Of a DNA stretch of 64,000 bases, positions 1 through 64,000 are shown one piece after another. Made by a program: the position numbers and the translations under genes. The notes beneath the pieces are model-generated. The model was given only the letters and a program-made list of their open reading frames with translations. It ran no database searches and was not told where the DNA came from. Position 1 is the stretch's first letter; the number at the start of each line of letters is the position of its first letter. The DNA is taken from IMG/VR virus record IMGVR_UViG_3300028888_005256, one strand, 5' to 3'. Origin of the DNA: a virus (Duplodnaviria; Heunggongvirae; Uroviricota; Caudoviricetes).

Positions 1-1342
1 AGTCCTCTATAAGAGCATTCATTGTCTCTGAGACAGTATCTTTTTCTTGCACGTACTTTTCTGAAACAAAGTCTTTTAGAGGAGCAGTCTTCGGAATATA
101 TGGCATAGAAGTAGCAGATGAGTCTGCATCTTCTGTGTCTGCTGAATCTTCTGAAGAAATTTTATCGTATCTGTTGAAGTCTGCTGATTCATTTCTAACA
201 AGAAGATTTTTGAATGCTACGCTTGCATCTTGATTAAGCGACTGATTAAAGTCTTTTGGATCTACATAGTCACCTGCAGCTGCAAGTCTAATCCAAACAT
301 AAGTGTTCTTAAGCCAATACTGCAGGCCAGCAGGAAAGCTTAATGTATTATCCTCTGCTTCTGAACTATACTTGGAATTGAGAAACTCTTCAAAAAGTGT
401 TCTACCATTAGAGTCAGCGAACAAGTTTTCTCTAAGACTGCTAGCACTTATCCTATCATGGCCAACTATAGAGTTGATAAGAGACTGTGTTATGATTCGT
501 TGAGTCCAATTATCTGAGTCAAAAAGATTGAAGCAAATTCTAGTGTAGACAGAAAAATCTGAGCCAAATACAAGAGACTTTTCAAATACGGTATCTTTGT
601 TTGAGAGAATAATGCTAGAACTTTTGCATATAGACAAAAGACTGTCTTCTGCTGCAACTGTTGGGTATACATGACCATCATCAACAAGTCGTCCAAGATT
701 TAATGGAACTCTCTCTGGTCTAAAAAAAGAAAAGATTGGCCTATCGTTACTTGTTCCTGCCTCTTTGTTGAAAGTAGCTTCGTAAGAGTCTGTGTCTACC
801 TTTTCAGACACAGAGCTGTATGCTTTCATGTCAGCAAAATCTTTTGTATCTCTTGGCTGTATAGCAGAGTCTTTTTTAGCTATTTTTAAGGTTATTTTAT
901 TAGATAATACGGATAATGATCTATTAAGCAGGTCTACATTAGTAGAGAGGCTAGAATTAGGAATACTTATTGGGTTCTTGACATCGATCTTTTCACTTTT
1001 AGCTCTAAGATCGTAAATCGGAGGTGTTGCATCAATTGCGTAAGTATTGAAGTCTTCTACTTTTGAAGTAATGCTCAGTTTGCCGCCAGAGTACAAAGAC
1101 TTCTGGAAAAGGAAAGTATCTCTATCAAGTTTTGTGCCTCTGACAATACCATCATTGGCAACCATGTCTTCATTAAACTTTTTGCACCAGAGAATAGGAT
1201 AGCCGTCACTATCGTATCCTTCAATAAGCAAATCATGCAAGTTTGCTAGACAGATGCTAGCTTTATCTTGAGTAGGGGCTAAAGAAGCTCTCCATTCATC
1301 TTTCTTTATCGCTGCAAAGTTATTCTCATCTAATACTGCCAT
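1..1342 (-). CDS. hypothetical protein, 5'-complete, runs off the left edge of the window (>446 aa)
   Basis: Manual minus-strand translation from ATG at 1342..1340 is open to position 1. Frame checked by hand at several places. The track ORFs 303-503, 490-696 and 792-1016 are short overlapping shadow frames. No obvious SD. Confidence 0.45.
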   Translation of the reverse strand, partial: MAVLDENNFAAIKKDEWRASLAPTQDKASICLANLHDLLIEGYDSDGYPILWCKKFNEDMVANDGIVRGTKLDRDTFLFQKSLYSGGKLSITSKVEDFNTYAIDATPPIYDLRAKSEKIDVKNPISIPNSSLSTNVDLLNRSLSVLSNKITLKIAKKDSAIQPRDTKDFADMKAYSSVSEKVDTDSYEATFNKEAGTSNDRPIFSFFRPERVPLNLGRLVDDGHVYPTVAAEDSLLSICKSSSIILSNKDTVFEKSLVFGSDFSVYTRICFNLFDSDNWTQRIITQSLINSIVGHDRISASSLRENLFADSNGRTLFEEFLNSKYSSEAEDNTLSFPAGLQYWLKNTYVWIRLAAAGDYVDPKDFNQSLNQDASVAFKNLLVRNESADFNRYDKISSEDSADTEDADSSATSMPYIPKTAPLKDFVSEKYVQEKDTVSETMNALIED

Positions 1343-1368
1343 ACTAAAAATTAGTAAAGCAGAAGACT

Positions 1369-1746
1369 CTAATATGAATCAATTACATTTTCTGTGACAG
1401 GCTTAATGTACTGTTCTTCTATGAATTCTGCCAATTCAGTTTCTGCTTCAGCGTCAATCTGACCGAGCATTTTAGAAAATTCTGGATTAAGCTCAATTGA
1501 GCTTTCAGTGTTTGTGATAAGATTTCCGTTTGCGTCTTCTTTTTCATCTTTTACTGATACGCTTAATGTACCGATGTAAGGGATCTCGATCTTTCTGACA
1601 GGACCTTCTTGGCTCGAAAGCTTCATGAACCATGAGAACAATGTATAGTCCCAGATTTGTTTTACTATCGACTGCTTAACGCCGAAGAGACTGCAAACAT
1701 CTTGCATAAGGTCTTTTGTATTTTTAGACTCGAAGAATTCTTTCAT
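1369..1746 (-). CDS. hypothetical protein (about 125 aa)
   Basis: Track ORF 1369..1821 trimmed to the internal ATG (MKEFFESK...) so that it does not overlap the upstream helicase stop at 1766. Confidence 0.4.
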   Translation of the reverse strand: MKEFFESKNTKDLMQDVCSLFGVKQSIVKQIWDYTLFSWFMKLSSQEGPVRKIEIPYIGTLSVSVKDEKEDANGNLITNTESSIELNPEFSKMLGQIDAEAETELAEFIEEQYIKPVTENVIDSY

Positions 1747-1765
1747 AATAATTAATATTAACTCA

Positions 1766-3661
1766 TTATAATGACATAGACTCTTGGAAATTGAACAGTT
1801 TCTTCCACATGTCTGCTTCAATGTAGTCTTTATTCATAAGAGAGTTCATAGTCTCGCCCTTTGTCTTCAAGTTCAACTCCTGAAGATTATCGATGCTGTC
1901 ATTATATCGCACTTTATATGTATTTACTATGTGATCTACGCCAGGCCTATGAATTCGTCCTAAAGACTGGTCGTAGTCTACATAATTGTAAGTAGACTCT
2001 ACATACACTGCAAAAGCACATTCAATCAAAGTAAGAGAAGTGTTCATAACATTTATAGATGCTATAAGCAATTTTTTGTCTGGGCTTTTAAGAAAGTCAT
2101 TTACAATTGTTAGTCTACTCTCTTTTTCAGTCTCAGCACCTATTTGAACTGGCTTATACTTTGCAAACTTTCTCATAAGAGATGTAGCAGTGTCTGGGTG
2201 ATAATACCAAAGAATTCCTTTCTCTTCGTATTCATTCACTCTTTCATCGACTATTGTGTCAACCAGATCAAGCTTAGTAGAGTCTTTCTCATAATTAAAG
2301 TTCTGAATTGCTTTTTTCAAATCATCAGGCATATTCTTGAATTGAGCACTTCTAAGCAAAGATGATGGGTTGTCTACACTTAATTGCAAGAATGGGAAGA
2401 TGCTGACAATTTTATGTGTGACATTGGCGCCTGTGAATTTTGCAGCTTCTTGTGCTTGTTGGACGCCCCACTGAGACAGCTTCTGATAGATTTCTCTCTG
2501 TTTCTTGCTCATGTCTACATAGAATGGCTTATGAATAATATGCTCAGGCAAGTCGAGACACTCTTTGCCTCTTTTAGTGCCATATACATCAAGAAGTTTT
2601 TTGTTCAATTCTCCGATTTTGTCTAGACGCCATTTCTCTGGATTTATAGCCCATTGAGAATAGACTGTGCCAACTTCATTGTATTCTGCACACCACTCTT
2701 GATATCCAAGACCATCTACAAGATCTTTGTCTAGATTCTTGCAAAGAGGATAAAGTTTTTCATATCTATCTGCAGGTGTAGCTGAGAACAGATATCTGAA
2801 CTTAAACTCCTGAATAGCCCAATTCATGATAGCTGAACGCCTTGAGCTTACGTGAGAAAGACAATGAACCTCATCAAGGAAAATGCACCCGTCTTTGCCG
2901 CCAAGCCACTCTTTAATTGGCATAAAAGACTTTCTGTAGTCTACTTTTGCAGACGGCTTCGGCTTCCTTTTTGTGCCTTTTGCTTTATCATAATAAAAGT
3001 TGCTTACTGTTTTCAAGAAGTCATAAGTCATTACAAAAACTTTTTGCGGGTACTTTTCTGTGTTGAAGATGTCTCTATCTTCATAGTCTGCACTTGCTGC
3101 TGACGAAAATGTAATAATGTCCTCTGGCTTAAGAGTCTTTGAAAACTTTAAAATCTCATTCTGCACATTAAGAACGCCGATATTCGAGGAGAACACGATG
3201 CACTTGTCAAAATCATTATAAAACCAACCATGAGACAAAATTGCAGAAAGTGCGTAACTTTTACCGAGGCCCATTCGCCAGTTGAACAGAAAACGATTCT
3301 GATTCATTGAGCGCACTATGTCTACTATTTGGAAGTCTTCATACGGGTGTTTCCCTACAAGAGGCGGAAAGTTGAGGAGCTCTTGATGCCAAGACTTTCT
3401 TTTTCTAGACAAGACTAATTCTTTCAAAGATGCCTTATACTTTTCAAGCTCTTTTTCTGACTCATAGTCAATGTCTACATAATCACCCATAGCTTCTGCA
3501 CGTTCTTTAAGCATTGAGTACTTTGTTATAGGGAGTTCCCATTTCTTTGTATCAGGCTTAAAATTTGCTCTAAACGACTTGAGCAAATCAATCATTTCAT
3601 GAAAATTATCACCTGATACTGCAGCGTAAACTTTATCTTTCTCAATTTCAATGCTAATCAT
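1766..3661 (-). CDS. SNF2/DEAD-like superfamily-2 helicase
   Basis: Motif I GLGKS (WRMGLGKSYA), motif II DEVH (FLDEVHCLSH), C-terminal helicase motif VI QSLGRIHRPG. 631 aa. Confidence 0.8.
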   Translation of the reverse strand: MISIEIEKDKVYAAVSGDNFHEMIDLLKSFRANFKPDTKKWELPITKYSMLKERAEAMGDYVDIDYESEKELEKYKASLKELVLSRKRKSWHQELLNFPPLVGKHPYEDFQIVDIVRSMNQNRFLFNWRMGLGKSYALSAILSHGWFYNDFDKCIVFSSNIGVLNVQNEILKFSKTLKPEDIITFSSAASADYEDRDIFNTEKYPQKVFVMTYDFLKTVSNFYYDKAKGTKRKPKPSAKVDYRKSFMPIKEWLGGKDGCIFLDEVHCLSHVSSRRSAIMNWAIQEFKFRYLFSATPADRYEKLYPLCKNLDKDLVDGLGYQEWCAEYNEVGTVYSQWAINPEKWRLDKIGELNKKLLDVYGTKRGKECLDLPEHIIHKPFYVDMSKKQREIYQKLSQWGVQQAQEAAKFTGANVTHKIVSIFPFLQLSVDNPSSLLRSAQFKNMPDDLKKAIQNFNYEKDSTKLDLVDTIVDERVNEYEEKGILWYYHPDTATSLMRKFAKYKPVQIGAETEKESRLTIVNDFLKSPDKKLLIASINVMNTSLTLIECAFAVYVESTYNYVDYDQSLGRIHRPGVDHIVNTYKVRYNDSIDNLQELNLKTKGETMNSLMNKDYIEADMWKKLFNFQESMSL

Positions 3662-3697
3662 AAGATTTAAAATATTAACAAAGAGAACTAATTTTCT

Positions 3698-4543
3698 ATG
3701 AATGAACGTTATATGCCATCAAGTGACTTGCATTACAGTCAAGAAGTGCTGAATGCATTCAATAATGACATAATAGACTACTTATACAATCTAGAACCAG
3801 CTTCGAACAATTTGTTTTGGGCAGGAAACTTCTGCAACCATGAAGTTGACACTGGCAAAGATAATAATCACGAACAGCTTAGATCTACTGCTACTTATGG
3901 AAAAATGTTCTCAAATGCACAGTTCAGAATACAAGCGGTCTCTTTTAATTTTCCAAAATTTGAATATAAAGAGCATGAGCAGCTTCGAATTAAGTTGATT
4001 GACTCAATATCTGACGCAAAAGAAGTGACTATTGAATGGAAGGAAGACGTCTGGCGATCTGTGCAGAAGTATCATTTAGACTGGCAAAACAGATGGTACG
4101 ATAGACATAATGATGTTTTAAGAGTCGGTCCAATAAATAAGTATCGTGGCTTAGATGTTGTCTTGTTTCACTATATAGACTCTGTCTCTACTGATGCAGG
4201 AATTGTTGTACCACACGCTGAGCCTATTTGTATGTTCAGAATTAGAGGTCTTACACCGCAAGACATTGGCGACATGAATCTTAAATTCAATGAGAGCGGG
4301 AATGCTGATGCGTTAGTTTGTAAATACGGCGTAAACAAAATTGAGTGGCTCTTCAATGAAAATTTGATCGGTGCTGCAGGACAAAACTATACTATTGCAG
4401 ACATGAAAGATCCAAAAGAAAAAGGCACTGTATGGAATCCTTCTATAGGCCATGAAACTGCAGATGCAAAGAAGCTTTCAGAACTTGGAAGAATTCAGCA
4501 AACATTGCTTAGCACTCTCATATCTGAAGGAGTCATTACATAA
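3698..4543 (+). CDS. hypothetical protein
   Basis: 281-aa ORF with no antisense competitor; first of a co-directional block. Confidence 0.5.
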   Translation: MNERYMPSSDLHYSQEVLNAFNNDIIDYLYNLEPASNNLFWAGNFCNHEVDTGKDNNHEQLRSTATYGKMFSNAQFRIQAVSFNFPKFEYKEHEQLRIKLIDSISDAKEVTIEWKEDVWRSVQKYHLDWQNRWYDRHNDVLRVGPINKYRGLDVVLFHYIDSVSTDAGIVVPHAEPICMFRIRGLTPQDIGDMNLKFNESGNADALVCKYGVNKIEWLFNENLIGAAGQNYTIADMKDPKEKGTVWNPSIGHETADAKKLSELGRIQQTLLSTLISEGVIT

Positions 4544-4992
4544 TGTCAAGTAGCATAATAGAAAGAAACTTAGCAGAACTTAGCTCTGCTATGGCAGCAA
4601 ACATCAGCTATACAGATTTGAGTTACAAGCCTCTTGGAAAAGACGGAATAGCACTTTCTCTTGAAAAACCGATTCTCAATGCATACAAATTGTGGCTCCA
4701 GTCTGTGAAGAGAGACTACATAAGAGAGCCTAATAAAGGCGGAATATTCTCAAATATGCTTCGTGAATATCCATTTGATCCTTCATCAGAGCCTCTTATA
4801 GAGACATTGATACGACAAACTACTGAAACAGAATATCCATCTATAAAGCTTCTTGACGTGAAAGTAAAATGCAATCGTAAAGAAAGAAAATGGGAGATTG
4901 CTGTAGTTGTTTCCGATAAGCTTACAGGTCTTGTCTCTTTTGAAGACATGGCAAATATGAATTTTTCTATAGATGCAGTAGAACACTACTAA
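4543..4992 (+). CDS. hypothetical protein
   Basis: GAAGGAG SD upstream; start overlaps previous stop (TAATG coupling). Confidence 0.55.
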   Translation: MSSSIIERNLAELSSAMAANISYTDLSYKPLGKDGIALSLEKPILNAYKLWLQSVKRDYIREPNKGGIFSNMLREYPFDPSSEPLIETLIRQTTETEYPSIKLLDVKVKCNRKERKWEIAVVVSDKLTGLVSFEDMANMNFSIDAVEHY

Positions 4993-4998
4993 ATTTTT

Positions 4999-5475
4999 AT
5001 GAATGAAGAAAATTTGCAGCTTGAAGAAGCTCCTGCACCAACAGATAATCAGCAACCAATTGACTCAAAGCAAGTAGATGCCGCTCTCGATGCTCAAGCA
5101 GAGCCTGCTATTCAATTTGAATCTGGCAATTTCGATTCTATTGACACTCTTGCAGAGAGAATAGCAACAAAGTCTACTGCTATCTCTAAGACAATAATTC
5201 CGCTTATCTATGCAGCTTTGATTGAGCTTCTCGGCAACTCTCAAGCTTTTACAGCTACAATGTTTCAAGCAGATTTTGATGAGACATCGGGTTCTTTCAA
5301 TGTAGAGACTCAATTCGATGTACCGCTTTGGATTGGTCTAGATATTCCAACAGATGCAATTCAAAAAGATAGCACATACGTACTTGAGCGAATAAGTGCT
5401 GTGAAAGATGCAAAGTTTACTAAATGCGAAATTGACTGCAAAGAGGGAACACTTAAAGTAAACTTTACAATCTAA
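4999..5475 (+). CDS. hypothetical acidic protein
   Basis: 158-aa ORF followed by an intrinsic terminator. Confidence 0.5.
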   Translation: MNEENLQLEEAPAPTDNQQPIDSKQVDAALDAQAEPAIQFESGNFDSIDTLAERIATKSTAISKTIIPLIYAALIELLGNSQAFTATMFQADFDETSGSFNVETQFDVPLWIGLDIPTDAIQKDSTYVLERISAVKDAKFTKCEIDCKEGTLKVNFTI

Positions 5476-5508
5476 ACAAAAATATCTTGACATATTAGAA
5501 AATTTTAG

Positions 5509-5537
5509 AAGTCGGAAGTAACATTCCGACTTTTTTG
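5509..5537 (+). terminator. rho-independent terminator
   Basis: GTCGGAA-gtaaca-TTCCGAC hairpin followed by TTTTTTG. Confidence 0.7.
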
Positions 5538-5573
5538 TTATTCTCATATTAAGGAAATTTGAAAACTCTTCAG

Positions 5574-5600
5574 TTTTTCTATTATATTATTATCGTAACT
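5574..5600 (+). promoter_or_regulatory. conserved phage promoter motif TTTTTCTATTATATTATTATC (extended -10 class)
   Basis: Same about 20-nt motif recurs seven times in the window, always 15-25 nt upstream of an SD and start codon. Here it is followed by GGGAGG and ATG 5624. Confidence 0.55.
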
Positions 5601-5623
5601 ATACTTTGGGAGGTTTTTCAAAG

Positions 5624-5815
5624 ATGGAAAAGACAATAAAAATCTTGATGGATAGAGACGGGATCTCTTATGAAGAGGCAAAGAAAGAAGTTCTTGCTTT
5701 TATTTCTGATGCGCAGGAAGCTCTTGCAAATGGTGAAGACGGTGATTACATTGATGAGCTGTTGATGGACACTCTTGGTCTTGAGCCTGATTTCATTCCT
5801 GATTTGCTTTTTTAA
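5624..5815 (+). CDS. small hypothetical protein (63 aa)
   Basis: Track start 5606 is TTG; ATG at 5624 sits 9 nt after GGGAGG. Confidence 0.45.
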   Translation: MEKTIKILMDRDGISYEEAKKEVLAFISDAQEALANGEDGDYIDELLMDTLGLEPDFIPDLLF

Positions 5816-5826
5816 GGAGATTGCTC

Positions 5827-6459
5827 ATGACTTACGAATCAAAAACATTTGAAGAAATCTTTGCAAATGAGATTTCTAAGATTTCAGATCCCTCTGTAAA
5901 AGAAATTGTATCTAAAGTTTTTGCTCATGTAAATGAAGCACACAAAACAGAACCTGCATCAGCTACTGGCAAGTATCACCCTCTTTGTTCTACTGGCAAT
6001 GGTGGTCTTGTTCGACATACAAAATTTGTTGTCCAAGTTCTTGTAGACTTTTTGCGAGCAACACCTTCTCTTGAATATGAAAGTGATTTGCTTATTGCTG
6101 CAGCTATCCTTCATGACATGATGAAGTATCCCGATGGTGCAGACAGCAAAACAAACTTTGGACATCCAACTGATATGGCAAATCTTATTCGTACGACTTG
6201 CCCTAATGATGAGAAAGCAGATACTATCGCTCGTCTTGTAGAGTCTCATCAGGGCATCTGGACAACTGCAAGATATGCACCCGGCAAGCACAATCGAGCA
6301 CCTGAGAAGTTTGATGAGTATGTTTTGCATTATGCAGACTATGTTGCATCAAGACCTTATCTAAATGTCTTTTTTGATGAGTCTGGCGAGATGATTCTTG
6401 ACACAGACAAAAGAGACGCAATTATTGCAGAGAGGTCGAACAATGATAAATCTAAGTAA
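5827..6459 (+). CDS. HD-domain phosphohydrolase-like protein
   Basis: AAGGAGA SD; H...HD signature (AAAILHDMMKYPDG) with additional His residues. Family assignment is by motif only. Confidence 0.5.
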   Translation: MTYESKTFEEIFANEISKISDPSVKEIVSKVFAHVNEAHKTEPASATGKYHPLCSTGNGGLVRHTKFVVQVLVDFLRATPSLEYESDLLIAAAILHDMMKYPDGADSKTNFGHPTDMANLIRTTCPNDEKADTIARLVESHQGIWTTARYAPGKHNRAPEKFDEYVLHYADYVASRPYLNVFFDESGEMILDTDKRDAIIAERSNNDKSK

Positions 6460-6760
6460 ATTCAATGCTGAAGATGTTGTTCGTCTTCTCAATGGCACAG
6501 AAACATACTTTGAAAGATGTGTTGGCTACTGCAATCTTCATTACACTTTCTTGACTATCACGCAATTGAAAAGCAAACAGTGTCTTCGTAAGCAATGCAA
6601 GCATCTTCAAAAAATCGAAACTCATCAGTTCTGGATTGATCGAGAAGCGAAGAAGCAAGCAAAGAAAGAAAAGAAAGAATGGGACAAATATGTTGAGCAG
6701 AACAAAGCTCGACATTCAAAGAAAGAATACAAGACAATTGAGGGAAAGCAAGAGAAATAG
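6443..6760 (+). CDS. hypothetical Cys/Lys-rich small protein
   Basis: Start at ATG 6443 with GAGAGG SD; overlaps upstream gene end by a few codons; C-terminal Lys-rich tail. Confidence 0.35.
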   Translation: MINLSKFNAEDVVRLLNGTETYFERCVGYCNLHYTFLTITQLKSKQCLRKQCKHLQKIETHQFWIDREAKKQAKKEKKEWDKYVEQNKARHSKKEYKTIEGKQEK

Positions 6761-6812
6761 AGAATATTTTTACTAAATTTCCGAAAACATTGTTAATTTA
6801 ATTTATATATAC

Positions 6813-6841
6813 TTGCAAAATATGAGTTTAGCATCTATAAT
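6813..6841 (+). promoter_or_regulatory. sigma70-like promoter
   Basis: TTGCAA, a 17-nt spacer, then TATAAT; followed by a leader about 125 nt long containing the palindrome ATCTCAattcTGAGAT before gene 6974. Confidence 0.55.
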
Positions 6842-6973
6842 GAGTGATAAACAGTAGTTGGCGTTGCCATACGAAAAACTTCATTCTTAGCTTTACTCAT
6901 AAAAATAATCTTTTTTTATTAGCTGCAAACTATCTCAATTCTGAGATTACCTGTAGCTTAAGGAGAAACAAGT

Positions 6974-7669
6974 ATGGATAATACTTTTTCTATGGCACGC
7001 GTTATCGATCCGCGTACAACTCTTATGTCAACTGTCCTTGAAAATGACAGAAATCCCTCAGACAGTAAAAAAGGCTTCTTTTGTCAAAAAGAAAATGGCA
7101 AATTTGACAAGAAAGAACGAATTTCTCGCCTTTCAAAAGCTCTTGTAGACAACATCAATCGTCTTACACCGCAGTTCAAAGCAGTTTATGTTCACAAGCC
7201 AGATCAGGAAGTTTTGCGTCTTGACAAGACCAATGCATTCTACACAATTGAAGTTTACAATGCAAATTGCAACTACGAAGGCTATATAAAGCCAATCATT
7301 CGTCTTGGTGCAGATGGTCTTCCTTCTATCAATTACAAGTTTGCTTTCACATCAGTTGGCTGTAAGCATATCAGTCCGAGAAAGAATGGCGTCGATTGTC
7401 AGCCGCAGCAACTCGCAAGATATGGAAACAAATTTGTTCTTCTTGCAAGCTACAATGCCGACTTTACATTCAAGTACATTGTTCTCATAAATCTTGCAAA
7501 ATTGATTGATTGGCATCAGAATGAGTACAGCAAGACAAATCCAGTAGGCTTCAAGGGTCAGGGCTTTGGCTACAAAGAGTACAAAGTTCTTCTTGAAGAG
7601 AACAGAAAAGATGTTTTCTATCCGCTGTACGGAGAAACGCAGCTAATCGCAGACTCAGCAAGCTGGTAA
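6974..7669 (+). CDS. hypothetical protein
   Basis: AAGGAGAAA SD; 231 aa; followed by a terminator. Confidence 0.55.
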   Translation: MDNTFSMARVIDPRTTLMSTVLENDRNPSDSKKGFFCQKENGKFDKKERISRLSKALVDNINRLTPQFKAVYVHKPDQEVLRLDKTNAFYTIEVYNANCNYEGYIKPIIRLGADGLPSINYKFAFTSVGCKHISPRKNGVDCQPQQLARYGNKFVLLASYNADFTFKYIVLINLAKLIDWHQNEYSKTNPVGFKGQGFGYKEYKVLLEENRKDVFYPLYGETQLIADSASW

Positions 7670-7697
7670 TTGCTTTGTCATAGATAAAATCCCTTAA

Positions 7698-7730
7698 AAA
7701 GCTCTCTCAAAAGGAGAGCTTTTCTTTTTC
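7698..7730 (+). terminator. rho-independent terminator
   Basis: AGCTCTCTC-aaaa-GGAGAGCT hairpin followed by TTTCTTTTTC. Confidence 0.7.
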
Positions 7731-7761
7731 TCCACTAATTTTTATTATAGGAAGATTTTTA

Positions 7762-8223
7762 ATGCATAGACGAAGTGCTGATGATGAAGAATGGCAAAAG
7801 ACTAAAAAGATCGTAAGAGAAAGAGACAAATACTCATGCCGTCTATGCGGTTGCTTAACGCCTGGCGAATACAAGCTCTCATCCTCGAATTGTGCAAATA
7901 AACAACTATTGCAAGCGTCAGATTGTGCTCATGCTGAAGCAGTTGGGACTCATCCAGACAAAGTCTATGATGCAGACCAAATTTTCTTTCTTTGCAGATT
8001 CCATCATAGGTCTATGGATAGTGGAACAAATCCTGTAACTCTAGAGCACATGGGCTATAATGAGCAATGGTACTGGTGGTATCGAATAAAAAATAGAACA
8101 GCAGAAAAGTACGATGAGACAATAGACTATAATGAACTGTTTTTAGAGAATAAAGTATTAGAAAAGCCCAAAGAAGAAGAAAAACCAAAAAAGTCTTTGA
8201 GTGACATCATTGCATATTTGTAA
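7762..8223 (+). CDS. HNH-family endonuclease-like protein
   Basis: CxxC...CAHAE...LCRFHH pattern (Cys pairs plus His/Asn/His spacing typical of HNH); free-standing between two terminators. Confidence 0.5.
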   Translation: MHRRSADDEEWQKTKKIVRERDKYSCRLCGCLTPGEYKLSSSNCANKQLLQASDCAHAEAVGTHPDKVYDADQIFFLCRFHHRSMDSGTNPVTLEHMGYNEQWYWWYRIKNRTAEKYDETIDYNELFLENKVLEKPKEEEKPKKSLSDIIAYL

Positions 8224-8255
8224 AAATAAGCCGAGCATTTAGCTCGGCTTTTTAA
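8222..8255. terminator. bidirectional intrinsic terminator between convergent genes
   Basis: AAGCCGAGC-attt-AGCTCGGCTT hairpin flanked by an A-tract on the 5' side and a T-tract on the 3' side. Confidence 0.7.
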
Positions 8256-8258
8256 TTG

Positions 8259-8840
8259 CTACTTCAATACATCAATCATCATTGACTGAGAGAAGAACTC
8301 GTTTCCTGCATCTTTCAAAGTTTTGAATTCTCCATTTCTGTAGTCATTCATAAACAAAATTGCTGGTGAGTTCATTTTATATCTTACAAACGGACCAATT
8401 GGTTTTCTTGTATTCGGATCCAATTCTTGCAAGATAAAGATGTCTTTCAATGCAATGACTTTATCAATCTGCCAAAGTTTATAGACTTCTCTTTTCTCAG
8501 CTTTGAAAAGCTTGTTAATTGGTGTGCCAGACTCTACTTTTTTTGCAAGTTCTTCTTTTGAAAGCTCATGCACTTCGTAAGTTGTCTCAATAAGCAAAGG
8601 ATAATGCTTCTCTACTAAGAACATCTTAATGTCATGCACAAAGTCTTTCGGCTGCTTTGAGTAGTCCCATTCGAAGAAGTACTTCTGACCAGTGTTCTCA
8701 TGAATGATAAAAACACCATCTTTCCCGTTGTTCAAGCAGGTCTGAATGGAAAACATTACGGGACATTTATCACAGAAGCCAAGAAGTTTTTTCATGGTCT
8801 GCTGTTTCCATTTCTGACCATTTATTGATGAATATACCAT
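8259..8840 (-). CDS. hypothetical protein
   Basis: ATG 8840 preceded by AGAGG SD; 193 aa. Confidence 0.5.
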   Translation of the reverse strand: MVYSSINGQKWKQQTMKKLLGFCDKCPVMFSIQTCLNNGKDGVFIIHENTGQKYFFEWDYSKQPKDFVHDIKMFLVEKHYPLLIETTYEVHELSKEELAKKVESGTPINKLFKAEKREVYKLWQIDKVIALKDIFILQELDPNTRKPIGPFVRYKMNSPAILFMNDYRNGEFKTLKDAGNEFFSQSMMIDVLK

Positions 8841-8853
8841 TAAAGCCTCTTAC

Positions 8854-9153
8854 TTACTCAGCTTTCTCATTCTCAAGATACAGGTCAATCTTTGCAAGAA
8901 TGTCGTACAATGCGTCATCAACATTTGAAGGATCATCTGCATCTTTAGCCGACTTCCAATGTTTGTAAGCCTCTTTAATATGCTTTGGCTTCATTCCATG
9001 AGATTTTGCATACTCAGCAAAAGCATCATTGTTGTCTTTCTTTAGCATCTTAATCTGTGAATTGAGAGCTGTAATGCGCTCTTCCTGCTCAAATGCTTTC
9101 TCAAACTCACCAATAAGACCTGCTACTGAAAAATCTGTTACGACTTCGTCCAT
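8854..9153 (-). CDS. hypothetical protein
   Basis: AAGGAG SD upstream; 99 aa. Confidence 0.45.
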   Translation of the reverse strand: MDEVVTDFSVAGLIGEFEKAFEQEERITALNSQIKMLKKDNNDAFAEYAKSHGMKPKHIKEAYKHWKSAKDADDPSNVDDALYDILAKIDLYLENEKAE

Positions 9154-9194
9154 ATAATCATATTCTCCTTAAAATGATTTTGTTATTATAAATA

Positions 9195-9569
9195 TTAACT
9201 GATTGTTGCATTCTGAACAACTTCGTTAATATGTCCAATTACCTTTTTGAAAGACTCAAGAGCCGACTTTTTGTCGTGAAAAAGACCTGCAGTAACATCA
9301 AGTCTTACAGTCATAAATGTCTCTTTTCCTGCACTGTTTTTCTGCTTGATTCTATGCATCTTACCATTTTCTTCTACGAGTGCATAGAAATTTGCAATCT
9401 TCTCTGTAGTTGTATGCTGCTTGATATACTTGTCAAACTCGTATGCATCAAAGCTTACTGAGTCTGAAGCTGCTTCGTATGCTACGCTATAAAGCACATC
9501 ACCAGCTTTCAAATTAGAAAAATTGCTCTTTCCAGTCTCCCCAGAATCTGCACCTGTTCTCAATTTCAT
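9195..9569 (-). CDS. hypothetical protein
   Basis: 124 aa; 4-nt overlap with the primase gene stop (translational coupling). Confidence 0.45.
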   Translation of the reverse strand: MKLRTGADSGETGKSNFSNLKAGDVLYSVAYEAASDSVSFDAYEFDKYIKQHTTTEKIANFYALVEENGKMHRIKQKNSAGKETFMTVRLDVTAGLFHDKKSALESFKKVIGHINEVVQNATIS

Positions 9570-10789
9570 TCTTGAATTATTCTCCTTTTCCTAGTAGTAG
9601 AATCATCAACTATGACTCTTCTCTTCTTTGTTTCAGTTTTCTTTAGTTCAGCAAGCTCTGTTACTTTCGCTTTAAGAAATTCTTCTGAAGTTTTGAACTG
9701 TCTTTCTCCTTCAAGCCATCTCATAGAACGAATTTCTTCTATAGACCGACCAGCTTTTACAGGAATGTCACCAACATCTTTTACGCCAATGTCTTTGTAT
9801 GGAGGAATGAGGAATCTCCAATTGCACTTTTCAAGTCTATCAGGACATAGTTCTTTCAATTTATTATAAAGTCGCAAAGCAGACTGGAATCCTGCCAAGT
9901 CGTTATCTACAATCTGTACAAAGCTGTCAAATTGAGACAAAAGATACACTTGTCTCTCTGCAAGAGATGCACCGAAAATAGCAGTAGAATTTTTCTCATT
10001 GAAGAATTTATCACTTCTAAGAACTGCTAAGTCCATCAAGCCCTCAACAAAATAGATTGTCTGAGTCTTGTCTAACTTTTCTAATTGATAGAGAGTACTT
10101 GTACTTGCGCCTATCGGATAAAGACACTTTTTATAGTCTACTTTCAAGCCTTCAGCTTTAATTCTTTTCTCAAAAGCATCTTCTCCTTCAATGTCTCTTG
10201 CCTCACAAGAAATCATTTTCCCATTCTCATAAATAGGAATAAGAAGTCGTTTTGAGAAATCTACTTGCTTCTTGAAATTATTCGGCTCTAAGGAATCGAA
10301 AGTTCTTGCAGAGATAGCATAAGACATTCTCATTCTGTCTGCAACTTTCAGAGGAATCTTTCTCTTATTAAGATACTCAATTGTTCTCTCATTTTTTGAT
10401 GCTGGCACTAAAGTTCCAGACAAGCCAATATGAACATCTGGAGTCTTAATTTTGTCAAGAGAGATTGCTTCTTGCACTTTTGTTTTGATAAAAAGACTTT
10501 TTAACAAAGAGGGCTCAGCTTCTTCTTGCTTTTCGTACGGAATGTCTAGTGCTCTATTTATTGAAATGCCTCTTAGCTCTTTGAAAAGAGCTCGTCCAGT
10601 TCCGTGCTTTCCGCAAGAGAAGCATTTGTAAATCAATCCGCCAGTTTCTACAATTTTCATTGAGCAGGACGGTTTATTGTCTCCGTGAAAAGGACAAGAA
10701 ACCATCTCTTTGTCACCAAATGAATATAGTCTTTTTCGATGAATACCCAAACGATTGAGTATTGCTTGTGATATCTCAAGCTCAGTCAT
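9566..10789 (-). CDS. DnaG-like DNA primase (zinc-binding plus Toprim domains)
   Basis: CHC2 zinc-finger CPFHGDNKPSCSM...KCFSCGKHG; Toprim signature YFVEGLMDL...IVDNDLAG. Confidence 0.75.
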   Translation of the reverse strand: MTELEISQAILNRLGIHRKRLYSFGDKEMVSCPFHGDNKPSCSMKIVETGGLIYKCFSCGKHGTGRALFKELRGISINRALDIPYEKQEEAEPSLLKSLFIKTKVQEAISLDKIKTPDVHIGLSGTLVPASKNERTIEYLNKRKIPLKVADRMRMSYAISARTFDSLEPNNFKKQVDFSKRLLIPIYENGKMISCEARDIEGEDAFEKRIKAEGLKVDYKKCLYPIGASTSTLYQLEKLDKTQTIYFVEGLMDLAVLRSDKFFNEKNSTAIFGASLAERQVYLLSQFDSFVQIVDNDLAGFQSALRLYNKLKELCPDRLEKCNWRFLIPPYKDIGVKDVGDIPVKAGRSIEEIRSMRWLEGERQFKTSEEFLKAKVTELAELKKTETKKRRVIVDDSTTRKRRIIQE

Positions 10790-10809
10790 ATTAAGTAAAA
10801 TTAACTCTT

Positions 10810-11289
10810 TTATCTAAAGCTATAATTCACAAATCCTGCACCTGTGCTTACATTTTTCTGTATTCCAGAATTTTTTATTCCTGCATTTTTATCAAAGAAA
10901 TCTTGGAAAACATTTCTCTTAAACTCATTTTCTTTATTTTTCTCTATAGACGCATGAAGCTCTTTTGCAATATCTGCAGGGTTTAGATGCTCATTTACTT
11001 TTGTTACATGAAGTCTCTGAACTGTCTTAGCGTATCTGTCTAATAAAAAATACTCTCCATAGACAGTGCAAGCATTCTGTACATAGCCAAGAATACTTTT
11101 GCCCATTACAGATTCTATCAAATTGTAAAATCTTTCTCGTTTCATTGAGAACTTCAAGTGACCCTCATCTACAATGACTCTTACATTATCTGTAGCTGGG
11201 TTTGGCTGAAAAATCAAAAAGTAAAAGTTCTTCGTAAGCTGCTCTAAAGATTGCTGTTCTGCAACAGGCAATTGCTGATTATTTTCCAT
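10810..11289 (-). CDS. hypothetical protein
   Basis: 159-aa ORF in the same operon as the primase. Confidence 0.45.
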   Translation of the reverse strand: MENNQQLPVAEQQSLEQLTKNFYFLIFQPNPATDNVRVIVDEGHLKFSMKRERFYNLIESVMGKSILGYVQNACTVYGEYFLLDRYAKTVQRLHVTKVNEHLNPADIAKELHASIEKNKENEFKRNVFQDFFDKNAGIKNSGIQKNVSTGAGFVNYSFR

Positions 11290-13138
11290 TTACAAAATCC
11301 TCCAAAGCTGCATTGTCTCCATAATAAGCTTTCTTTACAATTTGAGAAGCAAACTGAAGATCAGCATTCAAATCGAATACTTTGTTGCAGAAAAACTCAT
11401 CATAGACATTTCCACAATAAAGGCCCTTTCTTGTGTTCTTTACACATATAATGAGCTCAAGCAATGACTCCCAGAAAAATACTAATGAAGAAGAGTCATT
11501 TCCGCAAAGCTCATGAACTGCTTTATAAATTCCAGTCCAGAATGCAATTTTCTGTTTTCCGTCATTTGAGTTAGACCATTTGCTTGAAAGCAAGAAGCTA
11601 TCATCATTTATGAAAACATAGGGAAATGCTTCACAGTTTTCATCTTTAGCAGCTTCTGCAGCGTAAGACATTCTCATTGCAGTTAAAAATTTGCCAAGAG
11701 ACTTAGAGAAATGTGCCCTCAAGAACATTATTTTCATCGCATCTCTTGAAATTTTCTGGCCTGTCTCGCTAAAAACTCTATCAGACATCATAGTGTAAAT
11801 GTCTTCTTGTTTGAAGTCATTGTCTGTGCTCAAAAATCTAAGCAAATTTGGTATCATCGATGATACATCTTGTCTAAAGCAGAGATTATTGTCTTCTACA
11901 ATTTTTTCTCGAGTACCATCTTCGTCTGAAGAAGAACATATATTCGACCAGATTCTGCAAGAGTACTTATTCTTCTTTATATGCAGATTCATTCGTTTAT
12001 GGAACTCATCTACTGGGACTGAATTATTGTACTCATCAATAAGCTTAAATGCTAAATCACTTGCTTTATTTGTTTTCTGCGAAAAAGCTACTTTCAACAA
12101 TTTTACAGAAGCACTTTTTACGCTTGCGTCATCTTCTATATCGCATTCTTTAAGGATATTTTTAATATCTGTAAATGCATCTGATTTTTTAGCTTCTTTG
12201 ACATTTGAGTCAGACAATAGAAGAGAAAGACAACAGTTAACTGCATTGTCTAGAGACTTCTTAGCAGAAATCTTTGCAAAAATGTCTTTGTCATTAGAGA
12301 AAAATGACTCTATTTTCTTAGAGGGCTTAAAATTAGAGTAATGAACAAGATCGAAGTTTCTGTCTTGCATTCTTCTTACAAATGATCTAGAGTTGCTTGC
12401 ATTTTTCTTATCGTACAATTCCTCAAAATCTTCTTTGCCAAGCAAGCCCTTGATTGCTTTCAAATTGAGAAGATACGCTGTAGCATAGCTTGCTTTTTTA
12501 TTTACAGAATCGAAACGATAATTCTTGCGTACTTCAAATGTCTGTCTGTCAATATAAGTATTTGGGACTACAAGACCCTCTTCTGCAAGCACATCTACTA
12601 AGCGAGTAAGAGACCTCAAGCCTAAATCAAAATTGTATCGTTCTTTGAGAAAATCAAGAGTAAAATTCGTAAAGCAACAATAGAAAGTGCGTCTATCTAG
12701 ATTCCTCTTAGAATACTTGCCTTCAGTGTCTTTTGCAAGCAAATAGCTCGTCTTGATAAGAGCTTTTATTTGATCCCACTTCTCATTTCTCTTATACTTA
12801 AAGTGGCTTAAAATATTGTCTTTCAATACATTAGGGCTTATTTTAAGTGATCTCAAATATGCATCGGATCTCTCAATTTTAAGACGAGTTCCCTTTGAAC
12901 TATACGCATTTCTCATCTTAAAGCCAAAATTGTAGTAAGTGACAACATCTTGACGAGAAGCTTGCTTTTCTATAATTTTTTGACGAGCATCATTTATTTT
13001 TTGCATGTAAGAAATTCTTTTTGCTCTTGATTTCTGTGCATGCTCATAAAAAGGAATAAAATCTTCAGTAAATACTTTTCTGTCTAAAAGGCTTTGAAGA
13101 AGTGAGTTGTTATGTGATGTACTAGATATATAGGTCAT
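11279..13138 (-). CDS. hypothetical large protein (619 aa); possible replication-associated protein
   Basis: ATG at 13138; three tandem conserved elements lie in its upstream region and the primase lies downstream in the same orientation. No catalytic motif recognised. Confidence 0.5.
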   Translation of the reverse strand: MTYISSTSHNNSLLQSLLDRKVFTEDFIPFYEHAQKSRAKRISYMQKINDARQKIIEKQASRQDVVTYYNFGFKMRNAYSSKGTRLKIERSDAYLRSLKISPNVLKDNILSHFKYKRNEKWDQIKALIKTSYLLAKDTEGKYSKRNLDRRTFYCCFTNFTLDFLKERYNFDLGLRSLTRLVDVLAEEGLVVPNTYIDRQTFEVRKNYRFDSVNKKASYATAYLLNLKAIKGLLGKEDFEELYDKKNASNSRSFVRRMQDRNFDLVHYSNFKPSKKIESFFSNDKDIFAKISAKKSLDNAVNCCLSLLLSDSNVKEAKKSDAFTDIKNILKECDIEDDASVKSASVKLLKVAFSQKTNKASDLAFKLIDEYNNSVPVDEFHKRMNLHIKKNKYSCRIWSNICSSSDEDGTREKIVEDNNLCFRQDVSSMIPNLLRFLSTDNDFKQEDIYTMMSDRVFSETGQKISRDAMKIMFLRAHFSKSLGKFLTAMRMSYAAEAAKDENCEAFPYVFINDDSFLLSSKWSNSNDGKQKIAFWTGIYKAVHELCGNDSSSLVFFWESLLELIICVKNTRKGLYCGNVYDEFFCNKVFDLNADLQFASQIVKKAYYGDNAALEDFVNGK

Positions 13139-13171
13139 TCAATAATTCCTGGTTATTGTTTGATTTAGAGG

Positions 13172-13205
13172 AAAACCAGTATTTTGAGGGTACTGGTTTT
13201 TCTTG
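13172..13205. promoter_or_regulatory. stable hairpin in the leader of gene 11279-13138
   Basis: AAAACCAGTA-ttttgaggg-TACTGGTTTT flanked by T-runs; lies between the upstream repeat elements and the start codon. Confidence 0.35.
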
Positions 13206-13266
13206 TCTTTAAATTAGTACTAAATCGAAAATACTTAAAAATATTAACAGAAATCTCATCTTAAAA

Positions 13267-13359
13267 AATTTAAATTAATAATTAATAGCGAATATCCTTC
13301 TGCTCCCCCCTCCCCACCAATCTATGCGTACTCGTGGCCATTAATAGTTGACGAATTCG
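13267..13359 (+). repeat. conserved bipartite intergenic element, copy 1 (L-box 24-mer, 48-nt C-rich core, R-box 22-mer)
   Basis: L-box AAATTTAAATTAATAATTAATAGC at 13267-13289 and R-box CCATTAATAGTTGACGAATTCG at 13338-13359; core contains CTGCTCCCCCCTCCCCACC. Confidence 0.85.
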
Positions 13360-13395
13360 TGATATTAGTGGTATCAGTTTTCTTAAAAAGAAATA

Positions 13396-13483
13396 AATTT
13401 AAATTAATAATTAATAGCTATACTCGCAGCAGCCTACTGCTCTGCAATCAGTGAGCGGAGCCCCATTAATAGTTGACGAATTC
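13396..13483 (+). repeat. conserved bipartite intergenic element, copy 2
   Basis: Identical L-box; R-box variant ending AATTCA; core TATACTCGCAGCAGCCTACTGCTCTGCAATCAGTGAGCGGAGCC. Confidence 0.85.
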
Positions 13484-13535
13484 AAGAATAAAAAAACACT
13501 CTACAGTAAAAATTCTTTAAAAATTAATTAATAAA

Positions 13536-13626
13536 AATTTAAATTAATAATTAATAGCTAGCTATCCCCCCCCTGCACCCTCTTCCCACTAGTGCTGATC
13601 GTCCCCATTAATAGTTGACGAATTCG
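13536..13626 (+). repeat. conserved bipartite intergenic element, copy 3
   Basis: Identical L-box and R-box; core contains ATCCCCCCCCTGCACCCTCTTCCCAC and ends TGCTGATCGTCC. Confidence 0.85.
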
Positions 13627-13657
13627 TTTTAAGAGACTGAGATGTTAATATAAATAA

Positions 13658-13999
13658 ATGTTCAAAGAGTACTTTTCAAAATATGTAGCTCTCAAAGAAT
13701 CTTTTCCTGTAAGGCTTATAGATGTCGAAGACAACAAGATTTACTGTCCATATTGCAAGCAAGAACTAAAGCCAGTTGGTCCGGGCTCAAAATGTGATTG
13801 CCAGGATTCTCTTAGAATCGAAGATGCTATTAAAGAGTCTCAGATGATTACAGAAGAGTACAAAAATAAGCTTGAAGCTGTAAAAGCAAAAGTAAGCGAT
13901 TGTATGAGAAATTCTTTTATTAGAGATTTTCTTTGGTACAAATATTCAGTAGACGAAAAAGCACAATTCTTTGCTGAAGCAGAGAAAGAAGGCTTTTAA
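13658..13999 (+). CDS. hypothetical zinc-ribbon protein
   Basis: CPYCKQ...C.C motif; no clear SD; sits immediately upstream of the chaperonin gene. Confidence 0.4.
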   Translation: MFKEYFSKYVALKESFPVRLIDVEDNKIYCPYCKQELKPVGPGSKCDCQDSLRIEDAIKESQMITEEYKNKLEAVKAKVSDCMRNSFIRDFLWYKYSVDEKAQFFAEAEKEGF

Positions 14000-14016
14000 G
14001 AGATATAGGAGATATA

Positions 14017-15687
14017 ATGTCGGCGAAAGAATTTTTATTTGGTGAAGCTGCAAGAAAGCGAATGCTTGAGGGCATCAATCAGCTTGATAGAATAGTCACT
14101 TGCACACTTGGTCCTTCTGGACGAAATGTTCTTATTAGTAAAGGGACTGCTCACCCTGTCATTACAAAAGACGGTGTTTCAGTAGCAAGAGAAGTTGATT
14201 TTGATGACCCTTACATGAAAGCTGGCTCAGATACAATCAAAGAAGCTGCAGAAAGAACAAACACAATGGCTGGTGATGGAACGACAACTACAATTCTTTT
14301 GAGCTCAGAATTGTCTCGTCAGGGTGTAAAGCTTATTTCTTCTGGATTTGACCCTATTGAAGTCCAGAAAGGCTTTGATGCAGCTTGCAATCTCGTTCTT
14401 GAAGAACTCGACAGTTTTAAGATTCCTGTAGAGTCTGGCGAAGACATTGAGCATGTAGCATTTGTCTCAGGAAACAATGATAAAGAAGTAGCAGCAATTG
14501 TTCGTGAAGCTTTTGAAGGTGTTGGTGACGGTGGCGTAGTAAATCTTGATACTTCACAGTCTAAGACAGGCAGAACATTTGTAAGATTCACTGATGGTAT
14601 GTCTTTTGGCAAAGGTATCAATGGCGGTGCTTATGTTACAGATTTGAAGAAAGAATCTTTTGAAGCAGACAATCCTCGTGTATTGCTCTCAAATTACACT
14701 CTTACTTCTAAAGAGATTCAGACAGAATTATCGAATGCATACAAAGACAAAGTGCCACTTGTAATTATTGCTCCTCACATTTCAGAGCAGGGTGAGACTG
14801 CTATGATTATGCAGGCAAAAAAGAAAACTGTCACTTGTGCACAGATCATTCCACCAGGAAACTCTCTTTATGAAGTTCAGGAAAAGATGAAAGACCTCGC
14901 TGCTATTCTTGGTTGTAAAGTGATTGAATCAGCTGATGATTTGTTTGAGTACAAATACGGTACTTGTGACCATATCTCATCAACACTTTACAAAACTGTC
15001 ATCTCAGGTTCTCATGGTACTGAAGAGCTCATCAATGAACGTGTAGAAGACCTCAAGAAACAGATTGAGAACGGCACTGCAGAAGACGTTGAAGTCGGAA
15101 TGTCTGAAGCAGAGATTAAAGCAATCAAAGAACGAATTGCAGCTCTTACAGGCGGTATCGCAATTATTTGCATCGGCGGAAACTCTGAAACTCGTGTAAA
15201 AGAGCTTAAAGACCGCTATGAAGACGCTATTCGAGCAGTAGAGTCTGCTATTGAAGAAGGCATTGTACCTGGTGGTGGATGTGCTCTTCTTAAAGCTGGT
15301 GCAAAAGTACGAAAAGAAGCAGCTTTGCAGGATGTGACAAGAGATTTTGAAGCTGGATTTGAAGCATTCTTGAAAGCTTGTAGAAAGCCTGTTACAAGAA
15401 TCATTTCTTCAATTTCAGATGATTACTCATACATCATTTCTAAGATCGAAAATGAAGCAGGCAAAAACTTCGGCTACAATGCAAAAACTCAAGAGTATGA
15501 AGAAGACATGATTGCTGCTGGAATTGTAGATCCGCTCAAAGTTACAAAATGGGCATTGAAAAATTCTACAGCAGTAGCTGGTATTTTCATTACTACAGAA
15601 TGTGCAATCGTTCCATCAGCAAGAAATGTTTCAGTTGAGCCAATTGACCCACTGAAAGATAGAAATTTCGGTATTGAGGGCATCTAA
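14017..15687 (+). CDS. groEL: GroEL/Cpn60-family chaperonin
   Basis: Matches GroEL along its length from memory of the E. coli protein (ITKDGVSVAREV, AGDGTTTT, TLGPSGRNV). GGAGATATA SD. Lacks the C-terminal GGM tail. No GroES-like gene adjacent. Confidence 0.9.
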   Translation: MSAKEFLFGEAARKRMLEGINQLDRIVTCTLGPSGRNVLISKGTAHPVITKDGVSVAREVDFDDPYMKAGSDTIKEAAERTNTMAGDGTTTTILLSSELSRQGVKLISSGFDPIEVQKGFDAACNLVLEELDSFKIPVESGEDIEHVAFVSGNNDKEVAAIVREAFEGVGDGGVVNLDTSQSKTGRTFVRFTDGMSFGKGINGGAYVTDLKKESFEADNPRVLLSNYTLTSKEIQTELSNAYKDKVPLVIIAPHISEQGETAMIMQAKKKTVTCAQIIPPGNSLYEVQEKMKDLAAILGCKVIESADDLFEYKYGTCDHISSTLYKTVISGSHGTEELINERVEDLKKQIENGTAEDVEVGMSEAEIKAIKERIAALTGGIAIICIGGNSETRVKELKDRYEDAIRAVESAIEEGIVPGGGCALLKAGAKVRKEAALQDVTRDFEAGFEAFLKACRKPVTRIISSISDDYSYIISKIENEAGKNFGYNAKTQEYEEDMIAAGIVDPLKVTKWALKNSTAVAGIFITTECAIVPSARNVSVEPIDPLKDRNFGIEGI

Positions 15688-15689
15688 TC

Positions 15690-16025
15690 ATGGCAGACTT
15701 CTTTGACAAAAGCGGAAAGTTCAAGACTCAAGGCTCTTCTAAGAAGTCTGCAGCTATGCCAGATGGTCTCTGGCAAGCTGTTGTAGTCTTCAATGACAAA
15801 GTGAGATTTGGATTCAAGAAAAAAAGTCTTGCGTATCCATTCTATTGTCCAGTAGTTTTCTTTACAAAAGAAGATGCTCTTCACTACTTTCCAAAATTCC
15901 TAGATGATCTTGTAAAAAGTGGAGACATCCCGCAGGATGCAGTAGCTGGCAAAATTGATGAATCAAGAATCAAAACATTAGTTCAGAAGCTTACTATCGG
16001 ACTACTGGAGAGAACAGATGGTTAG
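15690..16025 (+). CDS. hypothetical protein
   Basis: Start 2 nt after the groEL stop (coupled); 111 aa. Confidence 0.5.
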   Translation: MADFFDKSGKFKTQGSSKKSAAMPDGLWQAVVVFNDKVRFGFKKKSLAYPFYCPVVFFTKEDALHYFPKFLDDLVKSGDIPQDAVAGKIDESRIKTLVQKLTIGLLERTDG

Positions 16026-16380
16026 TCGTCTTATCATCACTTTTGGTTATGTAGCTGGAATCTCAGCAGTAGTAAGCGCAATTGTTGCAATTCTCACGAA
16101 TTTCTCTATTGGCTTAGTTTTGTATCTTGCATTGAATATCTCATTAGACCTCTTCTTTGCAAGACTATTCTTCAAAATTAAAGAAAAATATGAAGCTCTT
16201 GAAGTTGAAAACAAAGAGCATGAAGAATGGGCAAAAGAGAATAATAAAGAGTATGCGTCTCTTTCTGAAGAAGAAATGAAAAATTTCAAAAAGAAAGGCT
16301 TTATAATTCTTAAAAGTGGAAAGACAATTTTTTATAAGGATGTGAAACAGACATGGCATTCAAAGAAAGAAAACTCATAG
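16018..16380 (+). CDS. hypothetical membrane protein
   Basis: GAGAGAA SD; N-terminal hydrophobic helices followed by a charged tail. Confidence 0.45.
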   Translation: MVSRLIITFGYVAGISAVVSAIVAILTNFSIGLVLYLALNISLDLFFARLFFKIKEKYEALEVENKEHEEWAKENNKEYASLSEEEMKNFKKKGFIILKSGKTIFYKDVKQTWHSKKENS

Positions 16381-16646
16381 AAATCCCTGAAGGAAAAGAG
16401 ATTAAAGAGTATCGTCTTATTTGTAAAAAGCATGGAGATGTCTCTGAAGGTACTGTTGCTTTTGAGTACAATGAGACAGATAAAGACGATAAAGTCACAG
16501 TAAAAAGAGCTGTATATTGTCTTGCTTGCATTAACGAATTTCTTCAGAGTCTTCAGAAAGAAGGCAAGCTCAGTACAATTGGAGTGCTTCCTGTGCTTGT
16601 AGACAAAAACTCTAATGAAGACAAGAAAGAAGAACCTAGCAACTAA
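16353..16646 (+). CDS. hypothetical protein
   Basis: 97-aa ORF overlapping the previous gene end; weak RBS. Confidence 0.35.
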   Translation: MAFKERKLIEIPEGKEIKEYRLICKKHGDVSEGTVAFEYNETDKDDKVTVKRAVYCLACINEFLQSLQKEGKLSTIGVLPVLVDKNSNEDKKEEPSN

Positions 16647-16660
16647 TTTCATAATTCAAT

Positions 16661-18820
16661 ATGAGCAATACGTATTTTTCAGGAAAAAAGCCTATTAGTG
16701 CTATATTGCAGTCTTCCTTTGTTGGAAGACTTTCTTCTCTCTTTGGCTATAGAGCTGTTGATAAGACTACAGCTAAGACGGAGTTAGGCAAACAGTACGG
16801 ATTAGACTTTGTAAGAGTAGATCTAGACAATCAGAGCTATAGATTAAAGAATGCTTCAGTCGGCTCTATATTTGATTCAGAGCAGCTTTCACAGCCTTTA
16901 AGCAGACTATTCAGAGCATATCTTGATGATACTACTTTTTCTTATGACGATGTCATTGACCGACAAAAGCGACTTAATGAGCTTACTTTCTTGTGTGATA
17001 ACAACTTCTTTGCAAGACGAGTAGTAGAACTTGTCGGTAATGAAGCTACTCAAGTAGCAAGTCAGAATCGTCTTATTTCATGTGAATCACCTAATCTGAA
17101 TTTTGTAAATAGAGTTTATGAGCTCCTGTCTCTTTGGGGCATAACTCCTCCAAGAATTCAAGCTGTTTTTAGAGACCTCGAGGAATACGGTGAGCATTTC
17201 TGGACTCACAAAATTGGTCTTGGCGGAATTGAGAAGATTATGCCAATCGGTGTCAATTCTGTAGTTGAGAGACTTGAGTTTAATCCAGTCCACATGAGTC
17301 AGTATCTTGCTCAAAGAGATGGCTATCTTGCTAATGACAAGAATAGAGCTGGAAAAATTGCTAAACTTGTAGATCAGCTTTTAAGTGAATCAGCTCTTGA
17401 CACATCTGAAAATGTAGCAGATTACTATGATACAAAACTGTTAGGCTACGAGCTTGAGGGCCAGATTATGGCTCCGCCGTGGACAGTAACTCACTTTAGA
17501 GTTGATGCTGACGCAGCCTCTGATGAGTTCTATCCGTACGGAAGACCGCCTCTTCTTGGCTGTCTTACACCTTTTAAGCAAGCATTCTCTGCTGCAACAT
17601 TGCAAGCTCTTGCAAGACAGATGTCATTCCCTGTAACTGTCTATTCAGTAAAAGGTACAGAGGGATTAGGACCAGACCTTGCATTTGAGACTCTTAACAA
17701 TGTTCGTCAAGGCTATGATAATATTGGCGTATCTCCTGCTACTGTGGGCTCAGAGATGTACACTGTCAATACTAAGCTTTGGGTTCCAGAAGGTCTTCTT
17801 TCAGTTGATGTGAAATCTGCAAAATGCGACATAGACTTCATTGAAGACATTAAGATGTACAATGACCATGTTGCAATTGCTGCTGGCGTTCCTAAAGCAT
17901 ATCTTGACCAAGAGTACGGTGGGTTCGGTAACTCAGGCGTATCTTTAAAAGAGCAGTGGAAGCCTTTCAACGATCATATTTATAAATTGCAAACAGTCTT
18001 CTTGCAGGGTCTTGGAGAACTTATTCGTCTTCATTTTGCAATTACTGGTGAGTTTGACTATAACACACCATTCTTGCTTTCTATGCGTTTCCCGATTGAA
18101 GAAATGTCCGATGACAAGAGAAATGCTAGAAAAGACTCTCTTGAGATGGTTAGCTCTATTGTAGAGCTATTGCAAACATCTCTTGGCTTGGAAGATGATG
18201 AAGCACTTCCTGAAGACGTAATGGTTGACATTCTCTCTAAGTACTCATTCCTTGATCCAACTGATATTCAAAGATGGATGCGATTGTCAAGCTATCTTAA
18301 GCCTGTTAAGAGCTCTAGTGATGAAGAGGGCGGCGATGAAGATGCCGACTTTGGCTTTGACGATCTTGGTGGTGATGATGGCGGAGCTGCTGATGACTCT
18401 GCTGATGCTCTTCCAGAAAGCTTAAATGTTGCTGATAGAAAACGACTTATCGAAAGACAAGCTCGTATGAAAGAAGCAAAACGACAAAGACTCAAAGAAA
18501 TTCGTTCAAAATATAGAGAGACTAAGAATCAGATTTACTTTCACTTCCTTGAAGCAAATCATCTTACAGAATTCAAAAATGCTTCAAAAGCAGAGCATAG
18601 TTTGATGATTGAGCCAGTAAGAGAAAATTCTCTTATGTACGAAGCAGTAAAAGCTCTTACTTCTGGAAAGAATGATGCAGGCTCAAAAAAACGATTGAAT
18701 GAAGGTCTTTCTCTTTCTGTTGCAAATCTTACTAATGAGCTAGAGATGGACGTTATTGGTGAAGACGAGATAGCAAGAGAGAATGAAGTCTCTGAAGAAA
18801 TCAAGGGAGCTATTGCATGA
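16661..18820 (+). CDS. putative portal protein
   Basis: 719 aa, immediately upstream of the terminase block, acidic Asp/Glu/Gly-rich C-terminal tail. Size and position are consistent with a portal; no diagnostic motif, so this is inference. Confidence 0.4.
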   Translation: MSNTYFSGKKPISAILQSSFVGRLSSLFGYRAVDKTTAKTELGKQYGLDFVRVDLDNQSYRLKNASVGSIFDSEQLSQPLSRLFRAYLDDTTFSYDDVIDRQKRLNELTFLCDNNFFARRVVELVGNEATQVASQNRLISCESPNLNFVNRVYELLSLWGITPPRIQAVFRDLEEYGEHFWTHKIGLGGIEKIMPIGVNSVVERLEFNPVHMSQYLAQRDGYLANDKNRAGKIAKLVDQLLSESALDTSENVADYYDTKLLGYELEGQIMAPPWTVTHFRVDADAASDEFYPYGRPPLLGCLTPFKQAFSAATLQALARQMSFPVTVYSVKGTEGLGPDLAFETLNNVRQGYDNIGVSPATVGSEMYTVNTKLWVPEGLLSVDVKSAKCDIDFIEDIKMYNDHVAIAAGVPKAYLDQEYGGFGNSGVSLKEQWKPFNDHIYKLQTVFLQGLGELIRLHFAITGEFDYNTPFLLSMRFPIEEMSDDKRNARKDSLEMVSSIVELLQTSLGLEDDEALPEDVMVDILSKYSFLDPTDIQRWMRLSSYLKPVKSSSDEEGGDEDADFGFDDLGGDDGGAADDSADALPESLNVADRKRLIERQARMKEAKRQRLKEIRSKYRETKNQIYFHFLEANHLTEFKNASKAEHSLMIEPVRENSLMYEAVKALTSGKNDAGSKKRLNEGLSLSVANLTNELEMDVIGEDEIARENEVSEEIKGAIA

Positions 18821-20160
18821 CATACATACTTACATTCATAAAAGACGCTGATCCAGTAAATCTTGCATTGCAACAAGAAGCAATAAGAGATGAAAGTTTT
18901 GAAGATTGCTTCTTTAAGAATATTGACAATTATGAAGACTACCCTGTAATTGACGAATGTGCAGAAGAAGCGATTGAGCATGGTTTTGACAAATTTGTGC
19001 TTTTAGCACCAGAAGACGAATGCGATGAGCTCGATTATGTCTTGAAAGAATCCTACGGTTCAAGATTCAGAGAAGTTTCTGCTACGCCTGAGCAGTTTTT
19101 CAGAATGAGAGAAGTTGGAGCAGCTCCAGCTCAGCCAGCAGCACCTCAACAAGCACCTCAGCCAAAAAAACCTGTTGAGCCAGCAGTCAATTCTGCTGTA
19201 AGTCTTTTGTCTTGTGATGTAAACTATCCATCTAATTGGGGCTGGAAGACTTTTAGGTCTCAGTTTAAGAATGGATTTTTAGCGCTCTCTCAGGTAAAAC
19301 TTCAAGGACAGTACCTTGATCCTCATCACATGATAGAGATGTTGAAAGTATTCCCTGACAAGACTATTGCAGCAGATGCTTCTAATGTTTTTGAGAAAAG
19401 AGGTATTTTGTCTACATTTGACCCGAGACAAGAGCTCTCTTTGAAGAACTGCATTGAAGAGATACAGAGAAAAACAAAGTTTAAAATATCTCAAGCAAAC
19501 ATTTATTGTAATTCGATTGCTACACCAATAAAGCAAGTGACTCTTGATGATGGCAGTGTTGTTAAGTTGACATTCTTCAGTTCTACTCCTGGCTGGAATT
19601 CAGGTGTAAATGCAACAGTATGGAAAGCACTTGTAGAGTTGAGCAATGACAAGAAGAACGCTTACAAGACTCTTGCAAAAGCAAAAGTAAAGACAGACAA
19701 AGTAAACAAAGAACTTGAAAAAGATGATAAGACTAGTGACAAACGAGCTTTTGATCCTGACGATATAAAAAGACTTCAAGATGAGATTCAATCTGGCTGG
19801 CTTAGATTTGTTTCAGGTCTTATTGATACTGTGCCTGTTCACATGAAGAATGGATATCGAGCACCTTTACTCGATGAGAAGCAGGCTACAGACTACATGA
19901 AGAAGATTAATGATGCTTTCAAAAAACTTCTTCCAGGAATTGATAAAGACATAAAAGCTTTTAGTGATGTTATGGAGCAAGGTGGTCTTGACCTTCTTTA
20001 TAAGGGCGCAGCTGGCATTGTAGACATTGCAAAAATTGGCAAGAATGATAGAAAGAAGACTGCTAAAGAGAAAGCTCTTACTGCAGAGCAAGAATCAGCA
20101 TACAATCTTGTTCTCACAGAACAGTACAAAATCATAAAAGAAGCTTTAGGAAAAGGCTAA
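18817..20160 (+). CDS. hypothetical protein (447 aa) in the packaging/head module
   Basis: ATGA overlap with the upstream gene; Pro/Ala/Gln linker; sits between the putative portal and the large terminase. Confidence 0.5.
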   Translation: MTYILTFIKDADPVNLALQQEAIRDESFEDCFFKNIDNYEDYPVIDECAEEAIEHGFDKFVLLAPEDECDELDYVLKESYGSRFREVSATPEQFFRMREVGAAPAQPAAPQQAPQPKKPVEPAVNSAVSLLSCDVNYPSNWGWKTFRSQFKNGFLALSQVKLQGQYLDPHHMIEMLKVFPDKTIAADASNVFEKRGILSTFDPRQELSLKNCIEEIQRKTKFKISQANIYCNSIATPIKQVTLDDGSVVKLTFFSSTPGWNSGVNATVWKALVELSNDKKNAYKTLAKAKVKTDKVNKELEKDDKTSDKRAFDPDDIKRLQDEIQSGWLRFVSGLIDTVPVHMKNGYRAPLLDEKQATDYMKKINDAFKKLLPGIDKDIKAFSDVMEQGGLDLLYKGAAGIVDIAKIGKNDRKKTAKEKALTAEQESAYNLVLTEQYKIIKEALGKG

Positions 20161-20161
20161 T

Positions 20162-22534
20162 ATGACAGAAGAGAAGAGACTTGAAAGAGAAAAAGCAAAG
20201 CAAGAAGAAGCAAAGCAATCTGAGTTCTGCACTTCAACAGATTCTTTTGTCAAGTCTTCTATCCTTAATCCATTTGCAATAAATACTGATTGCGTAAGAG
20301 AAGCAAGCAAAATCGAAATTGCGTCTGATATGAGCAGTGTAGCAACTACATTAGATTCATCAGGCATAAATACAGAAGTCGAGATCTCTAATGCTTTTGC
20401 AAATCTTGCGCCTATTCTTACAGACATCATGGCAGGAGATGTGCAAGCTCTTAACAGACCTGAGTTTGCTTGTATGAACTTCCCTGCTATTTTGAAAGCA
20501 ATTAAATGGCTGTCAGAAACAGATGCTCTTAATGACTTCTTGAGATCAGACTTAGCTCTCAACGCATGGAAGTTGAACTTCAAATGTAGACCGCCTACAA
20601 TGGAAGAATTTTTGACTCCAAAGTACATAGGTCCTACAGCAGAATCACTTCGTCCTTTCATTAAAGACACCCTCATAAACTTCACAGATCCTACAAAGCC
20701 GTACAGAACTATTGCTCTTGCATCTTGTATCGGTGCTGGTAAATCTACATTTTCTGTATTGCTTCAGCTATTCATATCAGTTCACTATGCATATATGTGG
20801 GCTCCTTACAAGTACTTTGGTCTAGGTGCAGCTACTCAATTCACTCAATGTCTTGGTGGCTGGAATATCAAAAAAGCAACTGAACTTTTGCTTGAGCCAT
20901 TCATGAATATTCTTGAGTATGCACCATTTTTTCATAAAGCAAAATTCGCACAAGATGTTCTTGATGCTAGGGAATCTACAAATCTTGATGAAGAGGGCTT
21001 ACTCTGGACGACTGCTACGAAAACTTCTGCTCTGCAAATGCAGAATGGCGTAAACTACAAAGTCATAAATGGTCCTGGTGCAATCTTGGGTCAGTGTATC
21101 ATAAGCGCTGTTCTTTCTGAGTTGACATACTTTACGCAAAATGGTTGGTCTGACGAAAAAGTTCTTACATTCTTCACAAAGCTTAGAAAAAGAATCCAGT
21201 CTCGTATTGGATCGAACTATTACGCTCGATTCATAATCGACTCTCAGCCGAACTCTCTTGAATCACCAATTGATAAATGGGTTTGGGAAGAGGCTCCCAA
21301 ATCAAAAGAAAACTTTATTTTCAAGGGCTCTAGATGGGAATTGTTTCCTCATGAATTTGAAGAAGCTTGGGAAGAGCCTAGAACATATTGGACACAGCCT
21401 GTAAATGTAAAGCATGACTTTGATGTAGCATTCCCAGTGTTCAAAGGCGGCAATGGACAGATTCCGACTGTAATAGAAGTCCCTGCTCAGCTAGAGATGT
21501 ATGACCAGCATGACATTCTTTGGGCTCCAATAATGCAGGTTACTGATAATGGTCCTGTAAACTTCAAAGACATGGCTCTTGAAAACCCAATAGAATTCCT
21601 AAAAGACTGGGCAGGCATTCCATCAGGTGCAGCAGACAGACTGTTCTATGATACAAGAGTAATTGAAAGAATCTTTGACAATGACTTACGAAATGTCTTT
21701 GGCGGCTTAGACTGTCCTGCTTCAGAAGAGCCTGAGCATCTTATTTGGAATAAAATTCGAGATAAGTTCTTCAACAAGATATTTGACAAATGGTATTTCT
21801 ACTATGAGCCTGATTTGCCTCGTGTCGCATCAATCGACTTAGCTATCACAGGAGACGTTGCGTCTATCTCAGTTTCTCATGTAGAGAAGAGCAATGACAT
21901 TAAAGACTCATTCGGTCAGCCTGCAAAAATTTATGTAACAGACTTCAGTATCCCAGTTGTTCCTAAAAACTCTATTATCAATATGGACGCATTCAAATTT
22001 TTCTTGCTAGACCTTGTAAGAGTCGGAAATATGAGAATAAAGCATGTCTCATTCGATGGCTTTCAATCTCGTGCTATGATGCAGTCTCTTGAACGATCTG
22101 GATTCTTAGTAGATTTGCTTTCTGTTGATAAAGACAATACGCCGTATCAGAATATGATAGATTACGCATTCCATAGAAGATGGGTTACTGGAAAATCAAT
22201 AATGATGAAGAACAATCTTCTTTCTCTTGAAGTGCATTCTAGAAAATCAGGCTCAAAGAAAATAGAACATAAAGTTGGAGATAATCTCTATGCAGACCAG
22301 TTCTGTCCAATCAATGGCGTCTATAATGACAAAGCATGGGAATTGTCTCAAGTTGGCTATTATGCAAAAGACCTGTCTGATACAGTAGCTGCAAATATTT
22401 CTTTGCTAGACAAATATGACAATGAATTCTTCCCTACGCATACTTGGCAGCCATGTGCCATTAAACCAAGAACTCAGGAAACTGTAGTGCAGGGAAGAGA
22501 CGATGTGCTTCGAAAAATCGGTCTTGCAATTTAA
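20162..22534 (+). CDS. terL: terminase large subunit
   Basis: Walker A ASCIGAGKST. C-terminal RNase-H-like nuclease motif ASIDLAITGDVASISVSH (hGhDhA..GD pattern). 790 aa. Confidence 0.7.
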   Translation: MTEEKRLEREKAKQEEAKQSEFCTSTDSFVKSSILNPFAINTDCVREASKIEIASDMSSVATTLDSSGINTEVEISNAFANLAPILTDIMAGDVQALNRPEFACMNFPAILKAIKWLSETDALNDFLRSDLALNAWKLNFKCRPPTMEEFLTPKYIGPTAESLRPFIKDTLINFTDPTKPYRTIALASCIGAGKSTFSVLLQLFISVHYAYMWAPYKYFGLGAATQFTQCLGGWNIKKATELLLEPFMNILEYAPFFHKAKFAQDVLDARESTNLDEEGLLWTTATKTSALQMQNGVNYKVINGPGAILGQCIISAVLSELTYFTQNGWSDEKVLTFFTKLRKRIQSRIGSNYYARFIIDSQPNSLESPIDKWVWEEAPKSKENFIFKGSRWELFPHEFEEAWEEPRTYWTQPVNVKHDFDVAFPVFKGGNGQIPTVIEVPAQLEMYDQHDILWAPIMQVTDNGPVNFKDMALENPIEFLKDWAGIPSGAADRLFYDTRVIERIFDNDLRNVFGGLDCPASEEPEHLIWNKIRDKFFNKIFDKWYFYYEPDLPRVASIDLAITGDVASISVSHVEKSNDIKDSFGQPAKIYVTDFSIPVVPKNSIINMDAFKFFLLDLVRVGNMRIKHVSFDGFQSRAMMQSLERSGFLVDLLSVDKDNTPYQNMIDYAFHRRWVTGKSIMMKNNLLSLEVHSRKSGSKKIEHKVGDNLYADQFCPINGVYNDKAWELSQVGYYAKDLSDTVAANISLLDKYDNEFFPTHTWQPCAIKPRTQETVVQGRDDVLRKIGLAI

Positions 22535-22821
22535 GATTTGTAGTAATTCTTCAACTGAATAATGTTGTAGACTTCAAAGTCTTTAAAGTCTTCTCCAAGA
22601 TTTATCATAGAGCCAATCTCTTTATAGCCAGACTGCTTAATTGCTGAATCCAGACTTTTTGTATCGTATGGAATATTCTTGTCTGTAGTGTAGTTTGCAT
22701 AAGCCTGCTTTACAAGTTCTTCAAAGCCTTTTCTTACGTCTGATACAATTGCAATGATTTTTGACTGAACTTGGTCGTTATAAGAAAAAACAACTTCAAT
22801 AAGTCTAGGATATTCATTCAT
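22531..22821 (-). CDS. hypothetical protein
   Basis: ATG 22821 with TATAAT, then AGGAGAA, upstream; convergent with terL. Confidence 0.45.
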   Translation of the reverse strand: MNEYPRLIEVVFSYNDQVQSKIIAIVSDVRKGFEELVKQAYANYTTDKNIPYDTKSLDSAIKQSGYKEIGSMINLGEDFKDFEVYNIIQLKNYYKS

Positions 22822-22860
22822 AGTCTAGTTCTCCTATTATAAAATAAGATTAACTCGACT

Positions 22861-23160
22861 TTTTACTGTAAAGGGATGCCGTTCTTGGTGGAGACCGTTG
22901 AGCAAATTTACCAAGAACGCTTTGCACATATATTGCAAAGTGGAAGCCTTCAGTCAGCGGTAACAGCTTCTCCTCTCTACCCTCTTTTTTCAACCGCTAT
23001 TAGAGCACCTATTAAAAGACCAAAAGTTCCCCTGTCTTCTAAGGTAAGAAAACCAGCTTAGATATGATTGTCTAAGCCGCATCAATCTATTAGATTGACT
23101 GGAGGCCTTCAGCACTTGGTAGCAGCCTCACCTCTCTTCTTATTTCAACCAAGTTTGAGT
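22861..23160 (-). ncRNA. putative structured non-coding RNA (about 300 nt) with duplicated stem-loop module
   Basis: GC-rich island in the AT-rich genome. Conserved promoter motif at 23163-23186 points into it on the minus strand. Several perfect hairpins, including a 10-bp stem CGTTCTTGGT/ACCAAGAACG. Two about 55-nt modules at roughly 70% identity whose stems carry compensatory changes (GGAAGC/GCTTCC versus GGAGGC/GCCTC). The only ORF (22876-23061, +) has no RBS. Confidence 0.4.
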
Positions 23161-23162
23161 TT

Positions 23163-23186
23163 GTATAAGTAATATAATAAAAAGTT
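23163..23186 (-). promoter_or_regulatory. conserved phage promoter motif (minus strand reads CTTTTTATTATATTACTTATAC)
   Basis: Member of the TATTATATTA motif family; no CDS downstream, only the structured GC-rich region. Confidence 0.5.
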
Positions 23187-23196
23187 TCTACTTTTT

Positions 23197-23613
23197 TCAA
23201 ATATTGTAAAATCTTTTTACATTTCCTAATTCATCTGCATTGTTTTCTGGCCAATGAGAGTAATACCACTCGCCTTTTTTAAGCGATTCCCATTTTCGAT
23301 GAGCAATTCTATGATAGACATTTCTCACAGCACTTGGGAGTCCAACAATAAGTAAATACAACGGACCAAATCTCATGCTCTGCACTTGATGGCCATGCTC
23401 ATGTTTTACAGTATTCTCTGTCACTTGTCTATCGCCGTCGATGAAGATGAACTTCCCAAGAGAGACACCTGCATCAAAGCAATGCTTTACTTTGAAGTAG
23501 TCTATGCCTGCTATTGAACATTTTGAATGACTTCTGACATTCACCAGAAGTACAATCAAACCAAATACATTCTGCGGCAATTGCCATATAAATTGTAATA
23601 TCTTTAGTAGCAT
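23197..23613 (-). CDS. putative membrane-anchored zinc metalloprotease-like protein
   Basis: HExxH motif (VKHEHGHQV); N-terminal hydrophobic helix. Confidence 0.4.
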   Translation of the reverse strand: MLLKILQFIWQLPQNVFGLIVLLVNVRSHSKCSIAGIDYFKVKHCFDAGVSLGKFIFIDGDRQVTENTVKHEHGHQVQSMRFGPLYLLIVGLPSAVRNVYHRIAHRKWESLKKGEWYYSHWPENNADELGNVKRFYNI

Positions 23614-23628
23614 AGTAAGATAGTAATT

Positions 23629-23883
23629 CTACAAGTAAATGTTTATGTAATTTTTGACAGTTTGGAGATTTCTTTTCTTTTGTGATTCTTCAGAGAGAAA
23701 CTTCTCAAGTAAGTCTTCATATTGTTTAGACTCATCTTTCTCAAATTCAAGCTCTTTGTCTTCTTCCCATAGCAAAAAGATTCTTTTTCTGTAAGTGTCT
23801 GCGTGGAAAGCTACTAAGACAGACTCAAGTTCTTGTCTATCTTTGCATTCTCTCATTGCTGCAATTGCTATTTCTTTTCTCAT
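23629..23883 (-). CDS. hypothetical protein
   Basis: 84-aa ORF in the operon. Confidence 0.35.
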   Translation of the reverse strand: MRKEIAIAAMRECKDRQELESVLVAFHADTYRKRIFLLWEEDKELEFEKDESKQYEDLLEKFLSEESQKKRNLQTVKNYINIYL

Positions 23884-24155
23884 TCTGACAAGTCCTTGCA
23901 GTAGTCAATCCAGTTAATGATCTGTTCTAATGAGTATGAAGTTGTCCACTCAAGATTCTTGATTTTCAAAACTGGGTCTTTTGCTGGATGGGAAGAGAGC
24001 ACTTCAAGAATAAGAGAAATATCATCTTCTGAGAAGTCTACATCTTTATTGAGAATAAATTCATTTTCTCTTTTTTCTGCATTAGAGAAAGCTGCTTCAA
24101 GAAATTTGACAATTGAGTCTCTTGCAGCTTGTGCAGCGTAGCCAAAGCCGTACAA
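23880..24155 (-). CDS. hypothetical protein
   Basis: 91-aa ORF; ATGA overlap with the downstream gene. Confidence 0.35.
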   Translation of the reverse strand: MYGFGYAAQAARDSIVKFLEAAFSNAEKRENEFILNKDVDFSEDDISLILEVLSSHPAKDPVLKIKNLEWTTSYSLEQIINWIDYCKDLSE

Positions 24156-24190
24156 TTTATAGTTTGATGTGTCTTGTACGACTTTCTTTA

Positions 24191-24742
24191 CTATTGCTCG
24201 TTGCTGATTGTTCTCTTTAATTTTTTTTTATGAGCACTTTTAAGATAGCGTATTGCCTTGCGCATGAGATTGCTGTACATTTCTTTCTGAGCTTTAAGCT
24301 CTGATTCAAGAGTTTCAATTGTTTTATCTCTAGGATCTGTTTCTGAAACTGTGTCAATTTCACTTAAAAGACTTTCAACGCTTTCTTCAATAGCTGTTCG
24401 CTTTTTCTCAAGAAGACTCTTGCTGTCTTTCAAACTTGAATTTTCAGAAAGAAGAGAATTTACTTTTGAGAGAAGTTCTTCTTTGTTTGAATTAGAACCA
24501 TCAAGCTCTTTTGTCAATTTCTCTTTCTCAGATATCTCATTAGCCAGATTCTCTTCAAGAGAAGAAACTTTCTCAAGAAGCTTTTCATTCTCATTAGAAA
24601 GCTCTGAGATTAAAGTCTTGTCTTTTGATCTCTCTTCTGAAGAAGTCTCAATCTCTTTGCTAAGAGTTGCGATCTTGTTGTTCTTGTCAATAAGTGCTTT
24701 TTTGAAAAGCTCAAGTTTGTCTAGTACTTCATCTTCTGTCAT
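24191..24742 (-). CDS. coiled-coil protein
   Basis: Continuous heptad-like Glu/Lys/Leu/Ser pattern. The opposite-strand track ORF 24351-24842 is a low-complexity shadow. Confidence 0.45.
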   Translation of the reverse strand: MTEDEVLDKLELFKKALIDKNNKIATLSKEIETSSEERSKDKTLISELSNENEKLLEKVSSLEENLANEISEKEKLTKELDGSNSNKEELLSKVNSLLSENSSLKDSKSLLEKKRTAIEESVESLLSEIDTVSETDPRDKTIETLESELKAQKEMYSNLMRKAIRYLKSAHKKKLKRTISNEQ

Positions 24743-24755
24743 TTCTATGCTCTCT

Positions 24756-26504
24756 TTACTTTGCGAGTTCTTCGACCTCTTTAATTACTTTTTCTACAGC
24801 AGGACTGAATCCCTCATCTATTTTTCTTTTTTGTGTATTTAAATTAACTTCAGGCTCAATCATTGAAGAAATCATTTTTCTCTTATCAGCGAAATTTGCT
24901 CTATCAAGAGGCACCTCTACTGCTAATTTAGAAATATTAGCTGGCGAAGCGTTTGCAAGCTTTATGATGTCTATTGCTTTAGTATCATCTTTTTTCTTTG
25001 GGCCGTATTTGTCATATAGAGATGCTTTAGTAAGACTTGTAAGCTCAATTGCTTTCTTCACTTTTCTGTCAAATACGCTTCTATCAATTACACCAAAATT
25101 CAGCTGGTCTAGATACAAGTCTATCATAAAGTCATTTACATTGAAATCATTGCTAAAGTACTCACTGAATTGAGAAAGCATTTTTCTTGAGATATTCGTT
25201 TTCGGTGAAAATAGATTGATCGCTAATTCACACAATAATGACAAGAATAAAAGCATTCCCATCATCATAATCTCTGTAGCGCCAAAGCTTCCTTCAGCTT
25301 TTACATTCAATGCAGCCTGCAGGTCTTTGTCACCAAGTTTTTTCGATGCAAAGATCGAACCAATCTGCATAAAGATTTTAGATGAAGAACCGATGTCACC
25401 GCTATCATTTTCTACATCAACTCTCAATGCTTTAAGAATCTGAGTAGCTGATTTGGCAAGAACATTTGCAGGCTTTTCTGTAGAAGTGTCAAATGTGATA
25501 GTTTCTGATGTTTTTGGATTTACCAAGCCAAGAGCATTCAATGTCTCAAGCCAAGACATAATTTCAGTATTCGTATTGTCTTTTAATTCGCCAAGTTTCT
25601 CTACTGCAATGTCATTTGAACTGTCTTGCAAGTATTCCAATCTTTTCGACTTAATGTCAGATGCAAGATTCATTGTATTGAAAGCAACAATCTCATCAAA
25701 TGTTCTAGCCCTATATCCTGCACCACGAAGAATATTGTTTATTTTTGTTCGTCTTGCTTCATAAGGCTTTAATGCATCTGCTTTTTTCTGCTTTGCAGTA
25801 AGGCCATTCTCATCATCTGTGTACTTTGCATTTACAATAGGTGAAACTGTAGCTATAAAGTCTTCAATCTCGAGAACTGCATTCTCTGCATACTCTCTAG
25901 CATCTTTCTCAGAAGTGTCAGTTGCTTTAGAAATAAGACTTTGTCTTGTAACTGCATCAGCACCAGCATTGATGTTTGTGTAGCCTTCGCCTTGAATGAT
26001 GTATTCATCAATTTGACTTATAAGATTAGCGTTTCGAGTAATTCCTGCACCAATTGAAATAGAAGACAATGAGACTGATGTAATGACAGACAACATAATA
26101 AATGTTATGTAGACCGACTTCCACCAAATTGCAGCTTTCTTTACATTCTTTACCCAATCAAATCCCGACAATTTCCTGATAAGCTCATCAAGAGTGTTTA
26201 CTTGAATTGCCAGAAGAAACTTTGCAATATCAAGACCGACAGACAATGAGCCAAGGAGAATTGCAGCAGGAACAGCAATCAAAGTTCCAATGTTGTAGTC
26301 CGACTTTGTCAAATTGGAAATAAATACAAGATTGATAAAAGCAGAAACAAGAGAACAAAATACAAATACAACAAGCTTACCGTTTATAAGGACTTGCGCT
26401 GATGTTGTTGGTCTTTTCTCTTCGGGATTTTTGCCTTTCCAAAAAAATAAAAATGGGATTCGTATTGCTTTTTTAGCAATTTCAATTTCTTTTCTTTTTC
26501 TCAT
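24756..26504 (-). CDS. multi-pass membrane protein with long coiled/extended domain
   Basis: AAAGGAG SD; at least four hydrophobic helices in the N-terminal half; 582 aa. Confidence 0.5.
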   Translation of the reverse strand: MRKRKEIEIAKKAIRIPFLFFWKGKNPEEKRPTTSAQVLINGKLVVFVFCSLVSAFINLVFISNLTKSDYNIGTLIAVPAAILLGSLSVGLDIAKFLLAIQVNTLDELIRKLSGFDWVKNVKKAAIWWKSVYITFIMLSVITSVSLSSISIGAGITRNANLISQIDEYIIQGEGYTNINAGADAVTRQSLISKATDTSEKDAREYAENAVLEIEDFIATVSPIVNAKYTDDENGLTAKQKKADALKPYEARRTKINNILRGAGYRARTFDEIVAFNTMNLASDIKSKRLEYLQDSSNDIAVEKLGELKDNTNTEIMSWLETLNALGLVNPKTSETITFDTSTEKPANVLAKSATQILKALRVDVENDSGDIGSSSKIFMQIGSIFASKKLGDKDLQAALNVKAEGSFGATEIMMMGMLLFLSLLCELAINLFSPKTNISRKMLSQFSEYFSNDFNVNDFMIDLYLDQLNFGVIDRSVFDRKVKKAIELTSLTKASLYDKYGPKKKDDTKAIDIIKLANASPANISKLAVEVPLDRANFADKRKMISSMIEPEVNLNTQKRKIDEGFSPAVEKVIKEVEELAK

Positions 26505-26639
26505 AAATTAATTTACTGACTCCTTTGAGTTCTGTCAATTAAAGATTAACATTAAGAAATTAGTGCTAGACTACTAGAAATCTTCGGAATTAATTTATGA
26601 GTTTACTCTGTTTTCAAAGAAGCTTCTCTTTCAACAAGT

Positions 26640-26891
26640 TCACTTAATTGTTTTGAAATAGCCTTCACTATCATCGCAAGGACCGTAGCAATTTTCAAAC
26701 TGCTTTTTATCTCTTGAAGACACAAGGCTGAATACTTTTGGACCATCTTCAGATTCATTGCCGTAGCCTTCAAAGCCGTTTACAATGATATCTGAAACGC
26801 CATCTGCATCAGCTTGTACTTCAATAACTGCATCTCCGTATCCGTCAGCAATCGCTTTTTCACAAAGTTCCTTCAATTTTTCAACTGTCAT
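26640..26891 (-). CDS. hypothetical acidic protein
   Basis: 83 aa; abuts the next gene. Confidence 0.4.
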   Translation of the reverse strand: MTVEKLKELCEKAIADGYGDAVIEVQADADGVSDIIVNGFEGYGNESEDGPKVFSLVSSRDKKQFENCYGPCDDSEGYFKTIK

Positions 26892-26893
26892 TT

Positions 26894-27262
26894 TTAGTCC
26901 TCCGAATAGGTTTGAATAGTTACAGAACCCAAAGCTTTTTTATCCCAATAAAGAACAGCTTCTGAAGAATACGGATCGTTTCCATCTCCTAGTCCTAAAT
27001 GCTCGCAAACAACCTTTTCAATCAAACGCTCCATCTGAAGGTTTGGATTTGCAAGGAGCTTTTCCTGTTCTTCAATTTTTGCTTTCAACCTTGCAATTTC
27101 TTTTTCCTTATCTTCAAGAGCCTCCTGAATTTTCTCCTCAACATCCCGTTTTGGAGTCATATATTTGCAAGCAATCTGCTCTATTTCTTTTGCACGAGAT
27201 TCAGAAATTTTTAACTTTCGAACCTCTGAATAAACGTCCCAACAGCTTTCCTTATACCACAT
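26894..27262 (-). CDS. hypothetical protein
   Basis: AGGAGG SD 9 nt before ATG 27262; conserved promoter motif and bipartite element 4 upstream. Confidence 0.5.
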   Translation of the reverse strand: MWYKESCWDVYSEVRKLKISESRAKEIEQIACKYMTPKRDVEEKIQEALEDKEKEIARLKAKIEEQEKLLANPNLQMERLIEKVVCEHLGLGDGNDPYSSEAVLYWDKKALGSVTIQTYSED

Positions 27263-27288
27263 TTTCTCATACCTCCTGAATGAAATAC

Positions 27289-27312
27289 ATTAATAATATA
27301 ATAGAGAAAAGA
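27289..27312 (-). promoter_or_regulatory. conserved phage promoter motif (CTTTTCTCTATTATATTATTAATG)
   Basis: TATTATATTA motif family member, between element 4 and the SD of gene 26894-27262. Confidence 0.55.
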
Positions 27313-27314
27313 TT

Positions 27315-27393
27315 AATTTTTAAATTAATAATTAATAGCAACCAACCTACCCTCTAATATGCTGATCGTCCCCATTAATAGTTGACGAATTCG
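27315..27393 (+). repeat. conserved bipartite intergenic element, copy 4
   Basis: L-box 27315-27339, R-box 27372-27393, 32-nt core AACCAACCTACCCTCTAATATGCTGATCGTCC. Confidence 0.85.
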
Positions 27394-27437
27394 TATATTA
27401 TAAATTTGTATACCATAATTCAAGATGTATAATATAC

Positions 27438-27456
27438 GAATGTATATATGTTTTAG
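27438..27456 (+). promoter_or_regulatory. conserved GAATGTATATATGTTTTAG unit (extended -10-like TGTATATAT)
   Basis: Same unit is present twice on the minus strand at 43211-43230 and 43249-43267. About 60 nt after the R-box here and at 43.2 kb are co-conserved. Confidence 0.4.
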
Positions 27457-28820
27457 GCTGCTGTTTTCAGATAGAATTCGTAGAATCTGTAAGTTTTCTC
27501 AAGATTGTAGAGAACATTTTCTAACGCCTCTAAGTCTTTCCTTTCTGAGAGAAGACCTATGAGAGTATTTACAGACTCAATGTCGGCTTTGAACTCTGCA
27601 ATTGAGACTTGGCGTTCTTCTGCAGTTTTTGAGTTGTCTGCTGATGCTTGAAGAACATTGACTGCTTTATCCCCTGTAAGAGGGAGACTTGTCGTTATTT
27701 GTGTGTAAATGTCTAGGAGCTTTTCATTGAGCTGCTCCGCATTGAGTGACTTTACAGAGTCAAATGCCAGTCCAAGAGCTTGGACTTTTTGAGAAATTGT
27801 CTCTGCGTCTTTGAAGAACTCTTCAAGAGAAGACTCTTCTTTAGCAGAATTAGTAAAGCCTGCACGAGCTTGGATTTCTACAATTATAGACTTTACAGTC
27901 TGCTCAGCAATGTCTCTCCATTTCTCAAGCTGCTTTGGCTCAAAATTTCCTGTGCCTGCACCAATAAGACCATCACTCATTGCACGGATCCAACTAGGGG
28001 ACGTGATTGAGTACCTAGCACAAGCTGTGACCATTTTTACAAGCATACCAATTGTTCGAATGCTAAAAAAGTTCAACACATGCTCGTCTTTTGCGTTCAT
28101 TGCGTCATACAAATCGCTTAAATGCTTATTTGAAGGATCAAGGTAGCCAGACGAGGAGCTCCTAGACGAGTAAGCTTTGCATAAGTCTCCAAGCTTGTCA
28201 TGGACTATTTTGAGAATGTCTTTTTCTGAGACATTAAAGTCTTTAATTTCTTTAAAAGTCGGAAGTTTTTCTGAGCGTTCTTCAACAGTCTGAAGTGCCT
28301 CATCAAGCATAGACTGCATAGAGTCAGCTTCGATATTTACAATGCAAAATCGGTTAATTGACGGTGCAGTTACTTCAAATGCAGGAGGAAGATTCCACCT
28401 GTAGTTTGCTGCTGACACAATAACACAATTGTCTGGAAGTGTTCGTCCTTTACCGTCACAACGATTAAAAATCAATCTGTAAAGGGAGCCCTGAACATCA
28501 ATAGGCGCTGTAGAAATCTCATCAATAAAGAGGACTGTTGGTATGTCTTTTTTTGCATATTCTTCAACCTCTTCAAACCAGTTTGGCTTCATAATTTCAA
28601 GGTAGTCTTTTCCAGTGTTTACCATATAGCCCATCAATTCTGAGCGGTCATACGCTGAGCCAATCAAGGTAACTACATGGTACCCTTTCATTTTTGCCCA
28701 GTTTTCAACATTTGTTGTTTTAGCAAGACCAGGGTTCGAGATAAAAAGAACAGGAACTTCAGACTTGACTGATGCTTCAATTGCATGAAGAAGTAGATCT
28801 CGAATTTTATTTTTAGCCAT
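27453..28820 (-). CDS. MoxR-like AAA+ ATPase
   Basis: Walker A SNPGLAKTT; Walker B VLFIDEIS; start moved to ATG 28820, 9 nt after GGAGG (track start 28889 lacks an RBS). Confidence 0.7.
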   Translation of the reverse strand: MAKNKIRDLLLHAIEASVKSEVPVLFISNPGLAKTTNVENWAKMKGYHVVTLIGSAYDRSELMGYMVNTGKDYLEIMKPNWFEEVEEYAKKDIPTVLFIDEISTAPIDVQGSLYRLIFNRCDGKGRTLPDNCVIVSAANYRWNLPPAFEVTAPSINRFCIVNIEADSMQSMLDEALQTVEERSEKLPTFKEIKDFNVSEKDILKIVHDKLGDLCKAYSSRSSSSGYLDPSNKHLSDLYDAMNAKDEHVLNFFSIRTIGMLVKMVTACARYSITSPSWIRAMSDGLIGAGTGNFEPKQLEKWRDIAEQTVKSIIVEIQARAGFTNSAKEESSLEEFFKDAETISQKVQALGLAFDSVKSLNAEQLNEKLLDIYTQITTSLPLTGDKAVNVLQASADNSKTAEERQVSIAEFKADIESVNTLIGLLSERKDLEALENVLYNLEKTYRFYEFYLKTAA

Positions 28821-28848
28821 AAAAACCTCCAATTTAGTGTATTGAATG

Positions 28849-28872
28849 TTATAGTAATATAATAAGAAAAGT
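28849..28872 (-). promoter_or_regulatory. conserved phage promoter motif (CTTTTCTTATTATATTACTAT)
   Basis: TATTATATTA motif family member, upstream of the AAA+ ATPase gene. Confidence 0.55.
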
Positions 28873-29050
28873 TTAGTCTTTTCTAGCAAACATAACTAAG
28901 TACTTATAATTGAAATCTTTTTAGCGGTTTCATATGCAAAGGACTTGCAGTATATTGCAGGCGAAGAACTTCGTAATATCGAAAGTCGGGAAAAGTCGTT
29001 TAAGAAGACAGAGATTAGAAATCTTACAACAAAAAGGAAAACTCAAGAAA

Positions 29051-30823
29051 ATGGGTACAGTAACAGATAAAATGACAGAGCGCAAAAACGCTGCTGCAAA
29101 TAGAGACGCTGTTAGAAAGCAGCTTTACTTGAATGAGCGTGAATATCGTGCTTCAAAAGCAATCGATGCTTGGTCAAAAATCGCTCGTATTGGTGCAGGT
29201 CTTAAATCGCTCCCTCTCAAAGAGCAGCAGAACGTAGCTTTCAACCTTTCTCAGCAGGCTACATACATGAGCAAATTGAATGAGGCACAGTTGAGCCAGT
29301 CATTCAGCCAGTTTGCTCCTGAGAATATGTTGAGACTTGTTCGTCTTTCAATGCCTGGTGTATGTCGTAACAAGGTATTCACTGAGTTCGCTATGGAATC
29401 TGCAAAAGATTCTATCAAATACATCAAACCTGTAATTGATAAGACTCAGGGTGGATTCGACACAAACGATAAGCACACTCTTTACGGTCGTGAAGATGAT
29501 CCTTTTGGATATGACAACGGCAGCGGAGACCTCGTAAACACAGCTAACGTTGGTGATTACGATGCAGACTATCGCAAAGCTCTTTATGAGACACAGGAAG
29601 ATCGTCTTACTGGTGAGCTCACAAACTATCCACACGGTTCAGCTAACGGCAAAGTAGTTACATTCGACTTCACAAAGGTTGACAATGGTGACGAAATCAA
29701 GCTCCTTAAGTGGACTACAAAGGGCGGAAAAACTGGTGACAAACTTCTTCGTGGTTACACAGTAGTTTACGGCGACAATGAGACTGACCTCGTTGCTATG
29801 GAAAACAAGAGAGTTCCTGGAACATTCTTGGTTGGACACAAATACGAAGGCACTAAAGTTTCATACAAAGACGCTACAGACACAACTGCAGGTAACGAAC
29901 TTGTAGTAGACTTCACAAAAGCAAAGGCAATGCCTGCTAAGGTTTCTGCTTATGCTCGTGTTGATCTTGAAGACGATTTTGAGGGCACAGCTCTTGGTGA
30001 AGTTCAGTTGATCATGACTGACCACGACTTCAAGCCTCGTCCTACAATGGTTGGTGTTACTTGGTCACAGATGGCTGAAATCGTACTTGATGCTTCATTT
30101 GGTGTTTCTGCACAGGAACTCCTCCTTCAGTACGCAGCTGAATCTATCAGAGTAAACCTTGACTACCGTGCATTCAAACTTGCATACTTTGCTGCAAAAA
30201 CAAACAGCGATGCACACTATGTTGAATTCGATGCTGGCTACAACAGCTCAAAAGATGTAACTACAAAAGAGGGTTACATCCACAATGCTCAGACATTTGG
30301 TTCAGCAATCGATACTCTTTCTGACAATATGTTGAATGAAATCAACCGTGGTGGTGTTTCTCGTCTTGTAGCTGGTCCTTCAGCTGGTTCATACTTGAAA
30401 CTCAACGGTGCATTCAATACTCGTGGTAAGCAGGCTAACATCGGTATCCACCAGATTGGTGAATTCGATGGAATCCCAACATTCAAAGCTCCTTCACAGA
30501 TTATTCCTTCTGATGAGATCCTCACAGTTTGGAAGAACGATGAGAATGAGGGCGATGTTGCTATCGCATTCGGTACTTTGATCCCATTTGTAAACTCTGG
30601 TGTTATCCAGCGTAAGCAGATGTACAAAGAAGCTGGAATCGCATCTTACGGTGACTGGTCACTCTTGAACAAGAGATATCTCGGTATCATCCGCATCAAG
30701 AATATGAAAGATGTTACAGCTGATTTGAAGAATGTTAAAACACAGACTTCAGACAGCACAGTAGTTCTCGACAACGGAAACGCTGATCCTGAAACTCCTG
30801 ACACACCTGCAACTGGTGACTAA
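29051..30823 (+). CDS. putative major capsid protein (abundant structural protein)
   Basis: AAAGGAAAA SD then ATG 29051. Strongly biased codon usage (ggt/gct/cgt/ctt/atc/ttc), characteristic of highly expressed genes. Followed by one of the strongest terminators in the window. 590 aa. The capsid assignment is inference from expression signals and the nearby packaging genes. Confidence 0.45.
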   Translation: MGTVTDKMTERKNAAANRDAVRKQLYLNEREYRASKAIDAWSKIARIGAGLKSLPLKEQQNVAFNLSQQATYMSKLNEAQLSQSFSQFAPENMLRLVRLSMPGVCRNKVFTEFAMESAKDSIKYIKPVIDKTQGGFDTNDKHTLYGREDDPFGYDNGSGDLVNTANVGDYDADYRKALYETQEDRLTGELTNYPHGSANGKVVTFDFTKVDNGDEIKLLKWTTKGGKTGDKLLRGYTVVYGDNETDLVAMENKRVPGTFLVGHKYEGTKVSYKDATDTTAGNELVVDFTKAKAMPAKVSAYARVDLEDDFEGTALGEVQLIMTDHDFKPRPTMVGVTWSQMAEIVLDASFGVSAQELLLQYAAESIRVNLDYRAFKLAYFAAKTNSDAHYVEFDAGYNSSKDVTTKEGYIHNAQTFGSAIDTLSDNMLNEINRGGVSRLVAGPSAGSYLKLNGAFNTRGKQANIGIHQIGEFDGIPTFKAPSQIIPSDEILTVWKNDENEGDVAIAFGTLIPFVNSGVIQRKQMYKEAGIASYGDWSLLNKRYLGIIRIKNMKDVTADLKNVKTQTSDSTVVLDNGNADPETPDTPATGD

Positions 30824-30865
30824 TCCGGCTAGAGCTTCTTAATTGAAGCTCTTGAAGTCAAATAA

Positions 30866-30898
30866 AAAGGGACTCCTTTTGGGGTCCCTTAATTTTTG
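30866..30898. terminator. bidirectional intrinsic terminator
   Basis: AAGGGACTCC-tttt-GGGGTCCCTT followed by AATTTTT; the A-rich 5' flank serves the convergent minus-strand gene. Confidence 0.8.
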
Positions 30899-30905
30899 CA
30901 ATTTT

Positions 30906-31463
30906 CTAATTACTGACTGTCTTCGGTTTCGTTGGCTCGCCTTCAGGCACAATCATTGTATCACCATACCAGTAATCTTGTGGTTCTTTATCTGGACTAG
31001 TAGGTGACACCCATAGCAGTAATGGGAATATCTTGAAATCTTCTTTTTTAAACTTTAGACAAAAGTTCTTCTCAAAGTAATTTTGCAATGTATCTGCAAG
31101 TTCTACTCCATCTTCTTTCTTCTGAAAAGAGCTTTTAACTTGCAATGCTCTCTTTTCGCCCGCTTTGTTGTAATACTCAAACTCTGCTATAGCAGCTGGT
31201 AATACAAAAATGTTTTCTGGAAAAGCTGTAGCAAGCTTCTTGAACTCTTGACAAGTAAAATCTAGAACATCATAAGGGCTAGATTGGCCCATCTGTGCCA
31301 CTGTAAGTCTGCTTAAATGTTGCATTTGATTATTGAGAAGAAGAGCTAAGTTTCTTTTGTTATGGTTGCTCAAGCTATCAAACCAAGAGCTAAATGCACC
31401 TTCTTTGAATTTTTCAACAAGTGTATCAGCTTGTTGCTTTTGTTTTTCATTAAGATAATTCAT
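30906..31463 (-). CDS. hypothetical protein
   Basis: AGAGGG SD; 185 aa. Confidence 0.45.
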   Translation of the reverse strand: MNYLNEKQKQQADTLVEKFKEGAFSSWFDSLSNHNKRNLALLLNNQMQHLSRLTVAQMGQSSPYDVLDFTCQEFKKLATAFPENIFVLPAAIAEFEYYNKAGEKRALQVKSSFQKKEDGVELADTLQNYFEKNFCLKFKKEDFKIFPLLLWVSPTSPDKEPQDYWYGDTMIVPEGEPTKPKTVSN

Positions 31464-31488
31464 TTATTGCCCTCTAATCTTTTGTAAT

Positions 31489-31520
31489 GAAAAAAAAGAG
31501 AGGGCAGTGCACCCTCTCAT
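31489..31520 (-). terminator. rho-independent terminator (minus strand)
   Basis: GAGAGGGTGCACTGCCCTCTC followed by TTTTTTTT on the minus strand, after the SPFH gene. Confidence 0.7.
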
Positions 31521-31532
31521 CTCTTTTAATTA

Positions 31533-32453
31533 CTATTTCTGTGCAGGAATGTTAACAATTCCGCCAGCTGCTGTCAAAGGAATGTACTGTGGTACCAGAT
31601 GTCCGTCCCATTTCTCTTCATGAATCTTTTTAATTTCAAGTTCCTTCAACTGAATTTCCAATGCCTGATTCTGTGCAACCAATCTGTTATAAGCCGCAAT
31701 GCCTTCACCTTCAAGTCTCTTTGCTTCTGCTTCACCTTTGGCTTTAGCAATAGCTGACTGAGCATCAAGTTCTGCAGCCTGACGATTTGCTTCAGCTTCT
31801 TTTACAAGTTTCTGTGCCTTAGCAGCTGCAATATTTGCTTCCTGTTCTGCCTGCTTTACTTGCTGAGTGCGATTTGCTGTTTCTTTGATCTGCTTATCGA
31901 AGTCGTCAGACCAGTCCCAGTTTGTAATAGTTGTCTGACTGATTGCGATAGGGTACTTTGACATTCGATTTAGCATAGCATTTGCGACTTCTGATGTGAT
32001 TTCGTTCTGCTGAGCAACCAAATCGTAAATAGAATACTTACCTGTAGTTTCCTTCAATGATGCCTTAACATTGTCTCTCATTGCACTTTCAATAACGGAT
32101 CCATTTGCATACAATGTTACAATATCCTTTAGACGAGTCTCATCATATACATAGCGAACTGCAACTGTCGCGCCGACTGTCTGCATGTCTTTTGTAATTG
32201 CACCATCATTTCCAACACTGAATGTAACTTCATAAACTTTTGGCTCAAGACGGAATATGCGAGTATGAGTAACAAAAGGTGCTTTCCAATGCAAACCAGG
32301 CTGGATAATCGTATCCTGCATCTGACCAAGCTTTACATCAATACCACGTTCATTTGGATCAATTACAGAACAAGAATTGCAACAAGTAACGAGCAATACA
32401 AGTGCTGCAATTGTACCAATGACCAATTTCTTAATAAGTTTTTCCATATTCAA
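31533..32453 (-). CDS. SPFH/band-7 (stomatin/prohibitin/HflK-C-like) membrane protein, probable lipoprotein
   Basis: N-terminal signal/lipobox-like LLVTCCNSC; SPFH core (GIDVKLGQM...PGLHWKAPF...); C-terminal Ala/Glu/Lys/Gln-rich coiled coil. Confidence 0.65.
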   Translation of the reverse strand: MNMEKLIKKLVIGTIAALVLLVTCCNSCSVIDPNERGIDVKLGQMQDTIIQPGLHWKAPFVTHTRIFRLEPKVYEVTFSVGNDGAITKDMQTVGATVAVRYVYDETRLKDIVTLYANGSVIESAMRDNVKASLKETTGKYSIYDLVAQQNEITSEVANAMLNRMSKYPIAISQTTITNWDWSDDFDKQIKETANRTQQVKQAEQEANIAAAKAQKLVKEAEANRQAAELDAQSAIAKAKGEAEAKRLEGEGIAAYNRLVAQNQALEIQLKELEIKKIHEEKWDGHLVPQYIPLTAAGGIVNIPAQK

Positions 32454-32465
32454 TGGACCTCCAAT

Positions 32466-32735
32466 TTATATTGCACCGACAGAATGCATCTTATCGGCAA
32501 AATTTGCAAAATCATAACCCATAATGTCAGACATAATATCATGAGTTTCTTTCCAAGAAACTTTTGGTTGAGCATGTTGCAGCTTCTTACCATAAACAAA
32601 GTCTTCTGTCCCAAGCTTTTCTTCAAAGAGCTTTGCAGCTTCTTCATCAGAAGCTGCTTTCACTGAAAATATCTGGTTTTCACCTTTTCGATGTGCATAA
32701 TACTTTGTCAATTTCATATGTACGGATTCCCCCAT
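32466..32735 (-). CDS. hypothetical protein
   Basis: 89 aa; GGAGG-like RBS; same operon. Confidence 0.4.
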   Translation of the reverse strand: MGESVHMKLTKYYAHRKGENQIFSVKAASDEEAAKLFEEKLGTEDFVYGKKLQHAQPKVSWKETHDIMSDIMGYDFANFADKMHSVGAI

Positions 32736-32880
32736 TCATTCACATCAAGCTCACCATAATCAGCAAGGCAGGCAATGTTATTTTTTAGATTATTAACAAA
32801 GTCTTTGAATTTCTCAGCAGTCTCACTGTTAAGACTAACAAGAATTTCTGCATACTGCTTTTCAAGGTCTTCACTGTCTA

Positions 32881-33981
32881 CTAGTTCCACAAGTCTTTCT
32901 CCTTAGCTCTCAATTTTTCTGAAGTCAATGGACACTTATTTCCGCAGACATTACAAGTTGAAATAATGTTCATAGCTCCAAAGATATTGTAATGAGCAGA
33001 ACATTGTGTTCGCTGCTGACCCTTTACTTCTAGTACTCTTTTTTCTGCTTGATTCCCAGCCCATTCAGCTCCATCCATAGTGCAATCAACTACAGTTTCG
33101 GCAACTTTCCATTTTTTAATCTCGTCTTCAACATCATCGACATTTGGAAGCTCAATATGCTCTTTACGTGAAAGCATGCATTCAACCTGAATATTAAGCA
33201 TCGTTACTTTACGAGTAAGAGTGTAGCCGATAATTGCATTCAATTCATCAAAGCCATTTACAGCATCTGTAAGAAGAGGACCCATTGCGCAAATTTTTCG
33301 ACTTCCACAAATGCTTTCATAGTCTTTTAAGTTCCAATATCGAACATGACCAAGAGTTTCAAGATAGACTGATGCTTCAGAAGCATTTTTGATTTTTCCT
33401 GCATTTCGCAAAAGACTTATTGCTCTATCATAGAAATCGCATGCAAGCTGTAAGTCTTTGACTGTCCATTTTGAAAGTTTTTCTTCACATGCACCTGGAC
33501 GAAGAGATGTTCCAATAAAAATTTCTACATCATGCTCAATGCAAAATGTTACAATTTCTACCCAATTTGGAATAATTGGATTGTACTCTATGTCAGCAGA
33601 AAATATTCCGCCTCTTGAATTGACAATAAATCCATCTTTGATTGCATCATTGATAAGTTCTACAGGTGTTACATGAAAAGTCATTGCTCTTACACCGTAA
33701 GAATAGTGACGCTTGATTGTGTCCATGATAGGCTCATCAAACATCACAGACTCATACAAAGGCGCAGAACACAATTTGAAGTTAGCTTGAGGCTTGACTG
33801 AAACAGAGTTAGTCCAGTTGAAATGATCGCTCACTAATTCCCAAAACCACTTTGTTCGTTCTTCATCAATTGAAATGACTGACACATAATCAATTCCATA
33901 CTTGTTCGCAAGCTCAATTTTTCTGAGCTCATCTTCAGCAGACTGTTCGCTATAAGATAATCCACAATTCAATTTGAGCAT
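32881..33981 (-). CDS. compact ThiC/BzaF-family enzyme (HMP-P synthase-like, Fe-S cluster-binding)
   Basis: Conserved ThiC-family blocks as I recall them: SRGG (FIVNSRGGIF), LRPG (IGTSLRPGA), GPLLTD...GFDELNAIIGY, and a C-terminal CxxCxxxC cluster (CNVCGNKC). N-terminal region parallels the ThiC NANIG...EEEVEKL block. Only 366 aa. Confidence 0.55.
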   Translation of the reverse strand: MLKLNCGLSYSEQSAEDELRKIELANKYGIDYVSVISIDEERTKWFWELVSDHFNWTNSVSVKPQANFKLCSAPLYESVMFDEPIMDTIKRHYSYGVRAMTFHVTPVELINDAIKDGFIVNSRGGIFSADIEYNPIIPNWVEIVTFCIEHDVEIFIGTSLRPGACEEKLSKWTVKDLQLACDFYDRAISLLRNAGKIKNASEASVYLETLGHVRYWNLKDYESICGSRKICAMGPLLTDAVNGFDELNAIIGYTLTRKVTMLNIQVECMLSRKEHIELPNVDDVEDEIKKWKVAETVVDCTMDGAEWAGNQAEKRVLEVKGQQRTQCSAHYNIFGAMNIISTCNVCGNKCPLTSEKLRAKEKDLWN

Positions 33982-34006
33982 TTTTTTTTCTACCCCCTCT
34001 CTAAAA

Positions 34007-34465
34007 TCATTTTTTTAAAGAAACTTTCAAGAAGTCTCTTAATCGGTTAAGTTGTCTTATAAATTCTCTCTGTGTAAGCACTGTTTCTTGGATCTTATTT
34101 TTACCCATTGAATGAGTAAGCGTAGCATCTCCAGTAGCGAGCAAAGCTTTCTGAAAACCTGAATTTTTGCAAAGTTCGTCATAAGCTCTGGTAAGAAGAG
34201 CTTGATACTCTTCGCTGTCCCTTTTCATAGGAAGTCCTTGCCAATAAAGAGTTTGAGTTCTCCACCACTTCTTTTTCTTGCCCCTGAACTTGGCAGCTTT
34301 ACCAACAAGCTTACATACTTCTTTCTGCATGTCTGGATTTTCAAATTTCAATGATTGAAGAAATCCTTCCATTGAGTTACACTCTATGCCGTCTATGGTA
34401 AAAGGGTGCGGAGCAAAATTACTTAATGAGGCTGATGGGTAGCCTGTTTCACTTCCTATGTCCAT
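34007..34465 (-). CDS. NADAR (YbiA/DUF1768-like) domain protein
   Basis: LSNFAPHPFTIDGIECNSMEGFLQSLKF matches the NADAR signature (SNF.P.PF..DG....S.E..FQ..KF). Confidence 0.55.
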   Translation of the reverse strand: MDIGSETGYPSASLSNFAPHPFTIDGIECNSMEGFLQSLKFENPDMQKEVCKLVGKAAKFRGKKKKWWRTQTLYWQGLPMKRDSEEYQALLTRAYDELCKNSGFQKALLATGDATLTHSMGKNKIQETVLTQREFIRQLNRLRDFLKVSLKK

Positions 34466-34468
34466 TGT

Positions 34469-34840
34469 TCAATCTCTCCAAAATCCCAAGAGCTTCAAAG
34501 TATCTTCCATATCGATGTCTGAGTAGTATTCTTTCCAAGTGTCATAAGCGTCTAAAGGCTTATCTGGCTTTGTAAAGCGTGCGCTTTCCCAATCAATTGC
34601 TGCTTCAATTTTATTTGGAATATCGCGATAAACATTGCAGTGAATGTCTGCGTATTCGTGAGCGTGATGGCCTGAAAAAGCTCTGTGAAGCTTAGTTGCA
34701 ATTTTGTCGCCGAATAAAGCAATGTTTATCATCTTCATGAAATCGTGAAAAGGAAATGAATAGCCATGCTCCTTTGCAATTAGCTGAACTTCTTTACGAT
34801 GGCGCATTACATATTTTATGTCTTCAATTCGTTTCATCAT
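34469..34840 (-). CDS. hypothetical His-rich (HD-like) small protein
   Basis: Start moved to ATGATG at 34840; FPFHDFMKM...HHAHEYADIHCNVY His cluster. Confidence 0.35.
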   Translation of the reverse strand: MMKRIEDIKYVMRHRKEVQLIAKEHGYSFPFHDFMKMINIALFGDKIATKLHRAFSGHHAHEYADIHCNVYRDIPNKIEAAIDWESARFTKPDKPLDAYDTWKEYYSDIDMEDTLKLLGFWRD

Positions 34841-35420
34841 TCGACTCTTCTTTGAATCTTTTTGCAAGAAATTCGTCAGCTTTGTGAATTGCATTCCAAA
34901 TCACTGGCAAGTCTTCATTACTGATATTCTCAAAAAGGCGTGAACCACAAGAATGGAACTCATAGCCTTCTTCATCTCGTGACCAACTTCCAATCTGGAA
35001 GCAAGATGAGTTGAAGTCACCTTCAAAGCAAACAATCTCGAGTGGCACATATTTTGGCTCTTCACCCAAGTAAGAACAATCACAAATCTTATAGCAACGT
35101 TTGCTGTAGTGAGACTGATACTCCCAGAAAAATTCTTCTTTTACATAGGTTTTCGCCTCGCCTTCAAAAGGATGCTTGTAGACATATGAAGGCATATAAT
35201 CGTAGCAAATTGTGCCTTTCTTATTGAGCTCTTCTTTCAAAGCAGAGTGAAGCTCTGCAGTGCTTGTTATTGGCTTTCTGCGCGGAGAATGATAAACTCC
35301 ATTTTTTCTCCAGTCCCAGTCTTCAGGCTCATCATTTGGCTCAAAGTACACTGCATAGTCTTCTGAGTTTACCATCTGAATAAGCTTACTTATCGTAATA
35401 TGACCATTTGGACAAATCAT
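34824..35420 (-). CDS. hypothetical Cys-containing protein
   Basis: GGAGAA SD before ATG 35420; 198 aa. Confidence 0.45.
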   Translation of the reverse strand: MICPNGHITISKLIQMVNSEDYAVYFEPNDEPEDWDWRKNGVYHSPRRKPITSTAELHSALKEELNKKGTICYDYMPSYVYKHPFEGEAKTYVKEEFFWEYQSHYSKRCYKICDCSYLGEEPKYVPLEIVCFEGDFNSSCFQIGSWSRDEEGYEFHSCGSRLFENISNEDLPVIWNAIHKADEFLAKRFKEESNDETN

Positions 35421-35455
35421 AAAGTTCTCCTTCTATGATTCTAGATTAACAGAAT

Positions 35456-35713
35456 CTAGCTAAGCAAATTTGAGATTAGTGCAAAAATGCATATAAATAC
35501 AAAGAAAAAGACAAATAAAGCTACAAATAAAATCAGAGGCGATAACCAAAGAATTATAATAGCTGACCATGGAACTGTCTGCAAGCCCTCAATACCGCAC
35601 AACTTCAAAATTGCCAGAACTGCTGCAACAATTGTTGTCAAGCCAACACCTTTCTTCGTAGTCTCTACTTTGTGTCCGCTGTTGTCGTCAAAGATTTCTT
35701 TAAGCTCATACAT
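35456..35713 (-). CDS. two-pass membrane protein (holin-like topology)
   Basis: Start moved to ATG 35713, 9 nt after AAGGAGA; two hydrophobic helices. Confidence 0.4.
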   Translation of the reverse strand: MYELKEIFDDNSGHKVETTKKGVGLTTIVAAVLAILKLCGIEGLQTVPWSAIIILWLSPLILFVALFVFFFVFICIFALISNLLS

Positions 35714-35732
35714 AGTCTCAATGTCTCCTTCT

Positions 35733-35867
35733 TTAATCCAAAATTTCTGTCCAATGACAGCCATACTCTGAATAAAATTCTGCTGACAAAGCAGCTAATT
35801 CTTTGTCTGATGCATATTCGCTGCTTGCCAAGTCGGCAATTTCACGCGCTTTTTCAATCATAGACAT
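35733..35867 (-). CDS. small ORF (44 aa) not in the track
   Basis: GGAGAG SD, ATG 35867. Stop TAA lies immediately before the SD of the next gene, and a start at 35764 for that gene would overlap it. Confidence 0.3.
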   Translation of the reverse strand: MSMIEKAREIADLASSEYASDKELAALSAEFYSEYGCHWTEILD

Positions 35868-36022
35868 TTCTGTATTCTCTCCTCTGGATTGGCCCAAGGT
35901 TTTTCAACTATTGGAAGATTAAATTCTGTCACTTCACTAAATGGAAGAACAACAGTTGCGATAGGCTCATTTGGGATGGGCTTGCCGTCGCGTATTTCAC
36001 CAAATAATGATTTCTGTTCCAT
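35858..36022 (-). CDS. small hypothetical protein (54 aa)
   Basis: ATG 36022 preceded by GGAG. Confidence 0.3.
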   Translation of the reverse strand: MEQKSLFGEIRDGKPIPNEPIATVVLPFSEVTEFNLPIVEKPWANPEERIQKCL

Positions 36023-36032
36023 GTTTCTACTC

Positions 36033-36263
36033 CTAGATTCTTTTGTACTCCATGTCACCTGTTTTGAAGTATTCCTCTTCTCTGATTTCCATCTTTATCT
36101 TGAATGAAATTGCTTCAGGATGATCTTCGATAAACTGAAACTTTGCGGAATTCATAGCAGAATGCAAAGTAGTATCTACTGTTAAGAGTCTACTTAAATT
36201 CAACTCCCAATGATAATCGGCACTATCATTTTCTACATTGTATACAACTACTGCAAAAAACAT
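36033..36263 (-). CDS. hypothetical protein (76 aa)
   Basis: Track start 36272 is TTG; ATG 36263 is 9 nt after GGAGG; conserved promoter motif upstream. Confidence 0.45.
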   Translation of the reverse strand: MFFAVVVYNVENDSADYHWELNLSRLLTVDTTLHSAMNSAKFQFIEDHPEAISFKIKMEIREEEYFKTGDMEYKRI

Positions 36264-36288
36264 TATTATCAACCTCCTAGCAATAAAA

Positions 36289-36312
36289 GATGATAATAAT
36301 ATAATAGAGAAA
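36289..36312 (-). promoter_or_regulatory. conserved phage promoter motif (TTTCTCTATTATATTATTATCA)
   Basis: TATTATATTA motif family member. Confidence 0.55.
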
Positions 36313-36876
36313 CTAAAAAATTTTTGAAATTTGATTGTCTTTTAAGAGATAAAGTGTTCGAGGTGCTAGTATACAAGATTTGCCGATTTTGAGTTCTTTA
36401 TGAAAATGACCGATTATAAAAGAATTTCTCACAAGTATATGAATGATTCTATCTGGCAATCGTTTCTTGTTTATGCCTCTATAGGTTTCTGGCTTTATAA
36501 AAGATAAGATTTTTGCTATAAAAGAGTAGACTTTTGGGAATAACAAAAAACTCAGCTCAAGTTGATGGCCATGCATAAGAATTTTGTCTTCATACAATAA
36601 GCCTTCTAAACCACAATCAATGTCGTTGTTTCCCTTTACCATGATGTAGTTGTGGTTAATGAATTCTATGTATAGATCAGGATGTGCAACAGCTGCTTTG
36701 ACTCTGTCTCCTTGGAATGTGTCACCCAACAAAATCAAAGTTTTCGAGTTCTCTCTAAGCTGCTTAATAAGAGATTCTTCATTGTCGATCTTTTCTTGAC
36801 TCATGTGCAGATCAGCTAAGATCAAATAGTCGTCTTTCTTGAGTCTAAGAAACTTTTTGAAAAACAAATCCCTCAT
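36313..36876 (-). CDS. calcineurin-like metallophosphoesterase (YfcE/MJ0936-type)
   Basis: ATG 36876 after GGAGAA; motifs LADLHM, LGDTFQGD, GNNDID, HGHQL, GHFH. Confidence 0.6.
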   Translation of the reverse strand: MRDLFFKKFLRLKKDDYLILADLHMSQEKIDNEESLIKQLRENSKTLILLGDTFQGDRVKAAVAHPDLYIEFINHNYIMVKGNNDIDCGLEGLLYEDKILMHGHQLELSFLLFPKVYSFIAKILSFIKPETYRGINKKRLPDRIIHILVRNSFIIGHFHKELKIGKSCILAPRTLYLLKDNQISKIF

Positions 36877-37339
36877 TTGTGTTCTCCACAACTGTCAAGA
36901 AGTCTTTGTACTTTGTAGACAAAAGTGTCCACAGCTCTTTACTGAATTTGTTCCAGTCTTTGCGTTTTGCAATCACTCTATCATCGTCAGCTCTACCACG
37001 CGATGTAAAGTCGACATTTGTTCTTTTGTCATTAATCCAGATAATCGAGAATGGGCGCTTCCACTCATTATACATCTCTAGCACTTTTGAAGCTTGACAA
37101 GTGTCTTTGAAAGCATTGTCTATGATGTTTGAATGACCGAACATGATATTTTCACGAATTATGTCTGCTAAGTCATCGCAAGAAATCTTCATAGGGACTT
37201 CCTCTCCCCATTCTTTGTATTTCTTTCTAACACAATCACCTACATGAATTTCGTTTGCAGCTACAAATTGCTCAATAACTTTGCATAGTTCACTTTTGCC
37301 GCAGTATGATGGGCCTACTAAAAAAATGTCTCTTCCCAT
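36845..37339 (-). CDS. P-loop nucleoside/polynucleotide kinase-like protein
   Basis: Walker A GPSYCGKSE near the N-terminus; 164 aa; overlaps the downstream phosphoesterase gene by about 30 nt. Confidence 0.55.
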   Translation of the reverse strand: MGRDIFLVGPSYCGKSELCKVIEQFVAANEIHVGDCVRKKYKEWGEEVPMKISCDDLADIIRENIMFGHSNIIDNAFKDTCQASKVLEMYNEWKRPFSIIWINDKRTNVDFTSRGRADDDRVIAKRKDWNKFSKELWTLLSTKYKDFLTVVENTNEGFVFQKVS

Positions 37340-37341
37340 TT

Positions 37342-37914
37342 TTATTTTCCGTCTAGAGCTACAAAAATTGCTGAATGCTTTTCGTTAAGCTCTTTTCTCT
37401 GCTTTTTATAGTAGTATGAAGATTTTAATGCTAAACCAAAGGTGCATCTTGCATCTCTATTGTAAATAGAGTTAATGTTGCGTTCAACATTCAATTCATT
37501 AAAATTGTCAATGAGATAGTGAAGCACTGATTCTGAAACTTTTAAGAGATAATTCTCCACAAAAGCATCTTTAGACTTGCTTGGATCAAAGTTTACACAA
37601 GCATTTGGTACAGTCCACTCAAATTTGTGATGTTTCTTTGACCATGTGAATTTTGGCTCTGCAGAATACTTAAATGCGCACCAAACTCTCTCTCCATCAC
37701 TGTTCATCCAATCGTCTGCACCGTAGAAAATCCCATGTCTTGTAAAGCGAATATCAACAATTGCACCAGTGCTCGTATGCACATGATCTTCAGGAGCCCA
37801 AGTTGGCTTTGCCGGAGTTCCAAAAATATCTTCATAATGATCGTCTAATAGATGAGTTGATGACTCCAACAATTTTAAGATTCTAACAAACTTATTTTTC
37901 TCTTTTCGTGTCAT
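37342..37914 (-). CDS. hypothetical protein
   Basis: 190 aa; tightly packed operon member. Confidence 0.45.
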   Translation of the reverse strand: MTRKEKNKFVRILKLLESSTHLLDDHYEDIFGTPAKPTWAPEDHVHTSTGAIVDIRFTRHGIFYGADDWMNSDGERVWCAFKYSAEPKFTWSKKHHKFEWTVPNACVNFDPSKSKDAFVENYLLKVSESVLHYLIDNFNELNVERNINSIYNRDARCTFGLALKSSYYYKKQRKELNEKHSAIFVALDGK

Positions 37915-38219
37915 GATATTGCCCAGCCTACAAAGTCTTTTGCAAATTTTGGTTTTTCACATTGTTCATAGCCAAGACACATTTTCTTCTCTTTGTCGTA
38001 TTTAGCTGCAAACCAAATGTCTTCACCTATAATAGGATTAATTAACCCTTCATAGTGAGGCTCAATGACTGCATATTTGTAATATCCAGCTTCATTCATG
38101 TCTGTCCAATTTTCTGTAACAGCTTGAATTGCTTTGTCTTTAGAAGTGAAAAAGCCCCAGCAACGAGAATCATGATTTTCATCATCGCTAACTGAAGCAA
38201 TAAAATAGTACTTTATCAT
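37911..38219 (-). CDS. hypothetical protein
   Basis: 102 aa; ATGA overlaps at both ends. Confidence 0.45.
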   Translation of the reverse strand: MIKYYFIASVSDDENHDSRCWGFFTSKDKAIQAVTENWTDMNEAGYYKYAVIEPHYEGLINPIIGEDIWFAAKYDKEKKMCLGYEQCEKPKFAKDFVGWAIS

Positions 38220-40342
38220 AAAACTTCCTGACGTTCAGTACTTTTCCATTCAATGTTATCTACGATAAATATTGATCTGTTGCCTGTTTTAGGATCTACT
38301 ATGTGCTCAATTGGGAGCCTTATAGACATTTTGCTACACACACCTTGTGTTTTACGATTCAAGTAGTCACCATTTAGGCCTGAATTAATCCCAGAATCGC
38401 CTTCTGATAGATAAAGCGTATGATGAGCGCCTATATCAGGAGTATCTAGTCTTAATGTCACATTTGTAAATTTTTTTAAATTGCCTATATTCTTATTGTA
38501 GTTATGGCCAAGAGATTCTCCAAAAGGCGCTACAAAGAATCCAAATGCATTATGAAAATCATCACCGCTTGGGCAAAACGGCAACACAGCATATCTGCTT
38601 GCTTTACCACGTGCAGCAAAATCTTCTGAATAAAGACTAAAAACTTCACCCTTATAGCTAGAACATCTAGACCATTTACTGAAAACTTTGCAATCTTCGT
38701 AGAACACAGGTATATAGTCTTCATTGTTGCAAGCACATGTATCATCATCGGGAGAAACTTTATGTAGCATGCTACTAAAAATAGACGATGCGCCTCTCAT
38801 TGTAAAAGCTTGGTCATTGAGCTTATCAGACTCAACTCCTACTGGCATAAGCAATGGCATCGCAACTGCCCAAACTCTATAATACAGATAACCACAATTA
38901 ACGCCAGGCTCTGCCATGTGCACCTGCAGATAAGCATGAGGACCCATTACTATAGGGTGCATAAAGTATGTATCGATCATTGCTTTTGATCGAGATTGCA
39001 CAAATATGTAAACCAACTTTAAATGAGATGAATAGTTGTACATATGAATCCACTTGTTTGCGTTCTTTTTAGTAGGACCCAGCCAATTTCGCTCAGCTAC
39101 AGATATGCTACGAAGATCCCCATTGAAGCTGAAATCCCACAAAACGCTGCTGCTTATACAGAGCGCGCACTTACCAGCAGTGAAGAGTGTGTTGTCTTCG
39201 CCGCATATTTCCTGTGTAAGCTCTTTACGAGAGACATACTTTGTGTAAGTTTTCTCTACACAATTATAGTAATTTCCAATTACAGACATACTGTCTAGAA
39301 TCGTATTCTTGGAGTCTAAAAGCGGTATTGCAACAACTATTGAGTTCTGCCATATTGCATCTGGAATTTTTTCGTCATTGCTTACAGTCATGTAGCTTAC
39401 ACCGTTTGCGTCTACAACCGCATAAGATGAATCTCCTATACATAGAACAAGCAAATCTTTGTTACTATAGAGTCCTTCAGAACAATCAGAAATACCGTCA
39501 CTTGTGCAACACGGATAGCCTAAGTATCTGACGGCTTCTGCAGTCACACCACCTGATACAACAAGTATTGACCTCTCACTGCTGTCATTGCCCAAACTTA
39601 CAGCAAGATCTCTAGTACAACCAAAAGTAATGCATGGCAGCTTAAATGTCTCTTCATCACTTTGTAGCACAACTGGCAGATGCGCATCACCTGAAATTGT
39701 ATAATCGTCAAAACTGTCTGTCCTTGGTTTTGTTGTTAGCAGACCTTCACCGCAGCTAAATGACTCTTTCACTTTTCCGAGATCAGATTCCAAGCACCAA
39801 GAGTCATCACAAAAGCATTTGCGCTTAAAAACGGGTGTAGTGACCACTTGCAAAGTGAGGCCCTCAAAGCAATACTCTCTGCTATTATAGTTATCTAGGT
39901 GTTTGTACTGTGCTAAAATTTTTTTTGTTGCATACGCATACTCTGGTCTTTTAAAAAAGTCGTTCGAATCGTATTTCTTGAAATTCTCTCTTTCTACCAA
40001 AAGTGCATGCGCAGATGCGCCTGGTGCTAGAATAAAAGGGGCTATGCTATACCTAATAAATTGACCATCACCATAGAATCCTCCTGTGCCCATAACCATT
40101 CTAGGATATCTAGAATTATTATGTATAATGAAACCATTGAAGTGATACATGTCCTTTTGCGGCATTAAACGATGATATGTAATTTGATTTGCTGCTATTG
40201 AAGCCGGCACCTCTGTACTCATTTCTAAGTCATGCCTGAAAGCAAAGTCCTTGTAAACAATGTATCCCAAACCACTGACAGTATGATTGCTTTTATTATA
40301 AGTTACATTTAATTGTTGTCCACTTCCAAATTCAATTCTCAT
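38216..40342 (-). CDS. large Cys/Tyr-rich hypothetical protein (708 aa); paralog of 60876-61931 at the N-terminus
   Basis: About 35 Cys; N-terminus MRIEFGSGQ resembles MQIEFGNTA of gene 60876-61931. Confidence 0.5.
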   Translation of the reverse strand: MRIEFGSGQQLNVTYNKSNHTVSGLGYIVYKDFAFRHDLEMSTEVPASIAANQITYHRLMPQKDMYHFNGFIIHNNSRYPRMVMGTGGFYGDGQFIRYSIAPFILAPGASAHALLVERENFKKYDSNDFFKRPEYAYATKKILAQYKHLDNYNSREYCFEGLTLQVVTTPVFKRKCFCDDSWCLESDLGKVKESFSCGEGLLTTKPRTDSFDDYTISGDAHLPVVLQSDEETFKLPCITFGCTRDLAVSLGNDSSERSILVVSGGVTAEAVRYLGYPCCTSDGISDCSEGLYSNKDLLVLCIGDSSYAVVDANGVSYMTVSNDEKIPDAIWQNSIVVAIPLLDSKNTILDSMSVIGNYYNCVEKTYTKYVSRKELTQEICGEDNTLFTAGKCALCISSSVLWDFSFNGDLRSISVAERNWLGPTKKNANKWIHMYNYSSHLKLVYIFVQSRSKAMIDTYFMHPIVMGPHAYLQVHMAEPGVNCGYLYYRVWAVAMPLLMPVGVESDKLNDQAFTMRGASSIFSSMLHKVSPDDDTCACNNEDYIPVFYEDCKVFSKWSRCSSYKGEVFSLYSEDFAARGKASRYAVLPFCPSGDDFHNAFGFFVAPFGESLGHNYNKNIGNLKKFTNVTLRLDTPDIGAHHTLYLSEGDSGINSGLNGDYLNRKTQGVCSKMSIRLPIEHIVDPKTGNRSIFIVDNIEWKSTERQEVL

Positions 40343-40344
40343 TT

Positions 40345-41382
40345 TCAGCTCTTGAAAAATAATTCAAAGTACTCATTTCCAATGTCGCCAAACTCTTCAA
40401 CAAGTTTCTGTCTTTTGTCACTATCTGAAACTTTCTCACCAGTCTCAGATTCAATCATGCCAAAAGTAGACTTAATATTGTTAAGTTTCCTGTCTAACTG
40501 TTTAGTTCTGCGATTCCACTCTAATTCTGTAATTGGCTCTACTGGAAGTTTCTGTGTATCAAAAATATCGTAGACTCTATGATTTCTGCTATCACAAATA
40601 ACTACAATATTCTCATTTTTCTTCCAAGCAGTGTAATTTCCAAAGCAGTATTCAGTGTGGCCTACAACCTGTCTAGGATAGTATGCGTCTTCAAGAAGTG
40701 AATGCGGTCGAATCCACAAGCAAAATTGTGTCTTTTCGTCTCCGCTTCCTGAGAAATATCCATCCCAATCAAGTTTTTCATCGAATGAGCTTGAAAAATT
40801 AGTGGTTCCAGGAAAATGTGTTCTCTCATGCCAGCATTTATTCAAGAAATCTATAGAGTACTCTTTTGAGTCCCATTCTTTCACATCTTTATAGAGCTCT
40901 GCAAAATATGCATCAGCTTCTTCTTTAGAGTCAAATGCAGTCTTCTCCGCTTTCGGGTATTTTGTGTAAATATTATGCATGACATCACACATCAACTTCA
41001 CAGCAGTTTTAGAAAATCCTGCATGGCTAAAAACCCATCCGTCACATTCAAAAGCAAGATCTATAATGTCTTTGTTTGAGATAAATAAAGCTCTATATAA
41101 AGCTGCCATATTAGACTGATGACCACTACAGTTAGAGCCTTCTCTAGAACCTGAAAAATAACTCCAATCATGGTTCCCTAAAAGCAATTTTACTTTGTCT
41201 GGATTCTTTCTTTTGAAGTCAAAAATGTCTTTTACGTTCTCTTCTTGGTCAGGATGCTTGTTATTCCATGAGTCTACATAGTCTCCAAGAAAAACTACAT
41301 AATCTACTTCAGAAATTTTTTCTTTTGCAATTTCCCATTCATGAGAACCATGCACATCTGGTACTATAAGAATCTTTGCCAT
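40345..41382 (-). CDS. PPP-family (lambda-phosphatase/ApaH-like) metallophosphatase with C-terminal extension
   Basis: Motifs PDVHG, GDYVDSW, GNHDW (GDxHG / GDxVDRG / GNHE pattern). Start moved to ATG 41382; track start 41403 is TTG. Confidence 0.6.
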   Translation of the reverse strand: MAKILIVPDVHGSHEWEIAKEKISEVDYVVFLGDYVDSWNNKHPDQEENVKDIFDFKRKNPDKVKLLLGNHDWSYFSGSREGSNCSGHQSNMAALYRALFISNKDIIDLAFECDGWVFSHAGFSKTAVKLMCDVMHNIYTKYPKAEKTAFDSKEEADAYFAELYKDVKEWDSKEYSIDFLNKCWHERTHFPGTTNFSSSFDEKLDWDGYFSGSGDEKTQFCLWIRPHSLLEDAYYPRQVVGHTEYCFGNYTAWKKNENIVVICDSRNHRVYDIFDTQKLPVEPITELEWNRRTKQLDRKLNNIKSTFGMIESETGEKVSDSDKRQKLVEEFGDIGNEYFELFFKS

Positions 41383-41396
41383 AATTAGAAATATTA

Positions 41397-41428
41397 ACAG
41401 CAAAAGGGAGACAAACTTGTCCCCCTCT
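41397..41428 (-). terminator. rho-independent terminator (minus strand)
   Basis: GGGGGACAAGTTTGTCTCCC then TTTTGC on the minus strand, between the AAA ATPase and the phosphatase genes. Confidence 0.55.
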
Positions 41429-41454
41429 TAAAAAGCGATAAATTTTAAGTAATT

Positions 41455-42597
41455 TTACTCCATAGTCAAGCTAGAGTAGCCCACTACTCTGTCTGCTTTA
41501 GTGAAAGCACCCTCTTCGTAGATTTCTACTTTAAGAACTCGAAGATTTGCTTTCTCTTTGTCAGCGCACCAGTTGTTCACTCGAGCTACATCAGAAACAT
41601 CAAGAGTGTTGTATGCAGGAATTTTCTTTCCCTTCATAGGAATTGCTATCTGGAAGTAGTAGTCTTTGTCTTCTTTATCTTCTTTTTCAGTGCTTTCGAA
41701 CTCTGAAGTCAGTGTTGACTGACCAGGATAGAAATATCCGAAGCCTTGCTCTTCTGTATGTTCGACACCATAAACAGAGTATGTGACTTTTCCATAGACT
41801 GAAATACGGTCTGTCTCAATGTTGAGGTACTGCATAGCTTCATCGACTGTAACATCGAAATTGTTTACTTCATCGACGAGGGCTTTTATGATGTCAAGAG
41901 ACACATATCGATTTGCAAGCAATGCATCGACAATATCATCTCGAAGCTCTTTTTTCTGTAAGTGGTCTTCACAATAAGCTTTGATTGTGTCAGCACCCTC
42001 TGTATCGTATCTGTAGTGATACTTAATTCTGCCTGGACGAGACTTCAAGTTCTCATCAATTTTACTGAGGTTATTGACAGTCATAATGTACAGATTGTGA
42101 GTGCCGATTGAAGTTCCGTCAAGAAGTGAAAGCATTTCTTCCTGCTTTGAAAGAGTGTTACCTTCTGACTCTTCATTCACTTTGCCGCTGAAAACTTTCT
42201 CAAACTCATCAAGCAAAATAACACAATTTGACACATTCTTCAGAAAGTTGAACAAATCTGGTAAATAGTCATTCACTACAATAATTGGAATTTTTTCATT
42301 TACTGCATGCTCAATTACAAGACGAGCAGTCAAAGATTTTCCAAGGCCCTTTCCACCAGAAAGCAATACGCCAAGATTTGAATCTGCTTTCTTAAAAGCT
42401 TCAAATACATGGTCAGCAATTTTCTGTGACTTGCCGTAAATTTTCCCGTGGCTCAATTTGTAATCGTACTTTTCGAGAAATATACCCCGAAATTTGTCAA
42501 AAACAGGCGTCCACACTCCGTCAGGCAACTCTTTTCGAATGTCAATAGCTGACTCATCGATAAGAGAAGCTGTCGTCTTGTTGATTAAGAAAGACAT
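41455..42597 (-). CDS. AAA-family ATPase
   Basis: Walker A GGKGLGKS; Walker B VILLDEFE. Confidence 0.6.
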   Translation of the reverse strand: MSFLINKTTASLIDESAIDIRKELPDGVWTPVFDKFRGIFLEKYDYKLSHGKIYGKSQKIADHVFEAFKKADSNLGVLLSGGKGLGKSLTARLVIEHAVNEKIPIIVVNDYLPDLFNFLKNVSNCVILLDEFEKVFSGKVNEESEGNTLSKQEEMLSLLDGTSIGTHNLYIMTVNNLSKIDENLKSRPGRIKYHYRYDTEGADTIKAYCEDHLQKKELRDDIVDALLANRYVSLDIIKALVDEVNNFDVTVDEAMQYLNIETDRISVYGKVTYSVYGVEHTEEQGFGYFYPGQSTLTSEFESTEKEDKEDKDYYFQIAIPMKGKKIPAYNTLDVSDVARVNNWCADKEKANLRVLKVEIYEEGAFTKADRVVGYSSLTME

Positions 42598-43176
42598 TTA
42601 AAATTCTCCTCTAAAGTTTGCTTCGAAATCTTCTACTATTGAGTCATATCGTGGTGATAGAGCATTTATGCTGATGAGGAATCCAGATAATTTTCCATTA
42701 TCAAGATACGAGTAAAGCACTGCAGGCTTGAATTTCTGCCATACACTTTTCTCAGTGCCAGAAAACGGCTCTCTGGCCCATACATCATACACTCTGCTCT
42801 CAATACAATTATGCTCAATTCTATGTATTCGATTGTCTATACCATAATAATATAATTGTTTTTCTGAGAGTTTTTCAATATCTAAAGACAAATATGGATG
42901 TGTTCCTGATTTAATGTAATTAAGTGGTGCTCGAAAATTTCTGAGGTCTTCTTCATTTGCATGAGGGTACACTTCTTTCACAAGATATTTTGAAGACACT
43001 CTCACAACTGACAATTCACCTCTATAGCTTATGATATTGAAATACACTGAATCATAGAGAAGATTGCCATTTAAGTCTACTCTAAAGCACAAGTCGTACT
43101 TACTAAAGTCTTTAGCAACTCTCCATTTGTTTTGAAAGAACTCTTCAAGTTTTTTAACAATCTCTTCAATCTTCAT
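42598..43176 (-). CDS. hypothetical protein
   Basis: 192 aa; stop abuts the AAA gene start. Confidence 0.45.
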   Translation of the reverse strand: MKIEEIVKKLEEFFQNKWRVAKDFSKYDLCFRVDLNGNLLYDSVYFNIISYRGELSVVRVSSKYLVKEVYPHANEEDLRNFRAPLNYIKSGTHPYLSLDIEKLSEKQLYYYGIDNRIHRIEHNCIESRVYDVWAREPFSGTEKSVWQKFKPAVLYSYLDNGKLSGFLISINALSPRYDSIVEDFEANFRGEF

Positions 43177-43275
43177 AATCTCTTATATGAAATTAACATA
43201 GATTGAATATCTAAAACATATATACATTTGTATAATTATATTCGATCAAAAACATATATACATGTGTTTATTATA

Positions 43276-43355
43276 CGAATTCGTCAACTATTAATGGGGA
43301 CGATCAGCATATAGTAGGAGGGTTAGAACTGCTATTAATTATTAATTTAAATTTT
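43276..43355 (-). repeat. conserved bipartite intergenic element, copy 5 (inverted orientation)
   Basis: Reverse complement gives an exact L-box and R-box with core AGTTCTAACCCTCCTACTATATGCTGATCGTCC. Confidence 0.85.
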
Positions 43356-43393
43356 AAAGATTAGAATCATATTAGTAGTTCTACTAATTTCTT

Positions 43394-46300
43394 ATGTTAA
43401 ACGAGAAGCAACAATCATCTTTACTATACAAGCATTTTATGGGCATGGGCTCTACTCGTCTTCAGAGAGAATTCTTCGAGGAGTCTGCTAAATCTGCTTT
43501 CGCTGTTCTTCCAAAAGATATTTGGATGTATGCAGAAATGATTCCTAATGGATCTGAAGTTTCAGGTGGACTTGAATCTCTTGAAAAGATCAGAGACCTT
43601 TCAGCTGAGAATCCTTTGTTCACTTGGTTCAAGACTGAGTCTCAGCCAAAGTACCCAATTGTAAAATTTTGGGATAAACTTAGACTTACGCCTGTCGATG
43701 ATGGCACTGACAATTCATTCTATGTAAAAGACGAGAATGGTAATTTTATACGCAATGCGATCCCATTCAATTACTATGAAGACTATTATGCGTACTCTCT
43801 TTATACAGAAGACGGACGACAAATTCCTTTCGGCGTAGGTGATTGGACTTTTGATGCATCTTCAGGCATCTTGTCTTTCTTTGACATTATTCCTGATGGC
43901 ATAGACCATAATCATCCACCATTGTTCTCTTTCTATCAGTACGCAGGTGAATGTGGCATCAAGAGTTCTCTAGATGATTTGTTTGAGTCTGCAGTTTTGC
44001 CAATTACAAATTTCTGCATCCCAGAAGGCTCACCATTCATTTCTCTGAATAAAGACAATGAAAAGACTCTTCTTGAGCATATCAAAGATCAGACAAACAA
44101 AGTAGAAGACAATTATCTCTCTACTTATGGCTTTGACGGTGGTGATAAGAATGAAGGTGTTGCTTTCTCATGGGAAAGAGTCTTTCCTCTAATCTACACA
44201 AAGACAAAAGATTACGTAAAGGGCTATGATTCTAGTGCGACAGCTCAGATTGTTGTTACTTACTCTAGCAAATATGCAGTTTCTGAAGCAGAAAATGATT
44301 TCTTCTCTGTAGGCTTCGTTTCACATAATTGCTCTGATGAGAAGTTCACTCTCAAGCTTTCTGAGGGAAATATCGAATCTTGGGCAGACGGTGAGCTGAT
44401 TGATTCTAAAGCATTCAATTCTCAGCCAGATACAGCAAACATAAAGCTTGCATTGAACAATGGCTTCTGTTATGTACAGAAAAAGTCGAGCTTCACAGAA
44501 GATGCTGAATTTGAATTCTCTGTAGCAAACAGCATTGGTGAAGACGGAAAAGTAACTGGATTGCTTTTGTACTGGTCTTCAGCTAAGATGGACTATCTCC
44601 CATTTGTGCCTAAAGAAGAAGACCACTATGATTTCGGCTTCCCAATTGTAAGCCTTATTGGTAAGATTCCTCCTTCAATGAAGATGGACTCTACAGCTCT
44701 TACATCATTTGAAGATCAGATTACGCCAGATTACTATGGTCCTAGAGTTGCAGTTGCAGTAATTGGTCTTGAAGACGGTGATGCAACAAAATCTGCTGAC
44801 TACATTGTAAAGAATAAGCCTGGTTTCTATTTAGATGAGATTCTTACGGCAGTAAGAGAAGACCATCACTACGGAAAAGTTTATCTTCGTTCTGGCATCT
44901 ACAAGACAACGGGCACTCTTGATTTAAGTGATATCATCATTGAGGGCGAGGGCGACACTAAGATTGAAGGAGACACTCTTACAATAAGCAATGGTGAGAG
45001 AGACTACAATCATACATGCATTTCTCATATTGAACTTGACTTCAAAGACATAAGCATCTCTAATGACAACTGTATCATTGCAAATGTTTTCGCAAATTCT
45101 GCTACAATCACTGTAGAAGCAGATGTACAGAAGTTCATTCTTGAAAATGCTACAGTAGACACATTAAAGATTAAAGCTTCTAATCCAGCTGATTTTAGTC
45201 TAAAAGTTTTCAGCAGCAGATTCAGAAATGTAGAGATTGAATCAGCAAATGTAGTATTTGCAGATAATGTTGTAACAGGTTCATTGACTCTTCCAGAGAA
45301 TTTTAATTCTTACATCAAGTCTTCTTACATCAATAAAGTCTTCAATTTTAGCACAAAAGCAAAAGTTGACGGCACTTTCATAAATGAATATGATTTAGAG
45401 TCAGTTGCTGAGCATGGCATTACACCTATCGGTTCAGACAAAGAAGATACAACTGGACGATTTGCAATTTTTGATAAGAATGATTTCAAAAGCACTCGAT
45501 ATGCTGAATTCAAAGAGCCATTCCACTACAATAGAGACACTGATGTAATTGAGCTTCTTTATGACAAAGACTATGTAGACCTTGATGCAGATGGCAGACT
45601 TTATGTTACAGCAGACACAAAGCATTTGCACCCTGCACCAGATACAGTATTCTCTCGTGGAGATAATGCTTCAGATGATAATAAAGAATTCTTGCCTGCA
45701 AAGCAGTACAATTACAAAGATCATACAATAGACGATGTTCTTAAAGATTTGTGGCATGAAAAGGCCGACTTGACTGCTAGTGGAAAGATTCCTTTGCAGC
45801 AATTGCCAGATGCAGTAGCTTATGGTGGATTGATGTATGTAGGAAACTGGTCATTTGAAGACCATGATGGTGAGTACCCTACATTCAATGATGCAAACCA
45901 ATTCTTGTCTGCTGACAACACTAATAAAGCAATTCAGCGTGGTTGGTTCTGGGTTGTATCTGCTTCTAAAAATAAAGATAGCGATAGCGAAGAAGAAAAC
46001 ACTCCAGTAGCAGTTCAAGTTGCTAAAGATGGTGTAGAATATACTGCAGGTGACTGGGTAGTTTACTGTGGCGGTGAGAAACAATGGGATAAGCTTGATA
46101 GAGCATTCTCTGATCCAGCATACTCACCTCTCCCCTCTTCATCAAAAGCAACAGACGAGCCAGATAAGCCTTGGTACTGGAAAAACGATAGAAGGGGTGG
46201 AGCTCTTGAGCTTGGTGGCGATACAATCATCACTGCTTTCAATAAAGTAAATGATCAGCTCAGAAAACTTGAGCCTAGAAAGCCAGACAGTATCAATGAC

Positions 46301-47830
46301 AGTGAGCTCGTTCTTGATGATAAAGACATTCCAAAAATTAAGTTCCGCAAAATGACTTCCGGTGACACGCCAAGCGAAGAAGTTTATGAAGCTTATGATG
46401 GTTCTTACTTTGATGGTGAGAAGTCACTTCACTACACATTGAAGAACAAAAGTCCTTCTGACTCTAATTTGATTTACTTTGGCGATAGCGCAAAAGTTTC
46501 TGTAGAGCTTAATGAGCAAACTATTCTAGATGATTACAATGTAGGTGAAGCTTATAATGCTGGCGGAATTCATATCTCTGCACCAAAAGATGCATTTGAG
46601 AATGAAGTAATGGGCAAGAGCTTCTGGAACGGTATCTCAATTGATATTGATGTTCCAGTAAGAGACTACAATAAGCTTGAAGAGTCAGACACATCAGAAT
46701 TCGTACCTGGTGTAGATAATAATTCTCTAAAAGTTTCTCTTACAAATGTAAGAATTGACGGAGATGATTCTGAGCAAATGTCTTCTTACAATGGAAATGC
46801 TTTTGCAAGATTCAGTTCTGTGATACCATACTTCTATCTTAATGATAGCTCGTTATTCAATGTCAGAATTGCAAATCAAGACAGAATAAATGCTTTGATG
46901 AAAAGAGACATTTGTTCAGGAATAGAACAAACTACTCTTGACAAGATTGAGAAACTTGAATTCTCTGGTGAGCTGACAGGCATTTGGTCTAACATTCTTC
47001 ATGAAAGTCGTTTAATAGACTTCAAGGTAATGCTCAATGACAAAGATGTATTCTGTGAGACAGTCAATGGCGATACTGCTTTGAGTTTCAAGAACACTGC
47101 ACAAAGTGGCAGCCATGCAAATTACAGTGCCGACTTTGACATTGATATGCCAATTACATTTGACAAAGACATTATTCTTACTGAAGATGATGAGCTTGAA
47201 TTGTATGCTACTTTCTATAGTGTAAAAGGAACTACAGAAGTGAAGATTGCTTCATTCAAGAATGTCTTTAGAATTGATGGAGTGTCTGAGAAAGAAAGAC
47301 TTACTGCAGGCTCATTTGATGAGATTCATGACATCAATTATGGAGAAGCATTCAACAGCAATTCTCCTGAAGATGGTGCAAGCATTAAGAAAGGCAGAAT
47401 GCTTGAGAATGGAAAACATATTTATGAGTACTCTCCTGGTACTGCATGCTTCTATCTTGGCGAATTTGACAACATTGCAGGCTTTACAGTAGAGATTCAC
47501 ATCCCAGAAGATAAAGAAGTCCCTGCTGTAGATAAATTTACTGGTTCTACTGAAGGCCTTAGACTTCAATGTAGATTTGAGACTGAGCATGAAGATTCTG
47601 GCTCAGGATTGACAATGAGAGATGCAGCTTCTCCTTGGCTTGATTGCAACTCTCCAGTTGGCTGGTATAATAAGCCTGCTAATGATTTAGATCCAGTTAT
47701 GTATGCAGCAAAGTCTACAGCTCTTAGAAAGAGAGTTTCTTTCGGAAGACTACTTTACTCTGGAAAATTGTACATTCGCTTGAAGACAGAGTTTGAATTC
47801 ACTAGTGTTGAGTTGGTTGAGGTTGTTTAA
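43394..47830 (+). CDS. very large structural protein, probable tail fibre/tail spike (1478 aa)
   Basis: Repetitive beta-strand-like blocks (ISNDNCIIANVFANSATITVEADV...) suggest a beta-helix. Assignment is inference from size and composition. Confidence 0.45.
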   Translation: MLNEKQQSSLLYKHFMGMGSTRLQREFFEESAKSAFAVLPKDIWMYAEMIPNGSEVSGGLESLEKIRDLSAENPLFTWFKTESQPKYPIVKFWDKLRLTPVDDGTDNSFYVKDENGNFIRNAIPFNYYEDYYAYSLYTEDGRQIPFGVGDWTFDASSGILSFFDIIPDGIDHNHPPLFSFYQYAGECGIKSSLDDLFESAVLPITNFCIPEGSPFISLNKDNEKTLLEHIKDQTNKVEDNYLSTYGFDGGDKNEGVAFSWERVFPLIYTKTKDYVKGYDSSATAQIVVTYSSKYAVSEAENDFFSVGFVSHNCSDEKFTLKLSEGNIESWADGELIDSKAFNSQPDTANIKLALNNGFCYVQKKSSFTEDAEFEFSVANSIGEDGKVTGLLLYWSSAKMDYLPFVPKEEDHYDFGFPIVSLIGKIPPSMKMDSTALTSFEDQITPDYYGPRVAVAVIGLEDGDATKSADYIVKNKPGFYLDEILTAVREDHHYGKVYLRSGIYKTTGTLDLSDIIIEGEGDTKIEGDTLTISNGERDYNHTCISHIELDFKDISISNDNCIIANVFANSATITVEADVQKFILENATVDTLKIKASNPADFSLKVFSSRFRNVEIESANVVFADNVVTGSLTLPENFNSYIKSSYINKVFNFSTKAKVDGTFINEYDLESVAEHGITPIGSDKEDTTGRFAIFDKNDFKSTRYAEFKEPFHYNRDTDVIELLYDKDYVDLDADGRLYVTADTKHLHPAPDTVFSRGDNASDDNKEFLPAKQYNYKDHTIDDVLKDLWHEKADLTASGKIPLQQLPDAVAYGGLMYVGNWSFEDHDGEYPTFNDANQFLSADNTNKAIQRGWFWVVSASKNKDSDSEEENTPVAVQVAKDGVEYTAGDWVVYCGGEKQWDKLDRAFSDPAYSPLPSSSKATDEPDKPWYWKNDRRGGALELGGDTIITAFNKVNDQLRKLEPRKPDSINDSELVLDDKDIPKIKFRKMTSGDTPSEEVYEAYDGSYFDGEKSLHYTLKNKSPSDSNLIYFGDSAKVSVELNEQTILDDYNVGEAYNAGGIHISAPKDAFENEVMGKSFWNGISIDIDVPVRDYNKLEESDTSEFVPGVDNNSLKVSLTNVRIDGDDSEQMSSYNGNAFARFSSVIPYFYLNDSSLFNVRIANQDRINALMKRDICSGIEQTTLDKIEKLEFSGELTGIWSNILHESRLIDFKVMLNDKDVFCETVNGDTALSFKNTAQSGSHANYSADFDIDMPITFDKDIILTEDDELELYATFYSVKGTTEVKIASFKNVFRIDGVSEKERLTAGSFDEIHDINYGEAFNSNSPEDGASIKKGRMLENGKHIYEYSPGTACFYLGEFDNIAGFTVEIHIPEDKEVPAVDKFTGSTEGLRLQCRFETEHEDSGSGLTMRDAASPWLDCNSPVGWYNKPANDLDPVMYAAKSTALRKRVSFGRLLYSGKLYIRLKTEFEFTSVELVEVV

Positions 47831-48705
47831 TGAAAGAGTATGTTTCTAATGTAGAAGATTCAAGAGTTGCAGAAGAGGAGCTTGTTTCTACTAAAGGTCA
47901 GCATATCAACCCTGAGCAAATTTGGAGAGACGGGAGCTTCATTCCCTCATCCCCAGATTACCTAAGCTTTACAGAGTTTAGAGATGCTAAGGGTGACACA
48001 GGCACTTACTTTTTTAGAAAAGCTTTTATTTTTGATGGCTCTAAAGAAATTCCAGTTGTTGAGCATATAAAAGGCCTTAAACTTGTGAGAGTGCCTGGTA
48101 CGCTAAATTCTTTCAGATCAAATAGACTTATTGATTTGATTGGTTCAGAGTTCAATGAAGATGCAAGAGAAGCATTCTATGAGGATTCTTTTGAAGAACA
48201 GCCAATTGCTACAGTCATAGCACCTGAAAGTGAGTCTCTTAAGAAAAGACGAAAATGGGAGTTTGTGCTCTCAGATGAAGATGGCACAGAGTTTGCTTAC
48301 GGTATTGGTGACCCTATAGTAGACTCTGCAGCTGGTGTACTTACTTTTAGATCAAAAGACTTTGTAGAGTCTATTAAAGATAAAGAAGCTGTCTATATAG
48401 ATTTCTATAGATACATTGGTCGTAAAGGCTTCTTTGGCAGTGATTTGGGAATTGATCTTCCATTCAGAGACGATTTGACTCTTTTGAAAAGTGCATCTGA
48501 TGAAAATAAGACTGCATCTTTTGAACTAGCGGGTGAAAGTAGACACACAGTCTATGTATTGCCAAACAATCTTGGCGTATATGTCCCGTCTCAGCCTGAC
48601 AAAGGCGTGGTAATGCTTCAAGAGAATTACAATGAAATAGACTGGAACATAGGCCATCACAATGGTGGACATTTCAGAGATGACGGAACAATAACAAAAT
48701 CTTAA
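47830..48705 (+). CDS. hypothetical protein
   Basis: TAATG coupling to the fibre gene; followed by a terminator. Confidence 0.45.
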   Translation: MKEYVSNVEDSRVAEEELVSTKGQHINPEQIWRDGSFIPSSPDYLSFTEFRDAKGDTGTYFFRKAFIFDGSKEIPVVEHIKGLKLVRVPGTLNSFRSNRLIDLIGSEFNEDAREAFYEDSFEEQPIATVIAPESESLKKRRKWEFVLSDEDGTEFAYGIGDPIVDSAAGVLTFRSKDFVESIKDKEAVYIDFYRYIGRKGFFGSDLGIDLPFRDDLTLLKSASDENKTASFELAGESRHTVYVLPNNLGVYVPSQPDKGVVMLQENYNEIDWNIGHHNGGHFRDDGTITKS

Positions 48706-48710
48706 ATAAG

Positions 48711-48746
48711 CGAAAGGCTCCCTTTTGAGGAGCCTTTATTTTTTAA
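48711..48746 (+). terminator. rho-independent terminator
   Basis: AAAGGCTCC-cttttga-GGAGCCTTT followed by ATTTTTT. Confidence 0.7.
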
Positions 48747-50041
48747 TTTTTAGCAGCTGCTGCTATTGCAGGAAGCCCTTTTTCTTGATAAGCAAGATTC
48801 TTGACTTTGAATGAAACTCCGATATTTTTCATTTTATCGCAGTTCATTGAGCGGACTACTACGCCTTCATGCTGCATATAGTCTTTCCAAAGAACTTCAT
48901 TTTCAGCAGGCTTGTAGTTTAGAATAAGCTCACCATCTTTGATTTTCCATGAAGCACTTTCTGCGTATTTGACTGCAGCCTCAATGTTTGGCATAATGCT
49001 GCCAAGACGAACATCTCTTTCAAGAATAGGAACTGTCTTAAGACCAAGCTCATTACAAGCAGCAATCATATCATCAAGATTGAGCTGAGTTTTTGTTACC
49101 ATGTCTTCAATAAGATAGACATACCAGTCAACTTCTTTAAGATTGTAGATGTTGTTCTGAATTCCTGGACCACACTGTTCAGCTTGTATAATGAGAAGCT
49201 TGCCTGTTTCTTTGTAGAATTTAAGCAATTTCTTTTCAAGGTCATGCTTTATGCAAAAATTCCAAAAGTCATTGTTGCATTTGAGCTTATACGCATTGTT
49301 GCGAGAACATACATAAAAATTCTTGACTTTCTTAAGTCTTCCATTTAATCGAAGAACATCAAAAGCAGTAGTTGCAGATTGTCCTTCCATCTTCGCAGAA
49401 ACATAGACTTTGTCACCTGCAAAAATAGTAGTAGCATGCTTCATATTCTGGATTGTTGTCTCGTCAGATTTGTGTACTTCGCCAACAGGGAATCCGCCTG
49501 CTGAATTCTGATGATTTCTTTGCCAAATAACACCGATCCATCTTGTCAATTTATGTGACAAACAAAATTTCACCCATTTAGGATAAGCTTTTTTAGACTT
49601 TGTAGTCGGAGATGCTTCTTCCTCAGTCTCGTATTTACGAATCTCAAGAAGGTCTGTTACATCATCGCCAGCTTTAAGCTTTTTGACAATGTTTTCATCT
49701 AAGCCAGCTTCATTGAGCTTTACGATAAGTCCCCAAGACTTTACACGGTCGCCTTCAATCTCTTCGCCGTCTACGATAACTGCTTTCTTTCCCATAGTCA
49801 TTGGTTTGATGATAAAACCATTCCAAGATTCGTTGAAGCAGCGTTTGCGCAAAAACTCCCATTGCTCTTTTACAGGAAGGATAGAGCCCTCTTGGATAAA
49901 AATAGCAAGGTCTTCTGGCTTAAGGTCTACAGACGTAATAGCCTCGTAGCCATTCTCTTTCATTGTGACACATTGAATTTTGTCTTTCTGAAACATTTTC
50001 TGAGTTGACTCAATTGTCACAACACTAGCAAGATCTCTCAT
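48743..50041 (-). CDS. ATP-dependent polynucleotide ligase-like nucleotidyltransferase
   Basis: Candidate motif I KxEG (VSAKMEGQS), motif IV-like EGVVVR, motif III-like LLIIQAEQCGPG. Confidence 0.4.
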   Translation of the reverse strand: MRDLASVVTIESTQKMFQKDKIQCVTMKENGYEAITSVDLKPEDLAIFIQEGSILPVKEQWEFLRKRCFNESWNGFIIKPMTMGKKAVIVDGEEIEGDRVKSWGLIVKLNEAGLDENIVKKLKAGDDVTDLLEIRKYETEEEASPTTKSKKAYPKWVKFCLSHKLTRWIGVIWQRNHQNSAGGFPVGEVHKSDETTIQNMKHATTIFAGDKVYVSAKMEGQSATTAFDVLRLNGRLKKVKNFYVCSRNNAYKLKCNNDFWNFCIKHDLEKKLLKFYKETGKLLIIQAEQCGPGIQNNIYNLKEVDWYVYLIEDMVTKTQLNLDDMIAACNELGLKTVPILERDVRLGSIMPNIEAAVKYAESASWKIKDGELILNYKPAENEVLWKDYMQHEGVVVRSMNCDKMKNIGVSFKVKNLAYQEKGLPAIAAAAKN

Positions 50042-50109
50042 ATATCATTTGCTCCTTTTGTGAATAAAAGTTTTCATTAAAAAATTAACCTAGGCTTAAT
50101 AGCTTTAAG

Positions 50110-50412
50110 TTAAATATTTACAGACGAGTAAAGACTGCAGAAGTCTTCTACGTCCATCATTTTGAATCGGCCATCAATTATAGCACCAACACTTTCAATA
50201 TCTGAATGCGGTACAGTTGTTTTAAGAGAATCAAGGCCCTCATCTTCTGTAGCATAGAAAGATCGTCCCTTATTGCCAGCAAACATGTACTCGCTGCGTA
50301 TGCCTTTGCTTTCTTTGCGTCGTTTGTAGAAACTTGCATCCTTGTTGAGTTTTACAAGAACGACTCCTTTAATTACATGATTTCTTCTTATAGTAGTGCT
50401 CTCTTCAGACAT
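50110..50412 (-). CDS. hypothetical protein
   Basis: AGGAG SD; conserved promoter motif and element 6 upstream. Confidence 0.45.
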   Translation of the reverse strand: MSEESTTIRRNHVIKGVVLVKLNKDASFYKRRKESKGIRSEYMFAGNKGRSFYATEDEGLDSLKTTVPHSDIESVGAIIDGRFKMMDVEDFCSLYSSVNI

Positions 50413-50438
50413 AATCTTTGCTCCTAATTCTCTATTGA

Positions 50439-50462
50439 TAGTAATATAATAGAAAAATAGTA
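50439..50462 (-). promoter_or_regulatory. conserved phage promoter motif (CTATTTTTCTATTATATTAC)
   Basis: TATTATATTA motif family member. Confidence 0.55.
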
Positions 50463-50466
50463 AATA

Positions 50467-50548
50467 TTTTTAAATTAATTAATAATTTAATAGCAACCAA
50501 CCCACCCTTCAATATAGCGCTCGTGGCCATTAATAGTTGACGAATTGG
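50467..50548 (+). repeat. conserved bipartite intergenic element, copy 6 (diverged)
   Basis: L-box variant with small insertions (TTTAAATTAATTAATAATTTAATAGC); R-box CCATTAATAGTTGACGAATTGG; core AACCAACCCACCCTTCAATATAGCGCTCGTGG. Confidence 0.8.
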
Positions 50549-50556
50549 TAATCATA

Positions 50557-50586
50557 GGGTAACAATTGTTAACCATGGGTAACAAG
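50557..50586. promoter_or_regulatory. operator-like site: GGGTAACAA direct repeats around the perfect 12-bp palindrome TAACAATTGTTA
   Basis: GGGTAACAATTGTTAACCATGGGTAACAAG, about 160 nt upstream of gene 50745. Confidence 0.4.
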
Positions 50587-50744
50587 TTCTGAAAAATGTC
50601 TTAGAGAAGAGTACAAACTAATTATTCAAAATCTTAATCTTATATGAAGCGGCTACCATGCGATCGTGATATTGAGAAATCAATGAAAACTGCAAAATAT
50701 GATAAGTGCTCAAATTTAAGCAGTGGCATGAGAAGGAATACATA

Positions 50745-52016
50745 ATGAGAGTAACAAACAACTCTGTAAAGTTCTCAGATGTTCTCAGAGAGGCATCAAG
50801 AGTAAAAAAAGCTAATGGTGAAGATCCTAGAATCACAGCCAAAGAGTTCAAAGCATTGAGAGAAGAGTACAAAAAAGTGCTCGGAAAAACTTCTGAGAAA
50901 CTCAATGAATCAAAAGATGAAGATCCTGTCTTCACAAAAGCTTGTGAAAAGCTTTCTGAAAAGAAAGTTGAAAAAGGTCTTCCAGCAAGATTGACTGAAT
51001 CAGAGAAATCTGCTATCAGAGCAGAGATTGATGCATTCAATACACTTCAGCCAAATGTTATCAAAGCATTCCGCGAAGCTAAACTTGCTAAAGGTCTTTC
51101 TCCTGTTATCTCAGAAAATGAGAGAAAAGTTCTTCTTGAAGAGCAGCAGAAAGCATACCTCAATGAGAATGCAAAGCCTGCTGAAAACAAAGAACCTCTT
51201 AAAGAAGAGAAAACAGATCACAAAGCAGCTATTCGTGAAGCTCGTGTAAATATCTACAAAGCTAAGAAAGCTCTCCGTGAGGGTGACTTGAATGCAGCAG
51301 CAGATGCAACTCAGGCAGCAGATGCAAGTCTTAATGCAGTTGATGCAGCACAGGAAGCAGTTCCTCAGAACATTGCTGATACAGTGGCAGAACTTGGCGC
51401 AGTAGTTGACGACCTTAAAGCACAGTGTGGTGTACAGGACACACCTGATATGGGTGCAAATCCTGAAGCAAATCTTCCACCAGTAACTGGCGCACCAGCT
51501 GATAATGCTCCTGCAGCAGATCCAAATGCAGCACCAGCTCCAGCAGCTCCAGCAGCTCCTATTCAGGAATCTACAGAGCCAAAAGGTGCTTCTAAGCTTG
51601 AAGAGATTAAAGCTCGCCTCGCTCAGAGAGAAGCTGCTCTTGCAAAAATCAAAGAATCTGTAGCACAGGATTTTGGAAAGAATGCTCTTGCTGATATTGG
51701 AACAAAACTTCCTGAAGCAATGATCGACGATCCAAAGAAAGTTGACAAGAAAGACAGTCCAGACACAATGACTCTTCCTACACAGAAAGAGCTTGCAGCT
51801 GGCACAGCAAAGGACGTTGTAAGATGGCCTACTGAAAAGACTAAGGGTCTTCCAACAACTTTGACTGAGTCTAAAGAAGAGCCTGCTGAAGAGAAACTTG
51901 AGGAATCTCTTGCAGAACAGTTTGTTACAAAGAAACTTCAGGAAAATGAAGATTCTAAGAACTGGAACTGGAGCAAGATTCTTGCAAGCGGAATTCTTAG
52001 CCCAACACTCGGCTAA
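50745..52016 (+). CDS. Ala/Pro/Lys/Glu-rich low-complexity protein (possibly scaffold-like)
   Basis: ATG 50745 after GAGAAGGAA; PAPAAPAAP tract; followed by a bidirectional terminator. Confidence 0.5.
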   Translation: MRVTNNSVKFSDVLREASRVKKANGEDPRITAKEFKALREEYKKVLGKTSEKLNESKDEDPVFTKACEKLSEKKVEKGLPARLTESEKSAIRAEIDAFNTLQPNVIKAFREAKLAKGLSPVISENERKVLLEEQQKAYLNENAKPAENKEPLKEEKTDHKAAIREARVNIYKAKKALREGDLNAAADATQAADASLNAVDAAQEAVPQNIADTVAELGAVVDDLKAQCGVQDTPDMGANPEANLPPVTGAPADNAPAADPNAAPAPAAPAAPIQESTEPKGASKLEEIKARLAQREAALAKIKESVAQDFGKNALADIGTKLPEAMIDDPKKVDKKDSPDTMTLPTQKELAAGTAKDVVRWPTEKTKGLPTTLTESKEEPAEEKLEESLAEQFVTKKLQENEDSKNWNWSKILASGILSPTLG

Positions 52017-52029
52017 TAAGTTCTAGACA

Positions 52030-52068
52030 ATAAAAAAGCCGCTCCAAAAGAGCGGCTATTATTTTGCA
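52030..52068. terminator. bidirectional intrinsic terminator
   Basis: AGCCGCT-ccaaaag-AGCGGCT with A-tract 5' and T-rich 3'. Confidence 0.7.
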
Positions 52069-52080
52069 TTTTTCTAAATT

Positions 52081-52683
52081 CTATATGCCAGTGCTTCCGA
52101 ATCCGCCAGAGCCTCTAGAAGTTTTTTCTGAGTAGAAAGACTTCTGCAGCTCAGGATTCGTAAACCCATCTACAAATTCAGGCTTTGTCAAATCAATAAG
52201 CTTAGGAATAAGCTGAACCATCTTCTGGCCAAAGTCGAGATGAGTGCAAAGGTCTTTAGAGTAGTTTATGATATGAATCCCAATCTCACCTTGATAGCTT
52301 GAATCAATAATACAAGCACCACACTGAAACTTCTGTTTGCGGCAGACTCCTGATTTGTTGTTCACTTCAAGCTCGATATTGTTGTTGAAGCTAGACTTTA
52401 TTCCAGACGGGATAAGAATGTCATCGCCGGGCATAACAAAAATGCCAGATTCAGAAGCAGTTGTTCTTAAACGGTTATTTCGAAGCTTCACACCATAGAA
52501 AGGCGTTTCAACAATCTCAATCCAAGGGTTGAGCTCTTTAAGCTCTTTCAAGAACTCAAGTGAAAATTCTGGTACAAAGAAGTCAAAACCAGCATCTTCA
52601 CCAACATTTCTATTTGGGAACTTTACGTCCCGAATTCGCATAAATTTCATCATAATAAGATTATTAACATCTATTCGAGACAA
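52081..52683 (-). CDS. dut: trimeric dUTP diphosphatase (dUTPase)
   Basis: All five dUTPase motifs: AGFDF, NKSG, GACIIDSSYQGEIG, QKMVQL, SRGSGGFGSTG. Confidence 0.85.
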   Translation of the reverse strand: MSRIDVNNLIMMKFMRIRDVKFPNRNVGEDAGFDFFVPEFSLEFLKELKELNPWIEIVETPFYGVKLRNNRLRTTASESGIFVMPGDDILIPSGIKSSFNNNIELEVNNKSGVCRKQKFQCGACIIDSSYQGEIGIHIINYSKDLCTHLDFGQKMVQLIPKLIDLTKPEFVDGFTNPELQKSFYSEKTSRGSGGFGSTGI

Positions 52684-52694
52684 ACTAATTTTTT

Positions 52695-55526
52695 ATGGCA
52701 AATGTAACTCCTTATATAATGGATGAGACTGGCGCTCTTTCTGCTGTTAGTGCAAATAAAGAAGTTCAGTTCACATCTGCAGACAATAATAGTGAGTATG
52801 AGACTGCTAGACTCACTGATGCTATAAAAACTGCTGCTACTAGTAGACCTGCTGAAGCTGCTGAGACTGTTCCGACTTTCACTAATGAAAGAAATTTTGA
52901 TGGCTTGAATGATGCAGTCAACAGAATCGCTGATAAGCTCAATATTCTTACTTCAGAAGTAAACGGAAAAGATGATATTCTCATAGGACCAAGAAATCTA
53001 GACAGACTTAGAGACAATGTAAGAATACTTATAAAAGAGCTTTATAGGCAAGATTACGAAGACACAGGTGCTGCAAATTCTAAGAGATTCTCTGTAACAG
53101 CGAATACAAGATCTAGACTAGACTATCTTGACAAGAGTCTTTATCAGCTCAGTTTCAGAACCGCTGCTAATGAAGTGCCTTTTAAAGCAGGAGCTACTTA
53201 CAACGGCAAGTCTCTTTATAATGAGCCAACCAGTGATTTTCAAACTTATTCTACAAGTGTAGAGAATATTACAGATGCAAATGCATTCTATGGCTATGCA
53301 AATATTATAGACATTTTGATTGATGCAGTAGCTGGTGGTCAAAACAATCTGCTTAGAAAGAAGCAAAATGCTGATTACTTTAACACATCAGCTAAGCTTC
53401 TTGAGACTGGCTTGCTCACTACAACTGCTGAAAGCAAAACTGTAACTCAGCTTTCTGATTATCAAAATGCAGCGACAAAATACAGAGATTCGTGTACCCT
53501 AAAAGACAGACTTACTCGACTCGAGAATGCTTTAGATAAGATTTCTCTTAGAACAGTTGGCCGAGCAATCTTTGATCCTATAGGAGCTCCAGCTCTCTCT
53601 ACTTCATACTCTGCTAATGCAAGCAGCAATTCTTTTTTGACATTCTATAATGGTCTTTCAAGTGCTGATATGTTCCTTCAAAGCATATCTCAAATTCTTG
53701 GTCTCACTGTTTTGAATGTAGAAGACAGAACAAGACTTAATGGCGGAAAAAGTCCTTCTAACACAAGCCTCATTCAGCTTCAAAGCACTGATTATAAAAC
53801 TTCAGCTAATTCTTTAAAGACAAACAAAAAAGTAGGTCTCGAGGGTTTTGCATATACATTGCTAGACCATGAAGACAGGACTACAGAGATTGAGGCTTAC
53901 AAAACCTGTCTTAGTGTAAATTTGAATGGCTACTACAGTCCTTTAAAGCAAAGCAATGGCACTTTTAAGTCTACATACTCTATTGGCAATGAAGCTCGTT
54001 ACATGATGGACCTTTTGTACCCGACTATCACACAATCTGTGGAAAGTATTACTGAAGTGATAGATGGCGAAAATAATGGTCTTAGAGACTATGGTATGAC
54101 TACTTCTTCTGATAGCTCTCTTGACAAAGTTTTGGGAAGTGTCTATGACAACTTGCCCGCTACAACATCTAAACTTGGAAAAGACAAGAAAGGATTTATA
54201 GCTGGTTATGATTTCACTTCTTCTAGCAGAAGAAACAACTTTGTAGCTACGGGAACAGTGCTTAACAAAGTCAGAAAAATCATGAGAAATGATTTAGAGA
54301 CAAGATTTGACGGCATCTATACAGAGCTTGCAAAGATTCAAAATGCTCTTGGTTTCTCTGTTTATAATGGTAAGAGCGGCAACACAATTCTCAACACTAG
54401 CAATTTTCTTTCACTTGTAGATTCTATCTCTGTTGAAAATTCTCCAGGCTCTATATCATTTTCAACGCCTTGGAAATCTGGATATACAGAAAAAAGCTGT
54501 CCAGGTGCTGCAGTCAAGATTGAGTGTTTTGATAAGAGTGGCAATAAGATTAGCTCAGTCAATTCAGCTGCTAGTAGAGTCCTAGACACTAAGAATAAAT
54601 ACTCAATCGCAGACTATGCTTTGTCTGCTTGGGCTAATTCTATCTATTTAAGAAATTCACTTGAAACTCACTACTCATTTGTTCAGTCAGAGATGGAAGA
54701 TATTAATCAAGGCTTTCTATCATTGGCTGGTATGCTAAGAACGTTAGTAGGTGACGATGACTACAGTGCTGCGACAACTAATGCTAGCATTGCCTACGCT
54801 ACTCGTGTTTCTAAGCAGAGTCTTGCTAATAATTACACTCTTGAGCAACTCAAGTACTTCTCCACTTATGCAATTGACAATGCAGTAAGGTATAAAGCAG
54901 ACAGTCAGTATGAGACAAAGTTTCCCAATACGAATGCTGAAAGACGACTGCCTCTTAAAGAAACATACTTCTTGACAGGTAGAGTGTACAGTTCTGCTAA
55001 GACAATGCCGACAAAGTATCACACAAATGCTAAAGAAGCTGATGTCTTTATGCCAATGAGTGAGTTTGATGCTTGGGCTACTAATACAGAACAATCTTTC
55101 TCTGATACAATTACAACTTACAAAAATGCTATTGACAAAGATCTGGCTTCATATAAAAATGACGTTGATTCTTCAATTGCAACTTGCACAAATACTGTAA
55201 ATACATTTGCAGACAGAGTTTCTATGCTTGAGTCTCAGTCTTTGTCAACTGACAAAGCTAACACTCTTGGTATCGTCTACAGAAAGAAGAAAGGCACAGA
55301 CAGTAAAGATGATGCTGAAACATGCTTTGACCAAGCAACTCCTAGCACTACAATGTTCGATCTAGAGTGGAAAGACAATACACTTAGCACAGCAGGAAAG
55401 CAGGTTTTAACAAAAGCTTCTGATCTTAATGACGATGAGAAGGCAAGCTTAAAAGTCGACGGACTCTTTGTAAACTTTGCAAAAGACACTGTTCTTAGAA
55501 CTACTAAACTTTGGAGTCTTCAATAA
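52695..55526 (+). CDS. large Ser/Thr/Asn-rich structural protein, probable fibre/receptor-binding protein (943 aa)
   Basis: Compositional bias and size; co-directional with the following small gene. Confidence 0.45.
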   Translation: MANVTPYIMDETGALSAVSANKEVQFTSADNNSEYETARLTDAIKTAATSRPAEAAETVPTFTNERNFDGLNDAVNRIADKLNILTSEVNGKDDILIGPRNLDRLRDNVRILIKELYRQDYEDTGAANSKRFSVTANTRSRLDYLDKSLYQLSFRTAANEVPFKAGATYNGKSLYNEPTSDFQTYSTSVENITDANAFYGYANIIDILIDAVAGGQNNLLRKKQNADYFNTSAKLLETGLLTTTAESKTVTQLSDYQNAATKYRDSCTLKDRLTRLENALDKISLRTVGRAIFDPIGAPALSTSYSANASSNSFLTFYNGLSSADMFLQSISQILGLTVLNVEDRTRLNGGKSPSNTSLIQLQSTDYKTSANSLKTNKKVGLEGFAYTLLDHEDRTTEIEAYKTCLSVNLNGYYSPLKQSNGTFKSTYSIGNEARYMMDLLYPTITQSVESITEVIDGENNGLRDYGMTTSSDSSLDKVLGSVYDNLPATTSKLGKDKKGFIAGYDFTSSSRRNNFVATGTVLNKVRKIMRNDLETRFDGIYTELAKIQNALGFSVYNGKSGNTILNTSNFLSLVDSISVENSPGSISFSTPWKSGYTEKSCPGAAVKIECFDKSGNKISSVNSAASRVLDTKNKYSIADYALSAWANSIYLRNSLETHYSFVQSEMEDINQGFLSLAGMLRTLVGDDDYSAATTNASIAYATRVSKQSLANNYTLEQLKYFSTYAIDNAVRYKADSQYETKFPNTNAERRLPLKETYFLTGRVYSSAKTMPTKYHTNAKEADVFMPMSEFDAWATNTEQSFSDTITTYKNAIDKDLASYKNDVDSSIATCTNTVNTFADRVSMLESQSLSTDKANTLGIVYRKKKGTDSKDDAETCFDQATPSTTMFDLEWKDNTLSTAGKQVLTKASDLNDDEKASLKVDGLFVNFAKDTVLRTTKLWSLQ

Positions 55527-56054
55527 ATGGTAGATTTAATTTTTTGTAAGACAAAAGACTTCTCTCTAGCAAAGAGCTCTTTGTCAGAGAATGGCACAAT
55601 ATGGGTTGAATGTTCTTCTGGAGAGAAGTTGAATGACTTAGGTGACTTTCATTTAGAGAACAGTCTTGTTGTTTGTAATGGCGAAGAGACAAAAACCTTC
55701 TACCATTACTCTAAGTCAGATAAATACATTTGGAATTCTGTAGAAGTTCTTAGAGAAGTTGTTGTGCCATATACTGTAAAGGGCGAGAATGGTGAAAGAA
55801 TTAAGCGTGGGTGGGACTACTTAGACGGAAAACCGATGAGATGGACTAGTCTTGGTAATGCTTTGTACTGCTCAGATGAGAATTTTCTAAAGCAACTTTT
55901 AGTCTTGACATCATCAAACAAATCTTCTTCAGTTATAGAGTTCCCAGACATTAAAATAGAAAGAGACTACTCTATGCTAAGAGGAAAAGCTTCTACATCT
56001 GAAGACTGTGAACTATCTTTTAAGAACAGAAGTTTTCTCCCAAAAGAGAAATAA
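55527..56054 (+). CDS. hypothetical protein
   Basis: Start 1 nt after the previous stop; 175 aa. Confidence 0.45.
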   Translation: MVDLIFCKTKDFSLAKSSLSENGTIWVECSSGEKLNDLGDFHLENSLVVCNGEETKTFYHYSKSDKYIWNSVEVLREVVVPYTVKGENGERIKRGWDYLDGKPMRWTSLGNALYCSDENFLKQLLVLTSSNKSSSVIEFPDIKIERDYSMLRGKASTSEDCELSFKNRSFLPKEK

Positions 56055-56069
56055 GAAAGGAAACATACT

Positions 56070-56915
56070 TTGATTAGCTTATACAATAAAAATTGTTTTG
56101 ATGTGATGAAGTCTTTGAAGAATGCTTCAGTAAAAATGATTTTTGCAGACCCACCATACGGCATATCAATTCAGTCTAAGAAGCAAAATACAGAGTGGGA
56201 CGATCTCTCTGACAAAGATCTTTCCAATCTTCTAAACAATTTACTGTCTGAAGCAGAAAGACTTCTCACAGAAGATGGTGTTCTTTGGATGTGCTATGGT
56301 CCCACTAAACAAGCAATTGTAGATTCAGTTATTGAGAACTCTAATCTGCTAGAGATCAAAGAACTTCACTCTTACTACACAAGACAAAAAGGAAGAGGCG
56401 CTAAGACAAAACTTAAGTCTTTGAGAGAAGACATTGTTTGTCTTGCAAAGAAAAACTTTAGACCAAACTTTAGCAGAATTAAAGAGCTTGCAAAATCTAG
56501 AAAAGAAAATGATCTTCCTGTTGGTCATGCATTAGATATTTTTACAAGCAAAAGAGTTCCTGTATACAGCTCTATTGGAAATTGTTTCTTCTATACAACG
56601 CCTTCTTATGTGAATGTAAGTGAAAGACAGATACACACATGCCAGAAGCCAGTAATGCTCATTCATGATTTGATTGAATTGTCTACTGAAGATAAAGACT
56701 TGATTCTAGATCCTTTTGCAGGCTCTTGTGCAAGTGCTATTGCAGCAAGTCTTTCTGGAAGAGACTATATTGGATGCGAAATGGATTCAGACATGTTTGC
56801 AAAGTCTAAAGAATGGGTAGAAGAATTTACCGACATGTCTTCAAGAGTTTATGCAGGCTTGTCTAAATTTTCTGACTGTCCTTTTGCTGATCCCGACGTC
56901 AAATGTTTTTTGTAG
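56070..56915 (+). CDS. DNA methyltransferase, DPPY (N6-adenine or N4-cytosine), beta-class motif order
   Basis: Motif IV IFADPPYG precedes motif I LDPFAGSCAS. TTG start after AAGGAAA (ATG 56109 is an alternative start). No nuclease partner nearby. Confidence 0.8.
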   Translation: MISLYNKNCFDVMKSLKNASVKMIFADPPYGISIQSKKQNTEWDDLSDKDLSNLLNNLLSEAERLLTEDGVLWMCYGPTKQAIVDSVIENSNLLEIKELHSYYTRQKGRGAKTKLKSLREDIVCLAKKNFRPNFSRIKELAKSRKENDLPVGHALDIFTSKRVPVYSSIGNCFFYTTPSYVNVSERQIHTCQKPVMLIHDLIELSTEDKDLILDPFAGSCASAIAASLSGRDYIGCEMDSDMFAKSKEWVEEFTDMSSRVYAGLSKFSDCPFADPDVKCFL

Positions 56916-57435
56916 CTGCAGACATTGCATCTGAAAAAGAATCACTATCAAAAACTTTTGCAAAGAAGTTGTTTGGCTTGTCTTCTTCAATATTATGATT
57001 TACTCTTTTGTACTCAAGATACTTAATCAAGTTACTGTACAAATCTTCTTCTAAAGAACATGAAGCAATCTCTACAGTTTCAGTGTTTATAGAAATAAGA
57101 GCTTCTTCAAACCATCTTGTATTTGACGACATAACAGAAACATTGCTCTTGAAGAAAGAGATCTGACAAGTATTCTTTGCGTCCACTACAGCAAAAATCG
57201 GATATGTCAAGCCCATTTCTGCAAATTCAGCATCTAGACTGAATTTCAAAAAGTATCGTACTTTTTTCTTATTGTCTATAGAGTCTACATTAGCGCTTGC
57301 TTCGAAGTCTAGATTGTCAAGCAAAAGAACTACATGTTCTAAAAATGCTTTTGAATGCACTACTTCTGTAAAGCTCACATTTTTGAATTTTGATTTGATC
57401 TCTAAATCTTTTACAAAATCAGATAGCTTGCTCAT
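56899..57435 (-). CDS. hypothetical protein
   Basis: 178 aa; convergent with the methyltransferase gene. Confidence 0.4.
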   Translation of the reverse strand: MSKLSDFVKDLEIKSKFKNVSFTEVVHSKAFLEHVVLLLDNLDFEASANVDSIDNKKKVRYFLKFSLDAEFAEMGLTYPIFAVVDAKNTCQISFFKSNVSVMSSNTRWFEEALISINTETVEIASCSLEEDLYSNLIKYLEYKRVNHNIEEDKPNNFFAKVFDSDSFSDAMSAATKNI

Positions 57436-57601
57436 TCTATTTCCCTCTTTTCTTTACTTGCTTGTTGTACTCTGTAGCAGCTTTGCCTAGGTTTATTCTA
57501 GCTCGTTGCGAGCCAGTCTTCAAAAATTCTATAGCTGCTTCTAGAAGCTTTAATGACAGTGGGTACAAAGCTTTATAGTCTTCTTCTTTCATAAAAGAAA
57601 A

Positions 57602-57805
57602 TTAACTTTTTGAAAGAGCGTCTTTTATCAGAAGAGAGATTCCAATAAGAACATTAAGAATCATCAAGATTCCGATAATGAACGTAACAAAATAGCCAGC
57701 TCCAAAAGCTAATCTTTCATAAGAAGCTTTAGCAAGCAAAAGCGCCACGAACAATGCAAATGAGTAAAATATTGCATGTATAGCAAAGCTTTTCTCATCA
57801 ATCAA
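57602..57805 (-). CDS. small membrane protein (67 aa)
   Basis: Two hydrophobic helices. Confidence 0.3.
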   Translation of the reverse strand: MIDEKSFAIHAIFYSFALFVALLLAKASYERLAFGAGYFVTFIIGILMILNVLIGISLLIKDALSKS

Positions 57806-57817
57806 ATAATACTCTCA

Positions 57818-58006
57818 CTACAAATCTAATCTTTTTACTGCTTCTTGCAGATTACAATACGGACATAATCTTACTTTGTAAAGTGTTTTAGTCTTAGGAC
57901 TGTTGTACTGCTCTCTTCGTATGTATCTATAGTAGTAAGACCTTCCACAGCAGTCACACATCTCATATTCTTCAGGTTTAGGTTCTTCTATTTTATCGTT
58001 TGACAT
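57818..58006 (-). CDS. small zinc-ribbon protein (62 aa)
   Basis: CDCC...CPYC four-Cys pattern. Confidence 0.35.
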   Translation of the reverse strand: MSNDKIEEPKPEEYEMCDCCGRSYYYRYIRREQYNSPKTKTLYKVRLCPYCNLQEAVKRLDL

Positions 58007-58077
58007 TTTAGTTCTTCTTAGAAAAAAGCTTTTACTAAATAATTAACATACTTATATCTCATAATGGAGAAATTTAC

Positions 58078-59730
58078 ATGGAGAATACAGAATACAATGT
58101 GCCAGAAGTAGAAGAGACTGACTCACAGTACTCTGAAACTGGCAAATATGGTGATGGTGTTCCTACTATTGACAGTTCTGATATTGAAGAAAAAGTAGAA
58201 TCAGATTCTGGCTCTTGGCAGGACGCAATTGAAGAAGCTACTGAAGACAGAATTCAGTACGACTTCTCTGCAGACGATGATGCAGATGACACTACAGAAG
58301 AAAGCACTGCTGAAGCTGGTGATACAGTTGTAGAGCCTTCCCTTGAAGATGTTGTAAAAAGTCGTCTTGAAGACGCAAGGGCAGACATTGTCGAAGATGT
58401 AGACAATATTTTTGCAAACATCATAATGAAGTTCGAAGACGCTGGCGGCTCTTTTGAGAATGAAACAGGCGATGAGCTTGTAAAAAATGCAGAAGAAGAG
58501 TTTGGTGTTGATGATGTTGATTACGGTGACACTGACAACAGCTTTGACAAGGTCGTCGTTCTTAAAGAAGCAGTGATTGCAAAGAGATTAAGAGAAGCTG
58601 AAGGTCTCTTCACTGTTGAAGAGGCTCTTAAGAAAGCTGATAAGAAAGACTGGGATAGAGCTTTGGCACACTACTCTGAGGCTCAAGTTGAAAGCATGTT
58701 CAATAAGATCACTGATCCACGAAAAAGGATTGGTAGAGCAATTGCTTTCTATACTGCATCAATGCTCACTAAAGGCTACACAGCGCATGGGGAATACAAA
58801 TATCTTCGTGGCTTCATTGATCAGTCATCTTTGGATGAGTTTTTCCATGAAGGGGACGGTTACTATGACTCTTGTGAGAAATGCATAGTCGACCTTTGGC
58901 CAAAAGTCAAAGATCTCATTAATGCTTCACCAGAGGCAGTTGGCAAGTTTGAAGAAGCTTATGAAGAAGCTTTGAAGAAGATCGACCAGAAAGCTGCTGA
59001 GAAAAAAGCTGCTGAAATGAAAAAAGCTGCTGAAAAGGCTAAGAAAGAGAAAGAAACTGAATGGCTCAAAAAGCAGTATCAAGCTGCTGGAGCTGCAGTT
59101 TTTCAAGTTTCTAGTGAATGGAATTCCTTTGGCGGTTATATTGGCCAGTATGGAAAAGTTGCATACACACCTTCTGGAAGAAAGATGTCTGATGAAGAAA
59201 TCTATAGAAAAATCCAGAAATACAATGATGAAAACTACTATGAGCCAAAATACTTTGCTGTAGCAGGCTTCCATGGTGGATATGATAGAGACTTTGGTGT
59301 AGAGTACGAAGGCAAAACAATCTATACTCTTGACATTGCAAAAGCTTATGAGGACTACATAAATTACTCAACAGATGGCTATCTGAGCGTCTACAAAATC
59401 TCTAAGAGAATCAAAATGGAAGAATCTCTTGAAGCTGAGAACGAAGATCCTACTTTGACAGATTATCAGAAAGACGTAGTCAAAGAGATGGTCAAATGTG
59501 ATTTTGAATGCGGCAAAACTGAAAACGATTACGATGAGCTTGTAGGACTTCTCAAAGAAGATGAAGACTTTGCTGGTGTAGAATCAGCTGCTGCCGACTA
59601 CTATATGGAACTTTTGGACTACGGCCCTGCAGGCTTCTATGAAGAGTTCAAAGATGAGCTTGACTTCGATCCCGACTTTATTGCTGAGTACGGTGATGAA
59701 GATGACGAAGAAAACTTCGAAGAAGACTAA
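58078..59730 (+). CDS. highly acidic protein (550 aa)
   Basis: TGGAGAAA SD; Asp/Glu-rich N- and C-termini; central KKAAEKKAAEMKKAAEKAKKEKE helix. Confidence 0.5.
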   Translation: MENTEYNVPEVEETDSQYSETGKYGDGVPTIDSSDIEEKVESDSGSWQDAIEEATEDRIQYDFSADDDADDTTEESTAEAGDTVVEPSLEDVVKSRLEDARADIVEDVDNIFANIIMKFEDAGGSFENETGDELVKNAEEEFGVDDVDYGDTDNSFDKVVVLKEAVIAKRLREAEGLFTVEEALKKADKKDWDRALAHYSEAQVESMFNKITDPRKRIGRAIAFYTASMLTKGYTAHGEYKYLRGFIDQSSLDEFFHEGDGYYDSCEKCIVDLWPKVKDLINASPEAVGKFEEAYEEALKKIDQKAAEKKAAEMKKAAEKAKKEKETEWLKKQYQAAGAAVFQVSSEWNSFGGYIGQYGKVAYTPSGRKMSDEEIYRKIQKYNDENYYEPKYFAVAGFHGGYDRDFGVEYEGKTIYTLDIAKAYEDYINYSTDGYLSVYKISKRIKMEESLEAENEDPTLTDYQKDVVKEMVKCDFECGKTENDYDELVGLLKEDEDFAGVESAAADYYMELLDYGPAGFYEEFKDELDFDPDFIAEYGDEDDEENFEED

Positions 59731-59782
59731 TTTCTAAGTAGATGAGGAGACACTAAGTCTCCTCTCAATTTTTGGAGATACT

Positions 59783-59965
59783 ATGGACAAACTTGATTAC
59801 TACACAGAAGAACTTTGTGGAATCTACGAGCTCACAAGAACTGATGAGACACTTACAGACGAAGATGTAAGAAAAGTTTATGAAGCAAAAGACTACGCAG
59901 AAGAAAATAACTGTGAAGAACTTTTGAACTTGGCAAATATTCTTATTGAGAGGATTGAAAAATGA
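59783..59965 (+). CDS. small hypothetical protein (60 aa)
   Basis: TGGAGAT SD. Confidence 0.35.
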   Translation: MDKLDYYTEELCGIYELTRTDETLTDEDVRKVYEAKDYAEENNCEELLNLANILIERIEK

Positions 59966-60258
59966 AAGAATGTACATGCAATTGCAAAGACGGAAAATGC
60001 ACATGTGGTGCTGCAGAAGAGAACTTGAATGTTATCAGAGAATGCGTTCTTGAGGCTTTGAAAGAAGTTGGTGTAAGAGGCTTTCTTAATGTTTTTCTTA
60101 AAGCACCATCTGGAAGACTTTTCCCAGCTCAAGTAGACGGTCGGCAGATCAATACAGCACCTGATGAAAAATCAAAGAATGAAGCTCTTGCAAAAATAAA
60201 TGCAGCTTATCACAAGAACTACACTCTAGACCAATTGGTTTTCCAACCAGCAGCCTAA
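59962..60258 (+). CDS. small Cys-rich protein (MKECTCNCKDGKCTCG)
   Basis: GAGGATTG SD; ATGA overlap with the previous gene; followed by a terminator. Confidence 0.4.
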   Translation: MKECTCNCKDGKCTCGAAEENLNVIRECVLEALKEVGVRGFLNVFLKAPSGRLFPAQVDGRQINTAPDEKSKNEALAKINAAYHKNYTLDQLVFQPAA

Positions 60259-60260
60259 AT

Positions 60261-60298
60261 TAAAAAGCCACTCATTTAGAGTGGCTTATTTTTTTTTT
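60261..60298. terminator. bidirectional intrinsic terminator
   Basis: AAGCCACTC-attta-GAGTGGCTT followed by ATTTTTTTTTT. Confidence 0.75.
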
Positions 60299-60842
60299 AG
60301 AAATAATTGTTGTCTTCATTTCGCTCCAACTCATAATTAAGAGCAAAATGACTTCCTTCAGTAGATGCATACTTCCATCCAAGAAGATTTTCGATTGAAC
60401 TGATCTCTCTAGAATCAATAAGACGAGAGCAAATGTTATTTTCTTTATTTTTGTAGTAAACTAAGATTGTGGGAGAAGACTCTTCACTCAATTTCGGCAG
60501 TTTATAATTTGCAGAATCTACAAAATGAACTTTCTCTTCATCAAAGAAATCACCGTACTTTTTAGAAACTTTTTCTGCATAAAGACGAATTTGTCGAAGA
60601 ATCTTCTCATTCATCTCTTCAAGAGATTTTTTCTCTATTTCACCATTGAATAAGAATACTTGAAATCTTCGTTTTTTAAGAGAAACAAATTCATAAGCTT
60701 CATCACCAATAGACCACCAGAAGTGTGGGATTGGCGTGCAAAGAGGGCTGAATCTTGCGGGTATTGCATGAATCTTTACATTAAGCGGATTTCTAATCCA
60801 TGCTTTTAATGCTTCAATAAGACAATTGCTGTGCATAGTCAT
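60297..60842 (-). CDS. hypothetical protein
   Basis: GGAGG SD; conserved promoter motif upstream. Confidence 0.45.
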   Translation of the reverse strand: MTMHSNCLIEALKAWIRNPLNVKIHAIPARFSPLCTPIPHFWWSIGDEAYEFVSLKKRRFQVFLFNGEIEKKSLEEMNEKILRQIRLYAEKVSKKYGDFFDEEKVHFVDSANYKLPKLSEESSPTILVYYKNKENNICSRLIDSREISSIENLLGWKYASTEGSHFALNYELERNEDNNYF

Positions 60843-60855
60843 TATGTCCTCCTTG

Positions 60856-60880
60856 CTATAATAATATAATAAAAGTTACA
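60856..60880 (-). promoter_or_regulatory. conserved phage promoter motif (CTTTTATTATATTATTATAGC)
   Basis: TATTATATTA motif family member. Confidence 0.5.
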
Positions 60881-61931
60881 TAGTGATTTTAGTTATTATA
60901 CGAGCTATTTTGTAATGATAGTCTGGCCTATAGCTACAAGGGATAATCACCATACCATAATTTGCACTTAAACTGTCTGCTTTTTGTTTGATGGCAGTGT
61001 TTCGTTTATATATTGAGCTGACACCGTCTCTTTTGTACGCATAATCAATTGTACAATCACCCACAGAATCAGCATTTGACGGTAAGACGAACTCTAAAAT
61101 TATAACATTTCTTAGATCTTTTTTTGTGCATTTATAAGGCATATTGAACAATACTTTATTGGGACCAGTTCCAACTGGTATGGCCTCATAAGGACATTGG
61201 TTTATAGAATGAAGAGTGTCACCAAAGCTCAATTTGTTTGTTGAAGTTGGAGAACCAAAACAGAAAGTATTTCTGATGCTATCATATACCAGGTCTGATA
61301 CAGTACTTAGATCTAATGTCACATTCTGATAGAAAACAACATTCTGCAAGCCAGAATAATAATTCTTAAGTTTGTTAAGATCATCTTTGTAGTCAAATAG
61401 CCTGTTGTAAAAGAGTCTTCTATCAGGTCCCTTATAATCTATGGTGTTGCTCCCCCCTTGTTTTCCAGCTACGAATACAGGTGTAGATACTATAAGCAAA
61501 TGTCCGCTAAAGGCAGTTACTGATGTTGCTGTAGCTGTGCTTGAGTTCTCAAGCTTTTTAATGTCTTTATCAACTGTGGGGAACAGGAGTGTTATAGTTA
61601 CATTAGGCAATAATATAAACGGATGAATCGTTGATCCGCCTGCATTTATAATTTTTTGTATGTGGATAGCTTTTGGGTATTTAGTAGAATTTTTGATTGT
61701 GAGCTCTTTTACATAGTAGTTTGGATCTGTAGGACGAGCACTATTGAAAGAACACATAAACGCATAAAAAGATTTTGGCTCATTATATGGATCTGTGATT
61801 TTTACTGTAACTTGCCCATCAAAGGTGGCGTTATCAACAGTTTTACAGCTCTTTCTTATGCATCTGTAGTCAAAAGCATCATAGCTGCTTATTATTCCAT
61901 GAGAAGCAGTGTTGCCAAATTCAATTTGCAT
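60876..61931 (-). CDS. hypothetical protein; N-terminus paralogous to 38216-40342
   Basis: MQIEFGNTA...; 351 aa. Confidence 0.45.
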   Translation of the reverse strand: MQIEFGNTASHGIISSYDAFDYRCIRKSCKTVDNATFDGQVTVKITDPYNEPKSFYAFMCSFNSARPTDPNYYVKELTIKNSTKYPKAIHIQKIINAGGSTIHPFILLPNVTITLLFPTVDKDIKKLENSSTATATSVTAFSGHLLIVSTPVFVAGKQGGSNTIDYKGPDRRLFYNRLFDYKDDLNKLKNYYSGLQNVVFYQNVTLDLSTVSDLVYDSIRNTFCFGSPTSTNKLSFGDTLHSINQCPYEAIPVGTGPNKVLFNMPYKCTKKDLRNVIILEFVLPSNADSVGDCTIDYAYKRDGVSSIYKRNTAIKQKADSLSANYGMVIIPCSYRPDYHYKIARIITKITM

Positions 61932-61976
61932 AAAAAATTAGTTTCATCTGCAAAAATCTAAGAAAACTAATTTTTT

Positions 61977-63248
61977 ATGCAAATTTCTATAGATCTGTCA
62001 AACAATGAATTGCCAGCAGGCATGACATTGCTACATGAAAACGTAGTTGACAAGCTTAAAGAGCATGAACAAATAGAGTGGAAAGACACTCTTAAAGAGC
62101 TAAACCCAAAAAGTCCCGCTTCAGTGGGCGTGTCATCTGCAATTGTGCTGAACGGCTTTGTAAAATCTATAGATGTCAGAAACTGGGTAGTGAAGAAGTT
62201 TGAGAAAAAGACTGATGACTTTGTAGAATGGGTAGATAATACTCTTATAAAAGACAATTTAGAGAACTTTGCAAATGTCTGGTGGGACAAAGGCATTGAC
62301 TACTACAATAAGAAAATTGAAGAGAAGACAGGCATAAAGAATGCATTTTCAAGCTTCAAGTTAAATCTTGGCTACTCTAACAAAGAATGGGCGATCATAG
62401 GTGATTTGAAAGCTTTAGCTGCAGAAGATGAGATGAAGTATAATGCAGCGCATCCAAGCAAATCTACATGGAACAGACGAGTGTTCCCTTTAAAAAAAGT
62501 TGTGCCACCTGACAAAAAGTTCACAAATAAAGCTGTACAGGCTCTTATAGATGCAGGACCAGATTCAATGTCTCACATGTTTGATGTCTTTTTCTATGTA
62601 GACCAAGCATCTATTGGACGAGCAGGATATGATGCATCTAAAGAAACAGATAAAGAAATTACAAATCAGATTATTCTGTCTTCAAGAATTCTATCTATAG
62701 AAATACCAAACTATCTTATAGACGAATATGATGAGATTCTTCCAGTGGGCGCTATCAAAAAAGGTGCATCGACAGTGTCTTTTGAGAATAAGTCTTCTTT
62801 CTCATTTAGAGTTGACAATGACTTCATAATAAAAGATATGTTTGACGCATATAGTCTCACATCTTGGAAAATAGACTCTAACGGAACACTCAATAGTTCA
62901 GAGCCAGTCCCATATTCTTTTGCAAGAAAATGTGGAAGAAGCAGTAAAGGCAAGCTTACTATCATAGTAAAAAGAGCTACGCCTACGCCAGCTACAGGCA
63001 ATACATTTGTGTCTGACAACATAAAAAAAGCTATGGGACCATTTTTTAATTTTGATAATAGTACTGATGTGAGTCCTTCTGAAGAAGCTACCATGTCTCA
63101 GTACTTGAATGATTGGTTTGTGTTTGAAGATGTAAAGATTCTTGGTTCTGATGGACCAATTTCTTTTACTAGAGATGATGCAAACACTTCAAGTCTTACT
63201 GAAGAGTTTATTTTCAAAAGATTCTATAGATTTACTTCAAGAGGATAA
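61977..63248 (+). CDS. hypothetical protein
   Basis: 423 aa; weak RBS. Confidence 0.45.
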   Translation: MQISIDLSNNELPAGMTLLHENVVDKLKEHEQIEWKDTLKELNPKSPASVGVSSAIVLNGFVKSIDVRNWVVKKFEKKTDDFVEWVDNTLIKDNLENFANVWWDKGIDYYNKKIEEKTGIKNAFSSFKLNLGYSNKEWAIIGDLKALAAEDEMKYNAAHPSKSTWNRRVFPLKKVVPPDKKFTNKAVQALIDAGPDSMSHMFDVFFYVDQASIGRAGYDASKETDKEITNQIILSSRILSIEIPNYLIDEYDEILPVGAIKKGASTVSFENKSSFSFRVDNDFIIKDMFDAYSLTSWKIDSNGTLNSSEPVPYSFARKCGRSSKGKLTIIVKRATPTPATGNTFVSDNIKKAMGPFFNFDNSTDVSPSEEATMSQYLNDWFVFEDVKILGSDGPISFTRDDANTSSLTEEFIFKRFYRFTSRG

Positions 63249-63253
63249 TGTTT

Positions 63254-64000
63254 ATGGACATTAAGATAGACAACAGCTTAGGATTCCATGTATCTCTAGA
63301 TAGCATAAAAGCTTCAAAAATTGTGAGTTCTGAGAATCTCCAAGTCAGAGATGTTGCTATAGACAGAAACTACTCTTTTTTCGACTTTTCTATAGAACTT
63401 GATGATGAGACAAAAGACAATTACTTGAAGCCAAGAGCTTTGCAGGATATTTTCAAAGTCTATGACAAGAGCTTCTACACTTTAGACAAAGTAGAGTCTG
63501 ACACATTGTACAGCACACTGATGACTCAAGATATCAAGACAACTACTTCAGTCTCTAATATCAAGATACATGTGCCGAAGCAGTCATTCGCTGTCTCACC
63601 AAGCATAAGAATGATGAATAAGTTCGAATCTAATAATGAGCTTGTGTCTATGGAAAATAAAGAAGAGTGGGCGAAAGTAGACACTTGGAAGGAATTCGCA
63701 GCGACTTTAAAAGAAGAGTTCGGCGGCATACAGAAGTGGAAAGACTTGTCTACAGAAGTAGGTCATTTTACTCTTAATGCATTCAAAGATGTTTTAGTAA
63801 GCTGGCTTAATGATGCGTCTGTAGATGATTTTCTCAATGATACTTATAAGTCTCAAAGAAGTGCCAAGACTGGTGCAGAAGCTTTAGAAAAGTCTCTTAA
63901 AACAGAATACGTAATACATACTCCACTTTCTGCATTAAGTGAAGTCTCAGCAATGCACAACCCAGTGTGGACTTTAGTCAATCAAAAGCAAGATTTGATG
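63254..64000 (+). CDS. hypothetical protein, 3'-truncated by the window edge
   Basis: AGGAT RBS, ATG 63254; open through position 64000 by manual translation. Absent from the track because no stop codon falls inside the window. Confidence 0.45.
   Translation, partial: MDIKIDNSLGFHVSLDSIKASKIVSSENLQVRDVAIDRNYSFFDFSIELDDETKDNYLKPRALQDIFKVYDKSFYTLDKVESDTLYSTLMTQDIKTTTSVSNIKIHVPKQSFAVSPSIRMMNKFESNNELVSMENKEEWAKVDTWKEFAATLKEEFGGIQKWKDLSTEVGHFTLNAFKDVLVSWLNDASVDDFLNDTYKSQRSAKTGAEALEKSLKTEYVIHTPLSALSEVSAMHNPVWTLVNQKQDLM

Follow-up and report, generated by a model that had tools for sequence, protein, structure and literature searches.

To our knowledge, members of the ThiC superfamily catalyze only two reactions, the conversion of AIR to HMP-P and of AIR to 5-hydroxybenzimidazole (HBI), and few radical rearrangements in enzymology match either of them in complexity. 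Work with mutant enzymes indicates that the choice of product hinges on very few pocket residues (PMC11117688, PMC12661338). Asp383 of AtThiC protonates N3 of the aminoimidazole and is needed for HMP-P formation; the D383A enzyme consumes AIR without yielding HMP-P, and D383N gives only partial rescue relative to it (PMC11117688). The same position is Asn in BzaF and steers the site of radical addition (PMC12661338). Tyr449 stacks on the C5-amino group of AIR, and solved ThiC complexes show AIR and SAM next to a C-terminal domain that binds the cluster and packs its Met572 on the adenine (PMC4389238).

The DNA analysed here (the window) is a 64,000-nucleotide stretch of a tailed-phage record in IMG/VR (IMGVR_UViG_3300028888_005256). 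It encodes a compact relative of these enzymes within a block of leftwards-transcribed genes containing the following features:

31498–31518, minus strand: strong hairpin with a trailing T8 run, resembling an intrinsic terminator and closing the co-directional minus-strand gene block
32881–33981, minus strand: compact ThiC-superfamily radical SAM enzyme, 366 aa (from Pfam, profile, AlphaFold2 and Foldseek comparisons)
33993–34000, minus strand: Shine-Dalgarno-like AGAGGGGG, read from the sequence, with the ATG of the ThiC-like gene 11 nt downstream
34007–34465, minus strand: gene of the T4 gp30.3 family (distant NADAR), adjoining the ThiC-like gene on its 5′ side
36313–36891, minus strand: small calcineurin-type metallophosphoesterase (YfcE/LpxH/PdeM type), 192 aa, overlapping the 3′ end of the kinase gene
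36845–37339, minus strand: adenylate/UMP-CMP-kinase-like P-loop protein, 164 aa, a conserved partner of the ThiC-like gene

A ThiC-superfamily protein encoded by uncultured phages

The product of the open reading frame at 32881–33981 is a ThiC-superfamily radical SAM protein. It matches the Pfam ThiC_Rad_SAM profile (PF01964) with 100.9 bits (E = 9e-29; curated cutoff 25 bits) over profile positions 63–416 of 420, PF01964 is also found in all of its homologues (37/37), and the profile of the phage family matches ThiC chains in the PDB with E = 5e-30. An AlphaFold2 (AF2) model (pLDDT 88.9, pTM 0.86) contains eight beta/alpha repeats and is least confident in the C-terminal cluster-binding region (residues ~300–360, pLDDT 54–82). 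Foldseek places ThiC structures at the top (4S26, Arabidopsis ThiC, E = 4.5e-18, TMq 0.74); identity to solved ThiCs is ~20%, and a different fold class first appears at 3e-6. The combination of Pfam, PDB-profile, fold and Foldseek evidence puts the relationship far beyond chance. The initial annotation had assigned the family from sequence blocks alone, and these blocks do align in profile searches, the predicted fold being a (beta/alpha)8 barrel as expected for ThiC.

Each of the motifs on which that assignment was based is located in the 366-residue protein: SRGG (S122-R123-G124-G125), SLRPG (S159-L-R-P-G163), GPLxTD...AIIG (G234-P-L-L-T-D239...A-I-I-G252) and CNVCGNKC (C343-N-V-C346-G-N-K-C350). 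The last of these would form a C-terminal Fe-S cluster-binding tail (C343/C346/C350) that follows the barrel, as in the ThiC structures (4S25–4S29, 3EPM–3EPO). Although the CX2CX3C motif is present as originally described, its spacing is not unusual, since short-type ThiCs scoring above the equivalog cutoff have it too (e.g. CTMCGELC). The shortness of the protein is also borne out. The N-terminal ~62 Pfam profile positions are missing, and the family profile is matched from residue ~63–67 in canonical short ThiCs and from residue 1–7 here; the long domain at the N terminus of ThiCs from plants and proteobacteria is wholly absent.

The phage family is small (~40 clusters), has no name in public sources, and was encountered solely on large contigs (up to 362 kb) from uncultured phages; as far as found, the clade is restricted to uncultured jumbo phages. 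There are no members in 50,697 phage genomes (INPHARED), PHROGs or BFVD, and whole-word literature searches found nothing on phage ThiC-like enzymes, in agreement with the earlier impression that a phage copy had no prior description. DNA and protein searches did not find close relatives among deposited phages, and the only tblastn matches are bacterial-type thiC genes (<29% identity) in records resembling bacterial or contaminated sequence. A prophage or cellular origin was rejected, 185,579 genomes of prokaryotic species having yielded no relative. Scanning 20 large or mid-size ORFs of the window against PHROGs identified only replication and nucleotide-metabolism genes and GroEL, with no structural hallmark genes among them; the assignment to a phage is based on the replication and nucleotide-metabolism genes, gp30.3, an IMG/VR relative and the absence from cellular genomes. 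Metagenomes contain many further ThiC-like clades with different pockets, which, where publicly labelled, are called ‘phosphomethylpyrimidine synthase’.

Retained and altered active-site residues

The contacts described for AtThiC (PMC4389238) were mapped using family and PDB alignments and a 160-sequence residue table. Eight of the 10 AIR-contacting residues are retained in the phage protein together with all SAM, metal and cluster ligands, so that a suggested check on the Cys triad and SAM-binding residues finds both in place. In the phosphate site, Tyr286, His322, Ser342/Arg343/Gly344 and Arg386 of AtThiC correspond to Y76, H103, S122/R123/G124 and R161; the ribose-hydroxyl contacts Asn228 and Glu422 correspond to N5 and E208; and His426 and Glu489/His490 correspond to H212 and E274/H275. 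H212 and H275, the counterparts of the ligands of the additional metal that gives ThiC its non-canonical SAM anchoring, are invariant, as are E274 and R161, and each Cys of C343-x2-C346-x3-C350 is either invariant or conserved to 90% or more across the family. The Cys on which the late steps depend (Cys483 in At, Cys474 in Cc) is kept as C268 in the core family; the more distant compact members P0037–P0044 have Leu in its place and the chemistry may therefore differ within the clade.

The aminoimidazole contacts of ThiC differ at both positions, with Thr158 for Asp383 and Cys231 for Tyr449. The first position is Thr in at least 90% of the phage family (Gly, Met or Ser in distant members) and the second is either Cys or Ser; in addition, a Trp conserved in ThiC is Cys (C327), which is a further invariant Cys of the phage family. 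All proteins in the 160-sequence table that pass a ThiC equivalog cutoff have D/Y/C/W at the positions of Asp383, Tyr449, the late-step Cys and this Trp. With Thr158 and Cys231 the phage enzyme would therefore not be expected to complete the HMP-P or HBI rearrangement.

The equivalog models point the same way. The protein scores 101.8, 69.6 and 51.9 bits against ThiC cutoffs of 410, 460 and 650 (NF009895, TIGR00190 and NF006763), 4–12 times too low, and 61.8 bits against a cutoff of 700 for the BzaB model TIGR04386. Because of these scores, and because the residue that is Asp in ThiC and Asn in BzaF is Thr, there is no support for classing it with ThiC or BzaF proper; of the original label ‘ThiC/BzaF-family enzyme’ the superfamily portion stands, from PF01964 and the fold. 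Judged from its sequence, the protein is neither a ThiC nor a BzaF orthologue, and it probably makes a phosphorylated compound other than the thiamine precursor.

A true but shortened HMP-P synthase, encoded as an auxiliary metabolic gene to raise thiamine synthesis in the host, with the NMP-kinase-like partner replacing the HMP-P kinase activity of ThiD to give HMP-PP, is nonetheless consistent with the ThiC fold, the retained contacts and ligands, the core-family C268, and a partner that would phosphorylate a phosphomonoester, which is what HMP-P would need. We consider it unlikely, as D383A abolishes HMP-P formation in ThiC (PMC11117688) and the phage enzyme has Thr at this position as well as Cys for Tyr449, as 52–102 bits are far from equivalog cutoffs of 410–650 in a protein lacking the profile's N-terminal portion, and as the gene is not accompanied by thiamine genes. 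Thirteen distinct loci were compared within 10 kb of the gene (the window duplicates one of them, L005, leaving 12 others), and no thiamine (ThiD, ThiE, ThiM), cobamide or purine genes are present in any locus or, by Pfam, in the 64-kb window. The substrate could be AIR after all, and a different acid, not evident from a sequence alignment, might make up for Thr158.

Conserved partners and gene neighbourhood

The conserved partners of the ThiC-like gene are the NMP-kinase-like protein and the small metallophosphoesterase, whose genes lie 2.3–2.9 kb from it in the window. The kinase-like gene is on the same strand and 0–3 kb away in 11 of the 13 distinct loci, and a truncated copy raises this to 12/13; at L016 and L017 it overlaps the stop codon of the ThiC-like gene, and four proteins (P0042, P0045, P0046 and P0047) are ThiC-like::kinase fusions that keep both domains. 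The two families co-diverge (Spearman 0.56, 55 locus pairs), are equally rare and share contigs. The metallophosphoesterase, in which all metal-binding motifs are invariant, completes the module as its third member, with less strict conservation, and is present in 9/13 loci plus one remnant (10/13 in all) and absent from L016, L019 and L020. Locus L007 has neither partner within 10 kb.

The kinase-like protein contains the motifs GPSYCGKS, HVGDCVRK, IIDNAFK and SRGRADDD, and G9, G14, K15, G34, R38, R114, R116 and D118 are conserved in its family. It resembles adenylate and UMP-CMP kinases in having a P-loop, an NMP-binding GDxxR motif, a DGxxR-like IIDNxxK and an RGRxDD lid motif, and the structures nearest to its AF2 model (pLDDT 89.8) are AK1, Mycobacterium tuberculosis AK and Dictyostelium UMP/CMP kinase. 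It differs from them in being shorter (149–169 aa), in having Lys for the second NMP-phosphate Arg, in occurring only beside, or fused to, the ThiC-like gene, and in falling under all Pfam cutoffs; ADK (PF00406) is matched by only 2/14 members at E ~0.03, below its cutoff, and the best Pfam matches of the family are sub-threshold ones to AAA_17, AAA_18 and AAA_33.

The last of these Pfam families is among the observations that would fit a second alternative, in which RNA ends are healed by the kinase and metallophosphoesterase in the manner of Pnkp and the ThiC-like enzyme acts on RNA or tRNA, for instance to repair or modify a damaged nucleotide, within an RNA-repair system of the phage. The pairing of a P-loop kinase with a phosphoesterase of the calcineurin type is reminiscent of Pnkp, the kinase domain of Clostridium thermocellum Pnkp is matched full-length by the kinase profile (E = 3.7e-5), and RNA ligase genes are located in the window (48743–50041) and near the ThiC-like gene in L007 and L019. 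However, adenylate kinases are matched better, also full-length, with GDxxR and RGRxDD aligned (E = 5e-7), and the top 50 Foldseek neighbours of the kinase model are all adenylate or UMP/CMP kinases, with no polynucleotide kinase among them (50/50 versus 0). Judging from the solved ThiC complexes, there would also be no room for a polymer substrate beside the cluster domain, and we regard such an RNA-directed role as distinctly improbable.

Supply of a cobamide lower ligand by a BzaF/BzaA/BzaB-type HBI synthase is highly improbable. Such an enzyme belongs to the same superfamily and BzaF also has a non-acidic residue at the Asp383 position, where it is paired with a different product, but this residue is Asn and not Thr, Tyr449 is lost in the phage clade, the BzaB score is less than a tenth of its cutoff, and neither the window nor the loci contain cobamide genes nearby. 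HBI is, moreover, an unphosphorylated base, and if it were the product, a kinase that is conserved and in some proteins fused would have no explanation.

The minus-strand block that ends at the 31498–31518 hairpin includes the kinase, phosphoesterase, gp30.3, ThiC-like and SPFH genes. The ThiC-like gene had been described as directly upstream of a NADAR-like gene, but the order of transcription is the reverse, with gp30.3 at the 5′ side and the ThiC-like gene downstream; the two are co-directional and 25 nt apart. The gp30.3 gene product matches Phage_30_3 with E = 7e-58 and is only weakly NADAR-like (18.8 bits against a cutoff of 35.1). The family is a widespread T4-type one (Phage_30_3, phrog_652). 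A two-gene pathway for nucleobase modification or salvage, formed by the ThiC-like enzyme and this putative N-glycosidase, was suggested by their adjacency, but this is seen only in the present phage (the window and L005 being the same), and none of the 12 other distinct loci has a gp30.3 homologue closer than 10 kb to the ThiC-like gene (0/12). The neighbour is incidental and outside the conserved module, and a joint pathway is very hard to sustain.

Flanking genes other than the kinase and phosphoesterase are not conserved, the next most shared family being present in only four loci. There is no conserved reductant partner (flavodoxin or ferredoxin) near the ThiC-like gene and no recurring ferredoxin-like motif. 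Downstream ORFs of 58–92 aa were considered as a conserved small redox or accessory protein and rejected, as they are not homologous between loci. PADLOC gave no match to defence or anti-defence systems for the three module proteins.

Finally, a decaying or non-catalytic ThiC remnant taken from a host and lacking any enzymatic role, as N-terminal truncation, strong divergence and ~20% identity to solved ThiCs might suggest, is scarcely credible for a family that is maintained across phages, in which 36 positions are invariant and ~56 nearly so among members as low as 33% identity to the window protein, every catalytic, metal and cluster ligand falling among them, in which fusions preserve both domains, and for which the predicted fold is confident.

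A candidate pathway and its relation to known systems

We favor, with a probability of roughly 60%, a catalytically competent minimal member of the ThiC superfamily whose changed pocket would give a new phosphomonoester that is then pyrophosphorylated by the kinase. From the conserved residues, a [4Fe-4S] cluster would be held by the C-terminal CX2CX3C and SAM would be anchored through a second metal on H212 and H275, the two together generating a 5′-deoxyadenosyl radical. The radical may then attack the ribose of a 5-phosphoribosyl substrate contacted at its phosphate and ribose hydroxyls in the way that ThiC contacts AIR. The changed residues suggest that either a different phosphomonoester is probably yielded or a different, probably bulkier, base is accepted. 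Gene fusion and linkage point to the dedicated adenylate/UMP-CMP-kinase-like partner as converting the monophosphate to a diphosphate, a step comparable to ThiD kinase following ThiC or T4 gp1 following gp42. More speculatively, the metallophosphoesterase, which is usually encoded right after the kinase, might trim a phosphate or pyrophosphate in the same pathway. Candidate end products include a non-canonical nucleotide, an activated heterocycle and an antimetabolite. Co-option of a trimmed ThiC fold for a new reaction had also been raised in the initial annotation, and this fits the altered base pocket; the NADAR pairing proposed alongside it does not.

We put forward more tentatively, as a possibility, a three-gene jumbo-phage pathway that performs a third ThiC-family radical transformation on a phosphoribosyl substrate and activates its product as a diphosphate, this product being either a non-canonical nucleotide bound for phage nucleic acid or an activated heterocycle or antimetabolite serving host takeover. 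The phage clade keeps the radical-generating and phosphoribosyl-anchoring machinery and alters the residues that govern product choice, which makes it a concrete candidate for a third chemistry, and the case is stronger because some of its members are fused to a nucleotide-type kinase. If the product is a nucleotide analogue or activated heterocycle, the module would open a new way for phages to modify nucleic acid or manipulate their hosts, and, if this reading of the product is true, enzymologists would gain a minimal ThiC scaffold of 340–370 aa. We know of no modified base in these phages.

Among described systems, ThiC shares the barrel, the Fe-S extension and most of the active site with the phage enzyme, and differs in its base-contacting residues and in gene context, the phage gene being linked or fused to an NMP-kinase-like gene and unaccompanied by thiamine genes. 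The HBI synthases, which are ThiC paralogues, differ in the ways set out above. At the level of gene logic the module is similar to T4 gp42 (dCMP hydroxymethylase), gp1 (dNMP kinase) and gp56 (dCTPase). The parallel is no more than an analogy: the proteins themselves have no relationship, and the modifying enzyme here is of the radical SAM ThiC type and is expected to bind a ribonucleotide rather than a deoxyribonucleotide. The shared logic is that a nucleoside monophosphate is altered by one enzyme and taken to the diphosphate by an NMP kinase dedicated to it, with a phosphohydrolase alongside, all encoded where a T4-like or jumbo phage has its genes for replication and nucleotide metabolism.

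A compact phage member of the ThiC superfamily

The ThiC-like gene has the coordinates and length of the initial annotation, and the encoded protein contains the motifs quoted there (SRGG, SLRPG, GPLLTD...AIIG and CNVCGNKC):

32881–33981, minus strand: ThiC-like ORF, 366 aa
11 nt 5′ of the ThiC-like ATG, minus strand: Shine-Dalgarno-like AGAGGGGG

The Pfam ThiC_Rad_SAM profile matches residues 4–353 over profile positions 63–416 of 420 (E=9e-29; 100.9 bits, cutoff 25), phmmer searches with the protein recover Arabidopsis and Caulobacter ThiC from the PDB, and a profile of the phage family matches the same structures (E=5e-30). An AlphaFold2 model from 38 family sequences (pLDDT 88.9, pTM 0.86) has eight strands alternating with helices, and its top Foldseek ranks are thirteen ThiC chains (E=4.5e-18 to 1.8e-15; TMq 0.67–0.74), with the next fold class at 3e-6. 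Neither failing profile searches nor a non-TIM-barrel fold, the two outcomes named in advance as grounds against ThiC kinship, occurred. Coincidence of motifs does not account for the relationship, and the core observation of a phage ThiC-family protein is borne out by profile, model and Foldseek matches.

The protein scores 101.8, 69.6 and 51.9 bits against the NCBI ThiC equivalog models (cutoffs 410, 460 and 650) and 61.8 bits against the BzaB model (cutoff 700). It begins at the start of barrel strand 1; canonical short ThiCs align to the phage-family profile from their own residues ~63–67, whereas the phage family aligns from residues 1–7. The CX2CX3C spacing is the same as in short-type ThiCs, such as CTMCGELC in P0048, a retrieved protein scoring 545 bits on the ThiC equivalog model.

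A large word-indexed search yields 37 clusters of 335–367 aa, every one from metagenomic sources, some on contigs of 94, 215 and 362 kb; the contig carrying the window's own protein measures 326.5 kb. An exhaustive profile search of 1.84 billion representatives places only ~14 members of the compact clade ahead of canonical ThiCs, and none of ten family clusters looked up has a name in any source. PHROGs contains no match, BFVD nothing ThiC-like, and 50,697 deposited phage genomes no true relative. IMG/VR contributes one locus, on a 259-kb viral contig, and JGI metagenomes seven; a search of one genome for each of 185,579 prokaryotic species yields no locus. Human gut is the source of at least one sample, named Hadza. 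The window has phage-type gene content (primase, helicase, RNA ligase, ATPases, GroEL and T4 gp30.3), and related loci encode family-B DNA polymerase, topoisomerase II subunits, T4-type RNA ligase 1 and NAD-dependent DNA ligase. The clade is restricted to phages, namely deeply divergent, uncultured jumbo phages.

Other genes of the window with database matches are:

1766–3661, minus strand: DNA helicase (phrog_62, 3e-57)
9566–10789, minus strand: DNA primase (phrog_47, 6e-35)
14017–15687, plus strand: GroEL-type chaperonin, 556 aa (phrog_5725, 9e-121), presumably the source of the window's single Cpn60_TCP1 Pfam match (5.5e-62)
31533–32453, minus strand: SPFH/Band 7 protein (phrog_200 'lipoprotein'), 306 aa, with a hydrophobic segment at its N-terminus
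48743–50041, minus strand: RNA ligase (phrog_968, 1e-40)

Pfam also reports a dUTPase, an HD-domain protein, an N6/N4 DNA methylase and an RMKL-like methyltransferase. The SPFH gene is two genes 3′ of the ThiC-like gene; among the other loci only L019 has a homologue, 2.5 kb 3′ of its ThiC-like gene. Within 38216–41403 (minus strand), a 352-aa ORF matching the PHROG metallo-phosphoesterase phrog_1649 (2e-7; in L005, the duplicate of the window, the call is a 345-aa Metallophos gene) precedes a 708-aa ORF that matches nothing in Pfam or PHROG, an arrangement resembling the T4 gp47/gp46 (SbcD/SbcC-like) nuclease pair; SMC_N/AAA_23 proteins are encoded at a comparable position in L016 and L004. 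The 1478-aa ORF at 43394–47830 (plus strand) lacks Pfam and PHROG matches, as do most other large ORFs (943, 790, 719, 619, 582 and 550 aa), and the 629-aa ORF at 28934–30823 has no tblastn match in the 50,697 phage genomes.

Conserved and replaced residues of the active site

Published Arabidopsis ThiC (AtThiC) contacts (PMC4389238) were transferred to the phage protein through HMMER alignments and re-checked on about 160 superfamily members aligned with MAFFT. All contacts to the phosphate of aminoimidazole ribotide (AIR) are kept (Tyr286=Y76, His322=H103, Ser342-Arg343-Gly344=S122-R123-G124, Arg386=R161), as are both ribose-hydroxyl contacts (Asn228=N5, Glu422=E208), the two histidine ligands of the extra metal anchoring SAM (H212 and H275), Glu489 (E274), the late-step cysteine (Caulobacter Cys474, Arabidopsis Cys483; C268) and the cluster cysteines (C343, C346 and C350). 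In contrast, the sole two base-specific contacts are both replaced, Asp383 by Thr158 and Tyr449 by Cys231 (Cys or Ser across the family), and a ThiC-conserved Trp is an invariant Cys (C327); each of these three substitutions is to a smaller residue. All tabulated proteins above the ThiC equivalog cutoff have D/Y/C/W at the four positions (383, 449, the late-step Cys and the Trp), as opposed to T/C(S)/C(L)/C in the phage family.

The change at Asp383 is meaningful because AtThiC D383A still consumes AIR and makes no HMP-P, D383N gives only partial rescue (PMC11117688), and BzaF has Asn at this position, which is proposed to direct radical addition to imidazole C2 or C5 (PMC12661338). The radical-generating and phosphoribosyl-anchoring half of the site is therefore retained, and the half that decides the product is present in a third version.

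Metagenomes contain many further ThiC-like clades of 360–405 aa with pockets differing from those of ThiC and the phage clade at Asp383, Tyr449, Cys474 and the Trp, such as a T/S-M-N-C group and a T-G-S-W group. These include P0050, P0053, P0056, P0060, P0073, P0074, P0083, P0100, P0102, P0103, P0112, P0141, P0146, P0153 and others; the four scored (P0050, P0053, P0056 and P0060) fall under the ThiC equivalog cutoff, and the three publicly named (P0050, P0053 and P0074) are labeled 'phosphomethylpyrimidine synthase'.

A linked kinase-like protein and metallophosphoesterase

ORFs were called in 13 distinct loci and all proteins within ±10 kb were grouped by all-against-all BLAST. Only three families recur broadly: the ThiC-like protein (13/13), a P-loop protein of 149–169 aa (11/13) and a metallophosphoesterase of ~190 aa (9/13); the next most shared family is in four loci. 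The relevant window features are:

36845–37339, minus strand: P-loop NMP-kinase-like protein (hereafter the kinase), 164 aa
36313–36891, minus strand: metallophosphoesterase, 192 aa
34007–34465, minus strand: gp30.3/NADAR-like gene
31498–31518, both strands: strong G+C-rich 9-pair hairpin with a T8 run after it on the minus strand; also scores as a terminator on the plus strand

Wherever it is present, the kinase gene shares the strand of the ThiC-like gene, at a distance of 0–3 kb. In L016 and L017 the kinase start and the ThiC-like stop codon overlap; the kinase gene follows after 52 nt in L011 and sits 2.9 kb upstream in the window, so the linkage has outlasted a rearrangement. Most phosphoesterase genes begin where the kinase gene ends (47-nt overlap in the window). 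Between the window's kinase and ThiC-like genes there is no strong terminator, and the hairpin at 31518–31498 marks the end of a long co-directional minus-strand block. Four compact-clade proteins of 486–540 aa (P0042, P0045, P0046 and P0047) are natural fusions of the ThiC-like domain with the same kinase domain, and the two families co-diverge across loci, to identities as low as about 24% (Spearman 0.56, 55 pairs). The kinase family is similarly rare, with 7 clusters in 5.8 billion sequences, contigs common to both families, and no member in deposited phages. HMM and tblastn follow-up revealed decay of the module in two loci: a kinase gene reduced to its first ~39 codons (L013:12128–12268), and a phosphoesterase detectable only as a fragment (L017:2052–2327) on a contig whose ThiC-like gene has no clean translation. 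L007 is the sole locus with neither partner.

The initial pairing of the ThiC-like gene with its gp30.3/NADAR-like neighbor does not hold up, the two adjoining in this phage only among the 13 loci (±10 kb). A few kb 3′ of the module, two only distantly related loci encode an ADP-ribosylglycohydrolase (PF03747; L006:12697–13452 and L020:12758–13558); L001 has a NAD/nucleotide-salvage-type cluster downstream (HAD_SAK_2, Nuc_deoxyrib_tr, CTP_transf_like, CoaE and isochorismatase). L020 lacks the metallophosphoesterase; 11 nt after its fusion gene (P0046) comes the gene of another, distinct P-loop kinase (194 aa; 10416–11000, plus strand; Pfam AAA_28, NadR-type ribosylnicotinamide kinase family) and then that of a membrane protein.

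P-loop residues G9, G14 and K15 are invariant in the kinase family, which also has GDxxR (G34, R38), IIDNxxK (D74, N75, K78) and RxRxD (R114, R116, D118) motifs. Pfam gives only generic, sub-threshold kinase P-loop matches, and the family profile aligns over its full length with short adenylate kinases (M. tuberculosis AK, E=5e-7, and AK1) and with UMP/CMP kinases, the NMP-binding and lid motifs in register. The AlphaFold2 model (pLDDT 89.8) has adenylate or UMP/CMP kinases as all 50 of its 50 best structural neighbors (best TMq 0.73). The metallophosphoesterase keeps all calcineurin-type metal motifs and is related only generically to YfcE, PdeM and LpxH.

Alternative functions and a proposed reaction

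The main rival reading is a true thiamine auxiliary gene, with the kinase standing in for the second step of ThiD; against it stand the changes at D383 and Y449, the low scores on the equivalog models and the finding of no thiamine genes in the window or the other loci. A Pnkp-like RNA repair role for the kinase and phosphoesterase is weakened, since the kinase's structural neighbors are uniformly NMP kinases, with no polynucleotide kinase among the 50 best; the C. thermocellum Pnkp kinase domain does match the kinase profile, although with a lower score (3.7e-5). A BzaF-like role fails because pocket, model score and gene context do not fit, and it leaves the kinase unexplained because HBI has no phosphate. 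Strong conservation of the catalytic residues excludes a decaying remnant.

The phage protein represents a real ThiC-superfamily variant, confined to phages and not described before, that is distinguished by its pocket and partly fused gene module. The suggestion in the initial annotation of a co-opted fold has the best evidential support, with its chemistry predicted from sequence. The enzyme would reduce SAM at its [4Fe-4S] cluster and, as in ThiC, abstract a ribose hydrogen from a phosphate-anchored 5-phosphoribosyl substrate. Lacking the acid at 383 and the stacking Tyr, it may convert the AIR-derived radical to another product or accept a different, probably bulkier base. NMP kinases convert phosphomonoesters to diphosphates, and the product would keep its phosphate and be raised to the diphosphate by the partner kinase. 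More speculatively, the end product may be a non-canonical nucleotide or an activated heterocycle, and the phosphoesterase might supply the monophosphate substrate or clear a competing or by-product nucleotide, in which case the three-part logic would be that of T4 gp56, gp42 and gp1.
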